Part shown: positions 1 through 64,000 of the stretch, one piece after another
Layout: every line of letters begins with the position of its first letter
How positions within the stretch are numbered: position 1 is the first letter of the stretch
From: an uncultured Oscillospiraceae bacterium
GTDB taxonomy: Bacteria; Bacillota; Clostridia; Saccharofermentanales; UBA5734
DNA length: 64,000 nucleotides
Direction: 5' to 3'
Assembly (NCBI GenBank): GCA_964652975.1
Contig: CAZZCN010000006.1
Coordinates: 4,099 to 68,098, forward strand
Position numbers and translations under genes: made by a program
Notes under the pieces: generated by a model
The model's database searches: none
What the model was told of the DNA's origin: nothing
Seen by the model: only the letters and a program-made list of their open reading frames with translations

Positions 1-744
1 TGTCATAAAGACATCGCTCTTGACGCTGCCGTTATATATCGATGCTATTGTGTTTTTGAAATTACCGTATGCAGTATGTAAATTCTCATAGGTCTGCCGT
101 CTTACATCACGATCGGCATGCTCTCTTAGCGACCCGAACCTACCGTGTGTCAATTTGACCTTCTGTCCATCTGGCATGGTAACTTCACCAAAAGTAAGTT
201 CTATGTCATTAAGCATTGAAAAGGTTTCTTCTACACTGTCAACTATCGGACCCATCCCTGAAAGCAAAGTCTCTTCCTTTTCGCTTAGAATATGCTTGCG
301 GTTTCGAATCAAATTATCAAGGTTATGACTGTAAACGGCAAGTTTCTCATTTTCGGTAATCCACTTGCGTAGTAAGTCTTCATCCATCGCAGATATCTCA
401 GGCGCCAAAAAAGATGTATCTGCCGACATCTTGAAATATTCGGTTACAATCCTGTCATACATTGATTGAAAATCTGAATTGGCATTATCCAGGTCTTTGT
501 TCATCTTGGCGTACACATAGAGTTCCATCATTGATTGCGAGCATTTGGTATCCAAATCAAGTGTTTTCGCAAGATAATCAGGAGATTCGCACACTTGGCC
601 TTTGCAGTCAAGTAATTCGTTAATCGGTTTCCTTATCTCCAGGAGTGCCTTTTCCCAAGCCTGCGTAGATTCGAAAATATCCTCCAGACGCCATTTGTAT
701 TTTATGTCTATGTCAGTACGTAATCTCTCCTGGGTATTTTCCAT
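1..744 (-). CDS. pepF: Oligoendopeptidase F (M3B), N-terminal part; the gene runs off the left edge
   Basis: Absent from the ORF track because it is truncated. My translation from ATG 744 is open to base 1: MENTQERLRTDIDIKYKWRLEDIFESTQAWEKALLEIRKPINELL...RQTYENLHTAYGNFKNTIASIYNGSVKSDVFMT. This is typical of the PepF N-terminal region. A GGAAGG RBS lies upstream. Confidence 0.8.
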   Translation of the reverse strand, partial: MENTQERLRTDIDIKYKWRLEDIFESTQAWEKALLEIRKPINELLDCKGQVCESPDYLAKTLDLDTKCSQSMMELYVYAKMNKDLDNANSDFQSMYDRIVTEYFKMSADTSFLAPEISAMDEDLLRKWITENEKLAVYSHNLDNLIRNRKHILSEKEETLLSGMGPIVDSVEETFSMLNDIELTFGEVTMPDGQKVKLTHGRFGSLREHADRDVRRQTYENLHTAYGNFKNTIASIYNGSVKSDVFMT

Positions 745-796
745 ATAAGTTAATTCCTTCCGGTAAAATAAAAATAATATAAAAAGTACCTGCTAT

Positions 797-1930
797 CTAT
801 TTTATGAGAAAAGTGGTCACGCCATCTCGGGCAACCACAATGACCCTGTTCGGTGACGTGGAAAAAGCAACTCTAACAGTTGTTGCACTTACAGGTGTTC
901 TGGAAATCTCCTTCATCTTCGCAAGAGAGACACTCACAACCGAATTACCTGATCCAACAACAGCTATATCACCATTCACAGCAATAGGTGTTACTTCCTC
1001 AGAAAGCGCTATGCCACCGCTGATTTTGCCGTCAATGCTTATCAGATAAAGCCTAGGAATCTCATTACTCTGCCTTTTGGCGACTAGAACAATCCCGCTG
1101 TCTGAAGAGGCAACAGTGTATATCTTGGAGAAGACAAGATGGTATTTTTCGTTCGTATTGTCGTATGCGATAATATTCGACTGCCCGCAGATAACAGGAT
1201 TGTTGTCACTGTCATAAATAATTGCAGGCATTATTTCTTCGGTTTTGGGCATGTACTGCGCAATCGCCTCTCCCTTCATTCCGAATCTTTTGAATATTGG
1301 CTGGGTGGCTGCGCCATCAGTGTTAATTATGCTGATATCCGTATATTTCGAGTCCGGAGAAACCTGGCCAGCCAATATATATCCGGATTGCGCGGATTTC
1401 CATGCAAAGATGCTTTGTCCATCAGGCTTCAAGACTCTGGCAACACCTTTAACTCCTGGTTCGTCCATCAGCAAAACGATATTTCCGTCTTTGTTGATCG
1501 AACCGTAGTCGAGAGTATTCTGAGCTGTTGAAGAAAACATTACATGCGTTGTATCCAGAGCCATAAATGTTACTCCGTTGGTATCTGCTATCAAAGCCTT
1601 ATCCCCGGAAATTCTGCAGATCGGAGATTCCATATTGACAATTTCTCCGAATATCTCCGTTCCCTTCAAATTCAGATATGAAATCCGGTTACGGCTAACC
1701 TTGACCAGGCCGTTCCCCATTGGATAAAGCATCTGTGCCTCTGTAGCATCACAGACAAAACCCGAAAGGGCAGGATTGTTGATATCTGTGTCATTAGGAT
1801 TCTTCCAGCTGTCGTCTACAGGAAATTTTATAGCCAGAATAACTGAAACAACCATGATAGAAAATGCCAAGGTCACTAGCACTATAAGACCTATTTTGGG
1901 TTTTTGCTTTCTTTCACGATGAGAAATCAT
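797..1930 (-). CDS. Membrane-anchored hypothetical protein with a beta-rich extracytoplasmic domain (resembles Clostridia DUF5711; assignment from memory only)
   Basis: 377-aa ORF with an AGGAGacaGGAA RBS. It has a basic N-terminus and one TM helix (IGLIVLVTLAFSIMVVSVILAI), followed by repetitive turn/strand-like sequence. It is the last gene of the ABC-2/GldG/DUF4340 string. Confidence 0.6.
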   Translation of the reverse strand: MISHRERKQKPKIGLIVLVTLAFSIMVVSVILAIKFPVDDSWKNPNDTDINNPALSGFVCDATEAQMLYPMGNGLVKVSRNRISYLNLKGTEIFGEIVNMESPICRISGDKALIADTNGVTFMALDTTHVMFSSTAQNTLDYGSINKDGNIVLLMDEPGVKGVARVLKPDGQSIFAWKSAQSGYILAGQVSPDSKYTDISIINTDGAATQPIFKRFGMKGEAIAQYMPKTEEIMPAIIYDSDNNPVICGQSNIIAYDNTNEKYHLVFSKIYTVASSDSGIVLVAKRQSNEIPRLYLISIDGKISGGIALSEEVTPIAVNGDIAVVGSGNSVVSVSLAKMKEISRTPVSATTVRVAFSTSPNRVIVVARDGVTTFLIK

Positions 1931-2051
1931 TTCCTGTCTCCTGTCTTAAAATTAAAATTCTTTGAAACTGGAGTTTGTAAATTGGTATGCCTGATTGTAA
2001 TAATCAAGCTGTTGCAGGCATTTTTGCCTCTTGGTTCCGAAAATCTATAAT

Positions 2052-3533
2052 CTATTTGTATTTTCCGTCAACCTGGTTGTCTATAGCATTCATCAATATA
2101 TTGTATGCGGGCAGAATTCCTTCATCGTCCTTTTTGTCTGAATAAAAGTCATCACGGCTTACAAAGTATCCCTGGTATTTAGCGTTTTTGAATACAAAGA
2201 AGGTCATTTCGTCTCTTTTCACAAAGCCCAGTTCAATGTTCTTGGAAGCATCATTCATTGTATATTTGATTGTTATAGAAGGCTTATAAACGGGTTTTGC
2301 GTCAATATCCACACCCTTGATAAAAATACTGATGAGCGACTGGTAAAAGCTTCTGAAGTATGAATCGTCATCGGAGCTGACTACATTGGCATCCTTTCCA
2401 TTAACCTTGAAGTCAGATGCAGTTTCCTTCTCCTGAGAATCTTTGATATCACAATGAATTTTCGTGGTATCCAGTGATATGTCAACGGCCTTGACATCCC
2501 ATATCGAAGGCATGTAAATGAAAGAATTGACAAGTTCTATAAAAGGCTTGTCAATAAGCGTTAATGAGCCTGATGCTGTTTTGAAAACCGCATCTGAATA
2601 ATCGGTATATCCGTAAAGTGCTCCACCGCCTGCATCTCCGCCCAGGATACATCTTACCTTCTTACCTTCTGTACTGGTAAAGGTATAATCGTAATCTGGC
2701 TTGTCAAGTCCATATTCTGTAAAGCTTTCAGGTGACATTTTTACAAAAGAAGCAGGACTTACTGCAAGCAATTCTGTCAGAAACGGGCTGAATCCTTCGG
2801 TGCTTGCTTCCACCGCAAATGGTGTCAATATACGCCATGTTGCAGGTGTTTTGTTCGTCGTATCGGCGTCCCCGTTGGATTTAGCAGTAAAAGCTGCATT
2901 GTCCTTGGCACGTTGAAAAGAAAATGCATCCAGATTGTCTATGGTAATGGAATTAAATATGTTCGTATCCAGAATATCTAAGACTGTTATCAGCGCATCA
3001 TCCGCATACGTTGATGATACTGTCAGAATTCTGCTGCTTCCTACAAGCATCGCATAATATGAGCTGCCGTCAGGTGCCTTGTTGCCGTAAATAACTTTAT
3101 TCTCTGTCCCGGACTTCAGTTTTACTATAACAGTTGCAACAGGACTTTCCAGTCCGTATTCCGCCAGATTGTCAGTCTTGGCCGAAACTTGGACATTGGC
3201 TGTTATATTTGTGTAATTTGAAACTTTACTGCCAATTATGCTCTTGCTGAATTTAACGCCTGAAGGTGATGTCAAAAGCCATTCGGTCGTGGTCGTGCCA
3301 GACTCGTTCTTAGTCGTGGCGGGCGAAAATTCCAACGTGCCTTCATTGTTTTTAATTGTTATTATAGAAATGTCTGTCTCGTTGACTGACAGCACAGGGG
3401 GGATGGAAGGCACAGGGGTTACATCTTTACTGCTGCTGTCCCCATTGCCTTTGATGAGCGAGGAAACAACTAAAAGTGCAATCAGCACAATCAAGGCGGA
3501 TGCGAATATTATTATTTTTCTCCATTGTCTCAT
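2052..3533 (-). CDS. DUF4340 domain-containing protein (GldG-associated)
   Basis: The ORF is open to 3557, but ATG 3533 is preceded by GGAGGattttaATG. It has an N-terminal TM helix (IIIFASALIVLIALLVVSS) and a large soluble domain. It sits in the canonical position after a GldG-like gene. Confidence 0.65.
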   Translation of the reverse strand: MRQWRKIIIFASALIVLIALLVVSSLIKGNGDSSSKDVTPVPSIPPVLSVNETDISIITIKNNEGTLEFSPATTKNESGTTTTEWLLTSPSGVKFSKSIIGSKVSNYTNITANVQVSAKTDNLAEYGLESPVATVIVKLKSGTENKVIYGNKAPDGSSYYAMLVGSSRILTVSSTYADDALITVLDILDTNIFNSITIDNLDAFSFQRAKDNAAFTAKSNGDADTTNKTPATWRILTPFAVEASTEGFSPFLTELLAVSPASFVKMSPESFTEYGLDKPDYDYTFTSTEGKKVRCILGGDAGGGALYGYTDYSDAVFKTASGSLTLIDKPFIELVNSFIYMPSIWDVKAVDISLDTTKIHCDIKDSQEKETASDFKVNGKDANVVSSDDDSYFRSFYQSLISIFIKGVDIDAKPVYKPSITIKYTMNDASKNIELGFVKRDEMTFFVFKNAKYQGYFVSRDDFYSDKKDDEGILPAYNILMNAIDNQVDGKYK

Positions 3534-3645
3534 TAAAATCCTCCAATATCTCCACATAACGCAAAAGAAATAATTAGTATAAAATTTAGATTAGCGATAG
3601 CTTTTTATAAGCTAGTTTTATTTGGCATTTATCGGTATTCGATCA

Positions 3646-3747
3646 TATAGCGTTTTGAAATAGGTTAATAATATATGTTCTATCAAAACGCATTCGGCAA
3701 ACTTTTTTCTTATTTCCAATAATAAAATATAAATACGTTTGCTATAT
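3646..3747 (-). repeat. Copy A of a roughly 100-bp intergenic repeat element (partner at 30338..30441, opposite strand)
   Basis: Minus-strand reading: ATATAGCAAAC-N34-GTTTGCCGAATGCGTTTTGATA-N18-TATTTCAAAACGCTATA. Block order and the N34 spacing match copy B. It contains two inverted repeats: GCAAAC/GTTTGC, and GCGTTTTGA/TCAAAACGC. Confidence 0.7.
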
Positions 3748-3775
3748 GCATTCTTCAAAAACAACCTTATAAATA

Positions 3776-5629
3776 TTACAGGTTCTTTCTTCTTCTGTAA
3801 ACAAATGTAGCAGCAAGCAATAACGCAAGCGGTATAAGGATTATACATACAATAGTTACTATCCAAAATGAGTTAGCATCGCCCTTTGTAAGCTTGTAAG
3901 ATGGCAATTCCTTAGCTGTAATAAGCAAGTCGCTACCCTCTAAGTTGACAAGCCAGTTTAAAGAATAATAGAACGCATAGACATTGTAAACCTGTTGCCC
4001 AAAATTATTAAGCGTTGTATCGCTTATAAAGTCGGTGGATCCAATTACGATAACCTTAGTCGATGTGGTGACATTTGTTCCGTCAATAGATCCGGAATTC
4101 TCTGATGCGAGACCAAGATCAGTAATGCCCGCTGTTCCACTATTCTCTGGAACCCCGCCCTTTTCAATTACTCCCTCAGCACTTGTCTGGAATACAGGAT
4201 TGACTTTTATATATTCCTTGGTGTTTTTTATCTCATTGATAGCACGGACATTCTTGAGGAAAGTAGCTTTCTCAACTGCCTGTTCAGTCAGAAAACTAAC
4301 AGGCGCATCGGCAAAAAAGCTGTATGGGTCATCACTGTATCTTCTTGTTTTGTCACCTTCACGCACCCTGTCATTAGTGATCTCGATGTTATAATCCGCC
4401 AGCAGACTGTTAAGCACAGGGAATTTAGTTGTGCCGAATGCCGTAATAACTAACAGGGATTTACCTTTCTTAAGGAAGGTGTTGATCTGACCTACTCCTG
4501 TCTGGCTTATATCCGATGACGGTGATAGCATTATGAGCAATTCCGCATCGTCAGGAATTTTGGCCGAAGTAAGCATGTCAAAATCTTTTACTAGAAAATT
4601 ATTATCCCGCAATATCGATGTCATTATTGTGTAATTCGTCGTATAATCAAGCTCTCCTTGACCTTTGCTCATATAAACGACCGGTGTTTTCTTAGACGAA
4701 GTATATACAATTGCGCCGCTGAAAGCCTGCTCTGCTGTTACTCCGGTTACTTCCCGCTGATATGTCTGTTCATTCATTTGTGTCGAAAATAAATTATCTT
4801 TTATCAATACTTTTGACTTTTTATTAGCATCGCACCTTACAACAAATGATCCTGCAGCGGGTTTTAATAATCCATCCGGGTCAAGCTGTGTGATAATTGA
4901 TGGTGTCTTGACAGGATCTATGAATTGAACCTTAAGCTTACCCTTGGAATACTTAGTGTAATCGTCAAGCATTTTCTCAATATCAACAAGATCAGTATCT
5001 GTACCCTTCTCATAAAGGCCTACAATTTTGATATCTTTCTTCAAGCCACCTAGAAGCTCCTTGGTTACATCCCCGACAGAATAAAGATTGGTCTGCGTCC
5101 AGTCCCATTTAAGCTTGCCACCGATAAATGAATCAAAAACCAGATTGAAAATAATTACTATAGCAATGAAAAGTATGGCTGAGGATACAGATACAAGCTT
5201 CATGGATTTAAATCTCTTGTCAACCAGCCTTTTGACCTTCTTGACTTTCGTCTTTTCTATGCCCGTCTTGGAGTCTCTATCCTTTTTGCCGGAAGAATTC
5301 CTGTTTTTCTTAAACATTCCAGCGCCCTTTGGAGCGTTATCATCTTCATCATCGTCTTCTTCGTCTTCGTCTTCGTCTTCGTCGTCGTCGTCATTTTCAT
5401 CAGCGTCATTGCTTTCAAAAACATCTTTGTCACCGTCAACTTCTTCGGCTTCAATTTCACTCGTCTCAGAAATCTCGCTGCCATAGGGTTTAGAAGTATC
5501 AATATTGTCATCGGATTTTGTATTTTCTCCGCTTAATTCTGCGCTTCCGGCGATTATTTCATTTTCGATGCCGTCATTAACAGAATCGTTGTCTGCCTTG
5601 TCTAATTCATTTCTATTATTATCATTCAC
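3776..5629 (-). CDS. GldG-like auxiliary component of an ABC-2 transport system
   Basis: 617 aa with a GTG start after AGGATGGTG. It has an acidic disordered N-terminus, a TM helix (LVSVSSAILFIAIVIIFNLVF), a large external domain and a C-terminal TM helix followed by RRRKNL. It lies directly downstream of the ABC-2 permease. Confidence 0.75.
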   Translation of the reverse strand: MNDNNRNELDKADNDSVNDGIENEIIAGSAELSGENTKSDDNIDTSKPYGSEISETSEIEAEEVDGDKDVFESNDADENDDDDEDEDEDEEDDDEDDNAPKGAGMFKKNRNSSGKKDRDSKTGIEKTKVKKVKRLVDKRFKSMKLVSVSSAILFIAIVIIFNLVFDSFIGGKLKWDWTQTNLYSVGDVTKELLGGLKKDIKIVGLYEKGTDTDLVDIEKMLDDYTKYSKGKLKVQFIDPVKTPSIITQLDPDGLLKPAAGSFVVRCDANKKSKVLIKDNLFSTQMNEQTYQREVTGVTAEQAFSGAIVYTSSKKTPVVYMSKGQGELDYTTNYTIMTSILRDNNFLVKDFDMLTSAKIPDDAELLIMLSPSSDISQTGVGQINTFLKKGKSLLVITAFGTTKFPVLNSLLADYNIEITNDRVREGDKTRRYSDDPYSFFADAPVSFLTEQAVEKATFLKNVRAINEIKNTKEYIKVNPVFQTSAEGVIEKGGVPENSGTAGITDLGLASENSGSIDGTNVTTSTKVIVIGSTDFISDTTLNNFGQQVYNVYAFYYSLNWLVNLEGSDLLITAKELPSYKLTKGDANSFWIVTIVCIILIPLALLLAATFVYRRRKNL

Positions 5630-5697
5630 TATACTGTCACCATCCTTATAATTATTAGTTTGTAAAATTGTGACCTGCTTTCAACAGATAAAAAGGT

Positions 5698-6486
5698 CTA
5701 CTTTTGTGTCCATCTGCGCTTTTCGACAACCCTCATTGTCATGAAAAGAAAAATAGCTATTATACTGGCAAAAAACACCAGCGGTGAAATTTCGAAAATT
5801 CCACTGCTGAAATTGTCAAGTCTCGTCAGAGGATTAGGCCACTTGATGAATGCTGTAACCGCCTTGGATACGGAATCAATCTGCAGGTCAGTAAGACCGA
5901 AAAAATTAATCTTGTCAACAAAAGTTGATACAACAGATCCCATAATAGATGCTAGACCATCGAGCAACAGCAGCATAAAAATAGCTGCAAAAGTTATAAT
6001 TGCAGATATTACCTGGTTCTCAGTCAGCGATGATGCAAAAATTCCTATTGAAAGGTACGCAGCTCCAATTGATATGAATCCTATGTATGCACCAAGCGTC
6101 TTAGCGTCGATCGTACCGCCGAGTCCTAAAGTAAAAAGCAGATATACCAACGATGTAGATGTCATGACCAACAATAGCGAAAGCGATGCAAGATACTTGC
6201 CTAAGACAATCTCGAAAACAGTCGCCGGTGATGTAAGCAGCAATACCTCAGAACCGTTCTTGCGTTCTTCGGAAAAAGTTCGCATTGTTATCATCGGTAC
6301 AACCACCATGAAAAGTATAGCCTGGATTGACAGCAAAACCATCCCCACGTCCGCATATTGGTATTGCAGATTAGAAACAAACAAAAATGCTGTAATCAAG
6401 GCAAAAAGCGCCAGTACTATATATCCTATCGGAGATTTGAAATATGCAAAAAACTCTCTTTTAAAAATTGCATTTATACGTTTCAT
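5698..6486 (-). CDS. ABC-2 family transporter permease
   Basis: 262 aa and multi-pass hydrophobic. Its start abuts the stop of the ATPase gene at 6487. Confidence 0.85.
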   Translation of the reverse strand: MKRINAIFKREFFAYFKSPIGYIVLALFALITAFLFVSNLQYQYADVGMVLLSIQAILFMVVVPMITMRTFSEERKNGSEVLLLTSPATVFEIVLGKYLASLSLLLVMTSTSLVYLLFTLGLGGTIDAKTLGAYIGFISIGAAYLSIGIFASSLTENQVISAIITFAAIFMLLLLDGLASIMGSVVSTFVDKINFFGLTDLQIDSVSKAVTAFIKWPNPLTRLDNFSSGIFEISPLVFFASIIAIFLFMTMRVVEKRRWTQK

Positions 6487-7446
6487 CTATTTTGCCTCCA
6501 TCTTGTCATATGATGCATTCGAAGTTACCTGCAGGAAAATATCCTCAAGCGTCGGATCCATTGACTTCATCTCGATAATCGGCCATGAATGTCTGGCCAT
6601 CTCAAAAAATGTCTGCTTCCTGGTATCCGTTCCGGAATCATTCTCAACCGCAACAGTTGTAACTCCGTGCAGTCTTTCGCCTATTATGTCAGCCTTCTTG
6701 ACTCCCGGAATCAAACGTATCTTCTGAAGGATATCCTTGGAAGGTCCTTCTGCAGATACTGAATACTTGGAAGTCTTTGAAAATTCCCTGGAAAGATTCT
6801 CTGTTGTATTGACAGCTGCTATAGCACCATTGGCAATAATAACGACTCTGTCACATACTGCACTGACCTCAGGCAGGATATGGGAGCTCAGTATGACTGT
6901 GTGAGATTTGCCTAGTTGCTTGATCAGGTTACGTATTTCTATGATTTGCTTGGGGTCAAGTCCTACTGTCGGCTCATCCAATACAAGAACCTCCGGATTA
7001 CCTATAAGGGCTTGTGCTATACCAACACGCTGTTTGTAACCCTTAGAGAGATTCTTAATCAATCGGCCGGCAACATCTGTTATTCGCACCAGCTTCATAA
7101 TCTCCGCAATGTGCTTAGCTCTTGAATCCTTCTCAACTCCTTTTAGTTCACTGACAAATTTAAGATATTCCAATGCTGTCATGTCCATATAGAGAGGTGG
7201 ATTCTCGGGAAGATATCCGATGCATTTCTTGGCATTCTGTGGTTCGTCTACGATGTCGTATCCGTTGATTTTGACTGTTCCTGAAGTTGCCGACAGAAAA
7301 CCTGTCAGAATATTCATAGTAGTGGATTTGCCGGCACCGTTAGGTCCCAGAAAACCCAATATCTCGCCTTGGTTTACATCAAAGGATATGTTGTCCACAG
7401 CAAGATTCGGCCCGTAATATTTAGTCAGGTTACGAATTTCTATCAT
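6487..7446 (-). CDS. ABC transporter ATP-binding protein
   Basis: Walker A GPNGAGKST, signature LSKGYKQR, Walker B VLVLDEPTVGLD, H-loop SSHIL. Confidence 0.95.
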   Translation of the reverse strand: MIEIRNLTKYYGPNLAVDNISFDVNQGEILGFLGPNGAGKSTTMNILTGFLSATSGTVKINGYDIVDEPQNAKKCIGYLPENPPLYMDMTALEYLKFVSELKGVEKDSRAKHIAEIMKLVRITDVAGRLIKNLSKGYKQRVGIAQALIGNPEVLVLDEPTVGLDPKQIIEIRNLIKQLGKSHTVILSSHILPEVSAVCDRVVIIANGAIAAVNTTENLSREFSKTSKYSVSAEGPSKDILQKIRLIPGVKKADIIGERLHGVTTVAVENDSGTDTRKQTFFEMARHSWPIIEMKSMDPTLEDIFLQVTSNASYDKMEAK

Positions 7447-7510
7447 TTAATTCCCTCCATTTTCGGATAATTTATCACGTATTTATTTATATTGGTTTTT
7501 TGACTTTTCT

Positions 7511-7539
7511 ATTATATCTTATTTCATCTTATGCTACAA
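7511..7539 (-). promoter_or_regulatory. Candidate sigma-A promoter of the ABC-2/GldG operon
   Basis: Minus strand reads TTGTAG-17 nt-TATAAT, about 65 nt upstream of ATG 7446. Confidence 0.35.
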
Positions 7540-7648
7540 CAAGAGTTCACAATTGTTCGTATTTTATCAGCACTAAAAAAGCCGTCTTTTACAGTTTTAC
7601 AACTGATTTGAGACAGCTCTTAAGATTTATAATGCAGAAAAAATAATT

Positions 7649-8659
7649 TTATTTCTTGATAAAACGATGGACAGAAATAAGTTTGTAACCCCATCTCTTA
7701 TATTGATCGACACTTACCTTGCAAATACCATTACTAAGCGAGGCGTGCACCATTGTCCCGTTCCCAATGTATATTCCGACATGGCCTATTGAAGTGCCTC
7801 TTCTGCTGCCACTCCATGCTATAACATCACCCGGGGCAATCTGAGAATAGGGAATTTTAATCCCTGCACTTGCATATGAATATGAACTTCTCGGTGTTGA
7901 AATTCCATATCTGTTAAAAATAAATGTTGTAAGTCCAGTACAGTCAAATCCTTTACTGGGAGCTGATCCGCCGTATCTGTATCTAATACCGAGATATTTC
8001 AATGATTCTTTAGCAATGGATCCACCAAGAGTGTTTGCCTTTGCAGGGGTACTTGAATAAGCAGGCTTCTTTGCAGCAGGAGCCTTTGTAGGCTTAGGAG
8101 AAGGAGTAGGCATTGTATCGGCTACAAATTCCTTCTTCATGTAACCAATAGTTCCTTTATCGTCAACCACCCTGTCCCATTCCTTGCCAATTCCGGTTCT
8201 TAAAATGCTGTCGGCTAGCTTATATGTGTGAATTATATCCGAATCTGTCGACGGAAGTTTTCTCATATTCAGTATGGTACTGCTTACAAATATCTCCGTA
8301 TAATCATCTTCGAATGTCATGTCAGGAGGAACTTGAATACTCTGTGAAGATGATTCTTCAATAGCCGAGCCTAAAAGGAGGTCACTGTCACTCGTGATGT
8401 CACCTCTGTTCATAAGCTTGGATTCGTCTCGAACATATTCAACAATGTCATAATTATCTGGATTAAAGTATGTATCGTCTCCCTCGGATGCTTGCATTGC
8501 GGTCATTGACTGCAACGAAATGTTCTCTTGGGTGAGACGTGTTTTCGCCGATAAGGGAGAGAAAGAGAACAATGGTGAGGCAAGAACCGCAACAATTATT
8601 GAAATAGATATATATAAAGATGTGTTTTTAATTATTCGGGCTAACAGTATTTGCTTCAT
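7649..8659 (-). CDS. NlpC/P60 family cell-wall hydrolase with an SH3-like domain
   Basis: Signal/anchor sequence, a P/A/K-rich linker, and a C-terminal GFDCTGLTTFIF...GDVIAW...GHVGIYIGNGTMVHAS Cys-His catalytic signature. Confidence 0.9.
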   Translation of the reverse strand: MKQILLARIIKNTSLYISISIIVAVLASPLFSFSPLSAKTRLTQENISLQSMTAMQASEGDDTYFNPDNYDIVEYVRDESKLMNRGDITSDSDLLLGSAIEESSSQSIQVPPDMTFEDDYTEIFVSSTILNMRKLPSTDSDIIHTYKLADSILRTGIGKEWDRVVDDKGTIGYMKKEFVADTMPTPSPKPTKAPAAKKPAYSSTPAKANTLGGSIAKESLKYLGIRYRYGGSAPSKGFDCTGLTTFIFNRYGISTPRSSYSYASAGIKIPYSQIAPGDVIAWSGSRRGTSIGHVGIYIGNGTMVHASLSNGICKVSVDQYKRWGYKLISVHRFIKK

Positions 8660-8748
8660 TAATCCTCCGTTGGCTAGTCAGCTTGATGTCAAAATATTCT
8701 GCCTTACTTTTGTGATTTTAAGTAAAACAATAATCACATTTGGTTTGA

Positions 8749-8777
8749 ATTTTACCATACTATTTCAGTCAAGTCAA
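8749..8777 (-). promoter_or_regulatory. Sigma-A promoter for the NlpC/P60 gene
   Basis: Minus strand reads TTGACT-17 nt-TAAAAT with an extended TGg immediately 5' of the -10. It lies about 90 nt upstream of ATG 8659. Confidence 0.55.
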
Positions 8778-8863
8778 ATTTTTGCAATATGGTTACAAAA
8801 AGGTTACAAATATGACATACTGCTTTTACGACCCTTATACCCAAGCCCGCTGCACCCTTTCTA

Positions 8864-10237
8864 CTAACCCTGCTTAGCCCTTTCCATAGACTCAAGAGCC
8901 CTTGTTTCAGCCATTCTTAAAGATTTACGGAAGACTACTATAACAACACCGCCTACGGCAAAAAGTATTATTATGCTAAAAATTCCATATGATGACCTTC
9001 CGGTAGATGTTTTAACAAAAGCATATAACGCAGGACCTAGAACTGCGGCAAATTTACCGAATATATCAAAAAATCCGAAGAATTCATTTGACCGCTGAGG
9101 GGGGATAAGTTTGCCGAAGAAAGATCTGGAAAGGGCTTGTATTCCTCCCTGACAAGTCCCGACAAGTACGGCAAGAGCCCAGAAAATCTTCTGTGCCTGC
9201 GCAATTGTAAGAATCTCCTCCTCTATTCCATAACCCATTACAAAGCCAAGGATGCAAATAATGAAATAAATCAGAATGGCGATTGATATCATATTGATCG
9301 AACCAATTCTGCCCGCAAATTTGCTGAACCATATGGCACACGGAACCGCTACTATCTGCGTTACCAAAAGTGCAAGAATCATACCCGTTGTATCAAGTCC
9401 AAGCGATGCGCCGAACGCGGTTGCCATATGTATAACCGAATTGACTCCGTCTATATAAAAGAAATAAGCGATTATAAAGGCAAACAGTGCCTTGTCGTGG
9501 AATATATGCTTCATTGTATTGACTATGTTTTGAAAGGTGGTTTTAATAAGTCTGGATGGCGGAAGCTCTACAAAATGAATTTGATGGACATTTCTCAAAA
9601 TGGGTATGCTGAATATCCCCCACCACAGAACTGTCAATAAAACAGCGATTTTGACTGCCAGCACGCTGGCCGATGAGGAAATTTCGTCTTGCGACAATGT
9701 CTTGTCTATAAGTCCTATTGCAGGGAAAATCTTTTCACCAAACAAAACCAATGCTATTGACGCTATAAACGGGATGGTGCTTCCGCCTATATACCCCATG
9801 CTGAATCCCCAGGCTGACACCTTGTCCATCCTGTCGGCGGTGGTAACATCCGTAATAAACGAGTCATAGAAAAGATTTGCTCCGCTCCAGCCAAGATAAG
9901 AAACGGCGTATCCAACCAGCATCAATTTCCAGTCGCCGGCAAAAGCCATAACCGTTGTGAATGCAAGTCCCAACAAAAGGAATGCAGAAAACAATTTCTT
10001 CTTCATTCCTTTATAGTCGCCAATAGCTCCTATGACCGGTGCCAGAATAGCCATTGTAAATGTAGCTGCCGAAGTCGCCCAGCCCCACCAGACATCGCCG
10101 GCAACACCGGCATTCTTGGCCACTGTGGCAAAATAGATCGGGAAAATAGCCGCCACAATAATTGTGGAATGTGCTGAATTCGCCCAGTCATAGAAAATCC
10201 AGCTTCTTTCGGGTTTGCTAAATCTGCGTTTTGTCAT
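8864..10237 (-). CDS. MFS transporter, UMF1 (Atg22-like) family
   Basis: 457 aa with about 12 TM segments and the N-terminal WIFYDWANSAHSTIIVAAIFPIYF motif typical of UMF1. RBS is AGGAGG. Confidence 0.8.
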   Translation of the reverse strand: MTKRRFSKPERSWIFYDWANSAHSTIIVAAIFPIYFATVAKNAGVAGDVWWGWATSAATFTMAILAPVIGAIGDYKGMKKKLFSAFLLLGLAFTTVMAFAGDWKLMLVGYAVSYLGWSGANLFYDSFITDVTTADRMDKVSAWGFSMGYIGGSTIPFIASIALVLFGEKIFPAIGLIDKTLSQDEISSSASVLAVKIAVLLTVLWWGIFSIPILRNVHQIHFVELPPSRLIKTTFQNIVNTMKHIFHDKALFAFIIAYFFYIDGVNSVIHMATAFGASLGLDTTGMILALLVTQIVAVPCAIWFSKFAGRIGSINMISIAILIYFIICILGFVMGYGIEEEILTIAQAQKIFWALAVLVGTCQGGIQALSRSFFGKLIPPQRSNEFFGFFDIFGKFAAVLGPALYAFVKTSTGRSSYGIFSIIILFAVGGVVIVVFRKSLRMAETRALESMERAKQG

Positions 10238-10487
10238 ACCAACCTCCTGAAAATTCTATAAATGTAATGTATGATGTCATAATACAATAAGTTATATAAA
10301 ATGAACTGAAAAGCCACGGAACACTGCCAAATGATTTGCATTACAAACCATTACTAAATCTGCAAAACGTAAATTGGTTTGAAAAAATGCGTGACACCTA
10401 TGGTGTCTGATATTGAAAAATCATGTGAAACCGCAGGTTTCTGACAGCTTATATGCTGTCAAATAATTTTTCCAGGTGTGAAAAACG

Positions 10488-11927
10488 TTAGTTTTTCACA
10501 CTAATTGCCCTGATTTCAAAGCTGTTCTTGACCACGGTACGGCAGTCATCCAGGGTTTTGATCTGTCCAAGACCTACCAGCTGCAACAGGAAATTACCGG
10601 CGGCAGAGCCTTCTATAGGTCCGCAAACTACAGGTATTGAAAGCGCTTTGCATGTGAGCTCTGAAAGAAATTTGTCCTGTATTCCTCCACCGACCATATT
10701 CAGCTGATCAATTTTCTCGTTTATTACAATCTCCAGGCCTTTAACCGCTTTTGCGTACTCATTGACCAGCCCGTTGTATACCGCCAAGGCAAGGTCGCCG
10801 ATTCCGTCAGGTCTGCCCTGTCCGCTTTCTTCGCAGAAGGCAGCTATTTCGTCAATCATTTTAAGCGGGTTGTTAAAACGCTGGTCGTTTGGATTGATAG
10901 AAAAAGTTCTGCCCGCTTTGTATGATTCGCGTGCTTTGTTCTCAATATCATCATAGCTTAATTTCTCGTATCGGTGAGTCCAGTCTTTCTTCAGGTTTTG
11001 CATCAGCCACAGGCCGTTGATGTTTTTGAGGAAAATATTCTTATCAAAAGCACCGCCTTCATTGGTGAATCCTTCATCCATCGCTTCCTTCGTGCAAATC
11101 GGTTCATCTGTCTCAACTCCTAGAAGCGACCATGTTCCACAGCTTAAATACGCACATCGTTTGTCGGAATCCATAGGAACGGCTACAACAGCCGATGCAG
11201 TATCATGTGTGCATACCGCAATAACGGGAATAGCCTCAACTTCCAGTTCGGCCATTATGAAAGGACTCAGCACACCGTATATTTCACCTGGGAATATAAT
11301 ATCAGGGAACATTTCGCGGTTTAATCCAACAAGTCCAAGTATCTCATCATTGTAATCTTTCGTGAATGGGTCGACCATCCCCCCAGTGCCCGCGATTGTG
11401 TATTCATTAAACATTTTGCCTGTCAGAAGATATGCAAAAAAATCAGGCGTATACAGGAGCTTGTCCGTTAGATCAAGCAAGTCCGGACGAAGCATTTTCT
11501 CTGCATATACCTGGTAAATTGTATTGAATGTCTGCTTTGCAAGGCCAGTACGTCTGTACAATTCTGAAAATGGCGTTGTTCTCTCAAAGTCTTCTATCGC
11601 CGCCAAGGTTCTTGCGTCCCTGTAGTGAATGGGATTAGTCAGAAGCGCTCCGTCTCTCCCAATAAGGGCGTAGTCTACACCCCAGGTATCAATTCCTATA
11701 CTGTCGATAGTCCCGTATTTTTGTTTTGCTTTACGGATACCCACTTTCAGTTCGTGAAACAATCGCAGTGTATCCCAGTAAAAATAGCTTTCGGTCATGA
11801 CCGGCTCATTTGCGAATCTGTGAATTTCGTCCAGAGACAGCTTCCCGTCCTCCCAGAGCGCAACCATGGCTCTTCCGCTTGATGCTCCGTAATCAAATGC
11901 CAGTAAAATCCTTTTGTCGTTACTCAT
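10488..11927 (-). CDS. rhaB: Rhamnulokinase-like FGGY carbohydrate kinase
   Basis: 479 aa. The N-terminal LAFDYGASSGRAMV matches the RhaB DLGASSGR motif. FGGY features follow: IGIDTWGVDY, CTHDTASAV, GGGIQD. Confidence 0.7.
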   Translation of the reverse strand: MSNDKRILLAFDYGASSGRAMVALWEDGKLSLDEIHRFANEPVMTESYFYWDTLRLFHELKVGIRKAKQKYGTIDSIGIDTWGVDYALIGRDGALLTNPIHYRDARTLAAIEDFERTTPFSELYRRTGLAKQTFNTIYQVYAEKMLRPDLLDLTDKLLYTPDFFAYLLTGKMFNEYTIAGTGGMVDPFTKDYNDEILGLVGLNREMFPDIIFPGEIYGVLSPFIMAELEVEAIPVIAVCTHDTASAVVAVPMDSDKRCAYLSCGTWSLLGVETDEPICTKEAMDEGFTNEGGAFDKNIFLKNINGLWLMQNLKKDWTHRYEKLSYDDIENKARESYKAGRTFSINPNDQRFNNPLKMIDEIAAFCEESGQGRPDGIGDLALAVYNGLVNEYAKAVKGLEIVINEKIDQLNMVGGGIQDKFLSELTCKALSIPVVCGPIEGSAAGNFLLQLVGLGQIKTLDDCRTVVKNSFEIRAISVKN

Positions 11928-12182
11928 TATCAGTTTCTCCTATAAACTATTAATTACTAAAGGATAAAATTGGCATTCCTTCAGTTTTCGCCTTGGTTTG
12001 TCGATTTTATCCATTTATTGTTCAAAATTTTACTAACTAATATCGTCTGTAATATCTTAATGTCCTTCTTGAAATAAGTGAAAATCGTAATAATATTATA
12101 TTTCTGTTATTCTGATAAAATTACAATTCCTGATAAAATAATTATATTATTAAGAAATATCAAATTTACAATCTTTGTAAAA

Positions 12183-12722
12183 TCAATACAAGCCGTCCAC
12201 CTTTACTTTGGATGGGTTGTACTTCTTCATGCTGGGTACCATTCTCTCATCTGGTTCGAAAATAACAATAACGGTCTGTCCCTTGGTCTTTGCCTTCTTG
12301 GCGTTATTCTTAGTTACGATGAAGTAATTGACTTTATTATCCATGGTGGGAGCAAAGTTGAGCACAGTGCGGTTGCCCTTTGCATATTCCCTGTAAAGGT
12401 CGGTGCTCATCCTTGCGCAAATTTCAAATTCCTTTGCATCGCCTGAAAATGCCCTTGTCCTTTTACGTTGAGCGATTATGCAGTCAATGTCGATAAAATT
12501 TTCGGTAACCGAGTACTCGTACTCCCTGTTCAATCCTGAAATGACCCACCAAATCCCCCAAATAGCGCCTACTATGAGAATCGGTGCAAACTGTGCAATG
12601 ATTTGCACGCTGAAGCTTAGTACGATCAGAACTAAAAAAGCAAAAAACAATCCTGTTATCTTAAGATAATCAGTCTTGTCCTTCTGTTTTCTGACAATTT
12701 TTTCCATAAAAGTTGCATCCAT
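12183..12722 (-). CDS. Hypothetical small membrane protein (two N-terminal TM helices, soluble C-terminal domain)
   Basis: The ORF is open to 12782, but ATG 12722 follows GGAGGcagaccaATG. TM helices are LKITGLFFAFLVLIVLSF and FAPILIVGAIWGIWWVI. Confidence 0.6.
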   Translation of the reverse strand: MDATFMEKIVRKQKDKTDYLKITGLFFAFLVLIVLSFSVQIIAQFAPILIVGAIWGIWWVISGLNREYEYSVTENFIDIDCIIAQRKRTRAFSGDAKEFEICARMSTDLYREYAKGNRTVLNFAPTMDNKVNYFIVTKNNAKKAKTKGQTVIVIFEPDERMVPSMKKYNPSKVKVDGLY

Positions 12723-12830
12723 TGGTCTGCCTCCTGTAATTTTATATATTATCTTCAAATTCGATGGTTTAGACAATATCATTTTTCATTATAATAACAT
12801 GAATTTGAGCATTTTTCACACTATTTTTTC

Positions 12831-12874
12831 ATAAAAAAACAGCAGGGAAGAAATTCACCGGATCTACCCCTGCC
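12831..12874 (-). terminator. Rho-independent terminator candidate downstream of groEL
   Basis: Minus strand reads GGCAGGG-loop-CCCTGC followed by TGTTTTTTTAT. Confidence 0.5.
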
Positions 12875-13024
12875 ATTTTGAAATTATTAGATAATAAACA
12901 GCTGTGATTATCTAGTATCGGATAAAACAACTATCGCTAGCCGTCTGGTTTTCGACTGGCAAAAACCTTTTTGTCTCCAGTAATTGACTAATAAGCGTTC
13001 TTGGAATTTTCTATAAAGTCAATA

Positions 13025-14704
<1,680 letters not shown>

Positions 14705-14732
14705 TTATGCGAATCTTGTTTTCTAAAAAATA

Positions 14733-15017
<285 letters not shown>

Positions 15018-15058
15018 TTAAAATGCCTCCTTTATTTAATAAAATACAAACTCAATTT

Positions 15059-15085
15059 TTAGCACTCTAAATACTTGAGTGCTAA
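15059..15085 (-). promoter_or_regulatory. CIRCE operator (HrcA binding site)
   Basis: TTAGCACTC-taaatactt-GAGTGCTAA is a perfect match to the consensus TTAGCACTC-N9-GAGTGCTAA. It lies 42 nt upstream of the groES ATG. Confidence 0.95.
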
Positions 15086-15093
15086 CACTGAAT

Positions 15094-15122
15094 AATATAG
15101 TGTTTTTTGAGTAAAGTGTCAA
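15094..15122 (-). promoter_or_regulatory. Sigma-A promoter of groES-groEL
   Basis: Minus strand reads TTGACA-17 nt-TATATT, immediately upstream of CIRCE. Confidence 0.8.
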
Positions 15123-15280
15123 GGAAAATAATATGGGTTAATTATTAATAAACTGTAAATCAAACCAATCTTTCAGAATAATACCAATATAGTTTTCAAC
15201 TTAGCTTAACGAAGTAAAATTATATTATGATGTAAATATATAAGTAAAATCGCATTGCAATAAATTAGTAACGAAATATT

Positions 15281-15937
15281 TCAGGCAAGAAGCTGCAACA
15301 AAACGTTGTTAAAATAAAGCTTACTGACAATGGTTGATTCGGAAATCACTGAAACTATGGACGGTATGCGTGATGCCAGAAGCGCGATCATAGCAAGTAC
15401 GATGTAGATTATCAGGGCTGACTGCAGCAGTGAAAACGCAGCTCCCAAGACACGGTTGGTTGCATCGAGTATTTTAATCTTCTTGAATGCGCCTTCCATG
15501 GACTTCTCTAATATGAAAAATGCTATTCTTATAACAATTAGAAGCAATATAAATGCTATACCGATAAGCATAAGAAAAAACACCTTGTCAGCAAGTGTAT
15601 CCGCACCCGATTTCAAAGTCTGGGAGGGGTCCGGAAATCCTTTAAGAAGTGACTCCTTCATGAATTCCGGCATAGCGATATCATTTACTGTCTGGGTTAT
15701 GCTCTTGGTTGCTGCATCTGATTTGTCTGTAAAAAATTTCTGTATGGCGGTTTTGGCTCCGTCAAAAACAGAAAATTCTCTCAAAGCAGTTGCAATGGGA
15801 CGCGCTAGAAAGGCGGATGCTATGAATGCCGCTATGCCGGTAAGCAGTCCTATTGCCATTTTTACAAAGCCTTTGTATAAGCCCAAAACAATCATTAAAA
15901 GTATAAAGGTAAGCAAGACGATATCCGCAGTATTCAT
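15281..15937 (-). CDS. cvpA: CvpA family membrane protein
   Basis: 218 aa with a typical N-terminus (DIVLLTFILLMIVLGLYKGFVKMAIGLL) and four TM helices. RBS is GGAGG. Confidence 0.8.
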   Translation of the reverse strand: MNTADIVLLTFILLMIVLGLYKGFVKMAIGLLTGIAAFIASAFLARPIATALREFSVFDGAKTAIQKFFTDKSDAATKSITQTVNDIAMPEFMKESLLKGFPDPSQTLKSGADTLADKVFFLMLIGIAFILLLIVIRIAFFILEKSMEGAFKKIKILDATNRVLGAAFSLLQSALIIYIVLAMIALLASRIPSIVSVISESTIVSKLYFNNVLLQLLA

Positions 15938-16024
15938 TTCAAATCCTCCATCAAAGCCATATATTTTGAATCATTTTGAATGTTTTTTGTAATATTGTGC
16001 TATCGTTTCATAGCATATTATTAA

Positions 16025-16139
16025 CAATCACTATTTTGTTTCGCTTGTATAATCTCTATAATACCAATCACTATTTTATTTCGCGTGTATAATCTCTATA
16101 ATACCAATCAATATTTTGTTTCGCGTGTATAATCTCTAT
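16025..16139. repeat. Tandem direct repeat, 40 bp x about 3
   Basis: Units begin at 16025, 16065 and 16105: CAATCACTATTTTGTTTCGCTTGTATAATCTCTATAATAC. Units 1 and 2 differ by 2 nt; unit 3 diverges at its end. Each unit carries TGTATAAT on the plus strand. Confidence 0.9.
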
Positions 16140-16185
16140 TGTGTGCATTTTTATGTTTTCGGCTTAATCACACAAATTTTCTGAT

Positions 16186-17817
16186 CTAAGGCAAAGGGGT
16201 TGGCGAGGCTGGTAATGTAGGTACTGGTGTGGCTGTGACATCAGGGGTTGGCGAGGAAGCGGCGGAAGATGATGAACTGGAATCCTGCGAAGACTGCTGT
16301 GATGAACTGTCAATGGATGCAGAAATTGAATCAACCGATTGCGATGATTGCACCTGCCCGCCGGACGATGAAGATGAGTAGGCGGAATTGCTTTTGCTAT
16401 ATGTCGTTCCTGAGCCATTTGACCTGTGGTAAATTGTGGGCACCGGGTCAAATGCTTTTGTCTCACCATATATGAATTTATAGACCTCCGGTATCATACG
16501 GTTGTAATCAACCAGCATGTGCCATTCTCCACTTGTGTTGACTTCATAGTACCCTTCAGGAGGTAGTCTCATCTCCTGAATTTCATTGGTCATCTTAGGA
16601 AGTATGTCAATACCCAGCGCTGTTATTTCAGAAGGCTTCATATTGGTGGTTATATATGTGATTCCTTCCTTTATCATTTGTGCTTTTTTGACCGGGTCAA
16701 TGGATATAAAACTCTTAAAGAGAGCTTTTAAAACCTCTCTTTGTCTCGCTGCTCGTTCGTAGTCGCTGTCGATTTTTCGTATTCTCGCATATTCTACAGC
16801 CTGCTTTCCTGTAAGTTTCTGAAATCCTGTATCATGTATGCCATAAGAGTATAGGCGTTTATTCATATCCTTCATTTCACCTGAAGTGACATCAACGGTC
16901 ACGCCACCGGCAATATCAATTATAGATGCCATGCCCTTCATATTTACAACCATGTATTTCTCTATGTTAAGTCTGAGAGTGCTGTTGATTGTTCGCAAAG
17001 CAAGCTCAGGTCCTCCAAAACTGTGAGCAGCATTGATCTTGCTGGGATTTTTCCTTCCAGGTATGTATACGTAGCAATCCCTCATAATCGAAGACATTTT
17101 TATTACGTTGTTCTTCCTGTCAATTGTAAGTATTATGATAGAATCAGAAAGCCCGTTCTCAACTCCGGGGTGTCTTGTATCAACTCCCAATAATAAGATA
17201 TTCGTAATATCCTTGCTCTGCGGTGGCTGATTCGTAAGTGCTTCAGTAGGATAATTGGCCTTGTTCGGAATATAATTCAATCCTGACCATAGATAATTAT
17301 ATAAAAATGTAGCTCCAATAGCTAAAACAACCAGCAATGCGGCAACCGACACTCCGATACGGGTAAACATCTGTCTGCCGGTGAGCTTGCGTTTACGTTT
17401 TCTTAAATATCCCACCGGTGCGACTGTTCTAGGTCCGTTTTGATTCGGAAGGCCTTTCATGACACGCTTTGCAGGCTTTGGCTGTCTTCTTCTGCCATTT
17501 GAAATCCTCTGGATGTCTGCATTGCCAACACTTCCCCTGTTATGAGAATTATTCCTTAGAGGCATGGACATGTCAGGAGGGAAATATTCTCCGGGGTTTC
17601 TGCTTACGATAGGTGTAATGCCCGATGCATTTTGTCTTTTTCCTGCTACGGGCTGCCTTCCTGAATCTGGCTGCCTGTTCGCACTTGGCGGCCTATGCGA
17701 ATTCGGCTGCATGTGCGCATCGGTTTTCCTGTGTGCATCCGCACCCTTATGTGCATCAGTCTGTCTGCCGGTATTTGGATTTTTGTGTCCATTATTGCCG
17801 GAGTTGGATTTCTTCAT
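16186..17817 (-). CDS. LCP (LytR-CpsA-Psr) family protein
   Basis: 543 aa. It has a basic His/Arg-rich cytoplasmic N-terminus and a TM helix (IGVSVAALLVVLAIGATFL). The LCP core shows LLLGVDTR...SDSIIILTIDR...SIMRDCYVYIPGR...KINAAHSFGG. The C-terminal tail is Ser/Pro-rich. Confidence 0.9.
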   Translation of the reverse strand: MKKSNSGNNGHKNPNTGRQTDAHKGADAHRKTDAHMQPNSHRPPSANRQPDSGRQPVAGKRQNASGITPIVSRNPGEYFPPDMSMPLRNNSHNRGSVGNADIQRISNGRRRQPKPAKRVMKGLPNQNGPRTVAPVGYLRKRKRKLTGRQMFTRIGVSVAALLVVLAIGATFLYNYLWSGLNYIPNKANYPTEALTNQPPQSKDITNILLLGVDTRHPGVENGLSDSIIILTIDRKNNVIKMSSIMRDCYVYIPGRKNPSKINAAHSFGGPELALRTINSTLRLNIEKYMVVNMKGMASIIDIAGGVTVDVTSGEMKDMNKRLYSYGIHDTGFQKLTGKQAVEYARIRKIDSDYERAARQREVLKALFKSFISIDPVKKAQMIKEGITYITTNMKPSEITALGIDILPKMTNEIQEMRLPPEGYYEVNTSGEWHMLVDYNRMIPEVYKFIYGETKAFDPVPTIYHRSNGSGTTYSKSNSAYSSSSSGGQVQSSQSVDSISASIDSSSQQSSQDSSSSSSAASSPTPDVTATPVPTLPASPTPLP

Positions 17818-18088
17818 GAATTTAATTACCTCTTAAAATACTTCATCATATAGTGTATCTAGCTATCAGTGCTAATTGGCCAGATGCATGTCTTGCCAGT
17901 TCGGTATATTCGAATATGCACCTCTGACCAGATGCAAAACAGCAAAACTGCCTGCTTGAAAATCTTACTTCACACTATCTTGCATATAATACACCTTTTA
18001 ATCTAAAATATCTCAAAAATATTGAAATGAAATTGAAATTTAATAAATATCCAAAATTTCGTAACAATTGGACACAATGACTTTTGGG

Positions 18089-19105
18089 TTATTCACTGAA
18101 ACCGTCAGGATTTTGCTTTTGCCATCTCCATGTGTCAACGCACATCTCCTCGATATTCTTTTCGGCCTTCCATCCAAGGACTTCCAACGCCTTCCTCGGG
18201 TCTGCGTAACAGCTTCCGATATCACCCGGACGTCTGTCGACTATTTTATAGGGTATTTTAATGCCTGATGCCTTTTCGAATGCCGAAACTATCTCCAGCA
18301 CACTGTATCCTTTGCCTGTTCCAAGGTTGATTGCATCGGCGCCTTTGAATTCTTCAGTGTGCTCAATCGCTTTGCAATGGCCTCTGGCAAGATCAACAAC
18401 ATGAATGTAGTCTCGCACGCCTGTTCCGTCAACTGTCGGATAGTCATTACCGTAAACCGAAAGTTCCTTTAGTTTGCCTATCGCAACCTGAGAAATATAT
18501 GGAATAAGGTTGTTTGGAATGCCATTTGGGTCTTCGCCAATGGTTCCGGATTCGTGCGCACCAATCGGGTTGAAATAGCGCAGAAGCACAATAGACCAAT
18601 CAGGATCGGATACTGCCAGATCACGCAGTATCTGTTCGTTCATCAGCTTCGTCCATCCATATGGGTTGGTACACCAGAGCTTTGAATCTTCACTTATGGG
18701 AACGCTCTCGGGAACTCCGTAAACTGTAGCCGATGAGCTGAAAACCAGCTTCTTGACATTGAATTTATTCATCACACTACATAAAATCAAGGTGCTGTCC
18801 AGATTGTTTTCGTAGTATTGAAGCGGAATCTCCACGGATTCTCCAACGGCTTTGAGCCCTGCAAAATGTATCACAGCCTCAATGTCGTTCTCCTTGAAAA
18901 TTCTCTCAAGCGCCTTCCTGTCACAGACATCTTCACAATAAAAAGGAAAATCCTTACCGGTTATTCTCTTGATTCTGTTAAGTGACTCCACCTTGCTGTT
19001 CGACAGGTTGTCAATTATAACTATCTCGTGACCCTCATTCAACAGTTCTACACAGGTATGGCTTCCTATGTAGCCCGCTCCACCCGTAATCAATATTTTT
19101 CGCAT
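18089..19105 (-). CDS. galE: UDP-glucose 4-epimerase
   Basis: 338 aa: [36 protein letters not shown]. Confidence 0.95.
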
Positions 19106-19321
19106 ATAATCCCCCTAAAAAGTATATAAAAATTAAATATTTCTTTTAATCACATGAAACCGAATTTATATAGCATAAGTACCATTAACCATTAAAACTT
19201 CTAGTCACGTCAGCGTCCTTCAGCACCTGATGCTTTTAAACGTTTGTTCAAGTTTGAAATTCATACTGCATTAGAATAATATCACAAGCAAGGTGATTTT
19301 GAAAATACCCCTTGTGTGTTT

Positions 19322-20310
19322 TTATAGCAAAAATGTTTTATCGATAAAAGCAGTCATCTCCTCAGTCAGTTTACCTTCATACGTCCAACATTCGTTTTCT
19401 GTATCAAAAACATACGGATACGCTAGAAGAGAACTCTCGTGATTAATGTTTCGCATTATCTTCAGGCTGTCTTTCGGTACTCGAAACACGCCGATACTGA
19501 CACCGGTAAATTTACGGATATCGATTTTTCGTTTTATCTCTGATACCATTTCGCTGTAGCGGTCTTTCCAGTCTTCGCCGCAGATGGCGGGGTCGATACA
19601 AAGTCTTACCTTCCAGCCATTTTCAATCGCTTTGCTCATGCTCGCAAGTCTGGCGGAGAGACCGGGCGTTTTGTGCTCATATTTTCGTGTGTAGGCTTCT
19701 GGTGATACACTCCAGGCCAGATAAAAATTCGGGATTGCGGTCTTAGCTGCAATTGATGCGAAATTGGCGCTTTTTGTCCGCAGTTCCACTGTTAGATTCT
19801 CATGTTCGGTGGCAAAATCGATCCAATCGCTCGCAAATCCAGTCAATCCTTCAATTGCAAGGAGGTCGGTATCGTATGAATTGCATACATATAGTTTCCC
19901 GTCATGAAGACGTTTCTCAAGTTCGCTGAAAGTATCTTCAATATTTACAAACACCACAAGATTGGCTGATGGATACATGCCCTGCAGATAGCAGTATTCA
20001 CAGCCATATATGCAATTCATGGCATTGGTCGTGTAATAGAAGTTTTCGTTTCCGAACGAATCGCAAAGGTTTGATCCTTCGTATAGAAATGTGTCTGTTT
20101 TCTTTGCAAGTATGAGCTTTTTGCTTTTGCCTGGCTTTCATATGACTGCCCGCTTTTACAGAACACATCCTTGTAATGGTCGATGTAGATTATTGCGGAT
20201 TTTGGCAGCAAGTCCAGTATCCGCAGTGTTTTAGGATGGTCGCTGATTCGTTTTTCGACATAGACATGAGAGAAGTCAGGGTTGTAAAAGGATTTTTCTG
20301 ATTTTGTCAT
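19322..20310 (-). pseudogene. SPL (spore photoproduct lyase)-family radical SAM gene split by a frameshift
   Basis: The upstream ORF reads MTKSEKSFYNPDFSHVYVEKRISDHPKTLRILDLLPKSAIIYIDHYKDVFCKSGQSYESQAKAK. It starts at ATG 20310 after GGGAAAGGAG. The downstream frame is open from 20137 and reads KPGKSKKLILAKKTDTFLYEGSNLCDSFGNENFYYTTNAMNCIYGCEYCYLQG... with a CX3CX2C motif. The two frames meet at the A-runs at 20118..20128. Confidence 0.75.
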
Positions 20311-21520
20311 ACGACTCCTTTCCCTCACGCTTTAGTTTTACCGGGGATATTTCGTAAAAATCGTTAAGCACCGCCTTTAAACTTTTGCCTCTGATAACAT
20401 ACATCTCTGAAAGATGAAAAAATTCTGTTCTCTGGTACTGTGTCAGTTTAAGCAGGTTTGATATGTCTTCCACGACTTTTCTGTCTGATTCTGTGATAAT
20501 TTCATGCTTCATATTTTCGCTTGCCCATTCGCTTAGCAGGGTTATAAATGTTTCGATTTTATCCATATTTTGGTCGATCAAAGATGTGACTTTGACAGGT
20601 AGTAGACTTTCCGGATCACCAGAGTCTGATACTATCTTAAGCACGAAAATATTGTGCGAAAATATGAATCCTGTTGCAGCTTCATATACAAAAGCGGCTT
20701 CCATTTCAACGAGGATTGGTGATGAAGTGTATTCATTGAAATATTTGTTATTGTGATGAGAACGAGAAGAAAGCGTTTCATTTTCAGCTTCAATCAAACC
20801 GGTCTTGTCTCCGTTAACAATGTTGAGATTATTTCTGATACCGATATTACAGTTTTTATTGATATCGCTCGTAATGTCGCTTTTTATATCGCGTTTTGTT
20901 TTCTCTTTGTCAGTCTCGCTTTTATTTTCTGTGTTATAGATATTTTCAATGGATTTGCCAGTAAAATACACCTCACCCACTGTTATTACCTTAGCCTGTG
21001 CAAACGGTGTCGCCAAAAGCATGTCAGGATAAAAGCTGCGTTTCAAAATGGAATTTTCGATTGAGGAGGCTAAGAAAATATTTCCAATTTCACTTTCCAT
21101 CTTTGAATTCATTGTTATTATATCATTTAGAGCATCAGCCTCTGTTGTTTGTTTTACAGGTGCTTCTATTTGCATTTTAATTGCATCTTCTTTCAATTTT
21201 GTTTCTGTCTCGGCTTTTGTAACTCCCGCTGACGCTGTCTTACCTGTTTGTGCTTCACAAACACCCGTCTGCATGCTTTCAGGAATGTAAATCGCGGCAA
21301 TCCCGAGATTTATAAGGCAGTCAGTCTTTTTTGCACCGTATCGTGTTAAAAGGTAAACCGTTGCAATCATGGCATTTGTTGCACCGACCCCTGTGACAAT
21401 TAATTTGATTGATTCGTTTTCGTAAATTCTGAACCGGTTTTCGCCCTTGCTCATCTTAAGATTGAATCTGTCAATAATCGGTCTAGCCTCTGGCATCATT
21501 GCGATTGATACAAAAATCAT
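20276..21520 (-). CDS. PNP_UDP_1 / MTA-SAH-nucleosidase-like protein with large insertions and a C-terminal extension
   Basis: 414 aa. Conserved blocks are MIFVSIAMMPEARPI, LIVTGVGATNA, ILVEMEAAFVYEAA and LKIVSDSGDP. They are interrupted by low-complexity K/E/T/N-rich inserts. Its ATG overlaps the AraC stop. Confidence 0.65.
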   Translation of the reverse strand: MIFVSIAMMPEARPIIDRFNLKMSKGENRFRIYENESIKLIVTGVGATNAMIATVYLLTRYGAKKTDCLINLGIAAIYIPESMQTGVCEAQTGKTASAGVTKAETETKLKEDAIKMQIEAPVKQTTEADALNDIITMNSKMESEIGNIFLASSIENSILKRSFYPDMLLATPFAQAKVITVGEVYFTGKSIENIYNTENKSETDKEKTKRDIKSDITSDINKNCNIGIRNNLNIVNGDKTGLIEAENETLSSRSHHNNKYFNEYTSSPILVEMEAAFVYEAATGFIFSHNIFVLKIVSDSGDPESLLPVKVTSLIDQNMDKIETFITLLSEWASENMKHEIITESDRKVVEDISNLLKLTQYQRTEFFHLSEMYVIRGKSLKAVLNDFYEISPVKLKREGKESYDKIRKILLQP

Positions 21521-22461
21521 ACAAGGAAAATCCTGTCCTTTCTAAATGCTCCGGGTGTTGTACCGGTCGCCCTTTTAAAGCACCGTATATAATTACTTGT
21601 ATCTTCAAACCCACATCTGGCGGACACTTCAGAAATCGGCATTTCTGTTTTAAGCAAAAGGCTTTTCGATTCGTTTATTCGATAGGATATCAAAAACTCA
21701 TAGGGGGTCTGACCGGTAAAATCTTTGAATATACGGACAAAATAGAATTTGCTGATGTGTGCATTTTGGGACAATTCATCTATCGTAAGCTGTTCGCCGT
21801 ACTTTGCCTTAATGATGTCCATGGCGTTGTTTATGTCCTCTTCATGTCTTAAATATCTTACTTTAGTAGCATGTTTTTGCTTGGTAAGTATCATTCTGGT
21901 CAAAATGCTCATCAGCTTCTCTGTAAACTTCAAATCAAGGTTCATTGGATTTGTTTTAATGGTTGTCTCAATGTCGGACATATGGTTTTTTACTGTCACG
22001 TCATCCATGAAATCAATGAGTGCTATTCCGTCTGAATTTATAATTTCTGAATATGTGGAAGCCGCCGTGCCGTTCAAATGAACCCACATGAACTCCCATC
22101 TGCAGTTGTCACTGGTCTTATAGTACTGGTAATCCATGCAATCTATCAGTACCGCAGTGTTTTTAACGGTAAAAACCTCCTCGTCCCTCGATTTTACAAT
22201 TCCGCAGCCTTCCAGAGTATATATCAGCAAAAAACTCTTAAGTCCTTCACGCTCGGTGAAATAACCCCTGTCAGCAAAATAGTGGCCATAGCTTTCCAGA
22301 TAAAACGGCAGTTGCAATGCCCAAAGACCAGGTGTATGGACATAACTGTACGATGTGGACTCAATGTCCATTTCGCAGACAAGTCTGAACTCCCCGTTCT
22401 CAATTTTACTTTTATTCCTCACTTTGGAATTTTTAGAGTTAGCATCCTTTATTTTATTCAA
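21517..22461 (-). CDS. AraC family transcriptional regulator (cupin-like N-domain plus HTH)
   Basis: 314 aa with a TTG start after GGAGG. The C-terminal HTH reads LTIDELSQNAHISKFYFVRIFKDFTGQTPYEFLISYRINESKSLL...ISEVSARCGFEDTSNYIRCFKRATGTTPGAFR. Confidence 0.9.
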   Translation of the reverse strand: MNKIKDANSKNSKVRNKSKIENGEFRLVCEMDIESTSYSYVHTPGLWALQLPFYLESYGHYFADRGYFTEREGLKSFLLIYTLEGCGIVKSRDEEVFTVKNTAVLIDCMDYQYYKTSDNCRWEFMWVHLNGTAASTYSEIINSDGIALIDFMDDVTVKNHMSDIETTIKTNPMNLDLKFTEKLMSILTRMILTKQKHATKVRYLRHEEDINNAMDIIKAKYGEQLTIDELSQNAHISKFYFVRIFKDFTGQTPYEFLISYRINESKSLLLKTEMPISEVSARCGFEDTSNYIRCFKRATGTTPGAFRKDRIFLV

Positions 22462-22516
22462 TAATCAAGACCTCCACTTTATAATATTGTGTTGGTATGT
22501 GCACTAATTCATTATA

Positions 22517-22948
22517 TCAACATATTTCTACTTCATCTCCAGCTTTAATTATTCCGCCTGTTATGACCTTTGCGAATATTCCTTCCTTGGGCATGACACA
22601 ATCACCGATCTGATGGTAGATTGCACATTTTTGATGGCACTCTTTGCCTATCTGTGTCACCTCGAAAACAACCTGGTTGATCTTGATTTTAGTCCCGACA
22701 GGCAATGAGTACAGTTCAATTCCTTCTGTTGTTATGTTCTCGGCAAACTTGCCTGAGCACAGTCCTTTGACTCCGACTGCCGTCATTTTGTCGATACTTT
22801 CCTGTCCTAGAAAGCTTACTTGTCTATGCCAGTTACCGCCATGTATGTCTCCTTTGAGTCCAAAGTCGATTATGAATTCACCCTCATCGATTGTTCTTTT
22901 GGGTATGCCTTTTTTTTCACTTATGTTTATTGCTGTTACTTTTGCCAT
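22517..22948 (-). CDS. MOSC domain-containing protein
   Basis: 143 aa: GLKGDIHGGNWHRQVSFLGQESI...CHQKCAIYHQIGDCVMPKEGIFAKV. It is adjacent to moaC. Confidence 0.8.
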   Translation of the reverse strand: MAKVTAINISEKKGIPKRTIDEGEFIIDFGLKGDIHGGNWHRQVSFLGQESIDKMTAVGVKGLCSGKFAENITTEGIELYSLPVGTKIKINQVVFEVTQIGKECHQKCAIYHQIGDCVMPKEGIFAKVITGGIIKAGDEVEIC

Positions 22949-23073
22949 TTTCTGCCTGCATGATATAGCTTAAAGCTAGATCATACTCTCCTTTCGATTG
23001 ATTATTGCCTGTATCCTCTACATTAGCGAGAGCTGGATATTGTATAAGGCTAAGACTATTATGATCCTGGACA

Positions 23074-23538
23074 CTAGGAGTTTGAGGATTTTCCGCCTGT
23101 TTTTCTGATCAGTTGAATGTCACCGATTCGCATTGATTTGTCAATAGCCTTACACATATCATAAACTGTCAGTGCTGCTATTGAAACGGCTGTAAGCGCC
23201 TCCATTTCTACACCTGTCTTCCATGTGCACGAAACGGTTGCTTTGATTAATATGTTATTCTCATTGGTATCATGTTCAAAATCAATTCTGACATGGTCTA
23301 GCGGAACAATATGGCATAATGGTATAAGCTCCTGTGTCCGCTTGGCGGCCATGATGCCGGCCACTCTTGCGACGGCCAGCACATCGCCTTTTGGCATGTT
23401 CTTCTCCAGTATGACAGACAGAGTTTTGCAATCCATCCAGATTTTGCCGGTAGCGATGGCTTCTCTTAGAGTATTTTCTTTTTTCGAGACATCCACCATT
23501 ATTGCATTGCCGTTTTTGTCTACATGTGACAATTCCAT
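23074..23538 (-). CDS. moaC: Cyclic pyranopterin monophosphate synthase MoaC
   Basis: 154 aa: MVDVSKK..T.R.A.A...[27 protein letters not shown]...[24 protein letters not shown]. Confidence 0.95.
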
Positions 23539-23609
23539 CTTGAACCTCCTGATTGTTTTTGTAATATAATGTTGTTCCGTCTATCCAATTAATGATGCAT
23601 TGGTTTTAC

Positions 23610-23684
23610 TTTTATCAATTATACTTATATCGATTATACTTTTATTGATTTTACCTATATTGATTTTACTTGCAGTGTCGATTA
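23610..23684. repeat. Tandem degenerate 15-bp repeat x5 between moaA and moaC
   Basis: The units are TTTTATCAATTATAC, TTATATCGATTATAC, TTTTATTGATTTTAC, CTATATTGATTTTAC and TTGCAGTGTCGATTA. They are in exact 15-bp phase, and the last overlaps the moaA stop codon. Confidence 0.8.
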
Positions 23685-24632
23685 TCCGCCGATTTTGTTC
23701 ATTCCATTTTTTGAATGAAATTTCTTGTTGAAGTGATGACTTTCCGGCTTGTTGAAAATGGACCGCTCAATCAATCCTTCCAATTCTTCAGGGTGGTTTC
23801 TCAAAGCATCCATCAGGTCCACTTCACTGTTGTCGCCGAGGCATGGCTTGAGAATTCCATCGCTGGTGATTCTTACTCTGTTGCAATAACTGCAGAATTT
23901 GTGGCTGATGGGACTGATTAGTCCAATGCTCCCCTTGTATCCGTCTATTGAATAAAGTGTCGCCGGACTGTGGGAATTTTCAGGAATCGGTTTCATCTGA
24001 GGATGGGACAAAAGGATATCCGAGTTGTAAACTGTCTTGTCCCTGTTGTTTTCACCGAAACTGCCTATAGGCATAAGCTCTATGAAACGGACTTCAATCG
24101 ATCTTTCCTTTGCCAGATCGATAAATGAATCAATTTCATCATCGTTCACTCCCTTTATCAGAACCACGTTGATTTTAACAGGACTTAATCCTGCCAGAAA
24201 CGCAGCATCGATTCCTTCGATTACATCGTTTAAATTTCCACCCCCGGTAATATGTGAAAACTGCCTTGGATCCAGTGAATCCAGGCTTATGTTGATTCTG
24301 TTCAGACCCGCTTTCTTTAGAGGTGCGGCTAGTGTTGAAAGCCGCAGTCCGTTCGTTGTTGCGGAAATGTCTTCAATGCCTTCAATCGTAGAAATCGCCT
24401 TTACTATGTCGCAAATATCCTCGCGCAAAAAAGGTTCCCCTCCGGTCAAACGCACTTTTTTGATTCCCAGGTGCGACATGGTTTCGACGATGGTTCTATA
24501 ATCCTCCACTGTCAGACTTTCATTGCATGGACCTCCCTCTGGAACAGGATTGCAGTAAATGCAGCTCATGTTGCACTTCTGAGTTATCGAAATGCGCAGA
24601 TATTCTATTTGCCTGCCATATTTGTCAATCAT
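23682..24632 (-). CDS. moaA: GTP 3',8-cyclase MoaA (radical SAM)
   Basis: 316 aa: YLRISITQKCNMSCIYC, LTGGEPFLR, and a C-terminal CSYCNRVRITSDGILKPCL second cluster motif. Confidence 0.95.
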   Translation of the reverse strand: MIDKYGRQIEYLRISITQKCNMSCIYCNPVPEGGPCNESLTVEDYRTIVETMSHLGIKKVRLTGGEPFLREDICDIVKAISTIEGIEDISATTNGLRLSTLAAPLKKAGLNRINISLDSLDPRQFSHITGGGNLNDVIEGIDAAFLAGLSPVKINVVLIKGVNDDEIDSFIDLAKERSIEVRFIELMPIGSFGENNRDKTVYNSDILLSHPQMKPIPENSHSPATLYSIDGYKGSIGLISPISHKFCSYCNRVRITSDGILKPCLGDNSEVDLMDALRNHPEELEGLIERSIFNKPESHHFNKKFHSKNGMNKIGG

Positions 24633-26557
24633 ATTAAAGTCATGTCTCCAATCGTTTCGTCGATGGTGTATCCACCTGTTTCAAGCAATCTTCTCTTGAA
24701 ATCTTCACTTTTAAGTATGTTGATAAAAGTCTCGATACGATCGTCCAATTTGCCGCTTTTATAATTCACTGCTATAAAATCATAGTTCTCTTCACAAACC
24801 GGAACAAAATCAAGGTTGAAAATCTTTGCCGCTGAAAATATTCCAAGTCCGACATCTGCATTGCCTGAAGCAATAATGGCAGCAACATTCATATGTGTGA
24901 ACTCTTCGCGCTCGTATCCATAAAGAGCGTCTTTATTCAATTGGTGTAAATTGAGAAGGTAATCCAGTAAAATCCTTGTACCGGACCCCTTTTGTCTGTT
25001 AACATATTTTATTTGTCGCTTTTCGTCGAATATATCATGGATGTTCGTTATATTTTTAGGATTCCCCCTGGCAACAATGAATCCCTGCTGTCTTTTGACT
25101 CCACGAATCAACAATGTATTACCCTTGCCAAGATATTTTTCTATATAGCTTTTGTTGTATTCCCCAGTGCTTTCATCAAGAAGATGAATTGCTGCCAGAT
25201 GCGTCTCTCTGTTTCTTATAGCAGTGATTCCCCCCATACTGCCGACATGTGATGATGATATTGAATAATTATAATCACAATTTCTAGATATTATGTCAGA
25301 AATCACATCAATCAAGGGGTCGTGGCTGCCTATCATTACAAGCGCCCTGCATATAGCATCTTCACTTTTTAGCAGTTCAACTGAAACCTCCCTGCCGGCC
25401 ATATATCCTTCAGAATTTATCGGGATATTCAAAATCCCATCGGCTTTTACAAAACTTGTCACCATCGCAGCACCTCTGCCTAGCGGCGTGACAACCATCC
25501 TTCCATCTACATATCCAAGCTTGACACGGACAAATTCTTCGTACTTTAATGATGATACAATTGTTTTCGTCAGAATAGCATTGATTTTCGGAACAGCTGG
25601 AATCTGGATTTTCATAATATATGCAATAACTTTTTTGACTATCTTCTCCATTACTATAATTCCTGATACCGGATAACCCGGGACCCCTATAACGGGACGC
25701 TTTTTAACAATTGCCAGTATTGAAGGCTTTCCCGGCTTGATAGCAATTCCATGTACGAATACCTCACCCATTTCAAGAAGAACTTTTGATGTATAGTCCT
25801 CTCTTCCTGCGGACGAGCCCGCGTTTACAATTACAATGTCACACTCAGCTGTCGCAGTATCCACAGCCTGCCTGATCAAATTTTCACTATCAGGAGTGAT
25901 GGGATATGTTTTAGGTATTGCTCCCATTTCCAGTAGTATGGCGCTGAAAATTGAAGAATTGAATTCAATGATTTCACCCTTTGCGGGATTGTCGGTTGGT
26001 GCCACTATTTCATCACCGGTTGGAATAATTCCGACGATGGGTTTTTCCCATACTCTGATTTGAAGAATTCCGCCGGCCATAGCCGCACCTATTGAAGCTG
26101 GATTCAAAATAAAATTCGCAGGTAGGATCATATCATTTTCACAAATGTCTTCTCCTATCTGACGTATGTTCTGCCATGGTGAAACCGCAACTGTTAATTT
26201 TATAAATTCTTTCCTGTCGGTATCAATGACATCTTCCACCATGACAACTGCGTCATAGGTGTCGGGAATTGCGTCTCCTGTGTCAACTCTGATAAAATCA
26301 GCCTCTTCGCATAATGTAACGGGTGTAGTATCCGATGCTCCGAAAGTTATAGAAGCACGCAGGGCAATTCCGTCCATCGCGCTTGCATTATAATGCGGTG
26401 ATGATATTTTTGCGTATAACGCTTCGGATGTGATACGTCCGAGCGACTGTGCTACTGGTATCATTTCTGTACCAAGTTGGTTACAATCACATAATTTTGA
26501 AAGATACAGGTGCAATGCATCTTCAATTTCCATGTTGTTTAAGTATTTGTATGCCAT
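24629..26557 (-). CDS. moeA: MoeA-type molybdopterin molybdotransferase fused to a C-terminal periplasmic-binding-protein-like domain
   Basis: 642 aa. The N-terminal 400 aa are MoeA-like: SPHYNASAMDGIA, IIPTGDEI, VNAGSSAGREDY, GIAIKPGKP, PGYPVS. The C-terminal 240 aa are PBP-like: IGSHDPLID...QKGSGTRILLD. Confidence 0.85.
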   Translation of the reverse strand: MAYKYLNNMEIEDALHLYLSKLCDCNQLGTEMIPVAQSLGRITSEALYAKISSPHYNASAMDGIALRASITFGASDTTPVTLCEEADFIRVDTGDAIPDTYDAVVMVEDVIDTDRKEFIKLTVAVSPWQNIRQIGEDICENDMILPANFILNPASIGAAMAGGILQIRVWEKPIVGIIPTGDEIVAPTDNPAKGEIIEFNSSIFSAILLEMGAIPKTYPITPDSENLIRQAVDTATAECDIVIVNAGSSAGREDYTSKVLLEMGEVFVHGIAIKPGKPSILAIVKKRPVIGVPGYPVSGIIVMEKIVKKVIAYIMKIQIPAVPKINAILTKTIVSSLKYEEFVRVKLGYVDGRMVVTPLGRGAAMVTSFVKADGILNIPINSEGYMAGREVSVELLKSEDAICRALVMIGSHDPLIDVISDIISRNCDYNYSISSSHVGSMGGITAIRNRETHLAAIHLLDESTGEYNKSYIEKYLGKGNTLLIRGVKRQQGFIVARGNPKNITNIHDIFDEKRQIKYVNRQKGSGTRILLDYLLNLHQLNKDALYGYEREEFTHMNVAAIIASGNADVGLGIFSAAKIFNLDFVPVCEENYDFIAVNYKSGKLDDRIETFINILKSEDFKRRLLETGGYTIDETIGDMTLI

Positions 26558-26573
26558 ATCTCAATCCCTCTTT

Positions 26574-27800
26574 CTAAAACAACACTACTTTTACAGGTTC
26601 GCATGCAGACAGTCCTTCCGCACCTCTAGCAATGTGCACGAAACCGTCTGCCATGACAAGTGATGTTATAAGACCTGATTTTCCGAAAACCGGTGTTGCT
26701 ATTGTTTTCCCGTCTGTCTCTTCTATTTTCACAGGGAGGAATTCTTCACGGCCATTGTTGGATGGATAATTGCCTTTCATCACAGCATCGACAATCACCT
26801 TTTGTCTTGTTTTCAAGCCTTCCATTTGAGAAATCAATTCAACAACAAAAATTTTAAAAATCATATATGCCGAGACAGGATGTCCTGGAAGTCCTATTAA
26901 TGCTCTATTTCCGGATTTGCCTATTATAGTTGGTTTTCCCGGTTTTACTGCTATGCCATGGACAAGAATTCCCGAATCGCTTAATTTGTCGATCACCTTA
27001 TAAGTCTCGTCTCTTGTTCCGACTGAGCTTCCTCCGGAAATCAGGACAATATCGCATTCACCCATCGCTCGACTTGCAGCATCAAGTATAAGGTCATAAT
27101 TGTCTTTGACAATCCCATATAATACCGGGATGCATCCCTGCGAAAGAATTCCGGAATACAGAGTATATGAATTGATATCCCTTATTTTGGAACAGTTCTT
27201 GATGCTGCTTTTTACTTCCACCACCTCATCCCCGGTTGAGATAATTGCAATTTTTATTTTCTTGAAAACACTTACTTTATCAAACCCGATGGCAGCAAGC
27301 GCTCCAACTTCCTGTGGACGTAGCAATGTACCTGCTAGAACAACTGGCTGAGCCACTCGGACATCATCGCCCTTGAAAGTCACATTATTACCAGGTGCAG
27401 AGGATTTGAAAAGATTGATGGTTCCGTCCTTATAGTCTTCGGAATATTCGATCATTACTACGGAATCGGCATACTGCGGAAGTGCTCCGCCTGTCGGAAC
27501 GTAACAAGACTGACCTTTGCTCAAAGCAAAGTCTGGGTATTGCCCCATCAGAACCTCGGGTAGAAGATTCAATTGAACAGGCTGCGATTCCCCGGCACCA
27601 AAAGTATCGGATGAAATAACCGCATATCCGTCCACATTCGAACGGTTAAATCCCGGAACATCCTCAGAAGAAAAAACTGTTTCGGCCAGAATTCTTCCGG
27701 TACAATTATTAAGATCTGTCAATTCGGAATCCAATGGAAAATCTGCAAATTCATTTCTCAATATTTCCATTACTTGCTGTACCGTTTTCACATCTAACAC
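26574..27800 (-). CDS. moeA: Molybdopterin molybdotransferase MoeA
   Basis: MoeA motifs: VPGFNRSNVDGYAV, ISTGDEVV, ISGGSSVGTRDET, GIAVKPGKP, PGHPVSAY. The ORF is open to 27851. I prefer GTG 27800 (GGAGG lies 12 nt upstream), but the start is uncertain. Confidence 0.85.
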   Translation of the reverse strand: MLDVKTVQQVMEILRNEFADFPLDSELTDLNNCTGRILAETVFSSEDVPGFNRSNVDGYAVISSDTFGAGESQPVQLNLLPEVLMGQYPDFALSKGQSCYVPTGGALPQYADSVVMIEYSEDYKDGTINLFKSSAPGNNVTFKGDDVRVAQPVVLAGTLLRPQEVGALAAIGFDKVSVFKKIKIAIISTGDEVVEVKSSIKNCSKIRDINSYTLYSGILSQGCIPVLYGIVKDNYDLILDAASRAMGECDIVLISGGSSVGTRDETYKVIDKLSDSGILVHGIAVKPGKPTIIGKSGNRALIGLPGHPVSAYMIFKIFVVELISQMEGLKTRQKVIVDAVMKGNYPSNNGREEFLPVKIEETDGKTIATPVFGKSGLITSLVMADGFVHIARGAEGLSACEPVKVVLF

Positions 27801-27893
27801 TATTCTGTATATCCTCCGTATTAAAATTATTTTTTCTCGTAAACGCCACACATCACATAATTACCTGTTGCTCTCAAACATCTGTCTAACTGA

Positions 27894-28013
27894 GTTAGTT
27901 GTTAAGGCTTACTTCTTTTGCATGTTAGTTGGTAAGGTTTACTTCTTTTGCATCTTAACTGGTAAGGTTTGCTTCTTTTGCATGTTAGTTGGTAAGGTTT
28001 ACTTCTTTTTCAT
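27894..28013. repeat. Tandem 30-bp repeat x4 upstream of the moeA operon
   Basis: Units begin at 27894, 27924, 27954 and 27984. The minus-strand unit is ATGCAAAAGAAGTAAACCTTACCAACTAAC, with 1 to 5 substitutions per unit and exact 30-bp phase. Confidence 0.9.
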
Positions 28014-28035
28014 CTAGGTAAAGTATATTTCGTAT

Positions 28036-28224
28036 TTACCAGTTTCGTAAAAACATTTTGGTCTTTTCGTGCTCTGGTTGGTGAAAAACGCGGTCCGGCG
28101 GACCTTTTTCAACCAATTCACCATCCCATAATATAAGAACTTAATCGGCTATCCTAATGGCCTGGGAAGGGTTATGGGTTGTAAAAATAATTGTCGAGCC
28201 TGTCTCTTTGCGAACAATCCAGTT
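28036..28224 (-). pseudogene. 3' remnant of an ABC transporter ATP-binding gene
   Basis: Minus-strand translation: NWIVRKETGSTIIFTTHNPSQAIRIAD*VLILWDGELVEKGPPDRVFHQPEHEKTKMFLRNW*. This is the H-loop and C-terminal region of an ABC ATPase. It has an in-frame TAA at 28141..28143 and no Walker A or B upstream. Confidence 0.7.
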
Positions 28225-28456
28225 AAAATAAAAAGATATTGCAAGTAGAATAATTCCAATATCAAAACGCTATATTCTTCTTTTATATTATAAAAGTTTA
28301 CCATTGGTGTCAATGGAATTTCTATCCATATTAACGCCAGTTTTATAACTATTTTGTCAATTTCATTTAAATACGCTCAGTACGATTTCAAGATAATCTG
28401 TTATAATAAAAACAATATAAAGTCGGTTCGATAATTTATGCGTATGGGAGGTCAAT

Positions 28457-28948
28457 ATGTTCAGTGCAGCGGTTTTGACTATAAGTGACAAAGGATTTGC
28501 AGGAGAACGGGAGGATGTCAGCGGAGTTCTAATTGTTAAATATCTCGAGGAAAAAGGTTTTGATATCAAAAAGTATACAGTCATTCCTGATGAAAGAGAA
28601 ATTATTTCAAAATCCCTGATAGAAATGTGCGACGAAATAAAAGTCGATCTTGTCATAACAACCGGAGGGACAGGATTTTCCAGAAGGGATGTAACACCTG
28701 AAGCAACTCTCGATGTAATTGAACGCAACGTGCCGGGAATACCGGAGGCGCTACGTAGCAGAAGTCTAGAAATAACGCCAAAGGCTATGTTGTCTAGAGG
28801 TATAGCAGGAATTAGAAAAGGGACATTGATTGTAAATATGCCGGGAAGCCCGAAAGCAGTTGAGGAATACCTGGAAATACTTTTACCTGTTCTACCCCAT
28901 GCTTTGTCGATTTTGACAGGTCGAAGCGCTGAATGCGCCAGGGATTGA
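28457..28948 (+). CDS. MogA/MoaB family molybdenum cofactor biosynthesis protein
   Basis: 163 aa: LTISDKG...DLVITTGGTGFSRRDVTPEAT...GIRKGTLIVNMPGSPKAV. RBS is GGGAGG. Confidence 0.9.
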   Translation: MFSAAVLTISDKGFAGEREDVSGVLIVKYLEEKGFDIKKYTVIPDEREIISKSLIEMCDEIKVDLVITTGGTGFSRRDVTPEATLDVIERNVPGIPEALRSRSLEITPKAMLSRGIAGIRKGTLIVNMPGSPKAVEEYLEILLPVLPHALSILTGRSAECARD

Positions 28949-29105
28949 GGAATTTAATATAATTATTTCTAGCAATATTATTATATTTTTTGGCAAATAT
29001 TTCTTATTACTGTGTTTTTTTATCTGTTATAATTGAATAGCATGTGTATTGTTTAAATCCAATATTTTTTACAATTTTTTTATATTATTAAAGGAGGATT
29101 AGAAA

Positions 29106-30224
29106 ATGGGAGCAAGGGAAGATACTTTGGCAATTCTGCATTATGGCAAATACGAGAATCTACCGATAGTACACTTCGGGTACTGGACAGAAACTATCGA
29201 GAAATGGCATAAGGAAGGGCATATTACCGACGCAGAGGCCGTGAATGTCTGGGATAATTCAGACAATGAAGGCATAATAAGCAGGAGGCTTGGGTTTGAC
29301 TATAACTGGAACACTCTGTTTAGTGGTAATTCTGGTCTTTATCCGGCATTCGAAGAGAAGATTTTGGAAGTGCTGCCAAACGGTCAGGTCAAGAAAGTCG
29401 ATTCGTGGGGAGTAATTATTTTAGAGAAACCCGGTGTTGTCTCCATACCTTCTGAAGTAGGGCATCTGCTTGAAGACAGGGAGTCATGGGAAACTCATTA
29501 CAAGCCCAAGCTCCAGATGAATTACGACCGCATAAGCAAGGAATTCCTGGCTAATTTTGTGTCAACCAAAGACAGGCAGATACCAACTGGAATTCACTGT
29601 GGAAGTCTATACGGCAACATCAGAAACATGATGGGTGTCGAAGGGACATGCTATATACTGGCTGACGACGAGGAGCTTTTTACAGAAATAATCGATACCA
29701 ACGCCAAAATGCAACTGGAGGTTGTTGAAGCTGTCCTTAAAACCGGTGCAATCCCTGATTACGGTCATTTCTGGGAGGATATCTGCTTTAAGAACGGACC
29801 ACTGGTAAGTCCAAGGATTTTCGCCGAAAAGGTCGGTCCATGGTACAAGAAATTCAGTGAATTACTGTCAGGTTACGGGGTCGACATCATCAGCGTTGAC
29901 TGTGACGGTATGATTGACGAACTTATTCCCACCTGGCTGGAGAACGGCGTAAACACTATGTTCCCTATCGAAGTTGGAACCTGGGATGCTTCTATTGCAC
30001 CATGGCGCGAGAAATACGGTAAAAATATTCGCGGTGTAGGCGGCATGAACAAGACCGTTTTCGCCAGAGACTACAAGGCAATTGACGAAGAGATCGAGAG
30101 ACTCAAGGCATTGGTTGACCTTGGCGGATACATACCATGTCCCGATCATAGAATAGCACCGGACGCAAAATGGGAAAATGTTCAATATTATTGCGAAAAG
30201 ATGCGCAAGGAATTTAACAAGTAA
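29106..30224 (+). CDS. Uroporphyrinogen decarboxylase (URO-D) family protein
   Basis: 372 aa with RBS AAGGAGG. The C-terminal GGYIPCPDHRIAPDAKWENVQYY block and overall layout match the URO-D/MtaA-like family common in Clostridia. Confidence 0.65.
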   Translation: MGAREDTLAILHYGKYENLPIVHFGYWTETIEKWHKEGHITDAEAVNVWDNSDNEGIISRRLGFDYNWNTLFSGNSGLYPAFEEKILEVLPNGQVKKVDSWGVIILEKPGVVSIPSEVGHLLEDRESWETHYKPKLQMNYDRISKEFLANFVSTKDRQIPTGIHCGSLYGNIRNMMGVEGTCYILADDEELFTEIIDTNAKMQLEVVEAVLKTGAIPDYGHFWEDICFKNGPLVSPRIFAEKVGPWYKKFSELLSGYGVDIISVDCDGMIDELIPTWLENGVNTMFPIEVGTWDASIAPWREKYGKNIRGVGGMNKTVFARDYKAIDEEIERLKALVDLGGYIPCPDHRIAPDAKWENVQYYCEKMRKEFNK

Positions 30225-30253
30225 AAATCAACCAAGTAGCAGGTAAAAACAAA

Positions 30254-30291
30254 AGAGGCGGTATGTTCCCAAACACGAACATTCCGCCTCT
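30254..30291. terminator. Bidirectional rho-independent terminator
   Basis: AGAGGCGGtATGTTC-ccaaacac-GAACATtCCGCCTCT forms a 14-bp stem with one mismatch. It is flanked by an A-run on the left and a short T-run on the right, between convergent genes. Confidence 0.75.
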
Positions 30292-30337
30292 TTAAAATTG
30301 ATTTTGTTTCATTTTTCATAATAACAATTATGAAGTT

Positions 30338-30441
30338 ATATAGCAAACTGATTTAAGTTATATAATAGAAATACTAGAAAATAGTTTGCCAAATGCGTTT
30401 TGATATCATATCGATTATACAACTTATTTCAAAACGATATA
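30338..30441 (+). repeat. Copy B of the roughly 100-bp intergenic repeat element (partner at 3646..3747)
   Basis: ATATAGCAAAC-N34-GTTTGCCAAATGCGTTTTGATA-N19-TATTTCAAAACGATATA. Block order and the N34 spacing match copy A. Confidence 0.7.
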
Positions 30442-30478
30442 AATAATATAGTTTTACTATGTCGTTTTACAAATCTCC

Positions 30479-32479
30479 CTATGAATCCGCTTGAACCGCT
30501 GTTTCTGGAGAATTCGCCTCAACTGTTGTTTTGGCAATGGCATCATTCCCTGCTTTATTTTTTGTCAGCAACGAGACGATGATCAAAGTTATAAAGCTTA
30601 GTGGTACTGATACAATAGCCGGGTTGTTTATTGGCATTGGTGCTACTGTGTTGGCAAGGTGATATACATTGGTGAAGGTCTCCTGAGACAAGAGAATAAT
30701 TGTAAGAGAGGATACTAGACCAACACAGATGGATGCGATTACGCCTTTGGCTGTTGTTTTTTTCCAGAATAGAATCATTAAAATTGCCGGCAGATTGGCG
30801 GATGCGGCTACTGCAAACGCCCAACCGACAAGGAATGAGACGTTCATGCTTTTAAATACAATACCCAAAGCCATTGCAATGCATCCCACAACAATTGCGG
30901 TTATTTTGCCTGCGGCTACTTTTCGTTTATCCGATAGTTTCATGTTAAAGAATCTGTCCATCAAGTCGTGCGCAACAGCGCCTGAAGCTGCGACTATAAG
31001 TCCGCTTACTGTTCCGAGAACTGTGGCAAATGCAATTGCGGATATAATGGCAAAAATCGAGATTCCGAAGCTTTTCGCAAGCAGAGGCGCCGACATGTTG
31101 TCATTTGTTAAATCTATTACCCCGTTCGTCATTGCTCCAAGTCCCATGTATAAAGTAAGTACGTAGAAAAGTCCGATTGCAGCTATTGCTACTATAGTTG
31201 ATTTCCTTGCTGCAGCAGGGCTTTTAACAGTGTAGTACCTGATCAGTATATGAGGAAGTGCTGCTGTTCCAAGAAAGAGCGCTATCATAAGCGATACAAA
31301 GTCCACTCTGTCTTTAGGTAAAGCGCCTTTTGCAGGATCAACTTTATATTTAAGTCCCGGCGCGATAAAATCCTTGCCGGCTGTAGGTATCTGATAGTAA
31401 ATAGCCACTTTGCTGTCCCCGTCACTGACAAGAACCTTGCTCCAGCGAATTACAACTCCTTCTTTGATTGTCTCTGTAAATGTCAACAGATTCAATGTTC
31501 CTTTGGGTGCAACGTCTGTCTTGCCTGCAATTTCGCTTAAGTGACCAACCTGGTAAAATTTGCCTTCCTTTTTAAGTTCGCCGTTATAAAGTGCAGTACC
31601 GTCGGCAAGTGTTTTAATAAACTGTGTCTCAGAGAGAATTTTTTTGGTTTTGTCAAGTTTCCATATGCTCTCTATATTATCTTTTGAAAGCTTTACAAAA
31701 ACCATGTCCTTGTTTCTATCATTAGATTTATCCTTGACTATGATTTCTCCTGTTACCTTATATGTACTGTCTGCAATAACAACCGAATTCTCAGAAATTT
31801 CAGAAACGCTGATGGTTTTGAAATCATGGTAAGCTACATTGCCTCCTTGATCCGGCTTAGTTGACAATCCACGTGAAAGTACTAAAAATACAAGGACCAG
31901 CGAAAAAATAATTAAAAGTCCGCCTTTTAGAAATTGAACATAGGTGGTTGAGGCCATGCCCGCTGTTGCAACGATTGCAATAACGATTACACCAACCAAT
32001 ATTACACCTGCTTCATGAGGCAATCCAAGTAACGGTGTTACAAGTGTACCTGCGCCGACCATTTGAGGTATCAAGTAGAACATAGATACCAATAGCGTGC
32101 TTATCGCCGCCATGAGTTGTATACCCTTTGAATTGAACTTTGCATCAAGTGCGTCTGTAAAAGTATATTTACCTAAGCGTTTCATCGGTTCGGCAATAAC
32201 GAAAAGTGCGACTACCCATCCTGCAAGATAACCTATTGAATACAAAAATCCATCGTATCCATACATGGCAATCATGCCGCAAATTCCAAGAAATGATGCT
32301 GCTGAAAGGTAATCGCCAGCAAAAGCTATGCCGTTTACAGACCAGTGAATATTACCGCCGGCAGCAAAATAGCCGTTGGCAGATTTAGTTTTGCGTGCAA
32401 AATGGTACGAAATAGCAAGCACGGAAATGATAATAGCAATAAAGATAGCAACCGCCCAAGGTGATGATATATAATTCAT
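30479..32479 (-). CDS. actP: Cation/acetate symporter (SSS family, ActP-like) with a large extra loop domain
   Basis: 666 aa. N-terminus: YFAAGGNIHWSVNGIAFAGDYLSAASFLGICGMIAMYGYDGFLYSIGY. It also carries LPHILIRYYTV. It is paired with an upstream DUF485 gene through a 4-nt overlap. Confidence 0.85.
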   Translation of the reverse strand: MNYISSPWAVAIFIAIIISVLAISYHFARKTKSANGYFAAGGNIHWSVNGIAFAGDYLSAASFLGICGMIAMYGYDGFLYSIGYLAGWVVALFVIAEPMKRLGKYTFTDALDAKFNSKGIQLMAAISTLLVSMFYLIPQMVGAGTLVTPLLGLPHEAGVILVGVIVIAIVATAGMASTTYVQFLKGGLLIIFSLVLVFLVLSRGLSTKPDQGGNVAYHDFKTISVSEISENSVVIADSTYKVTGEIIVKDKSNDRNKDMVFVKLSKDNIESIWKLDKTKKILSETQFIKTLADGTALYNGELKKEGKFYQVGHLSEIAGKTDVAPKGTLNLLTFTETIKEGVVIRWSKVLVSDGDSKVAIYYQIPTAGKDFIAPGLKYKVDPAKGALPKDRVDFVSLMIALFLGTAALPHILIRYYTVKSPAAARKSTIVAIAAIGLFYVLTLYMGLGAMTNGVIDLTNDNMSAPLLAKSFGISIFAIISAIAFATVLGTVSGLIVAASGAVAHDLMDRFFNMKLSDKRKVAAGKITAIVVGCIAMALGIVFKSMNVSFLVGWAFAVAASANLPAILMILFWKKTTAKGVIASICVGLVSSLTIILLSQETFTNVYHLANTVAPMPINNPAIVSVPLSFITLIIVSLLTKNKAGNDAIAKTTVEANSPETAVQADS

Positions 32480-32832
32480 TTAACATCACCTCCCGTTGCA
32501 GTATTTTCAGAACATTCATTTTTAATGCTCGCAGCGTTTTCTTCATTCGCCTCGTTTTCGGCATCCTCAGCTTCTTCTTTTTCCTCAAGCCTTGTACAGT
32601 ATTGGTTGTAGATAACCGCCTGCACCAGCGCAAGTATTATCAGTCCGAATCCATAAACAATTGCCAGATTGAGGCTTCCAATATCAATTTTCATGAGTTT
32701 TGGGTTAACAACGTTGATTGTAACAAAAGTACCATATACCACTGTGTAGATTAAAACCATGACTATTCCAAGCCTGGCTTTTTTAGCGGTTGATTTTTGT
32801 TCCTTCCATTCCACTGCGGGACCGTGTGACAT
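32476..32832 (-). CDS. DUF485 (YjcH-like) membrane protein
   Basis: 118 aa with two TM helices and an acidic C-terminal tail. It is the canonical partner gene upstream of actP. RBS is AAGGAGG. Confidence 0.8.
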   Translation of the reverse strand: MSHGPAVEWKEQKSTAKKARLGIVMVLIYTVVYGTFVTINVVNPKLMKIDIGSLNLAIVYGFGLIILALVQAVIYNQYCTRLEEKEEAEDAENEANEENAASIKNECSENTATGGDVK

Positions 32833-33542
32833 TTTTGTGCCCTCCTTGAAAAAAATATAATTTCATATTTTATATTTAGAAACTACATCATTGTAATTTT
32901 TAATATCAAATTTGCTAAATCTTATTAGCGAAATGAAGGATATTCGCGATACGAATTCCGGATCTTTATATTCAGACGTTTTAAATCTGCGTCAGAATGC
33001 AAAATTTATATTTATCTATTCTAATATTCAATAATTGCAATTATCTTTAGCTGAATAGCGCATTTCTCATTATTTGGTTATACATAACTATAATAATCCA
33101 TTGCAATTGATTTATAATACTTCTATTGTCAAATTATTTTTATTTTACGCCTATAGAATTTTCATTACAACAAAAATGGCATTATTATCAGAAAATATTA
33201 AGAAAACAATCTGTATAATGACAAATGCATCACATGTCTTCGTTTATAAAGGATAATCGAAAAGTGATTAATATACTAGAATTTCATCACTCCTAAAATT
33301 TAAAATTCGAGATACGAAGGCACTCACCGCTTTCTATTGTCATCAAATACAAAAAAGCCACCAGATTAACTGATAGCTTGTCTTAAATTAGTTGAATGTA
33401 AAAAATTGGCAGTGGAAAAATAAAAAAAGTTGTATTAACTATTATATTGTATTCATTGCAAATTTTATGAATATTATTTTATTTGATCTTTATATCCATT
33501 AGCTACACATAGAATCTTTACCTGAAATCTCTCATAGTCGTT

Positions 33543-33992
33543 TTACTTTTCGAACATTTTCAAAAATTCTCCATAACCTTCCTTTTCGAGATCAGCTACA
33601 GGGATGAATCTTAGCGCTGCCGAATTAATGCAATATCTGAGACCATTTGGTCCAGGGCCGTCTGTAAATACATGTCCCAGATGCGAGTCGGCAAATTTGC
33701 TTCTTACCTCAGTTCTAATCATGAAGTGGCTCTTATCGAGTTTCTCGTTTACATTCTCTTCATCAACAGGATTGGTGAAACTAGGCCATCCGCATCCTGA
33801 ATCGAACTTGTCCAGCGAACTGAAAAGTGGCTCGCCTGAGACAATATCGACGTATAAGCCTTCCTGGCTGTTATTCCAAAACTCATTTTCGAAAGGAGGC
33901 TCTGTTCCGTTTTCCTGTGTTACCTTGTACTGGATTGAACTCAGTCCTTGCTTAACAGAATCATCAAATTTGCTATAATCTTTTTTTGTCAT
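33543..33992 (-). CDS. msrB: Peptide-methionine (R)-S-oxide reductase
   Basis: 149 aa: [28 protein letters not shown]...[26 protein letters not shown]. Confidence 0.95.
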
Positions 33993-34030
33993 ATAACCCC
34001 TCCCGTAATACTGTTAAATGTCAATCATTG

Positions 34031-35443
34031 TTACTTCGGTGTCACTTTAATTTCAGTCGGTATGGTTCCTTCAAAAACAAACTGGCCATCTTTTATTCCT
34101 GCAAAGTCAATACTCATCTCAGGAATAACAGTGTAGAATCTTTCGAGATAAAACGAAAAAATATTCAGGTTTTCCCCTGAGCTTAAAATTGACTTTACGG
34201 GAACTATACCTGCATCGATGGCATCAAACTCCATCTCAATTCTGTTGTTATTGACTGCAAACCCACCTGCGGTAAAAAGGTTAATCTGGTCGGGTAGCGG
34301 AAATGGAATTTTGTCTGCGACATCCTTGTATAAATTTGTCTTTAATTTCTTAATATTTACTGATGAGCTTGATATTATTCTGCCATCCTTTTCAATCTTG
34401 ACCTGCGTGTCTTTGAACCACCAGAAGTGAGGTGCGATTTCGTTAAAAAATGCTGTTAACTCAACGTCTGATATGGTAATTGATTTATGTTCGTATTTTG
34501 AAAATTCCCAGTTGAAATCCTCGAAATTCAAATCCACTATCTCAATTGCCGCCGGCTCGTCAGAACCTGATATAAACATGCTGGATACGTCTGCACTTGA
34601 TGTTCCTAAACTTGTATTAATTGCACTTGATGCATTCATGCTTGAAAGAATAGCACTTGATGCCCCCATGCTTGATAGCAGGGTGCTTGATGCGCCCATG
34701 CTAGAAAGGGGTGCACTTGATGCCATCACACTCGACTTTACCGTGCTGGATATATTGATACTCGACATTAGAGCACTTGATGCATTCATGCTTGACTTTG
34801 CTACACTTGATTTAGCTGCACTTGACTTGGCTGTGCTGGATATAACAATGCTCGAATCAGTTGTACCTGGAATATTCGTTGTTATGTATCCCGTCGCCTC
34901 GTCGTCCCCTGCCAATATGGCACTGTTGTCATAAGTAACACCGTTACCGAGATCAGCTTCAATATGCATCCCGAGCTTCTGAATAACATTATTATAATCT
35001 TTCTGTGCATATCTGACGCCCAAGTCCTTTGGACCAAACAAGGCTATCTTTGCAAACACAAAGAATCCTGCAGCTACAACTATTAACAAGACCGACAGAA
35101 ATATCCAAAGCCCTGTATGACTTTTCTTTCTTGAAGCCAGAATTGGAGGTGTTCCGTATGGCGCAGCCATTGGCGGCGGTGTGTGTAGAGGCTGTTGAAA
35201 TGCTACAGTTGGTGGCGGAGGTGTATGTACCGGTTGTTGGACCGGAGGCGTCTGTATAGGTTGTTGGACCGGAGGTGTATGTACCGGTTGTTGGACCGGA
35301 GGCGTCTGTATAGGCTGTTGAACCGGAGGTGTCTGTGCAGACTTTACTGGTTCCTGGGCGGTTATATTTTCTATCTTTGTACCGCATTCATTACAAAAAG
35401 CATTTCCTTCGCTAACTTCACTACCACAATTTTTACAAAACAT
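34031..35443 (-). CDS. Zinc-ribbon membrane protein with Pro-rich and Ser-rich tandem repeats
   Basis: 470 aa: MFCKNCGSEVSEGNAFCNECG zinc ribbon, PPVQQP(I/V)(Q/H)T repeats, a TM helix (LWIFLSVLLIVVAAGFFVFAKIALF), SSxxxSSMxA decapeptide repeats, then a globular C-terminal domain. Confidence 0.8.
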   Translation of the reverse strand: MFCKNCGSEVSEGNAFCNECGTKIENITAQEPVKSAQTPPVQQPIQTPPVQQPVHTPPVQQPIQTPPVQQPVHTPPPPTVAFQQPLHTPPPMAAPYGTPPILASRKKSHTGLWIFLSVLLIVVAAGFFVFAKIALFGPKDLGVRYAQKDYNNVIQKLGMHIEADLGNGVTYDNSAILAGDDEATGYITTNIPGTTDSSIVISSTAKSSAAKSSVAKSSMNASSALMSSINISSTVKSSVMASSAPLSSMGASSTLLSSMGASSAILSSMNASSAINTSLGTSSADVSSMFISGSDEPAAIEIVDLNFEDFNWEFSKYEHKSITISDVELTAFFNEIAPHFWWFKDTQVKIEKDGRIISSSSVNIKKLKTNLYKDVADKIPFPLPDQINLFTAGGFAVNNNRIEMEFDAIDAGIVPVKSILSSGENLNIFSFYLERFYTVIPEMSIDFAGIKDGQFVFEGTIPTEIKVTPK

Positions 35444-35586
35444 AGTTCTCTCCTTTGTAATAAAATTTCACCTTTATCAAAGGTCTTTCAACAAGATAAT
35501 TCTTCACTTATTTCAACTATACCAAATTCCAAAATATCGCGCGTATGTCAAAACTTCTACTTACGTAGATTTTATATTACTTTTGG

Positions 35587-35602
35587 TGTATTTGCAAATA
35601 CA
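35587..35602. promoter_or_regulatory. Perfect 16-bp palindrome, candidate operator
   Basis: TGTATTTGCAAATACA lies about 145 nt upstream of the zinc-ribbon gene ATG (35443). Confidence 0.3.
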
Positions 35603-35722
35603 AATTAGTTAGAAATTGTAGGAAAATTCAGTGTAAATTTCAGTGATATAAACTCACGGATGTTATTTTTTTATGTGCCTGAAAAGAAAGCCACCCATCA
35701 TCACATTGAAACAATTCAAAAA

Positions 35723-36592
35723 CTAAGAAAATCGCAATGCAATAAGATAAATCACGCTGAAAAGAAAATGACACTGATTGGTTATCGGTATTCCGGTTCT
35801 TTTAGAGGCCGAGGCACTGCGATATGCCTTTATAGCAAGTGGTGCGGTTACGAAAACCAAAATACCTAATGGAGATATGTATCTTGTAATCATAAGAACC
35901 ACAACCAGCGCATACGAAGAAATCATGAGAAAAAGATACAGTCTTTTACTGAATCCGATTCCAGCCTTAACACTAAGCGTACCAAGGCTTAATCCTTTGT
36001 CCCGCTCATAATCGCGCATTTCATTGCTGAGCATAAGCAGAGGGATGAAAAAGCTTATCGGAAGTGAATAATAAAGGATATGCAATGAGAATGTCTGAGT
36101 GAAGACAAAATACGCCCCGAACACCATCAAGGGTCCCATGAAAAAAAACGACAGTGGAACACCTAGCGCTTTTCTCTTATATACGAAAGGTTCTCCGGTA
36201 TATGCATAACCTCCGATTATACCTGCCAGTCCTATAAAAAGCATGAATATATTCGTTATATATATAAGATACAGTCCGATAAGCGCAGCAGCTCCAAACG
36301 ATGCTAGTCCAAGCATAAAAACGAGTATGTCAAATCTGGATCGTTTTGCACCGAGAAATTTGTATTTTTGCGGTGAGTTGCGTTTGTAATGGAATGAACC
36401 CTCAAAATAATCGTTAACAAGGTTCGCCCCTGACTGTGCAAAAACTCCTGCAACCGTAACCAATAGGATAAGTACAACATTTCTTAAAGTTGAAAACCCG
36501 TCAAAAGCACCGTCCTTATATGCAATAATTATTCCTGTCGTGGTTGAGGCAAGCGCAAGCGTCAGAGACAAAGGCCTCAGTGCGACAATCAA
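35723..36592 (-). CDS. UbiA-family prenyltransferase (MenA-like)
   Basis: 289 aa with a TTG start and 8 to 9 TM helices. The second Asp-rich motif NEMRDYERDK is intact. The first motif reads NDYFEG rather than the usual NDxxDxxxD. Confidence 0.7.
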   Translation of the reverse strand: MIVALRPLSLTLALASTTTGIIIAYKDGAFDGFSTLRNVVLILLVTVAGVFAQSGANLVNDYFEGSFHYKRNSPQKYKFLGAKRSRFDILVFMLGLASFGAAALIGLYLIYITNIFMLFIGLAGIIGGYAYTGEPFVYKRKALGVPLSFFFMGPLMVFGAYFVFTQTFSLHILYYSLPISFFIPLLMLSNEMRDYERDKGLSLGTLSVKAGIGFSKRLYLFLMISSYALVVVLMITRYISPLGILVFVTAPLAIKAYRSASASKRTGIPITNQCHFLFSVIYLIALRFS

Positions 36593-36743
36593 ATCCTTTA
36601 TTAATGTGAAATAGTAATCCTTTGGTTTACTAAAATAATCTTTTAGAATTTCATTTTCCTCCTCGCTAATGAGTTGTGTTGTCTACATCTTATTGCATAT
36701 ACCCTATAAAATCAAGTTAACGAGACACATTTGCACTTTGGTA

Positions 36744-36772
36744 TTGCACTTTATAGTTCAAGTAGGTAGAAT
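36744..36772 (+). promoter_or_regulatory. Candidate sigma-A promoter for the ABC importer operon
   Basis: TTGCAC-17 nt-TAGAAT. The -35 belongs to a direct repeat TTGCACTTT (36731..36739 and 36744..36752). Confidence 0.45.
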
Positions 36773-36814
36773 AATAACGATGCTGCAAATCAATTATACA
36801 AGGATGGTTATCAA

Positions 36815-37753
36815 ATGAAAATCAAAATTTTACTGACTTTAATTTTAGTTGCAATTACACTGGCATCCTGTCAGCAGGCGATTACACCTGCCCCTTCGAT
36901 AAACGTTTCACCTACCCTTACTGCAGAGCAGAAGAAGCTTACCATAGGAGTAATGCCTGCCGTTGATGCGGCACCTATTTTTCTCGCCAAGGACAAAGGT
37001 TATTACAGTGCTCTGGGACTGGACGTCACAATCAAGGTTTTTACAAATGCAACAGACCGCCAAAGTGCCCTTCAGACAAACACAATAGACGGAGCGATGT
37101 CAGATATGATTGCCCTGATAACTAACGTACAAGGTGGATTCGACATTAAAGGCACAACTTTGACAGACGGAGTGTTCCCTGTCTTAATCAAGAAGAATTT
37201 TGTCGAAAAGAAAAATATCAAAGTTGCCATGATGGAGGTAAGCGTGTCCAACTATCTAGCTGATAAATGGCTTGGCCCCGACCATACAATTGAGAAGGTA
37301 TTTATAAACGAGATCCCGTCCAGACTTGAGATGATAAAGGCTGGCAAAGTAGATATGGGAATTTTCCCGGAGCCTATGGCAACAATGGGAAGCACTGACG
37401 GGATTGTCAAGAAAATTTACGATATAAAAGATGGTTATTGCCCTGACATCCTGGTTTTTACAGGTAGGGCATTAAGCACCAGGAGCATGGCGATTGGTTA
37501 TTTTCACAGAGCATACGACAGAGCTGTGACGGATATCCAAAAAGATGCAAGCCTTGCGAGAAACACTTTGATAACCAATCTAAATCTTAGTCCTGCAATA
37601 AAAGATAACATCACTCTTCCTGAATATCATTTATCGAGACTGCCTGACACTTACTATACGATGAGTATCAAGCAGTGGATATCAAGTGTCCTCAAAAAGC
37701 CTGTTGACATTTCAGAAGCGGATATTTTTAATTTGAATTATATACACAAATGA
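36815..37753 (+). CDS. ABC transporter substrate-binding lipoprotein (NMT1/THI5-like, NitT/TauT family)
   Basis: 312 aa with a lipobox (LTLILVAITLASC). GVMPAVDAAPIFLAKDKGYY is typical of the aliphatic sulfonate/nitrate/HMP binding family. Confidence 0.8.
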   Translation: MKIKILLTLILVAITLASCQQAITPAPSINVSPTLTAEQKKLTIGVMPAVDAAPIFLAKDKGYYSALGLDVTIKVFTNATDRQSALQTNTIDGAMSDMIALITNVQGGFDIKGTTLTDGVFPVLIKKNFVEKKNIKVAMMEVSVSNYLADKWLGPDHTIEKVFINEIPSRLEMIKAGKVDMGIFPEPMATMGSTDGIVKKIYDIKDGYCPDILVFTGRALSTRSMAIGYFHRAYDRAVTDIQKDASLARNTLITNLNLSPAIKDNITLPEYHLSRLPDTYYTMSIKQWISSVLKKPVDISEADIFNLNYIHK

Positions 37754-38520
37754 TAAAGGTTGAAAATCTTTCATTTAAATATAAAAGTCCGGATGCCCGC
37801 AAAGTTGGTAGTTTAAATGGTGCTGAAACTTATGCTTTAGAGGTGATTGACCGGATTTCACTTGATATAAGCGCCAACAGTACAACAGCTATTATCGGTC
37901 CGTCAGGCTGTGGCAAGACGACGCTTCTATATCTTATAGCAGGGCTGCTTCCCTTTGAGGAAGGCGAGATTAAAATCAACGGTGAGACTGTCACCGGTAT
38001 TAGAAGTTCTACCGGAGTAATTTTACAAAATTATGGACTTTTCCCATGGAAAACAATTAAACAAAATATTTTACTTGGTCTAAAGGCAAGAAACGTCCCC
38101 AGGAAAAGGTCATTAGAAATACTGGCGGACATTTTGAAGGAACTGGGAATAGAATCTGTTGCTGATCAATACCCTGCAAATGTAAGCGGCGGTCAGAAGC
38201 AAAGAGCTGCTATTGCAAGGACAATTGTATTAAATCCTGATATCTTACTTATGGACGAGGCGTCATCGGCTCTGGATACATTAACAAAAGAGACTATCCA
38301 GGACTTAATCCTTAAAATCTTTCTGGAAAGGCATACAACAATTGTTTTTATTACACACAGTATCGAAGAAGCTGTTTTTCTTGGGCAGAACATTGTAATT
38401 ATGGAGGGCGGGAAAATCAAGCAGATATTAGAAAATCCGAATGTCGGAATACCTGATTATCGCAGCAAAAAAGATTTCTTTGAAGTCTGTGCCAAAGTAA
38501 GAGAAGCACTCGAAAGGTGA
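37750..38520 (+). CDS. ABC transporter ATP-binding protein (NitT/TauT family)
   Basis: Walker A GPSGCGKTT, signature VSGGQKQR, Walker B LLMDEASSALD, H-loop ITHSI. Its start overlaps the previous stop (ATGA). Confidence 0.95.
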   Translation: MIKVENLSFKYKSPDARKVGSLNGAETYALEVIDRISLDISANSTTAIIGPSGCGKTTLLYLIAGLLPFEEGEIKINGETVTGIRSSTGVILQNYGLFPWKTIKQNILLGLKARNVPRKRSLEILADILKELGIESVADQYPANVSGGQKQRAAIARTIVLNPDILLMDEASSALDTLTKETIQDLILKIFLERHTTIVFITHSIEEAVFLGQNIVIMEGGKIKQILENPNVGIPDYRSKKDFFEVCAKVREALER

Positions 38521-38524
38521 TTGG

Positions 38525-39256
38525 ATGAAGAATTTTTTAAAAATAGTTTATGGTTTTTTGATGTTGCTGCTAATCTGGACGGTACTTCATTTTGCTGTTC
38601 AATCGGCTGTTATTCCTTCACCGTTTATAACGATTTCTTTTTTTCTATCAAGTTTTTTCAGTGTGATATCATCTCATCTGGCTGCTAGTCTTCTTAGAAT
38701 AATTGTTGCAATATTGCTCTCACTTGTTATTGGACTGCCTCTAGGGATTGTCATGGGTATGAGCAAAATAGGCGATTTGATATTAAGTCCGATTGTTTAT
38801 CTATCATACCCGATTCCTAAAATAGCCTTTTTGCCAGTATTTATGATATTGTTCGGAATAGGAGATTCCTCCAAGATTTTATTGATATTTACAATTATAG
38901 TTTTTCAGATTGCAATCGGTTCACGTGACGGTATAAAGGAAATACCGAGGGAGGTCCACCTCTCCGCCAGGTCACTTGGTCTTGGCTTCTCAAGGCGAAT
39001 GATCGATGTTATTTTACCTGGATTGCTGCCTAGAGTTCTTTCTTCGCTTAGAATAAGCAGCGGCATAGCCATTTCAGCCCTTTTCTTAAGCGAAAACTAC
39101 GCCACCACATATGGAATAGGTTACTATATAATGAACAACTGGATAATGGTGGATTACACAGCTATGTTTGCCGGAATTATCGGATTAAGCCTCATGGGAC
39201 TTTTGATTTTTAAGCTAATCGACGTAGCACAACGCAGACTTTGCCCCTGGTTATGA
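38525..39256 (+). CDS. ABC transporter permease (NitT/TauT family)
   Basis: 243 aa with 6 TM helices and an EAA-like loop (GSRDGIKEIPREVHLSARSLG). Confidence 0.9.
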   Translation: MKNFLKIVYGFLMLLLIWTVLHFAVQSAVIPSPFITISFFLSSFFSVISSHLAASLLRIIVAILLSLVIGLPLGIVMGMSKIGDLILSPIVYLSYPIPKIAFLPVFMILFGIGDSSKILLIFTIIVFQIAIGSRDGIKEIPREVHLSARSLGLGFSRRMIDVILPGLLPRVLSSLRISSGIAISALFLSENYATTYGIGYYIMNNWIMVDYTAMFAGIIGLSLMGLLIFKLIDVAQRRLCPWL

Positions 39257-39258
39257 GG

Positions 39259-39996
39259 TTAGTTCTCCGGCTTACTGAATCGCTTGAAAAGTATACTGTT
39301 TTCCTTGTGGATGTGCGTGAAAATATTTTTCTCGAGAGCCTCAAGTTCTTCATATGCTCTAACGTATGTGAGGCATGCACCTGCAGGTGGTGAAAAATCC
39401 CGTGTCACCTTCTGGATGCTTTTCAAGATGTCTCCTGCTGCATCGTGCTCATTCTCGGTGGATTCAATATAGTCAGTTATTGCATCGAAAAGCTTCGGAG
39501 ACTTTGTGTTTTCGTATTCAAGCATCGCAGGAAAAAGCTGCTCTTCTTCTTTGATGAGATGTTCTTCAAGCTCTGTCTTAAGCAGTCCGAATAGATGATG
39601 GACCTCCAGTAATTCTTCGCTGTGTGAAGCAAAATGCACTTTCAGAATTTTAAATACCAATGCGTCGATTTCATGTAAAGCCTCTTTTGTGTAGACATGG
39701 TGTGTATCCAAAATATGATTAATCAGGTCTTCATTTGAAAACTCATCATAATTCACTGTATCCTCGGAACTAAGGGAACCACTTGCTCCAGTCAAAAATT
39801 CTTCGTAAGCATTTTTCAGCTCTTTCATAACTGCTGCAGGACTGACTCCCGCCTTTGATGCTGCAGTATTCAATGTATCATCGCCGGCACAGCAATAATC
39901 AATTTTAAACTTATTAAAAACATCTGCTGACTTAGGAAAAAGTGTAACCATGCTTCCGACTGTGTTTTCTATTTCGAATATTTTATTCTCTTCCAT
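39259..39996 (-). CDS. Iron-sulfur cluster repair di-iron protein (RIC / ScdA / YtfE family)
   Basis: 245 aa. It has an N-terminal ScdA_N motif (FNKFKIDYCCAGDDTL) and a hemerythrin-like C-terminal domain with H...H...E...H...H...E ligand spacing (HHVYTKE, HFASHSEE, EEHLIKEE, ENEHDAAG, HIHKEN). Confidence 0.9.
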   Translation of the reverse strand: MEENKIFEIENTVGSMVTLFPKSADVFNKFKIDYCCAGDDTLNTAASKAGVSPAAVMKELKNAYEEFLTGASGSLSSEDTVNYDEFSNEDLINHILDTHHVYTKEALHEIDALVFKILKVHFASHSEELLEVHHLFGLLKTELEEHLIKEEEQLFPAMLEYENTKSPKLFDAITDYIESTENEHDAAGDILKSIQKVTRDFSPPAGACLTYVRAYEELEALEKNIFTHIHKENSILFKRFSKPEN

Positions 39997-40111
39997 ATCA
40001 TTACCACCTCTCGTGTCTTGTTTGAATATTTTTGTTTTTCAAAAAATTCAATCCCTTTTTTTGACTGGCTTTTTGTAGCCAACCATATCTATATTATAAA
40101 GAGGTTCTCGA

Positions 40112-40143
40112 ATTAATTACGTGATATATATCACGCAATTAAT
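40112..40143. promoter_or_regulatory. 32-bp near-perfect palindrome with a GTGA-N6-TCAC core, candidate CRP/FNR-type operator upstream of the RIC gene
   Basis: ATTAATTACGTGATAT|ATATCACGCAATTAAT has one mismatch between its arms. It lies about 115 nt upstream of ATG 39996. Confidence 0.5.
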
Positions 40144-40270
40144 ATATGAAAGTCAAAAGTAGCGAAAGGATATGTTATTAGTATGAAATGTTCTACTTTA
40201 GAAGTTTCGAAATTTGCCAAATTGTTTTTGCAAATATTTAGATCTGCCGATTTTATGACCTTATAAGCAT

Positions 40271-42019
40271 TTATTCAAAAAATATAGGCGATGACCAGGC
40301 ACTCTCCATATCGACCTGCAATACCCTAATATAGTAATTAACCTTAACTCCATGCCCATAATTTTCGTCGGTAAAAGAAAACTCATATTTCCAAAGATTA
40401 TTACAAGCCTCAGTATGAATTATTTTGCCATTTTTGATTATTCTGATGCAAACTATTGAATTTGTTCCTTCGCATCTTATAAACAACTGAGGCTTAGTGT
40501 TTGTTTTTGTGATGATTTGCCCCATTTCAAAGCCATTAGCTTTGAAATCAAGAATAATTGGCGCCCCTGTAGTTCCATAGCACCTTCGGTTTTTAATTGC
40601 TTCATAAATCTTTTCTCTTGATAATTCATCACTAAGTACGGCTGTCAAACCACTTCCGCAGAAATGAAACTGATGTGGGTGCTTCGGATAGGGTGATTGT
40701 GCATTTCCCGGATGCCCATCGTGTCCATCTGCTGAAGCCACAATCCCAAGTTTAAGATTTTTCTCAAAGATATTGCTGACCCACAGACTGTCATGCCTAT
40801 CCGATACGCCTCTCGGAAAATCCCCCCAATATTCCGATGAGCCCCATACCGAATAGACTTCACAGCATACATCCTTGCCTTCAATCAGCTCGATATTACA
40901 AGGGTGCGAAGCACTTGATGAATGATGTGGAATAGAAAAGCATTCAAATCCCTCTAAACGCCGAAACAACTCCTTCGGTTCTACTGCATTTCCATTTTCA
41001 TACCAGTGAACAGCCTTTGCATCGTTTTTAAAATAAATATTTCTATGCCCATAAAAAAGCGATGTATGCTCAAATGCTTTGATACAAACAAATTCCCCAT
41101 CCTTGTTATATTGATCCGCCAACTCAAAATACTCTTTTTCATAATGAGGAATAATTTGCCTCTCGTGGTCTGTCAAGGCATAAAAGTGAAGCCCCCCCGC
41201 CCCCTTTGCATACCTGTAATTATCCTCCATGCTGCCCATTCCGCAACCCGTATTATCTGCCTTATCCCAAAGTTGTCCTGAATGGGTGTGAATGTCACCA
41301 AAATATACATTATACTTCCCCGACTGTCTTATGTTTCTGTTACTGAGTATCAAAGCCGCTTCTCTCAGATTAGCCTGTTCAATTATGCCGGGACAATCAG
41401 ACAGATAAAAATATCTCTTGCTTTCATATTCGCATATCGCTTCTATTTTAATTGTTGCCCGGTTTCCGTATGTCAATATATCGGATTTAACCTTTAGAAG
41501 TCCGATTCCGAAAGCTGCTTGGCTTTCATCCTTTATCAGTTCAGAAAGCTGCATGCCTGTAAATGCAGGAGCCGTCTCACAACGTCTCATTGAAAAAACA
41601 AATTCACTTTGGGTGCCTTTCCAATAAAAAGAATAATTTACATTCCTTATCGACAGACAAAATACATCGTTAACATAAATATTGAATAATCCTGATGGTT
41701 GAGGAATCAAGGAACCATTTCCAAAGCCCATCGAGAAAATAAAAACAGTAAACTCTTCTCCTTGTAAACCAACAGCATCGCTTTCATAAACAAGCGGTTT
41801 TTTTGCGTTTAAATCAATTAAATACTCTGCCTTATTATGTGTTTCCATAAAGCCGGCTATACGGTTTTCTCCCTTTTTGCCGTCCCCCATATCTATTACA
41901 GCACGAAATCCATCCACTAAAAGAGCATTGGTTTCTTCCTTGAACTTTTGAATTATACCTACCCTGGTTACTCTTGCACCTTTTTCATCAAATGGATATG
42001 TATCTTCTAAAAAAGCCAT
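40271..42019 (-). CDS. DUF3604-like / PHP-type metallohydrolase with an extra N-terminal domain
   Basis: 582 aa: YFGDIHTHSG...YALTDHE...SIPHHSS...ASADGHDGHPG...RRCYGTTGAPIILDF. The His/Asp metal-ligand pattern and the RRxYATTG-like block resemble DUF3604 (from memory). Confidence 0.55.
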   Translation of the reverse strand: MAFLEDTYPFDEKGARVTRVGIIQKFKEETNALLVDGFRAVIDMGDGKKGENRIAGFMETHNKAEYLIDLNAKKPLVYESDAVGLQGEEFTVFIFSMGFGNGSLIPQPSGLFNIYVNDVFCLSIRNVNYSFYWKGTQSEFVFSMRRCETAPAFTGMQLSELIKDESQAAFGIGLLKVKSDILTYGNRATIKIEAICEYESKRYFYLSDCPGIIEQANLREAALILSNRNIRQSGKYNVYFGDIHTHSGQLWDKADNTGCGMGSMEDNYRYAKGAGGLHFYALTDHERQIIPHYEKEYFELADQYNKDGEFVCIKAFEHTSLFYGHRNIYFKNDAKAVHWYENGNAVEPKELFRRLEGFECFSIPHHSSSASHPCNIELIEGKDVCCEVYSVWGSSEYWGDFPRGVSDRHDSLWVSNIFEKNLKLGIVASADGHDGHPGNAQSPYPKHPHQFHFCGSGLTAVLSDELSREKIYEAIKNRRCYGTTGAPIILDFKANGFEMGQIITKTNTKPQLFIRCEGTNSIVCIRIIKNGKIIHTEACNNLWKYEFSFTDENYGHGVKVNYYIRVLQVDMESAWSSPIFFE

Positions 42020-42066
42020 CTAAAATCCTCCTCTTTCTGTTGTTATATATTTTATGGTTTATGATA

Positions 42067-44982
42067 TCAGAACAATTCAATTTCCTTAACTCCAAAATTG
42101 ACAAAAGAATAGTCATCCGAATATCTCGGACTTTTTGCATTTTCCCAGGTTCCGAATAAATCAAAAAGTCTAGGGTTAACAATATGTGGCTCTGGATCGT
42201 CTTTTATATGATGCGGACCAAAAATATTTCTGTTACTGTTGGTTATGCGGATTTTTAAAATATTTTTACCGTTTTTCAAGTGTTTGCTTAGATCGCATTC
42301 GTTTTGGAACATAAGCTTTGCGGCAAACCTTTCATTTATAAATATTTCTGCCACTGCAAAGCGACCTTTCAACTTTAACCTGTAATCAGTTCTTTCAACA
42401 AAAATTTCTTTTTCAAAGGTAAAATCACCCGCAAAAAACGGATAGCCCTGCTGCGTAATCTTGGCTACATCAATTTTAGTTTGCGATTTAACAATAGAAA
42501 AATCACCATTTGCAATGCTTGTGTTTTTTATTGCATTCCTATAGCCATCTTCGGAGTAAATACAAAAATCCCCCAAAATATAAATTGCTTCAATATCTGT
42601 ATCATAGCTTAAACAATTCTTTAAGCTTTCAGTTCTATCTCCACCTGTTTCAAACAATACAAATTTTACATGCTCGCTTTGATAGTAATTAATTTCAAAT
42701 ACAATTTCATTTAATCCTGTTTTTACAAGCTGCTTAATGTCTTTTCTTACAAAGTTGTTATCAAGAGTTCCTTTTTTGGTAATTTGAATTTGCTTACCAT
42801 TAAACCAAATGTTTTCAGCTCCCGTTTTTTCCGTTTCCACGAAAATCGTGTTGGGAATTTCCTTTACAGTAAAGCAATATTTAAGAAAAATTGTTCTATT
42901 TTTTCGTTCTCTTAAAAGTCTGTCCGAAATTGCCATAACCGGCATTTTTTCTTCGAATACAACATTATCATAGGAAAGACAAGCATAGTCAATAGTCAAA
43001 GCATTTTGAGTTGTACTGACAATTCTTGCGTTGGTGTCAAGACTAAAAGATGTGTTTTGCCTTTTTTCTGCACTAACCGCTTCGGCTTGATTTTTTATCA
43101 TTATCACATAAGACTGACCTGCTTTAAAATGCAAGGGTATCCGAATACCATTGTATGCCATTTCAAAATATAAAGGTTTCTCTTTTCTTTCTTCTAAATC
43201 GAAAAGAACCGCACCCTTCGCCTTTACATGATAGTCTACTGTATATTCTTTTTCGTCTGATATATTGACAGCATAGATAAAATCACCAAAATCTGCGCTC
43301 CTGTATGTGGAACGAATATCAGTGTTTATATCGCTGATACAAACATCATCATTTTGCATTTCTTCAAAGGTTGTATTGGAAGCCAAAAAATCAATGTCTG
43401 TTTTTTTGCCGTCAACAAACTCTGGTCTTTCCCCAGCCAACCAAATTTTACCGCCATTTGATATGTATTGCTTTAAAAGATTAACAGTGCTGCTGTCAAG
43501 ATTTTTCATTTTGGGTATTATAACATATTCATACTCGCACAAGCCCATTACAAGCCTGCTTTCGTTTACACTGCCGTGCTTTTCAAGCAATAGCTCATCA
43601 ATATAGTGATGTCCTATATTTGCCATACCAATTTTTTCAATCAATTGAGAAAAGTCTGTTTCTAAATCTTTAACCGAAAAATAATCGTCTTTGCGGTTAT
43701 AATTAAGATAAACCGAGTGCATTGGATGAATGATAGCAACCTTAACATTCTCCTTGCTATTTGATAACATAAAACTTAAGGCTGTAAAATAATCATTAAA
43801 ATATTTAAAATCTTTTATCCACGGGGTTTGTTCTCCAAAAAAGACGGGGTAATCCCTTTTTCTTTGTCCTCTAATGGAATAGGGATAAAGATGCTGACAA
43901 ATTAGGTTAACCCCGTTAACAAACTGAAATTCAGCAATTCGTTTCAATTCATTCGGTGTTACATCCCAACCGGTGCAACCAAAGGTTTCGGTCATAACCT
44001 GTTTTTTTCCAAGCTGCTCAGCAACCGACCCTATTTGTTTTGCAGACAGTTCGCTCCCTATTCCTCTACCAAGCCAATCAATTCCTGGCACGTGCAAATA
44101 CTCATAAATTGGCATAACTCCTGCGCAGCACCACATTTGGGCATATAACGCACTTTCTTCAGCTCCATGACCTGTGAGCTTGCAACCATGCTCCTCACAC
44201 CAATCAAAAATCTGTTTTGCAAACGCTTCAACAAATAGCTTGTTCATGAGTCTCCAATATTTAAACCGAAACTCATACGCTTGTTCACAGTCCACAAATA
44301 AAGAACCTAAGGTATCCAAAATCTCCTGCCCGTATTCCTTTTTAAATTCCTGTAACAAGACTGGCGTATAAGCTGTATCCCATCTATAATATTGTGGCTC
44401 GTCGGTAAAAAAACCAATCATGTTTTTGCCAAAATCATCTTGAAAACGGTTAAAATATTTCTCATGGGTTTCGTCAATAAATTTGCGAACTACTTCTTTA
44501 TTGAGAATATCCACAAACGCAGAATTGGTCTCATCATAAAGACAGATATATTCTTTTACTCCATTATCGGCGTCAGTTAAGCGAATAATCCGATTGTTAT
44601 CTATCTTATAGACAGCTAAGGCCAAATCATCAAAGTGATCCTTAATTTCATATGTTAAATAATGAACCCAGTTGGCACTGTCCTTTAAAAGCTTCATTCC
44701 TGCAAAACCGCTTGGCCAGCCATTTTCATCATAGCACCAAGCATTCATATTTTGCTTGTTTGCTTCATCAATACAAACCTTCGTTGCATCCATCCATTCA
44801 TCACTTAAATACTCCGTTTGAAGTCCACCACGGGCATGCATAATAAAGCCGCCAATACCCGATTGCTTCATATGGGAAATTTGGCGAATTAATTCTCCCT
44901 CCTCCAATTTGTCGTTCCAGCTCCAAAACGGAACGCACTGGTAATCCTTCAAATCCTGCTTCAATAATTGATCTAACCTCAT
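42067..44982 (-). CDS. Large glycoside-hydrolase-like protein (family not assignable by eye)
   Basis: 971 aa and cytoplasmic (no signal peptide). N-terminus: VPFWSWNDKLEEGELIRQISHMKQSGIGGFIMHARGGLQTEYLSDEW. The C-terminal sugar-binding-like module reads FINERFAAKLMFQNECDLSKHLKNGKNILKIRITNSNRNIFGP. Confidence 0.55.
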   Translation of the reverse strand: MRLDQLLKQDLKDYQCVPFWSWNDKLEEGELIRQISHMKQSGIGGFIMHARGGLQTEYLSDEWMDATKVCIDEANKQNMNAWCYDENGWPSGFAGMKLLKDSANWVHYLTYEIKDHFDDLALAVYKIDNNRIIRLTDADNGVKEYICLYDETNSAFVDILNKEVVRKFIDETHEKYFNRFQDDFGKNMIGFFTDEPQYYRWDTAYTPVLLQEFKKEYGQEILDTLGSLFVDCEQAYEFRFKYWRLMNKLFVEAFAKQIFDWCEEHGCKLTGHGAEESALYAQMWCCAGVMPIYEYLHVPGIDWLGRGIGSELSAKQIGSVAEQLGKKQVMTETFGCTGWDVTPNELKRIAEFQFVNGVNLICQHLYPYSIRGQRKRDYPVFFGEQTPWIKDFKYFNDYFTALSFMLSNSKENVKVAIIHPMHSVYLNYNRKDDYFSVKDLETDFSQLIEKIGMANIGHHYIDELLLEKHGSVNESRLVMGLCEYEYVIIPKMKNLDSSTVNLLKQYISNGGKIWLAGERPEFVDGKKTDIDFLASNTTFEEMQNDDVCISDINTDIRSTYRSADFGDFIYAVNISDEKEYTVDYHVKAKGAVLFDLEERKEKPLYFEMAYNGIRIPLHFKAGQSYVIMIKNQAEAVSAEKRQNTSFSLDTNARIVSTTQNALTIDYACLSYDNVVFEEKMPVMAISDRLLRERKNRTIFLKYCFTVKEIPNTIFVETEKTGAENIWFNGKQIQITKKGTLDNNFVRKDIKQLVKTGLNEIVFEINYYQSEHVKFVLFETGGDRTESLKNCLSYDTDIEAIYILGDFCIYSEDGYRNAIKNTSIANGDFSIVKSQTKIDVAKITQQGYPFFAGDFTFEKEIFVERTDYRLKLKGRFAVAEIFINERFAAKLMFQNECDLSKHLKNGKNILKIRITNSNRNIFGPHHIKDDPEPHIVNPRLFDLFGTWENAKSPRYSDDYSFVNFGVKEIELF

Positions 44983-45140
44983 ACTTACTCCTTCAACATA
45001 TATTTCATAATGATTTTTTGTACAAAATTGCCTTTCTTGTTCTTTTGACCTTGTTTAAAATTTAAATTCGTTGTAATTTTGAATACCCTTTTAAAATGAT
45101 GATTAATATTATATAATAATGTATAATTATATGTAAATAA

Positions 45141-45152
45141 TAAAACGTTTTA
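45141..45152. promoter_or_regulatory. CG-centred 12-bp palindrome, candidate LacI-family operator
   Basis: TAAAACGTTTTA lies 22 nt upstream of the lacI-family ATG (45174). A second palindrome, TTTTGTACAAAA, sits at 45016..45027 nearer the divergent GH gene. Confidence 0.4.
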
Positions 45153-45173
45153 AAATCCTTTAAGAGGTGTACT

Positions 45174-46208
45174 ATGCCAAATATTAAAATGATAGCAAGT
45201 CTAGCAAATGTTTCTCCCGGTACGGTTTCCAATGTTTTCACACACAAGAGGGCGGTAAGCGAAGCAAAAAGAAATCGCGTGTTGGAGGTATGCAAAAAAC
45301 TTAATTACATGCCAAGTGTCTTAGCGTCCAGCATGATAACCAAACAAACCAATTTTCTAGGATTTTTCCTTAAAACAAACGACGGTACTTATGACAATCT
45401 GGAAAGCGACATGATCAGGGGCGCATCCATGGCAGCTTTAAAACATTTCAAAAATATAATATTGTATCCTGATTTTCTTGATATCTATGACCCTAACACG
45501 GTTCTTAGAACCGGTTGTCAACCTATCGACGGAGCCATCATAACCTTGCCCAAATTAAACGACAAAAGAATCGATGTGTTTTCAACCAATACAATACCTT
45601 ATGTAATCATCGGCACCCCCTTTCAGAAAAACACTCATCCTTATTATATAGACATCGATAATGAAAACATATCCTATAAGCTTACCGAACATCTTATTAA
45701 AAACGGTCACAAGAGCATAGTAATGATTAATTACGAAAAGGGCTTCACCGTTACCAAGCTTCGTAATGACGGATATGTAAAGGCTTATGCCGATGCAAAC
45801 CTCCCACTTAATCAAAAACTGATTTTCAATGTAGGCATTTCAGAGAGAGACGGAGCTGCATGCATAGATAAACTGATCAGGACAAAAACCTTTTTTTCTG
45901 CTGTGATTGTAAGTATGTCCAATGTTGCAAAAGGAGTCTATAAAACTTTAAAAAATTACAATTTGATCGTTGGGGAAGATATTTCTGTAGCATCCTTTAA
46001 TCTTGATTTTTTTGAACTGAGCCCTCCTTTGACCACTAGCGTGGTGGATTATTGTAAAATCGGAGAAACGGCTGTTGATTTGCTTCAAAGTATAATAAAA
46101 AGCGAAGAAGTAATTACCACAGGTGTTATACAGGAAAACTCATTTGATTTTACCGAATCATGCCAGCCGTTCAATCCAAAGCTTTATGAGAAATTCTGTT
46201 TGTTGTAG
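45174..46208 (+). CDS. LacI family transcriptional regulator
   Basis: 344 aa. N-terminal HTH: IKMIASLANVSPGTVSNVFTHKRAVSEAKRNRVLEVCKKLNYMPS. The C-terminal domain is PBP-like. Confidence 0.9.
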   Translation: MPNIKMIASLANVSPGTVSNVFTHKRAVSEAKRNRVLEVCKKLNYMPSVLASSMITKQTNFLGFFLKTNDGTYDNLESDMIRGASMAALKHFKNIILYPDFLDIYDPNTVLRTGCQPIDGAIITLPKLNDKRIDVFSTNTIPYVIIGTPFQKNTHPYYIDIDNENISYKLTEHLIKNGHKSIVMINYEKGFTVTKLRNDGYVKAYADANLPLNQKLIFNVGISERDGAACIDKLIRTKTFFSAVIVSMSNVAKGVYKTLKNYNLIVGEDISVASFNLDFFELSPPLTTSVVDYCKIGETAVDLLQSIIKSEEVITTGVIQENSFDFTESCQPFNPKLYEKFCLL

Positions 46209-46278
46209 CGCTCTATAGCTCATCAATGTGTTTGTTTTTTTCATCTGTCATGGATATCCCTGTTTATATCGAAATCTG

Positions 46279-48945
46279 TTATTTAAACTTGATTTTCATT
46301 GTGGTTATACCAAAGGCTTTCGCTTTAATAGAAGTATCATCCCGGCGGTCATCTACACGTTTTTCATTAAAGTCAACCAGGTCGATATAATCAATTTCTT
46401 TAACAGATGAAACGGATATATTTCTTTCCTCCTGTGAATTCCAAAATCTGAATATTATGCTATCACCGTCGTCTGAAGGCACCAGGCAGGAATTATAAAA
46501 TGCTGTTTCATCACTGATTGTAATCAATGAAGTCTCGGTTGGAAGACTGCCACTGTGTATTATATCACCTTCTACAACCAACGGCGAACGATAATCGGCT
46601 GATTTGTCAATCAGACAACCCTTCCTGTAATCACCCTCATGTACAACAATTGCATAATCAAATTCGAATTTTCCGATGCACTGAGCTTTTGGTGTAGGAT
46701 AATCAGCTCCTGCAGGATAGCCGATATAACCTGCAGCCCTTAGCAGTGAAATGTCAAGCTGTATGCCGTCATCATTTTCAATGGCTTCGTAAGCAGGCAA
46801 CCCTTTGGTTATAATTCCAAGGCCTCGTTTTTCGTCCGTAATATCAACAAAATATTCAAATGGTACATCACACCAGGTCTTTTGAGAAACCGCTACAGGT
46901 CTTTTAATCACATTGAAATGGTCATAGGCATAAGAAAATTTGGTTTTTAGTCCTGTGTCAAAAGCAAGTCTCAGAAAATGATTTTCACAGTTATTCTCTA
47001 TTTCAATGTGCATTTCAAGCCGGTCAACATTTGAATAAAGTGTTGCATGTTGTACTATGCGAATAACATCTTTATCTTCTGATCGGCTTGTGTTTGTTGA
47101 GGTTTTAGGCAGCACCCAGTCAAATTTTGCCTTATAAGTAATTTTATAAGCGGTTTTTTCTTCAAGCATCCAACAGGTATTACAGCTCTTGCTGTCATAT
47201 ATGTCATTTGTTTCAAAACTGGCATGGTTATAAAGACCTCCTGTTTCCGCTCTGTCAACGAAGTAATTTTGTCCGTAATAAGTATGTGATGCGGTTTTAT
47301 CAGTAATATTCATTGTTCCGTTGGTGTTCAAAACCACCTTTAATTTACTGTTCTCCATTCCATGGTCGAAAACACATAAATCAGTATCTCTTCTGTTTCC
47401 AATTTTGAGACTTGATTTATGAACAAACCAGTAGGTTTTATATCCTATGGCCGGTATATTTTCCGCATTAAACTCAACATCCAATACAGTAAATATCTGG
47501 TCATCAGGTTTTTCTGCAATTTCACATTTTGAACGGATGGCTGCAAGTTGAGAATTCATCATATAAACGCTTTCAAGATCTTTGTTTTTTCTGACAACCA
47601 GTTTTATTTTTGCAGATACTTCGTTTCTGTTCTGGTCAACCAGTACATAATCAGCCGGGTCAAAACGTTTAGGAATGCATGCAAGCGATTTTACGACCTT
47701 GGATGTTTTGTGCCCCAGAGGATTAATTACCGTAAGGCAGGCACCCGCATCTTTCATGATATTATTATCGATCCTGCCGGCCAGTGTTCTAACGGCATCC
47801 TTTAAAATATAGCTTCCGGTATCCTTAATATAGTGGTATCTTGTCATTATATCCTCATAGACTCGGTCTATGCTGCATCCACATATTGAATCATGGGCAT
47901 GATTGGCGATCAATAGTTTCCAAAGTTTGTCCATCAACCCCTTTGGATATTTAAAGCCCGCAAGCTTGGATGTGATGGTCAATGTCGGTTCTAAAACTCT
48001 TTGTAACAGCATTTCACATTCATCGTTAATTTGTTTCAGAGCCATATGTGAAGAGAGCGTGCCGGCGAGGTCTGCCGTCTGTAAATTCTGCCCACGCATT
48101 TCACCTTTATAATCAGGGAGAATGATGTTTTGTGCCCCAACCGCTTTCAAATATTCCTCAGGAGTAGTTAAAATCAGTTCAAATTCTTCTTGGTTTGCGT
48201 TTATATAATTTATTATTTTTGTCAAATTGGCTTTCGGCTCCATATGGTCAACCCCTACACCAAAAAACAAATTATCGGTTGCTGCATACGCATGCTGTGC
48301 CTTTGCAACCTCCACAAACTGTTTTGTAATCTGTGCGTAATCTATCTCCGGGAGATTAAAAATATCACTCCATATGTTGCTGTAAGCCAGAAACAAGCCT
48401 CCTGCATAACCGTGATTTGAGGCGATTACCGAGGAATTATCGTCGGTTTTCCAGTTCAATTCAAAATGCTTTAAATGCTCATTAAAGCCCGGCATTCCTC
48501 TGCCAAAAACTGCATATTTTATACCAAATCCATTTAAAAACATTGGCAGGCTGGCTATGCTGCCAAAGGAATCGGGAACATAACCTAACTGCATAGGTCT
48601 GCCCCCCAGCTTTTTAACAATTGACACACCGTATTGTATATTACGAATGGTTGACTCTGCATTCTCCAGGAATTGGTCTGCCAGAACATACCATGGCCCG
48701 GCAACAAGCTGACCGTTCTGGAGAAAATGAGAAATTTTATCCCTGTTCTCAGGTTTGATTTCTAAATAGTCCTCAAGGGCTATCACCTGTCCATCTATCA
48801 GAAAATGATAGTTTGGGTCATTTTCTAAAATATCCAATAAATTGTCCATTAGATTGACTAGTCTCACCTGATACTGTCCCTGTGTCATAACCCATTCCCT
48901 GTCCCAATGCGTCTCGGATGTAATAAATGCTTTAATCTTTTTCAT
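46279..48945 (-). CDS. GH38 alpha-mannosidase
   Basis: 888 aa: ITSETHWDREW...LIDGQVIALEDYLEI...GQLVAGPWYVLADQFL...HDSICGCS. These are typical GH38 N-terminal catalytic motifs. Confidence 0.9.
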   Translation of the reverse strand: MKKIKAFITSETHWDREWVMTQGQYQVRLVNLMDNLLDILENDPNYHFLIDGQVIALEDYLEIKPENRDKISHFLQNGQLVAGPWYVLADQFLENAESTIRNIQYGVSIVKKLGGRPMQLGYVPDSFGSIASLPMFLNGFGIKYAVFGRGMPGFNEHLKHFELNWKTDDNSSVIASNHGYAGGLFLAYSNIWSDIFNLPEIDYAQITKQFVEVAKAQHAYAATDNLFFGVGVDHMEPKANLTKIINYINANQEEFELILTTPEEYLKAVGAQNIILPDYKGEMRGQNLQTADLAGTLSSHMALKQINDECEMLLQRVLEPTLTITSKLAGFKYPKGLMDKLWKLLIANHAHDSICGCSIDRVYEDIMTRYHYIKDTGSYILKDAVRTLAGRIDNNIMKDAGACLTVINPLGHKTSKVVKSLACIPKRFDPADYVLVDQNRNEVSAKIKLVVRKNKDLESVYMMNSQLAAIRSKCEIAEKPDDQIFTVLDVEFNAENIPAIGYKTYWFVHKSSLKIGNRRDTDLCVFDHGMENSKLKVVLNTNGTMNITDKTASHTYYGQNYFVDRAETGGLYNHASFETNDIYDSKSCNTCWMLEEKTAYKITYKAKFDWVLPKTSTNTSRSEDKDVIRIVQHATLYSNVDRLEMHIEIENNCENHFLRLAFDTGLKTKFSYAYDHFNVIKRPVAVSQKTWCDVPFEYFVDITDEKRGLGIITKGLPAYEAIENDDGIQLDISLLRAAGYIGYPAGADYPTPKAQCIGKFEFDYAIVVHEGDYRKGCLIDKSADYRSPLVVEGDIIHSGSLPTETSLITISDETAFYNSCLVPSDDGDSIIFRFWNSQEERNISVSSVKEIDYIDLVDFNEKRVDDRRDDTSIKAKAFGITTMKIKFK

Positions 48946-48974
48946 TAATATCGCTCCCTTTTTTATATTAAAAT

Positions 48975-49952
48975 CTATCCCACAATGCCTGCACGCTCTA
49001 CACTTTGAACGAAAAAGCGCTGTGAGAATATATATACCAGTATAATAGGCGTCATAATCATCAATGCCGCCGCTGAACGTACAGAATTTACAAATACGGG
49101 ATTATATCCATCGACATCTGAAATTCCAAGACTCGGCAAAATGCGCACATCCCAGTTATAAACCCCCATATATTTAAGCGGGAGTAAATCAGGTGAAGTC
49201 AAAAACAATCCTGAATAGAAGGCGTCGTTGTATTGCCATACAAAAGAAAACAATACCACTGTAATGATTGTCGCAATAACATTGGGTACCATGATCCTTG
49301 AAAATATCTTAAAGGTACCTGCTCCGTCAACGTATGCGGCCTCTTCGAGCTCCTTGGGCATATTTCTGAAATTCTGTCTGAAAATATATATAAAGAGGCC
49401 GTTTTTTATTCCATTACCCGTCAAAGCCAGCAGATACATCGGCGTGTATTCATTAATCATATTAAGCGGGTGTCCTGTGATAATCGAAAAAAGTCCAAAA
49501 ATATCAAAGAAACGAAACCTGAGATAAAGAGATGCCATATATAGCTGGGGAGGTACAACAAAAGTAAAAATCACAAGGGCGAAAAAAATGTTTTTGCCTG
49601 GAAAATTAAACCGACCGAATCCGTAACCGGTTACTATGCATACAAATGTCTGGATAATCGTGATTGTAACGGTTAGAACTGTTGATGTAAAAAGACTTTT
49701 CCAGTAATCAATTATCAGGTCGGCTATATGAAACGAAAAAACGGAGAAATTTTTGGGGATGAGAAATACTGATGTGTCCAGCATATCAGCTCTGCTCAAG
49801 AACGAAGAGGAAATCATCAGGTAAAATGGATACAAAATTATAAAACTCAGTCCAGCAAGAAAAAACAACCGTACAAAGCTCCAGGAAATTTTGAGCAGTC
49901 TCTTTTTATATTTTGTAAGCATTTGAATAATTTTACTTTTAAAATCAGTCAT
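48975..49952 (-). CDS. Carbohydrate ABC transporter permease (pair 2, second subunit)
   Basis: 325 aa. EAA loop: FRNMPKELEEAAYVDGAGTFKIFSRIMVP. Confidence 0.9.
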   Translation of the reverse strand: MTDFKSKIIQMLTKYKKRLLKISWSFVRLFFLAGLSFIILYPFYLMISSSFLSRADMLDTSVFLIPKNFSVFSFHIADLIIDYWKSLFTSTVLTVTITIIQTFVCIVTGYGFGRFNFPGKNIFFALVIFTFVVPPQLYMASLYLRFRFFDIFGLFSIITGHPLNMINEYTPMYLLALTGNGIKNGLFIYIFRQNFRNMPKELEEAAYVDGAGTFKIFSRIMVPNVIATIITVVLFSFVWQYNDAFYSGLFLTSPDLLPLKYMGVYNWDVRILPSLGISDVDGYNPVFVNSVRSAAALMIMTPIILVYIFSQRFFVQSVERAGIVG

Positions 49953-50862
49953 AATAAAACACCTTCTTTGATACTAGAATTCCAGCTGTCAGCAGGATGA
50001 TCGAAACAATCAGGAAATATATCCAGGCCAGGGCGCTTGCATACCCAAACTGTATATCCACAAAGGTTTTTCTGTATATGTACTCAAGTGTCGGGTTCCC
50101 TACGCTCATAAACGAATCCACTATTGTATAGATAATATTCACCATAATCAACGGCGAGACTATCGGGAATGTCACCTTCCAGAATGTCTCCCATCCCGTT
50201 GCGCCTTCAATATATGCGGCCTCATACAACGAGGGGGAGATTCCGTTCAATCCTGCTATAAAAATAAATATCTGAATCCCGGAATGGCTTATAATGGCAA
50301 AGACTCGTTTCATCGGCTCGATTAAAAAATTTATCAGATTGGCAGGTATGCCAAGTTCCAAAAGATATTTTTCTATCTGTAAGTTTTTAAGAAGTTCGTT
50401 TACACTTGAATTATCGGCAAGAGTTTGAGTCAATTGCTGAGTATTTACACCTGAGACTTGTTGCTGAAGTCTTAAAAACACCTCTGAGGATAAAATAATA
50501 GTCAGGAAGAATATGATTTTGAAAACACCGGCTCCTTTGAATTTGTTACTTAAAATGACCGCCACAAAGAAGCTAAACACCAGGATAAGCGGGACATCTG
50601 TTATAAGCCTCTGAAGAGAAAAAGTTAAATTGACAGGGAATGACGGATCTTTGACAAATGCATAAATGTAATTGCCAAAGCCTGTAAATGTACTTTCAAT
50701 GCCGTTGTTGCCAATTCGAATTTCGCTTAGGCTGAATTGAAATGTCTGTATTATTGGAATCATAAAAAACAATACGAATCCAACACCCCACGGAATCAAG
50801 AAGAGTAATCCCTTTAAATTTTTCTTTGTAGTAAGTGTAAGGACCTTTTTCAAAATTTTCAC
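49945..50862 (-). CDS. Sugar ABC transporter permease (pair 2, first subunit)
   Basis: 305 aa. EAA loop: ISPSLYEAAYIEGATGWETFWKVTFP. The start is uncertain (GTG 50862 or TTG 50853). Confidence 0.85.
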   Translation of the reverse strand: MKILKKVLTLTTKKNLKGLLFLIPWGVGFVLFFMIPIIQTFQFSLSEIRIGNNGIESTFTGFGNYIYAFVKDPSFPVNLTFSLQRLITDVPLILVFSFFVAVILSNKFKGAGVFKIIFFLTIILSSEVFLRLQQQVSGVNTQQLTQTLADNSSVNELLKNLQIEKYLLELGIPANLINFLIEPMKRVFAIISHSGIQIFIFIAGLNGISPSLYEAAYIEGATGWETFWKVTFPIVSPLIMVNIIYTIVDSFMSVGNPTLEYIYRKTFVDIQFGYASALAWIYFLIVSIILLTAGILVSKKVFYYD

Positions 50863-50874
50863 CTCTTTTATATT

Positions 50875-53331
50875 CTAATCTACCAGAAATCCTTTTCCAG
50901 GGACAACGACTCCATCTTCCAAAAGGCAATCTGCACCGCTGTAATTGACAGTGACCTTTACTCCGTTTTCATAAATTGTCTGGTAGATATTATCATGCAA
51001 CCTGATATAATTCACTATCGGTATGTCTGCAAGCGGCTGTAAAACTTGACTGGCAGATTTTTGCATGGTCACGGCTTTTTCGATCCAGTCCAAGTAATGT
51101 GTCGATGTCAACTGGGTATAGCTTGAATCAATGATTTTTGAGGAATCAGCATAGGTTTGCACAAAATAAAGCGACGCTCCGTAGGAAACAGCCCTTAAGT
51201 AGTCGTTGGTAAAATCAGAGGAAAGATTAATAGGATTACCTGCATAGTTGAAAAGTCCGTGAAATACCATTTGAAAAAAAGGTATCTCCTCATCAGCGGT
51301 AAAATATTTACTGCTGTATAGAGGTGCGCCAACAGCTCCATTCGCATACCTGCCTGTTCTTGAAGTGACACCATTCATTATAATTTTCTTATCGGCTGCA
51401 AGTTTTTGCAGTTGCTTCTCTATTATCTGAGTCGCTGTCTGACGGTCAATCAGATTCTTTTTACTATAGTCGGCAAAACATTGGTTTCCCATATCTGCCA
51501 GGAAGATATTTGTGATGGCAAGCTTGTTATAGGAACTTAAAAATTGATCTGTCAATTTATTTAAATATGCGGGAGATATTATGTACTTTGTCGCCTGTGT
51601 TTGATTTGTAAGCATATCTTTAAGATATAGTCGGGAATAATTCTGTTCAATGGTTTTGGCAGCTTCGGAATCCAGAGTAAGACCCTTATCTGTACCTGCC
51701 GTCAAAAACGAGACGGATGGGTATAGGTCGTTTTGAACTCTTGCCAGTTTTTTTAGTTCTGCAAGGCCGCCCAATTCACCCTCAACTCTTATCTTGTCCG
51801 GGACATTCTGATTATAGGCACCGTTAAACCAGCCCGAATAAATCAGTTTAATGTTTTCGATACCGGATGATCTATACTTGTTTGCAATCAATTCCGCCTG
51901 CTTGAAAGTGGTTAATGCAGTCATTCCTGTGTAGTTGATTCCCAAAAAACTTTTAGAACTTTCAATCGCCCCCACCAGCTCCAGGAAAAACGGGATTTCA
52001 TTTTCTTTTTCTGCTTTCGGATAGCCTCTTTTGATCAATTCATCCCTATAGTCTTTTGCCATGCCTTGATAGGATGCGTTCTCGTTATAAAGAAAGCCAT
52101 ATGTTGCTTCAATATTTCCACTGTAGGCCTTGTCTTGGATCACCATTACATTTGAAGGATTGGAAGGGTCACCTAATTTGATAATATCCTGATTTTTTAA
52201 GATGAAGCTTGGAAAAACAGAATTGTATGAGCTGTTTCTTCCAGCCCTGGTCACATTTATAGTGGCAATTGCATCAGCGTCATTTATCTCACACCAAAAT
52301 GCCATGCCTCCGCTTTTCAGTCCAAACACCGGCATCGAAACAGGCATGGTGAACCCTTTCAGTTGTGCCTGTCCGATGTTTTTGTCATCAGAATAAACCG
52401 GCAAGGAAAGCTGGGAATTGATATGAATATTTTTATCAAAATTTATAAGGGATCCGCAACCGTCAGGAAGGACGATATAACCTGGCAGATCACTTTTTGC
52501 GGCTCCGAAAAATTCAAGTAGATTTACATTGGTTATAGGATTTTCCTTAGGTTCTACAATTTGTGCAACTGGTATTTTTATATTCAGTCTCCCGCTTTTA
52601 ATTGTATATTCCACCGGTATCATAAAGTACAGTTTGTCGGAAACCGACACCTTTTCACCAAATTCAGCCGCATCCGATTTTAAATCAGTCGTGGTATAAC
52701 CCGCCTTTTGAAATGCCTTGACTGCCTTGGTCGCTTTACTGCCGAATATATTGTTTTTCCAGCGAAACGCTTTTGCTTCCTTGTCTTGCTCATAACAGAG
52801 GACTATTGCCGATTTATCATCTTCACTGAGTTTTCGATTATTTGTTACAAACATATCAAAGCGTTTTTCCGAAATGATTTTTGGAATATCGTCTATTGTC
52901 AGGTCCATGTCACCGAAAGTGTATTCTATCCGCAAACCATTTTTCAGTTTAAATACTTTAAACTGATTTTTAAAAACACAATCATTAAAGCTGTACATAT
53001 TTTGCAAAGCACGGTTTTTGTAATATGAAAAGGAGAGTTGCGACCTCATTATGTCGATATATTCAGTATTGGCCAAAGCATCTGCATCTGGATTTTGCGG
53101 ATTGGTCATCCATGCTGCATTGTTGATTTTATCCTCGACAATCAAGTTTAAAGTATTGAAATCAAGCCTCAGTCGGTAACCGGTGTCTTCATAAACATCA
53201 GTTATATCCTTGCCGTTGATCTGCACATATTCAACAGAATCAGTATTGGCGGGAGCAATGGTTTGACCGGTCTTGCATCCACTTAGCATCGTGCATATTA
53301 TCATAATCAGGAAAAATATCCTCTTCATCAA
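50875..53331 (-). CDS. Large lipoprotein, DUF5696-like (possible TIM-barrel glycosidase-like C-terminal half)
   Basis: 818 aa with a lipobox (ICTMLSGC). Blocks such as IKLIYSGWFNGAYNQ, FLADMGNQCFADY and PFFQMVFHGLFNYAG are present. The family name is recalled from similar Clostridia/Paenibacillus loci and is not verified. Confidence 0.55.
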   Translation of the reverse strand: MMKRIFFLIMIICTMLSGCKTGQTIAPANTDSVEYVQINGKDITDVYEDTGYRLRLDFNTLNLIVEDKINNAAWMTNPQNPDADALANTEYIDIMRSQLSFSYYKNRALQNMYSFNDCVFKNQFKVFKLKNGLRIEYTFGDMDLTIDDIPKIISEKRFDMFVTNNRKLSEDDKSAIVLCYEQDKEAKAFRWKNNIFGSKATKAVKAFQKAGYTTTDLKSDAAEFGEKVSVSDKLYFMIPVEYTIKSGRLNIKIPVAQIVEPKENPITNVNLLEFFGAAKSDLPGYIVLPDGCGSLINFDKNIHINSQLSLPVYSDDKNIGQAQLKGFTMPVSMPVFGLKSGGMAFWCEINDADAIATINVTRAGRNSSYNSVFPSFILKNQDIIKLGDPSNPSNVMVIQDKAYSGNIEATYGFLYNENASYQGMAKDYRDELIKRGYPKAEKENEIPFFLELVGAIESSKSFLGINYTGMTALTTFKQAELIANKYRSSGIENIKLIYSGWFNGAYNQNVPDKIRVEGELGGLAELKKLARVQNDLYPSVSFLTAGTDKGLTLDSEAAKTIEQNYSRLYLKDMLTNQTQATKYIISPAYLNKLTDQFLSSYNKLAITNIFLADMGNQCFADYSKKNLIDRQTATQIIEKQLQKLAADKKIIMNGVTSRTGRYANGAVGAPLYSSKYFTADEEIPFFQMVFHGLFNYAGNPINLSSDFTNDYLRAVSYGASLYFVQTYADSSKIIDSSYTQLTSTHYLDWIEKAVTMQKSASQVLQPLADIPIVNYIRLHDNIYQTIYENGVKVTVNYSGADCLLEDGVVVPGKGFLVD

Positions 53332-53338
53332 AACACCT

Positions 53339-53959
53339 CTAAAATCTTTGTCTTAATTCTTTAAGCATCATCATTGTAAATTCAAGCATCTGTGAAAATA
53401 TATTGAAAAAAACCATAATGATAAACACCAATATCAACATGCTGCATATTGTAAGTACGGATGTGGCAAATGCTTTTGACAAGGAATAATCATGTATCTG
53501 CATGACACCGACAAACAAAAGAAATATAAACCATACCCAGGCAAAATTCAGAAAAAACGAAAGATATACGCCCTCATCCATAGATGCTATATTTGAAAAC
53601 AGAATCGCAGGCACTCTCACTAGTGTCATGGGCAGACAGGCATATCCGAAAACCATCACAATATCCTTAAAAAACCCCTTTCCGTCCATTAAAGTCGTAA
53701 CTGACCAATTGGCGACACAAAAGAGAAAGAAAACAAGAAGAACCTGTCGAAGCTCCATGATGACATCAAGCTTAACATTATACTGAGGATTAAAAAGAAA
53801 TGAAAGCCCGGTTTTCAGATAAACATTGGTTATGAACCACAACGCCATATACAAAAAGGCAATTGACAAACTTCCTCTATTCTCGTACTTTAAATCCCAA
53901 AAGCCATCAAGAGGGTGCGTCAACACATGGAAGGAAAAACGAAAATTCTTTCTAGTCAT
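53339..53959 (-). CDS. Yip1 domain membrane protein
   Basis: The ORF is open to 54016, but ATG 53959 follows GGAGGTGctgataATG. FRFSFHVLTHPLDGFWDLKYENRG and 5 TM helices are typical of Yip1 family proteins. Confidence 0.7.
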   Translation of the reverse strand: MTRKNFRFSFHVLTHPLDGFWDLKYENRGSLSIAFLYMALWFITNVYLKTGLSFLFNPQYNVKLDVIMELRQVLLVFFLFCVANWSVTTLMDGKGFFKDIVMVFGYACLPMTLVRVPAILFSNIASMDEGVYLSFFLNFAWVWFIFLLFVGVMQIHDYSLSKAFATSVLTICSMLILVFIIMVFFNIFSQMLEFTMMMLKELRQRF

Positions 53960-55406
53960 TATCAGCACCTCCGAGCCTTCCGTGCTTCCTGTGTTTATAG
54001 AACAGTCTGAATGCAAATAATAAAAAAGCTATAATAATGAGTCCGGTCAAAAGCCTGTTAAGATTTTCCCTTAAAAATTGATTGCGAAATTCCTTGAAAG
54101 CCTCGCTATATCCGCTGACATAATTTTCTCCGCGGTAATTTCCCAATTTAAAATAGTGCATTGCCTGTTTATAGTCGTTATTCTTATAATATATACTCCC
54201 AATCTGCATATATCCCAGTTCAAAATTCGCATTAAACCGTGTTATCTCCTGCCAGAGCCCCATGCTTTTCTGATATTCACCCTCGTTGTAAAGATTATAT
54301 GCCTGTCTGATTTTTGTAGCGTATTCGGACATTTTAAAGACAGTGATATTTGAATTCAGCATATCAGTCACGTATAGATAATCTCCATCAATCTCTATAG
54401 CGCTGGGAGACTTGAATGTCCCCAGCTGATTCCCCAGGTTTCCGAACGCATAGAGCATATATCCGTCCTTATTAAATACATTTATGTTTCCTGTTGCGTT
54501 ATCTATATAATAGTAGTTGTCGTAATTATCTACACAGATATCTGTAATCATTGTATTCCGGGTGATTTGAAGCATGTTGCTGTTAACAGTCAAGATGTTT
54601 TTCCCATCCGGGCTTAGCTTTTTTACCTTGTTGGCTTCATTGGTAGCTTGTGTCACAACATATAAAAATCCTGTCTTGTCCATGGTGACATTTGTATATT
54701 CCAGAGGGATAAGCCTGGTCATCTGCTCCTTTTGCTGTTTGGATAAAATCCTTTTCCATATTAATTCAAATGGTGACGGATTTACCATGTTACTACCCAG
54801 AAACCCTAGAAACGTACCATCGGAATCAAACTGCATAATGCCGTTAAACTGGTCTTTTGCAATCACGTACAGCCGCTTTTCATTGTCAACTACAAGTTTT
54901 ATTGGTTTGAAAACATAATTTTTACCAAAAATGTCACTATCAGGAACTTTTAAGACCGATAAAACATTCAGCTCGGTGTCAAATCTCACAATTCTCTGAT
55001 TTCCTGTATCTGCAACATAAATCTCGCCATCGCTGCAGACAAAAACTCCCTTAGGCTCAGAAAAGCTTGAAATTTCTCCGGAAACCTTGAAATTTTTTAT
55101 GACTTTCGTTACTTTAAATTCTGCATTGGTTACAACCACTTTATTGTCGACAGAATCGACAATATAAGCGTTATGGGTATCATCGATAAAAATGTCTGCC
55201 GGACTTTTCAGACTTTCTCCAATGTAAACCGAATCATATGAAGCCACCGGTATAAAAGGTGACGGACAGGGAGCCTGTTTCAGATAGCCCGTTCTTGTCG
55301 TGTAATTATACGCCTGGAATGGAAGGTCTGCAGATACATTCAGAAACAGTAACTGAAACACAACGGCTATGCTTGTTATGCAGGTTATAAATTTTAAGGG
55401 CTTCAT
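53952..55406 (-). CDS. Secreted NHL-repeat beta-propeller / TPR protein with a C-terminal TM anchor
   Basis: 484 aa with a signal peptide. NHL-like repeats include PKGVFVCSDGEIYVADTGNQRIVRFD and PSAIEIDGDYLYVTDMLNSNITVF. A TPR-like segment reads YNEGEYQKSMGLWQEI...GSIYYKNNDYKQAMHYFK. The C-terminal TM helix is LLTGLIIIAFLLFAFRLF. Confidence 0.7.
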   Translation of the reverse strand: MKPLKFITCITSIAVVFQLLFLNVSADLPFQAYNYTTRTGYLKQAPCPSPFIPVASYDSVYIGESLKSPADIFIDDTHNAYIVDSVDNKVVVTNAEFKVTKVIKNFKVSGEISSFSEPKGVFVCSDGEIYVADTGNQRIVRFDTELNVLSVLKVPDSDIFGKNYVFKPIKLVVDNEKRLYVIAKDQFNGIMQFDSDGTFLGFLGSNMVNPSPFELIWKRILSKQQKEQMTRLIPLEYTNVTMDKTGFLYVVTQATNEANKVKKLSPDGKNILTVNSNMLQITRNTMITDICVDNYDNYYYIDNATGNINVFNKDGYMLYAFGNLGNQLGTFKSPSAIEIDGDYLYVTDMLNSNITVFKMSEYATKIRQAYNLYNEGEYQKSMGLWQEITRFNANFELGYMQIGSIYYKNNDYKQAMHYFKLGNYRGENYVSGYSEAFKEFRNQFLRENLNRLLTGLIIIAFLLFAFRLFYKHRKHGRLGGADND

Positions 55407-55427
55407 GTTACTAGGTTACCTCCTTTT

Positions 55428-56333
55428 TTATTCTTTAATTCCAGACGATGTCATTGTTTCCATAATCAGTGACTGTGACAGTATGAAAAATGTCACAGGA
55501 ACTATCATCATAATTACAGCTGCAGCCGCACCCGCACCCGCCCTTATTATTCCGCCTGCTGAAATCTGGCTGAATGCATATCCAAGAGTCTTTAACTCCT
55601 CTTTATAAATATAGGGAGTATTTCCAACGGTCCACAGATTCTGAAAAGCAAATATCGCCAATGTAAGCCAGGCTGGCTTGACCTGTGGAAAAACAATAAG
55701 CCAAAAGGTCTTATATTCGCTTGCACCGTCTATTTTTGCAGCCTCCAGAACAGTATCGGGTATTTGCACCATGAACTGTCGCATTAAAAACAGCCCCAGT
55801 GCTGTAGCGAACGTAGGAATAATAATGGACTTATAGTCATCAAGCCAATTCAATGAAGAAATAGTCATATAATTTGCAACGTCACCCACCACAGGATTGA
55901 ACATCAATGCCAGTGTGATAAATCCAAAAAACAAAGGTATCCCGGGAGCTTTATGTTTTGCAAGCGGATAGGCAGCCATCGAGCACACCAATACATTTCC
56001 AACTGTTCCAATTATTGTAATCAGTATAGTGTTGAATATATATCTTGAGAATGGCACCCAGGTTGTGGACATAAGATCAAAAAGCATTCTATAATTTGAA
56101 AGCGTAGGGTTTTGCACAAATATTCTGGGAGGATAGATAAATATTTCATTAATGGGCTTGAATGCCTGATTAACCGCCAAAACCATAGGCATGATACTGA
56201 ACAGGCCAAAAATTGACATGATCAGGATTATGACAAAATTCCCTGCGTTGGAGCGATTTGCACTTTTACCAGCCCTGCTCCCTATGAATAATCTCTTTAA
56301 AACGGCCATTGGCTTATATTTTCTCTTCATCAC
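55428..56333 (-). CDS. Carbohydrate ABC transporter permease (pair 1, second subunit)
   Basis: 301 aa. EAA loop: IPDTVLEAAKIDGASEYKTFWLIVFP. Confidence 0.9.
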   Translation of the reverse strand: MMKRKYKPMAVLKRLFIGSRAGKSANRSNAGNFVIILIMSIFGLFSIMPMVLAVNQAFKPINEIFIYPPRIFVQNPTLSNYRMLFDLMSTTWVPFSRYIFNTILITIIGTVGNVLVCSMAAYPLAKHKAPGIPLFFGFITLALMFNPVVGDVANYMTISSLNWLDDYKSIIIPTFATALGLFLMRQFMVQIPDTVLEAAKIDGASEYKTFWLIVFPQVKPAWLTLAIFAFQNLWTVGNTPYIYKEELKTLGYAFSQISAGGIIRAGAGAAAAVIMMIVPVTFFILSQSLIMETMTSSGIKE

Positions 56334-57259
56334 TTACCAACCCTTCTCAAAAAAGACTGCACCAGTTTGTTTGATCCGATACTTAATAGAAACAGGATTG
56401 TTGCAATGGCGCATGCATAACCTCTTTCAAAACGAATAAATCCATAATCTCTTACGCTCTGCATAATAGTCTGTGTTGCGTATCCTGTGCTTGGAAAGCC
56501 TGTCATGGCGGTTGGAATGGCCTCTACTCCAAATGACGCGGTAATTGAAAGAATTGCCGAGAGTAAAAGGTGTGGCGTCATAGAAGGCAGGGTGATGTAC
56601 CAGAGTTCCTGCCACCGGTTTTTAACTCCGTCCACCATACCAGCTTCATACAATTGTCTGTCCACTGTTGCAAATCCCGCTCTCATGGCCAAAAAGGATG
56701 TCCCAAGGCTCACCCAGAGCTGAACTATTATAACAATCGCCATCATATATTGAGGATTCTGAAGCCAGGAAACCGGCTCCCTTATAAATCCGAACTGCAA
56801 CAAGAAGCTGTTCAAGTATCCGTAAATGTCTGCATCGAATATGATCAGCCAAATGGTGAATACACTTCCTGAAATGGAAGGGGCATAAAAAACAAGAGTG
56901 GTAACCTCTCTGAAACCTTTCGGTATTTCGTTGATCACCCAGGCAAAAAACATGGAGAGAAAAAAACTTAGAGGACCTGTGATCAGAGCAAAGATAAGGG
57001 TGTTTTTGACAGCTATGCCAAAAACATCATCGTTTACAAAAAGATTAATGTAATTTTGCCACCCTAAAAACTGAGGAATTTCAAATACATTATAGCTTGT
57101 ATAACTCAAAATAATTGAAAGTAGTACAGGAAAAACCGAGAAGAGGGAAAAGATTACGAAAAAAGGCAGCATAAGTATATAAGAACTTCTGTAAGATATA
57201 ATTTCTTTCAAAAAACTTTTTTTATATTTCGGAATTGATTTATCAATCATTTTATCCAC
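56330..57259 (-). CDS. Sugar ABC transporter permease (pair 1, first subunit)
   Basis: 309 aa. EAA loop: VDRQLYEAGMVDGVKNRWQELWYITLP. Confidence 0.9.
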   Translation of the reverse strand: MDKMIDKSIPKYKKSFLKEIISYRSSYILMLPFFVIFSLFSVFPVLLSIILSYTSYNVFEIPQFLGWQNYINLFVNDDVFGIAVKNTLIFALITGPLSFFLSMFFAWVINEIPKGFREVTTLVFYAPSISGSVFTIWLIIFDADIYGYLNSFLLQFGFIREPVSWLQNPQYMMAIVIIVQLWVSLGTSFLAMRAGFATVDRQLYEAGMVDGVKNRWQELWYITLPSMTPHLLLSAILSITASFGVEAIPTAMTGFPSTGYATQTIMQSVRDYGFIRFERGYACAIATILFLLSIGSNKLVQSFLRRVGK

Positions 57260-60125
57260 CTAAATTCATGTTAAATTCTTGTCTTCTTGCCTTGATTTCA
57301 TTGTTGATTTTTTTATTCCATTCATAAAGAATTCCCCTTGGGTCACCGCCTGTTCCTACAGAATATCGCAAGGCTGTGCAGAGATATCTTCCTACAACAT
57401 AGCTTCCCGGCAGTTCCGGCAGACCTTTGACATAAGCCCTTTGCTCGTTCATGGTTTTCATTGTCCTGGCCGGCCACGAAAGCTCGGAAAAGGCCTCAAG
57501 ATTTGCAGTTGGCACTCTTCCTGACGGTCCTTGCAGTATCTCCATCTCTCTTGAATACTTGACCTGCATTTCTTTTGATGTCCACCACTTCAAAAACTCC
57601 CAGCTTTTGTCAGGCTGGCGTGTGTTTTTGAATATAACCGCTCCAGTTGTGCTTCCTACTTCACTGCAGTCAATGCTGCCATCGTCTTGCATGGTTCCTA
57701 AAATCTTAGCTACATCCCACATTCCTTTTATTTCAGGTGCGGATATGACAAGCTGGTTATAAAAAGTGACCGGAGCTATTACAATTGGTGCCTCCCCTGT
57801 GCGGAACCGGTTAAATGCATTCATTTTTTGCGTGATTTTATATTTGGTGTACAGATCTGTCCACTTCTCAAATGCGTTCAACCCCTTTTTTGTATTGACA
57901 AGGGTTTCGCTTTCTTCATCATTATAGAATTGTCCTTTTGACTGATATAAGAACATAAGGTATGTCTCTATGGTATCTTCGGTTATATTAGGAAGACCTA
58001 TGTCATAATAGTTTTTATGCAGCTGAAAAAGAATACTGTAAAGCTCCTCCCATGTCCTTGGGAGTTCGATCCCGAGTTCGTCAAGTATGTCCTTTCTGTA
58101 GAACATCATCATGAATGTCTGAGTCTCAGGCAATGCGTACAGATGTCCGTTCAACGCAAAATTCACATAAGAACTTTTGTCAAATCTTTTTAAAATCTCA
58201 TCTATATCCGAAAAGTTATTTAAATCATAGATGGCATTGCGGATTCCATAATTTACAGGCATGCTTCTGTCCTGCCCTAGTGCAACATCGGGACCCTTGC
58301 CGACTGCGACTGCTGGTAAAAGAACATCATTGTTAACAAGCCGGACATCGACACCGATCTTCTTTTTGCTGGTAAAGGAATTGTCGATCATATCCTTTAT
58401 AACCTGTGCCTGGTCGCGTCCGGTGTTCAGCCAGAGGGTTATGTTCTTGTCTTTGCTGTCAGCGGAGCCGAGGTTATTGTAATCGCTGAAAAAAGAATTG
58501 ATAAAGGAACGGAATTCATAGCCTGCTTTCTGCAAAAAGCTTTCGTTGGCTGTCGGTACGGCTGATTCGGGAGATGAAATCTGAATATAATCCAGTAATA
58601 ACGGCTGTTTGGTTGCCGATAATATAAAATTTGCAACTCCGCTTATGTTTGTCTCAAACGAGCCAAGACTTGTGGGAATTGTAGAACTGTCACCTGCAAA
58701 CTTATCAAGCTGTAAAAAAAGTTTTTGGAAGGTTATATAATTACTGCCTTTTCCGCCTGACTTGCCTGCTACTATATCAGCAATCTTTTTCAATCTTGCG
58801 CTTTCAGTTTTAAAAATACCCATGCATTCAGGGATCTGCTGTTCAATGAAATAATCGCGGTTAGGGTCGGGATAAAGACCGACAACCATTCTTATTTTAC
58901 GGGTTATCGAGTTCAGATTTTTTACGATTTCTCCTACTTCTATCAATATATCAGTCAGATACCCCAGGTTGTTTTCGAGTGAAATGGTATGATTACCTGC
59001 TGATAAGTAAAATTTATAAGGAGTCTTGTTTCCAGGTGTAACAATCTGCCATGCGTCATCGTATCCTACCTCGATCTGTTTTGCTTCGGTAAAAGGGATT
59101 TCACCATCTATATAAAAGCTTCTGGTTGATATGCTGTCATCAAGATAATTTTGCTTGCATCTCAAATTTATCTTGTATAATCCTGCATTCTCAACTGTAA
59201 ACTCCCATGTCAGTCTTTGTCTTGGATTGCTCCAATTAATTCCGCCTATAGTGTTAAGTTTTACGGTTGCAAGCGAATTTGGAATAGTTATTGGTGAGGA
59301 TCTGTCATTAAAAGGATATAGGGTCGGGTCGGACTTATATTTTGCATCCTCTCCCTGTAACTCGATTTTTACATTTTTTGCCACATCCTTGTAACCCATG
59401 ACATCCCACTTAGATAAAACATCCATATACCCGGACGGTTGAATTTTCTTAAATAATCTAATCTTGCTTATCGCCATAGGTTCATTGACGGCATTAAGTG
59501 TTATAGTGTTTTCCCCTTCTTTCAAGTAAAAAAGAAATGGCTCGTCGTAATACCCCTGATTGTCGGTAAACTGCCCGGTCATCCAAACTTGTTTTTCATT
59601 CTGTTCAGGCTTGAATTCATTGCCTTTGCCGTCCTTTACAACTGCCTGGGCATTTTGCCACAACCGCTGAAAAACAATGCTAGATGCTTCAGAAAAGGGA
59701 ATTGCTCCATTTATAAGTATTTCACGTTCAATAGGGTTGCCCTTGCCTTCGAGGGGGTAATAGTCTATCTCAATATTGTACAATCCGGGTGTTTTAACAG
59801 TTATACGATAGGTTACTGAACTTGATTCTCCTGTTGTTATAATGCCTTCGCCTTTTCCATCAAGATTGTCGATAATGCTAACGCCGCTGCTTTTCTCCCT
59901 GTCATAGCTCCGTCCTGAAACGATAATCGGTCGATCCGGTCTTAAGGCGCTGTTATGCTGCATTCTATAATCGGAATAATTGCCGATTATAATTGCACTG
60001 GGAACAGAGGCCTTTTTTATTATACCGGTACTATCCGTAGCATAGGCGCCCGGATAAATATCAGTGAATATAAATAAGCTAATTGTAAAACATATAATAA
60101 ATTTAAATAACCTTGATCGTATCAT
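57252..60125 (-). CDS. Giant extracellular solute-binding protein with a duplicated carbohydrate-binding-like N-terminal region
   Basis: 957 aa with a signal peptide. Two similar modules are present: YNIEIDYYPLEGKGNPIEREILINGAIPFSEA and YKINLRCKQNYLDDSISTRSFYIDGEIPFTEA. The C-terminal 450 aa or so form an SBP family-1-like domain. Confidence 0.7.
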   Translation of the reverse strand: MIRSRLFKFIICFTISLFIFTDIYPGAYATDSTGIIKKASVPSAIIIGNYSDYRMQHNSALRPDRPIIVSGRSYDREKSSGVSIIDNLDGKGEGIITTGESSSVTYRITVKTPGLYNIEIDYYPLEGKGNPIEREILINGAIPFSEASSIVFQRLWQNAQAVVKDGKGNEFKPEQNEKQVWMTGQFTDNQGYYDEPFLFYLKEGENTITLNAVNEPMAISKIRLFKKIQPSGYMDVLSKWDVMGYKDVAKNVKIELQGEDAKYKSDPTLYPFNDRSSPITIPNSLATVKLNTIGGINWSNPRQRLTWEFTVENAGLYKINLRCKQNYLDDSISTRSFYIDGEIPFTEAKQIEVGYDDAWQIVTPGNKTPYKFYLSAGNHTISLENNLGYLTDILIEVGEIVKNLNSITRKIRMVVGLYPDPNRDYFIEQQIPECMGIFKTESARLKKIADIVAGKSGGKGSNYITFQKLFLQLDKFAGDSSTIPTSLGSFETNISGVANFILSATKQPLLLDYIQISSPESAVPTANESFLQKAGYEFRSFINSFFSDYNNLGSADSKDKNITLWLNTGRDQAQVIKDMIDNSFTSKKKIGVDVRLVNNDVLLPAVAVGKGPDVALGQDRSMPVNYGIRNAIYDLNNFSDIDEILKRFDKSSYVNFALNGHLYALPETQTFMMMFYRKDILDELGIELPRTWEELYSILFQLHKNYYDIGLPNITEDTIETYLMFLYQSKGQFYNDEESETLVNTKKGLNAFEKWTDLYTKYKITQKMNAFNRFRTGEAPIVIAPVTFYNQLVISAPEIKGMWDVAKILGTMQDDGSIDCSEVGSTTGAVIFKNTRQPDKSWEFLKWWTSKEMQVKYSREMEILQGPSGRVPTANLEAFSELSWPARTMKTMNEQRAYVKGLPELPGSYVVGRYLCTALRYSVGTGGDPRGILYEWNKKINNEIKARRQEFNMNLGG

Positions 60126-60151
60126 TCAGACCATCCAATTCTTTTCTCACA

Positions 60152-61333
60152 TTAACCGTCAGACTTTATCCCCGCCCAGGCAAAATAATCAGACGGCACA
60201 ACTATCACTGCTGTCATTTCAGGTACAGATGCCACCTTGTGGAGATTTTTGTCCTTGTATTGATATATTGTCTGACTGTCTTCGCTGCGGTAATAGAAGT
60301 TCTCTAAATATCCATTTTTTAGAGCAATATACCCTTCTGTCATTTGTTGATAATACATCGGATTGAGATTTTCCTTTTCTCTGCCCGGTACTACTTCCTT
60401 TAGTATTACAGCTTCTATGCCGGTTTCCTCACAATGCTCGTTCCAGCCGGTAATTACAATAGTCTTTGGCTTACGCTTAACCGCCTCCAGCCAAGCATTT
60501 TGATATCGCTTGCCATTTTCTCTTGAGACAGGTTCATATTCGGTGCCCATATTGTTATGACTTCTTGACCAACCAGCAGTTATACCATAAATTTCGGACT
60601 GAGGATATTGAGTGTCAAAAACCCATCCAAACATACCGATGTTATCAAGATTATATTTTCTGATATATGGCGTGCCGAGTGAAGTCATTCCTGCTGCAGG
60701 TCTGATTGTAAATCTCTCGTCCTTGTAAGCAAAATTTATTGGGTTGTTAAAATTTACAAATAACGGTTTGCCGTTCCATATAAAATAGTTATCTTTATAC
60801 ATCCTTGAGTAGCCGTAAAAAATATCCATTTCCTTTTTCATAAGTTCCGCATTCTTTTCAATCAGAGGACGGCCTCCGGCAAAACAGAGCTTAGGTGCTT
60901 TTTCACCTAACTCGGAGGCAATCTCGAATCCATTGTCAATAGCTAATGCAAGTGCTCCATTGTCAACCATATGATAGTTTGTATCGTCATAAATAAGGTA
61001 GTCAATCCCTATACTTTTAAGATAAGTAAAATCCTTTTTTATTTTAACCTTATCATCTGATGAATAGTAGCCATCTACAACAGGCTTTGATCGTGATTCT
61101 ATATCCCAACGTTCTGGATACTCGTCGTCATGCTTTGAATAAAAAACTTCATACCAGGTTCCAACAACTGATGAGTAATATTGTTCGATTGTATCTTTTG
61201 CCGTCGAAGAGACTGCCTTGCTATCAGCAACCGGTTTACTGATCACCGAAGAAGGGGTGTTGTTGCATCCTGCAATAATTGTACATGATAAAAGAATTAT
61301 AGATATCAAGCCTTTGTTCTTAAATTCCGTCAT
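60152..61333 (-). CDS. Lipoprotein with GH99 / WbsX-like glycosidase motifs
   Basis: 393 aa with a lipobox (LLSCTIIAGC). VVDGYYSSDDKVKIKKDFTYLKSIGIDYLIYD resembles the GH99 PxxGxYxSxDxxVixxH...GID block. ITGWNEHCEETGIE aligns with the GH99 catalytic NEWHEGTQIE motif. Confidence 0.55.
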   Translation of the reverse strand: MTEFKNKGLISIILLSCTIIAGCNNTPSSVISKPVADSKAVSSTAKDTIEQYYSSVVGTWYEVFYSKHDDEYPERWDIESRSKPVVDGYYSSDDKVKIKKDFTYLKSIGIDYLIYDDTNYHMVDNGALALAIDNGFEIASELGEKAPKLCFAGGRPLIEKNAELMKKEMDIFYGYSRMYKDNYFIWNGKPLFVNFNNPINFAYKDERFTIRPAAGMTSLGTPYIRKYNLDNIGMFGWVFDTQYPQSEIYGITAGWSRSHNNMGTEYEPVSRENGKRYQNAWLEAVKRKPKTIVITGWNEHCEETGIEAVILKEVVPGREKENLNPMYYQQMTEGYIALKNGYLENFYYRSEDSQTIYQYKDKNLHKVASVPEMTAVIVVPSDYFAWAGIKSDG

Positions 61334-61366
61334 AAAAAACCTCGTTTAATTATTATTTTTGAAAAT

Positions 61367-62782
61367 TCAGTTTTTTGCATTTGCCTCCATTGTCATTTGA
61401 AGTATTTGTGCCTGGATTTTTGGTGTCACGCTTGTAATACCGGACTGTATATCAATTTTACCATCTGCGAGGGGGAACCAAAGCTCCGAATTCAATATGC
61501 TGCCTATTAAAAAGTTACCCAGATAGCTTGGCACATTATATTTATAGCCGGTAGTTAAAAACTCCTTGTTGTTTTCATAGATCTTCTCCATTCCGTTCCA
61601 TGCATCCACAGTGTAATAAATATCAAAAGCATCGCTTTTTTCGACTGCGAAGGATTTGCTTTTATCCCAAAGGCATAAATAATCTGCAAGCAGACTTGTC
61701 AGAGCCTTTTTGTCGAGTTTGGTCTGAGGGGTGATTGCATATACAATGTTCAAAGTTGGTGCGTGAAGATAATAATCCTTTGCATCGGGTCCTTTAGGGA
61801 AGAAAGTATAACCTAAATCGTCGGCATTCATACCCTTGTTGACACAAAGGGGACCATACTCTGCCAGATATGTAAAAAATGCAACTTTGTTATTATAGAA
61901 AAGACCAAACATCTCCATATCATCGGTAGTCCCTACTTTAGGCACAACCTTGTATGTTTTTACAAGGTCATACGCCCATTGTATAGCCCGCTTGTTCGGT
62001 TCGGTATCCAGATTGAATTTTGGCTTGTTAGGATTTGACTTGTCAATCAATGTCCCACCATTTGTAATAATCGCATTTTCAAAAAGATAGGTATCGTAAT
62101 ATCCCCATTGGTCGGTCTTTCCGTCACCGTTCGTATCCTTGGTCAGCTTCTTGCACATTTCAAGAAATTTATCCCATGTCCATTCATTTTTCTTGACAAG
62201 CTCGGCTGGATCAACGATATTTTCTTTTTTTAACAACGCCTTATTATACCATAGTCCACCGGTTGGTGTTTGTGCGCCCTCGAACAAGCCATATTTCTTA
62301 CCGGCCCACATGAGGTTTCCCTTAGGATCCGAGTCTTTCCAGTTAGGGTCGTTTTCAAATTCATAGTAGTCACTTAGAGGTGTAACCATGTTTTTTGAGA
62401 TAAAACTAGGGAATACATTATACCAGTAAGGCACCCAGATATCGCACTCGGCAGTTCCGGACAGTGCCGCTGCTGTCATTTTGATTACGGCTGATTGGTA
62501 ATCAACCTTCTGGAACTGGATTTTACAATTATATCGTTTTTCTACATCCTTCCAGCTTTGATATTGAATTGTGCTGCTTCTCGGAGCCGGATAGTGAGAC
62601 CAGAACTTTACAGTCTCCCCCTTTAGATCATAAACAGGTTTTTGATAATTCCCGCTTGTGTTCTTGCTGCCGGTGGAACTCGAATTTGAACCGCTATTTC
62701 CGGCACAGCCGCTCAAAACTGAAAAGCAAATAAATAATGCTGTAAGAAATGCTATTCCTCTGTAAGATTTTTTAATTGTCAT
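61367..62782 (-). CDS. ABC transporter substrate-binding lipoprotein (carbohydrate, SBP family 1)
   Basis: 471 aa with a lipobox (VLSGC) and a Ser/Gly/Asn linker. Its length and composition are typical of sugar SBPs. Confidence 0.8.
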   Translation of the reverse strand: MTIKKSYRGIAFLTALFICFSVLSGCAGNSGSNSSSTGSKNTSGNYQKPVYDLKGETVKFWSHYPAPRSSTIQYQSWKDVEKRYNCKIQFQKVDYQSAVIKMTAAALSGTAECDIWVPYWYNVFPSFISKNMVTPLSDYYEFENDPNWKDSDPKGNLMWAGKKYGLFEGAQTPTGGLWYNKALLKKENIVDPAELVKKNEWTWDKFLEMCKKLTKDTNGDGKTDQWGYYDTYLFENAIITNGGTLIDKSNPNKPKFNLDTEPNKRAIQWAYDLVKTYKVVPKVGTTDDMEMFGLFYNNKVAFFTYLAEYGPLCVNKGMNADDLGYTFFPKGPDAKDYYLHAPTLNIVYAITPQTKLDKKALTSLLADYLCLWDKSKSFAVEKSDAFDIYYTVDAWNGMEKIYENNKEFLTTGYKYNVPSYLGNFLIGSILNSELWFPLADGKIDIQSGITSVTPKIQAQILQMTMEANAKN

Positions 62783-62826
62783 AAGAATCCCTCTTTCTAT
62801 AAATTATATTTATGTCTTACTTATTT

Positions 62827-64000
62827 TCAAGTCTTGTCGGCTTGTTTTTGTTTTCGCTGTCTGATGAAAAAAGCCACGGCTCCGCTAAGTATCAAAGCTA
62901 TTGATGCCAATATTATCAGCAGAACAGAATTTGAGAAAAAACCTTTATTTGACAAATCTTCTGAAACAGCACTGTAATTGGAACTGCTGGCACTGCTTTG
63001 CGATAAAACTTCAGATCTTGGCTCTTCCAATTCTATAAACTCAGAGTCAACATATTTCATTTCATCGATAAAGTACTCCATGGTGATTGCCTTGCCTGTC
63101 GACTCCTCAAATGCAATTTCAATTGATTTAATAACTTGATCAGCTGGCAATTCAGCCTTAAAATACTGCCAGCCAAAATAAATCTGTTTGTTTTGAGGAA
63201 ACCCTCCGTATTCAATACAATCCGCACTCTTTTGAGGATACCTTCCTAAATCAAGTCTTTTACCTTCCGTAGTTATACCAATGACTCTCAATGAAGAACG
63301 GGGGTCGCCTTTCACCCGTGGATTGTTTGATGCGTTAAATATTTTAAAGCTGAATATACCACCTTTAACGCCCTTCTCTAAATCCTTTTTAATAGTTGCC
63401 TTGCTGGAGGCGTTTCCGTTTATCAGGTAATCGATATTTATATCAAGTGCTGAAGTACCGTTTAATATAAAAGCAGGATTATTTATGTCGCTTAATTGGT
63501 CGACAATGCCATAATCAGCTGACCAAACCATGGGATCCTCACCATCAAATACAACATTCGAAGCCTTTTCGGTGTTATTAAAACTAATATCATCAATTGT
63601 GCAATGGTTTACCCCCGGCCAGCTTGGATTGGGTATGGATGGATAATAGTTTTGATAATTGAGTACCGGATTTTCAATCTTATATATTTTTATCTCCATT
63701 TTCTCTATGTAAATACCGGCAGGCATGTCCTTTTCATAATGGAGCCAGCCCACTCCTGAATTAGGCATGTCCCTGTTACCGCTAAAAGGCATTCCCTCTT
63801 CATCAAACATTTTTCCAAGCGAATATGCTTTCCCGTCTTTATCATAGCCTACAGCTTCCAGTCCGAAAGACCCCTGTGCAAAATAATTGCTGAACCAAAA
63901 ATAAAAGCTGAACCGGCCACCTTTTAATGGCACTGGAAGGACCTTGAAAAGCGAATCCTCTGCTTTCCCGCCTCTGACTTTCGTGGGAACTCCATTTTTA
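62827..64000 (-). CDS. Surface protein with carbohydrate-binding-like domains and a C-terminal TM anchor (5' end outside the window)
   Basis: The frame stays open from 63933 to the window edge (KNGVPTKVRGGKAEDSLFKVLPVPLKGGRF...). The C-terminus has a Ser-rich linker, the TM helix VLLIILASIALILSGAVAFFI and an RQRKQKQADKT tail. There is no LPXTG motif. Confidence 0.6.
   Translation of the reverse strand, partial: KNGVPTKVRGGKAEDSLFKVLPVPLKGGRFSFYFWFSNYFAQGSFGLEAVGYDKDGKAYSLGKMFDEEGMPFSGNRDMPNSGVGWLHYEKDMPAGIYIEKMEIKIYKIENPVLNYQNYYPSIPNPSWPGVNHCTIDDISFNNTEKASNVVFDGEDPMVWSADYGIVDQLSDINNPAFILNGTSALDINIDYLINGNASSKATIKKDLEKGVKGGIFSFKIFNASNNPRVKGDPRSSLRVIGITTEGKRLDLGRYPQKSADCIEYGGFPQNKQIYFGWQYFKAELPADQVIKSIEIAFEESTGKAITMEYFIDEMKYVDSEFIELEEPRSEVLSQSSASSSNYSAVSEDLSNKGFFSNSVLLIILASIALILSGAVAFFIRQRKQKQADKT

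Follow-up and report, generated by a model that had tools for sequence, protein, structure and literature searches.

Three tightly packed genes on the minus strand of the window (the whole 64,000-nt stretch of DNA analysed here), encoding an NHL/TPR protein, a Yip1-family membrane protein and a DUF5696 lipoprotein, are the fixed core of one Bacillota-wide unit of eight genes, or of seven where the NHL and Yip1 proteins are fused. Our preferred interpretation, to which we assign a probability of about one half, is that this unit pairs a twin ABC importer with a membrane-tethered module for glycan processing, in which the NHL-Yip1 pair serves as a scaffold. The cassette appears to be new to the literature, no description of it having been found in the searchable literature, as the original prediction of an undescribed system had anticipated.

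A conserved eight-gene cassette

ORF analysis places the three genes between two complete ABC permease pairs, with the gaps of 21, -8 and 7 bp given in the original prediction (coordinates below are on the minus strand unless otherwise stated). The NHL gene (53952-55406, 484 aa) lies 21 nt from the gene for permease A2, which ends at 55428, and the Yip1 gene (53339-53959, 206 aa), read from its ATG, overlaps the NHL gene by 8 nt. The DUF5696 gene (50875-53331) is 7 nt away from Yip1 if it starts at a TTG, which gives the 818-aa lipoprotein first proposed, or 10 nt away if it starts at the ATG at 53328, the NCBI call, which gives 817 aa. Permease B1 starts 12 nt past the DUF5696 gene. From SBP471 (61367-62782), a second solute-binding protein (SBP) gene, through a GH38 gene (46279-48945), every gap is ≤33 nt; a promoter-like site precedes SBP471 at 62830-62803, and no intergenic terminator-like site was found between SBP471 and GH38, the terminator count being at chance level. 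SBP471 is the first gene of the operon and GH38 the last.

Synteny was assessed in 80 related loci, among which 64 genome loci have sufficient flank for the full core to be counted. All 64, drawn from Paenibacillus, Cohnella, Clostridia, Lachnospiraceae and Oscillospiraceae, carry the complete core in identical order and strand (giant SBP, permease pair A, NHL/TPR-TM protein, Yip1, DUF5696, permease pair B), and because the order is the same in every one of them the arrangement of triad and permease pairs is not due to chance. Yip1 is present in all 80 loci. Around DUF5696 homologues with as little as 22-26% identity the core is unchanged, and it is found again when the search starts independently from NHL homologues. 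Hundreds of Gram-positive species have the cassette, and at least two assemblies carry two copies each, in one case both on a single contig. The test named in the original prediction, co-occurrence of the triad with two permease pairs and a giant SBP, thus revealed strict synteny across Bacillota. The position of the triad between two permease pairs stands as well, but the notion that it separates two independent transporters was rejected, the strict shared synteny pointing instead to one eight-gene unit.

The transport components are those of a CUT1-type importer, namely a family-1 SBP and two BPD_transp_1 permeases with EAA loops, the permeases being present twice. Permease A1 (56330-57259) is MalF/UgpA-like, with a UgpA/GlcT-like NCBIfam match, six hydrophobic segments and, at residue 205, an EAA loop of the EAG type, and permease A2 (55428-56333) is MalG/UgpE-like (NCBIfam UgpE, E=1.4e-20; loop EAAKIDGA, residue 197). 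The other two permeases likewise carry EAA loops, EAAYIEGA at residue 214 in the divergent MalF-like B1 (49945-50862) and EAAYVDGA at residue 204 in the MalG-like B2 (48975-49952). B1 is an ancient paralogue of A1, with which it shares 23% identity, and B2 shares 22% with A2. The giant SBP (57252-60125, 957 aa) consists of an N-terminal region of ~550 aa with a weak CBM35-like match (CBM_35, E=3e-5, 301-392) and a C-terminal SBP domain (SBP_bac_1, E=2.8e-19, 584-854); every locus whose upstream flank is long enough has a protein of this kind (~950 aa). SBP471, a conventional family-1 solute-binding lipoprotein (SBP_bac_1, E=3.6e-20; lipobox LSGC), is a facultative second SBP of the cassette; a homologue immediately precedes the giant SBP in 45 genome loci and lies downstream of permease B2 in 18, and no locus has one in both places. 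No NBD/ATPase gene that could serve as the cognate ATPase of a CUT1 importer was found inside any of the 80 cassettes, and the sole NBD in the window (37750-38520) is part of an unrelated NMT1-type system. Bacillota CUT1 systems that share MsmX usually have no ATPase gene of their own.

The NHL/TPR, Yip1 and DUF5696 proteins

The NHL protein matches the Pfam NHL repeat (39.2 bits against a cut-off of 20; E=5.7e-10), with TPR matches below threshold, and has a signal-like N-terminal helix (residues 6-24) and a C-terminal TM helix (452-470). Its layout is that of a secreted six-bladed beta-propeller followed by TPR-like helical hairpins and a TM anchor, in agreement with the original description. 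The AF2 model of a fused homologue (P0038, pLDDT 88) contains the propeller, four TPR-like helices, a long TM helix and a five-helix Yip1 bundle; its propeller matches the NHL domains of TRIM71, Thin and PknD (Foldseek, TM 0.8, target-normalised), all of its matches being NHL binding propellers. The window Yip1 protein, predicted from the outset to be a multi-pass member of this family, matches PF04893 almost end to end (positions 1-172 of the 173 in the profile; 51.6 bits, cut-off 28.6; E=1.4e-13) and has four to five hydrophobic segments, the Yip1 part of the fused homologue being modelled with five TM helices; this fits the family topology of about five TM helices and a cytosolic N-terminus. 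NHL and Yip1 are fused into a single protein in 21 of the 80 loci and in 64 of the 120 listed homologues, and are therefore effectively one protein and one unit. No enzyme-like signature was found in this NHL/TPR-Yip1 protein in Pfam or NCBIfam.

The DUF5696 protein matches PF18952 over positions 2-612 of 612 (550.6 bits, gathering score 25.6; E=6e-165), a family with 7,380 clusters at 50% identity (E≤1e-3). It carries a lipobox (LSGC, Cys19). Among DUF5696 proteins 78 of 79 are tethered to the membrane by a lipid or TM anchor, and 52 of the 55 NHL proteins that are not fused are tethered too, so that the proposed location of all three products in or on the membrane holds both here and in relatives. 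HMM searches (Pfam, NCBIfam) assigned none of the three proteins to a well-characterised family with an unrelated role. In its AF2 model (pLDDT 89.7, pTM 0.86), DUF5696 is predicted to comprise an N-terminal beta-sandwich, a (beta/alpha)8 barrel and a C-terminal beta-sandwich, the three-domain architecture of GH129 enzymes (NagBb, an alpha-N-acetylgalactosaminidase; ZgGH129, a 3,6-anhydro-D-galactosidase) and GH101, than which it is ~150-200 residues longer. The model matches ZgGH129 (5opq, E=5e-33), NagBb (5wzq, E=7e-25), GH101 (5a57, E=1e-16), GH36 and GH31 in Foldseek, with a target-normalised TM of 0.68-0.72 against the GH129 structures at ~12% identity. Searched against PDB sequences, the family profile matched ZgGH129 (E=9e-9) and NagBb (3e-5) in fragments and a barrel-only profile matched NagBb (E=6e-4); the single sequence gave no match, and the Pfam scan showed no cross-match of DUF5696 to any GH family. 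DUF5696 is thus a confident structural and remote sequence homologue of the GH129/GH101 glycosidases. Membership of GH129 or GH101 was rejected in view of the fragmentary profile matches and low identity, which are those of a distant relative. To our knowledge, no characterised GH129 enzyme has been described as a constant component of an ABC-importer operon.

Among 109 DUF5696 sequences the best conserved acidic residues are D316 (94%), D621 (88%), D680 (83%) and D290 (83%), D621 and D680 reaching ≥90% in a closer set of 70. The window protein has each of the four, and no acidic residue of the barrel is invariant in the family. D613 (motif LSLRD, at the end of beta-4) is found in 71% of members and is otherwise Thr, Ser or Gly (~30%), and E681 is also variable (71%); the two do not co-vary. 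The window protein has D613 and E681 in addition to D621 and D680, these four being the candidates for the Asp nucleophile and Glu acid/base of a GH129/GH101-like active site; at position 716 it has Ser in place of the Glu found in 93% of members. As HMMER gave no alignment of the catalytic segment with GH129 and the acidic residues of the barrel vary, DUF5696 is at most a putative glycosidase, and some members may be inactive.

Flanking enzymes and candidate substrates

The genes flanking the cassettes encode CAZymes and LacI, AraC-type or HK/AraC regulators, and for most cassettes the same-strand neighbours include hydrolases of plant or fungal glycans (GH26, GH113, GH53, GH76, GH38). The clades of DUF5696 correspond one-to-one to the flanking families (GH26/GH113/GH2, GH38, GH76, GH53, Melibiase_C), so that the cassette behaves like a chassis that is used again and again and diversifies with the substrate. 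The mannan or N-glycan substrates put forward in the original prediction suit many cassettes, but others lie beside GH53, GH16, GH78 and beta-helix enzymes. We note that one chassis for unrelated glycans (beta-mannan, alpha-mannan, galactan, GH16/GH78 loci) is odd for a bond-specific glycosidase.

In the window, a GH99-like lipoprotein (60152-61333; PF16317, E=1.7e-5, under the cut-off; lipobox IAGC) is inserted between the two SBP genes. Its homologues flank the cassette in L086 and L087, the closest relatives of the window, and it is a lineage-specific passenger. The cytoplasmic GH38 alpha-mannosidase at the end of the operon has N-terminal, middle and C-terminal GH38 domains and no signal sequence; homologues follow the cassette in 10-12 of the 80 loci, concentrated in one DUF5696 clade, and it is a variable, substrate-specific partner. 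These two proteins and a GH106-like protein point to an alpha-mannoside-containing, possibly rhamnoside-containing, glycan as the candidate substrate in the window. A LacI-family gene (45174-46208, plus strand) used as phmmer query matched flanking ORFs in 9 of the 80 loci, and it was assigned through these homologues, the largest flanking-gene cluster (32 of the 80 loci, 24 of them directly upstream) having LacI HTH and Peripla_BP_3 domains. It is the likely repressor of the locus.

Proposed mechanism, alternatives and known systems

In the mechanism that we favour, the CBM-like N-terminal half of the giant SBP would grip an oligo- or polysaccharide at the cell surface, and DUF5696, held by its lipid or TM anchor, would trim or split the captured glycan beside the membrane. 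The products would pass in via two type-I ABC importers, with energy from a shared MsmX-type ATPase whose gene lies elsewhere. Propeller, TPR hairpins, TM helix and Yip1 bundle would together make up one membrane protein, split in the window, that acts as a scaffold or assembly factor keeping the enzyme and both permease pairs together, and specificity would come from the co-diverging cassette proteins and the variable flanking CAZymes. The polymer processing originally proposed would fit the modelled GH129/GH101-like fold of DUF5696; we infer the catalytic step, the physical assembly of the parts and the direction of hand-off.

The scaffold role of NHL-Yip1 would parallel that of YknW, a Yip1-family protein of Bacillus that modulates assembly of the YknXYZ ABC transporter, and Yip1, presented in the original prediction as best known from eukaryotic trafficking, is thus not purely a trafficking motif (PMC4887032). 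As in YknWXYZ of B. subtilis and B. amyloliquefaciens, the host belongs to Bacillota and the Yip1 gene shares an operon with genes for ABC membrane components, here in 80 of 80 loci, a likeness based on Yip1 family and operon context. YknYZ, however, is an exporter of the MacB type and has a membrane-fusion protein, whereas the partners in the cassette are type-I importer permeases and SBPs, and no membrane-fusion protein or MacB-like gene was found at the cassette. YknW, moreover, has no NHL/TPR ectodomain partner and YknWXYZ no glycosidase-like component.

The beta-mannan loci of Roseburia intestinalis are Gram-positive polysaccharide utilisation loci. Such loci (gpPULs) in Roseburia and Eubacterium resemble the cassette in the co-localisation of a regulator, a CUT1-type importer with SBP and CAZymes, in having no ATPase gene and in the specialisation of paralogous loci by glycan (PMC5320581). 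Unlike the cassette, in which two permease pairs and the ~950-aa SBP are invariant, the gpPULs described contain a single SBP and a single permease pair, and they have no fixed NHL-Yip1-DUF5696 insert. In the SusCD 'utilisome' of Bacteroidota, a surface enzyme, a glycan-binding protein and a transporter are assembled, and this assembly has been demonstrated. The cassette shares with it the concept of passing products straight to an importer, physical assembly being hypothesised here, but the proteins and envelope are entirely different and the cassette has neither a TonB-dependent transporter nor SusD.

It is possible, although unlikely, that DUF5696 serves chiefly as a non-catalytic receptor docking on permease pair B, replacing or standing beside a classical SBP, its barrel binding the glycan and delivering it to the pore while NHL-Yip1 stabilises the docking. 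The gene order DUF5696-B1-B2 mirrors giant SBP-A1-A2, and DUF5696 is, like an SBP, tethered (78/79) and encoded directly upstream of a permease pair. The candidate catalytic residues D613 and E681 are lost in about 30-40% of members in which the cassette is still intact, but D621, D680 and D316 are conserved at 83-94%, as an active site would be. A second ordinary SBP is missing within 10 kb in 6 (L084-L089) of the 7 metagenome loci with enough flank, among them the window's three closest relatives, leaving pair B with no dedicated SBP; against this, an ordinary SBP adjoins the cassette in 63 of the 64 genome loci, and in Clostridia it shifts to the B-pair end, which suggests that it is pair B's own. 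We know of no type-I importer with a non-SBP fold as receptor.

That NHL/TPR-Yip1 is instead an extracellular sensor or gate, whose propeller detects the polymer or surface state and switches both importers through intramembrane contacts, seems to us improbable. The match of its propeller to the extracellular sensor domain of PknD and its lack of enzyme-like signatures would suit such a role, and YknW is reported to modulate its transporter, not to form it (PMC4887032). The protein has, however, no cytoplasmic output domain, the cytosolic segment of the window Yip1 being ~30 residues, adjacent LacI or HK/AraC genes already supply transcriptional control, and the tight translational coupling inferred from the 8-nt overlap suggests that the protein is made in concert with the structural components. 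Recycling or remodelling of the cell's own envelope glycans (secondary cell-wall polymers or EPS), to which two stand-alone cassettes beside VanY, sortase-like or FemAB genes and with no adjacent CAZymes might point, is very improbable given the plant or fungal glycan hydrolases and sugar-responsive regulators beside most cassettes and the assemblies with two cassettes, which resemble PUL-style paralogy.

Beyond the tethered glycan-processing module with its NHL-Yip1 scaffold, a bolder and rather doubtful model would have the eight proteins form a single membrane supercomplex, in which Yip1-NHL/TPR clamps the GH129-like enzyme on a permease pair, depolymerisation and import are mechanically coupled, and DUF5696 replaces the classical binding protein at pair B. 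If true, this would establish a new class of ABC-importer accessory and a new GH family, and would provide the first defined molecular role of a bacterial Yip1 protein in nutrient uptake.

Gene order and conservation of the cassette

The NHL/TPR, Yip1 and DUF5696 genes belong to a run of 11 minus-strand genes transcribed in the order SBP471, an ordinary SBP (61367-62782), a GH99-like lipoprotein (60152-61333), the 957-aa giant SBP (57252-60125), permA1 (56330-57259) and permA2 (55428-56333) of permease pair A, the NHL/TPR protein (484 aa; 53952-55406), Yip1 (206 aa counted from its ATG; 53339-53959), DUF5696 (818 aa; 50875-53331), permB1 (49945-50862) and permB2 (48975-49952) of permease pair B, and GH38 (46279-48945). 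A divergent LacI gene (45174-46208) lies downstream of GH38. The spacings of 21, -8 and 7 nt around the triad given in the original prediction are confirmed by the ORF coordinates, and its NHL, Yip1 and DUF5696 domain calls held up in Pfam HMM searches. The 818-aa DUF5696 product is counted from a TTG at 53331; NCBI starts one codon later, at the ATG at 53328 (817 aa), giving a 10-nt gap to Yip1, and the JGI call yields 804 aa, the lipobox cysteine being kept under all three start calls. Intergenic gaps from SBP471 through GH38 are all ≤33 nt, no terminator-like hairpins were found in these spaces (the terminator count equals the shuffled expectation), and a promoter-like site (TTGAAA-16-TATAAT) lies immediately upstream of SBP471. 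On these sequence features, the stretch from SBP471 to GH38 looks like one 11-gene operon. In simple topology analysis each of the four permeases shows an EAA loop, and ATPase coupling therefore looks feasible for both pairs.

The DNA comes from a Bacillota-like genome of ~39% GC. Two adjacent MoeA-type molybdopterin genes (24629-27851), of which one includes a fused PBP-like domain (PF12727), have no relation to the glycan locus. At 36815-39996 the plus strand carries NMT1-type SBP, ABC ATPase and permease genes with a ScdA/hemerythrin gene behind them. The window's sole NBD is that ATPase, a component of another class of transporter.

A scan of 185,579 species-representative genomes with a degenerate pattern seeded by an alignment of 12 DUF5696 sequences identified at least 589 confirmed DUF5696 loci, the best 80 of which were kept for comparison; their ORFs were called and then searched with the window proteins. 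These best 80 loci all come from Bacillota: Paenibacillus, Cohnella, Gorillibacterium, two Bacillus sp. isolates, Mahella, and members of the Lachnospiraceae, Oscillospiraceae, Hungateiclostridiaceae and Defluviitaleaceae. As anticipated from the window, where the triad sits between two permease pairs and accompanies a giant SBP, the order giant SBP-permA1-permA2-NHL-Yip1-DUF5696-permB1-permB2 was found on one strand in every locus with enough flank (64/64). The same cassette surrounds metagenome DUF5696 homologues at 22-26% identity as well as NHL homologues picked independently. Chance adjacency of the triad is ruled out by this identical order, seen in 64/64 loci and again at 24% identity. 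No nucleotide-binding-domain gene was found within any of the 80 cassettes.

The gene for an ordinary SBP related to SBP471 immediately precedes that of the giant SBP in 45 loci, mostly from Paenibacillaceae, and immediately follows permB2 in 18, mostly from Clostridia; among the 80 genome loci it is never at both ends. In six of the seven metagenome loci with enough flank, among them the three closest relatives of the window, no second SBP was detectable within 10 kb. The second SBP is frequent but facultative; given that it is sometimes absent and that the remaining order is kept at divergence, the invariant unit therefore comprises eight genes, reduced to seven by an NHL-Yip1 fusion. In some loci the giant SBP is as long as 1,110 aa. 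Two cassettes per assembly were present in at least two assemblies among the best 80 loci, on one contig of Cohnella yongneupensis (L007 and L032) and in the MAG OH_SBB_71 (L035 and L079), which resembles PUL-style paralogy. The DUF5696 family comprises 7,380 clusters at 50% identity (E≤1e-3).

The NHL/TPR and Yip1 proteins

The NHL/TPR and Yip1 proteins are one functional unit. The window NHL/TPR protein matches the Pfam NHL model (E=5.7e-10) and, under the cut-offs, TPR models, and simple topology analysis gives it a signal-like segment at the N-terminus and a TM helix at the C-terminus; Yip1 matches its Pfam model across the full domain (E=1.4e-13) and has several TM segments. NHL and Yip1 form a single ORF of ~690 aa in 21 of the 80 loci, and in a collection of 5.8 billion proteins PF01436 and PF04893 occur together in 64 of the best 120 NHL homologues, fusions of ~680-735 aa whose source name, where given, is usually 'YIP1 family protein'. 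AlphaFold2 was used with a 61-sequence alignment to model the fusion P0038, which shares 41% identity with the window NHL protein. The model is confident (pLDDT 88, pTM 0.82) and consists of a beta-propeller (residues 17-353), four TPR-like helices (355-415), a long TM helix (427-476) and, after two short cytosolic helices, a five-helix membrane bundle (521-695). The window proteins are split exactly behind the TM helix, and the basic character shared by the C-terminal tail of NHL and the N-terminus of Yip1 fits a cytoplasmic junction between them.

Foldseek searches with the fusion returned only NHL binding propellers (TRIM71, Thin, Brat and the PknD sensor domain) and no enzymes among the matches. 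An SGL/lactonase-type activity of the propeller was rejected on these grounds, the Pfam SGL and arylesterase matches being short and repeat-level. A scaffold role for NHL/TPR-Yip1 is suggested because all components of the cassette are membrane-anchored, because NHL and Yip1 are often fused, because the relatives of the NHL/TPR ectodomain are of the binding type only and, by analogy, because, in Bacillus, assembly of the ABC transporter YknXYZ is reportedly modulated by the Yip1-family protein YknW (PMC4887032).

DUF5696 fold and candidate active site

The window DUF5696 protein matches its Pfam family with E=6e-165 and carries an LSGC lipobox with its cysteine at position 19. Hydrophobic N-termini are present in 78 of 79 DUF5696 homologues (a lipobox in 26, a signal or TM anchor in the others), and membrane tethering is conserved in the family. 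Proteins 130-400 residues longer than that of the window occur in the metagenome loci L083 (P0026; 1,221 aa), L088 (944 aa) and L089 (1,056 aa).

A PDB search with a single DUF5696 sequence gave no match. The AF2 model (pLDDT 89.7, pTM 0.86) best matched the 3,6-anhydro-D-galactosidase ZgGH129 (E=5e-33) and the alpha-N-acetylgalactosaminidase NagBb (E=7e-25), followed by GH101, GH36 and GH31 enzymes, and a 30-sequence profile retrieved ZgGH129 (E=9e-9) and NagBb (E=3e-5) from sequence alone. Neither of two profiles placed the GH129 catalytic residues on DUF5696: the full one aligned with GH129 in flanking segments only, and one limited to the barrel aligned no more of NagBb than beta2-beta3 (E=6e-4). 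A search seeded by a ZgGH129 fragment found no match, and none of 30 DUF5696 members matched a Pfam GH family, even at E≤1. These remote profile and fold matches, together with the lack of a Pfam GH match, argue that DUF5696 is a remote homologue of GH129 and not a member; profile and model alike point to a distant GH129/GH101 relative.

The acidic residues best conserved among 109 DUF5696 sequences are, in window numbering, D316 (94%), D621 (88%), D680 (83%) and D290 (83%). D613, at the end of barrel strand 4, and E681 are each 71% conserved; the LSLRD motif at D613 is reminiscent of GH13-type nucleophile motifs. All of these residues are retained in the window protein, which has a serine at position 716 where 93% of members have a glutamate. 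A co-varying catalytic pair of D613 and E681 was rejected, as their losses are independent (2x2 table 61/16/16/16). Thr replaces the strand-4 Asp (IGT vs LRD) in the GH53-associated clade (L040, L055, L060, L061 and L080). By sequence, this clade may form a sub-family with altered or no catalytic activity.

The main rival to an enzymatic role is that DUF5696 acts as a receptor docked on permease pair B, replacing an SBP or standing beside one. The patchy conservation of the candidate catalytic residues speaks for it, as do the loci without a second SBP and the mirrored gene order, in which an extracellular protein precedes a permease pair twice; the remote homology of DUF5696 to GH129 enzymes is consistent with catalysis.

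Probable glycan substrates and proposed mechanism

We clustered 453 flanking ORFs and annotated the cluster representatives. A LacI regulator, usually immediately upstream, was found in 32 loci, and a GH26 + CBM35 mannanase, usually immediately downstream, in 20. GH38 (10-12 loci) and GH113 (6 loci) lie downstream, GDSL esterases (7 loci) and GH2 beta-mannosidases (6 loci) mostly so, and further neighbours include GH76, GH53, a Melibiase_C protein, a DUF5060 protein and HK/AraC two-component pairs. Hierarchical clustering of the DUF5696 sequences yielded clades that track neighbour genes, one each with GH38, GH76, the Melibiase_C protein and GH53; beta-mannan is indicated for two clades because GH26, GH113, GH2 and GDSL genes adjoin them. 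More distant cassettes adjoin GH16, or beta-helix, Melibiase and dockerin proteins. We infer from these neighbourhoods a substrate-variable chassis whose clades would be specialised for beta-mannan, alpha-mannan, galactan and other glycans. The occurrence of the same chassis at GH53, GH76, GH16 and GH78 loci led us to reject DUF5696 as a generic galactomannan-debranching alpha-galactosidase.

The window itself contributes GH38, a GH106-like protein (42067-44982; 971 aa, cytoplasmic, its match to the alpha-L-rhamnosidase family GH106 only partial) and a DUF3604 protein. The DUF3604 gene shares the strand of the LacI gene and is located beyond it (region 40271-44982). Loci of the window's nearest relatives (39-47% identity) contain GH78 rhamnosidases, GH99-like proteins and homologues of orf368, a C-terminally anchored window product (62827-63933). 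The partial GH106 match and the relatives' GH78 rhamnosidases hint at a rhamnose-containing substrate for this clade; because GH38, GH106-like and DUF3604 proteins are present here, the window's substrate is probably a glycan that contains alpha-mannosides and perhaps also rhamnosides. Pfam searches gave no significant match for the GH99-like lipoprotein (GH99 sub-threshold) and none for orf368. Homologues of both adjoin the cassette in the closest relatives (L085, L086 and L087), that of orf368 in L085 being the terminal portion of a 1,995-aa protein. Both may serve the cassette as surface partners specific to this clade.

The best-supported reading of the conserved architecture and fold relationships is that a twin ABC importer is hard-wired to a membrane-tethered module for capturing and processing glycans. 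In this model the giant SBP, whose N-terminal half has a weak CBM35-like match, would capture the substrate; DUF5696 would trim or split this glycan at the surface of the membrane; its products would be imported via permease pairs A and B with energy from a shared ATPase whose gene lies elsewhere; and NHL/TPR-Yip1 would hold the parts together.

The window locus is like a Gram-positive PUL in having a regulator, a CUT1 importer and CAZymes with the ATPase gene absent from the locus; unlike such a PUL, the cassette has two invariant permease pairs, an invariant ~950-aa SBP and the NHL-Yip1-DUF5696 insert. The Paenibacillus xanthan locus has an ordinary single-pair transporter (PMC12827396). A full-text search returned no paper with the term 'DUF5696', and no description of the cassette arrangement was found in the literature searched. 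There is a moderate chance that the cassette hides something categorically new, namely an enzyme-coupled ABC importer around a Yip1 scaffold.

In soil and in the gut, Bacillota play a major part in degrading plant and fungal glycans, and their uptake machinery is known in far less detail than the Sus systems of Bacteroidota. Three of the eight invariant cassette proteins are without an assigned function. Solving the cassette could yield a new glycoside hydrolase family, explain why two permease pairs are hard-wired together, give bacterial Yip1 proteins a concrete role and supply a genomic marker predicting glycan use in Paenibacillus and gut Clostridia.
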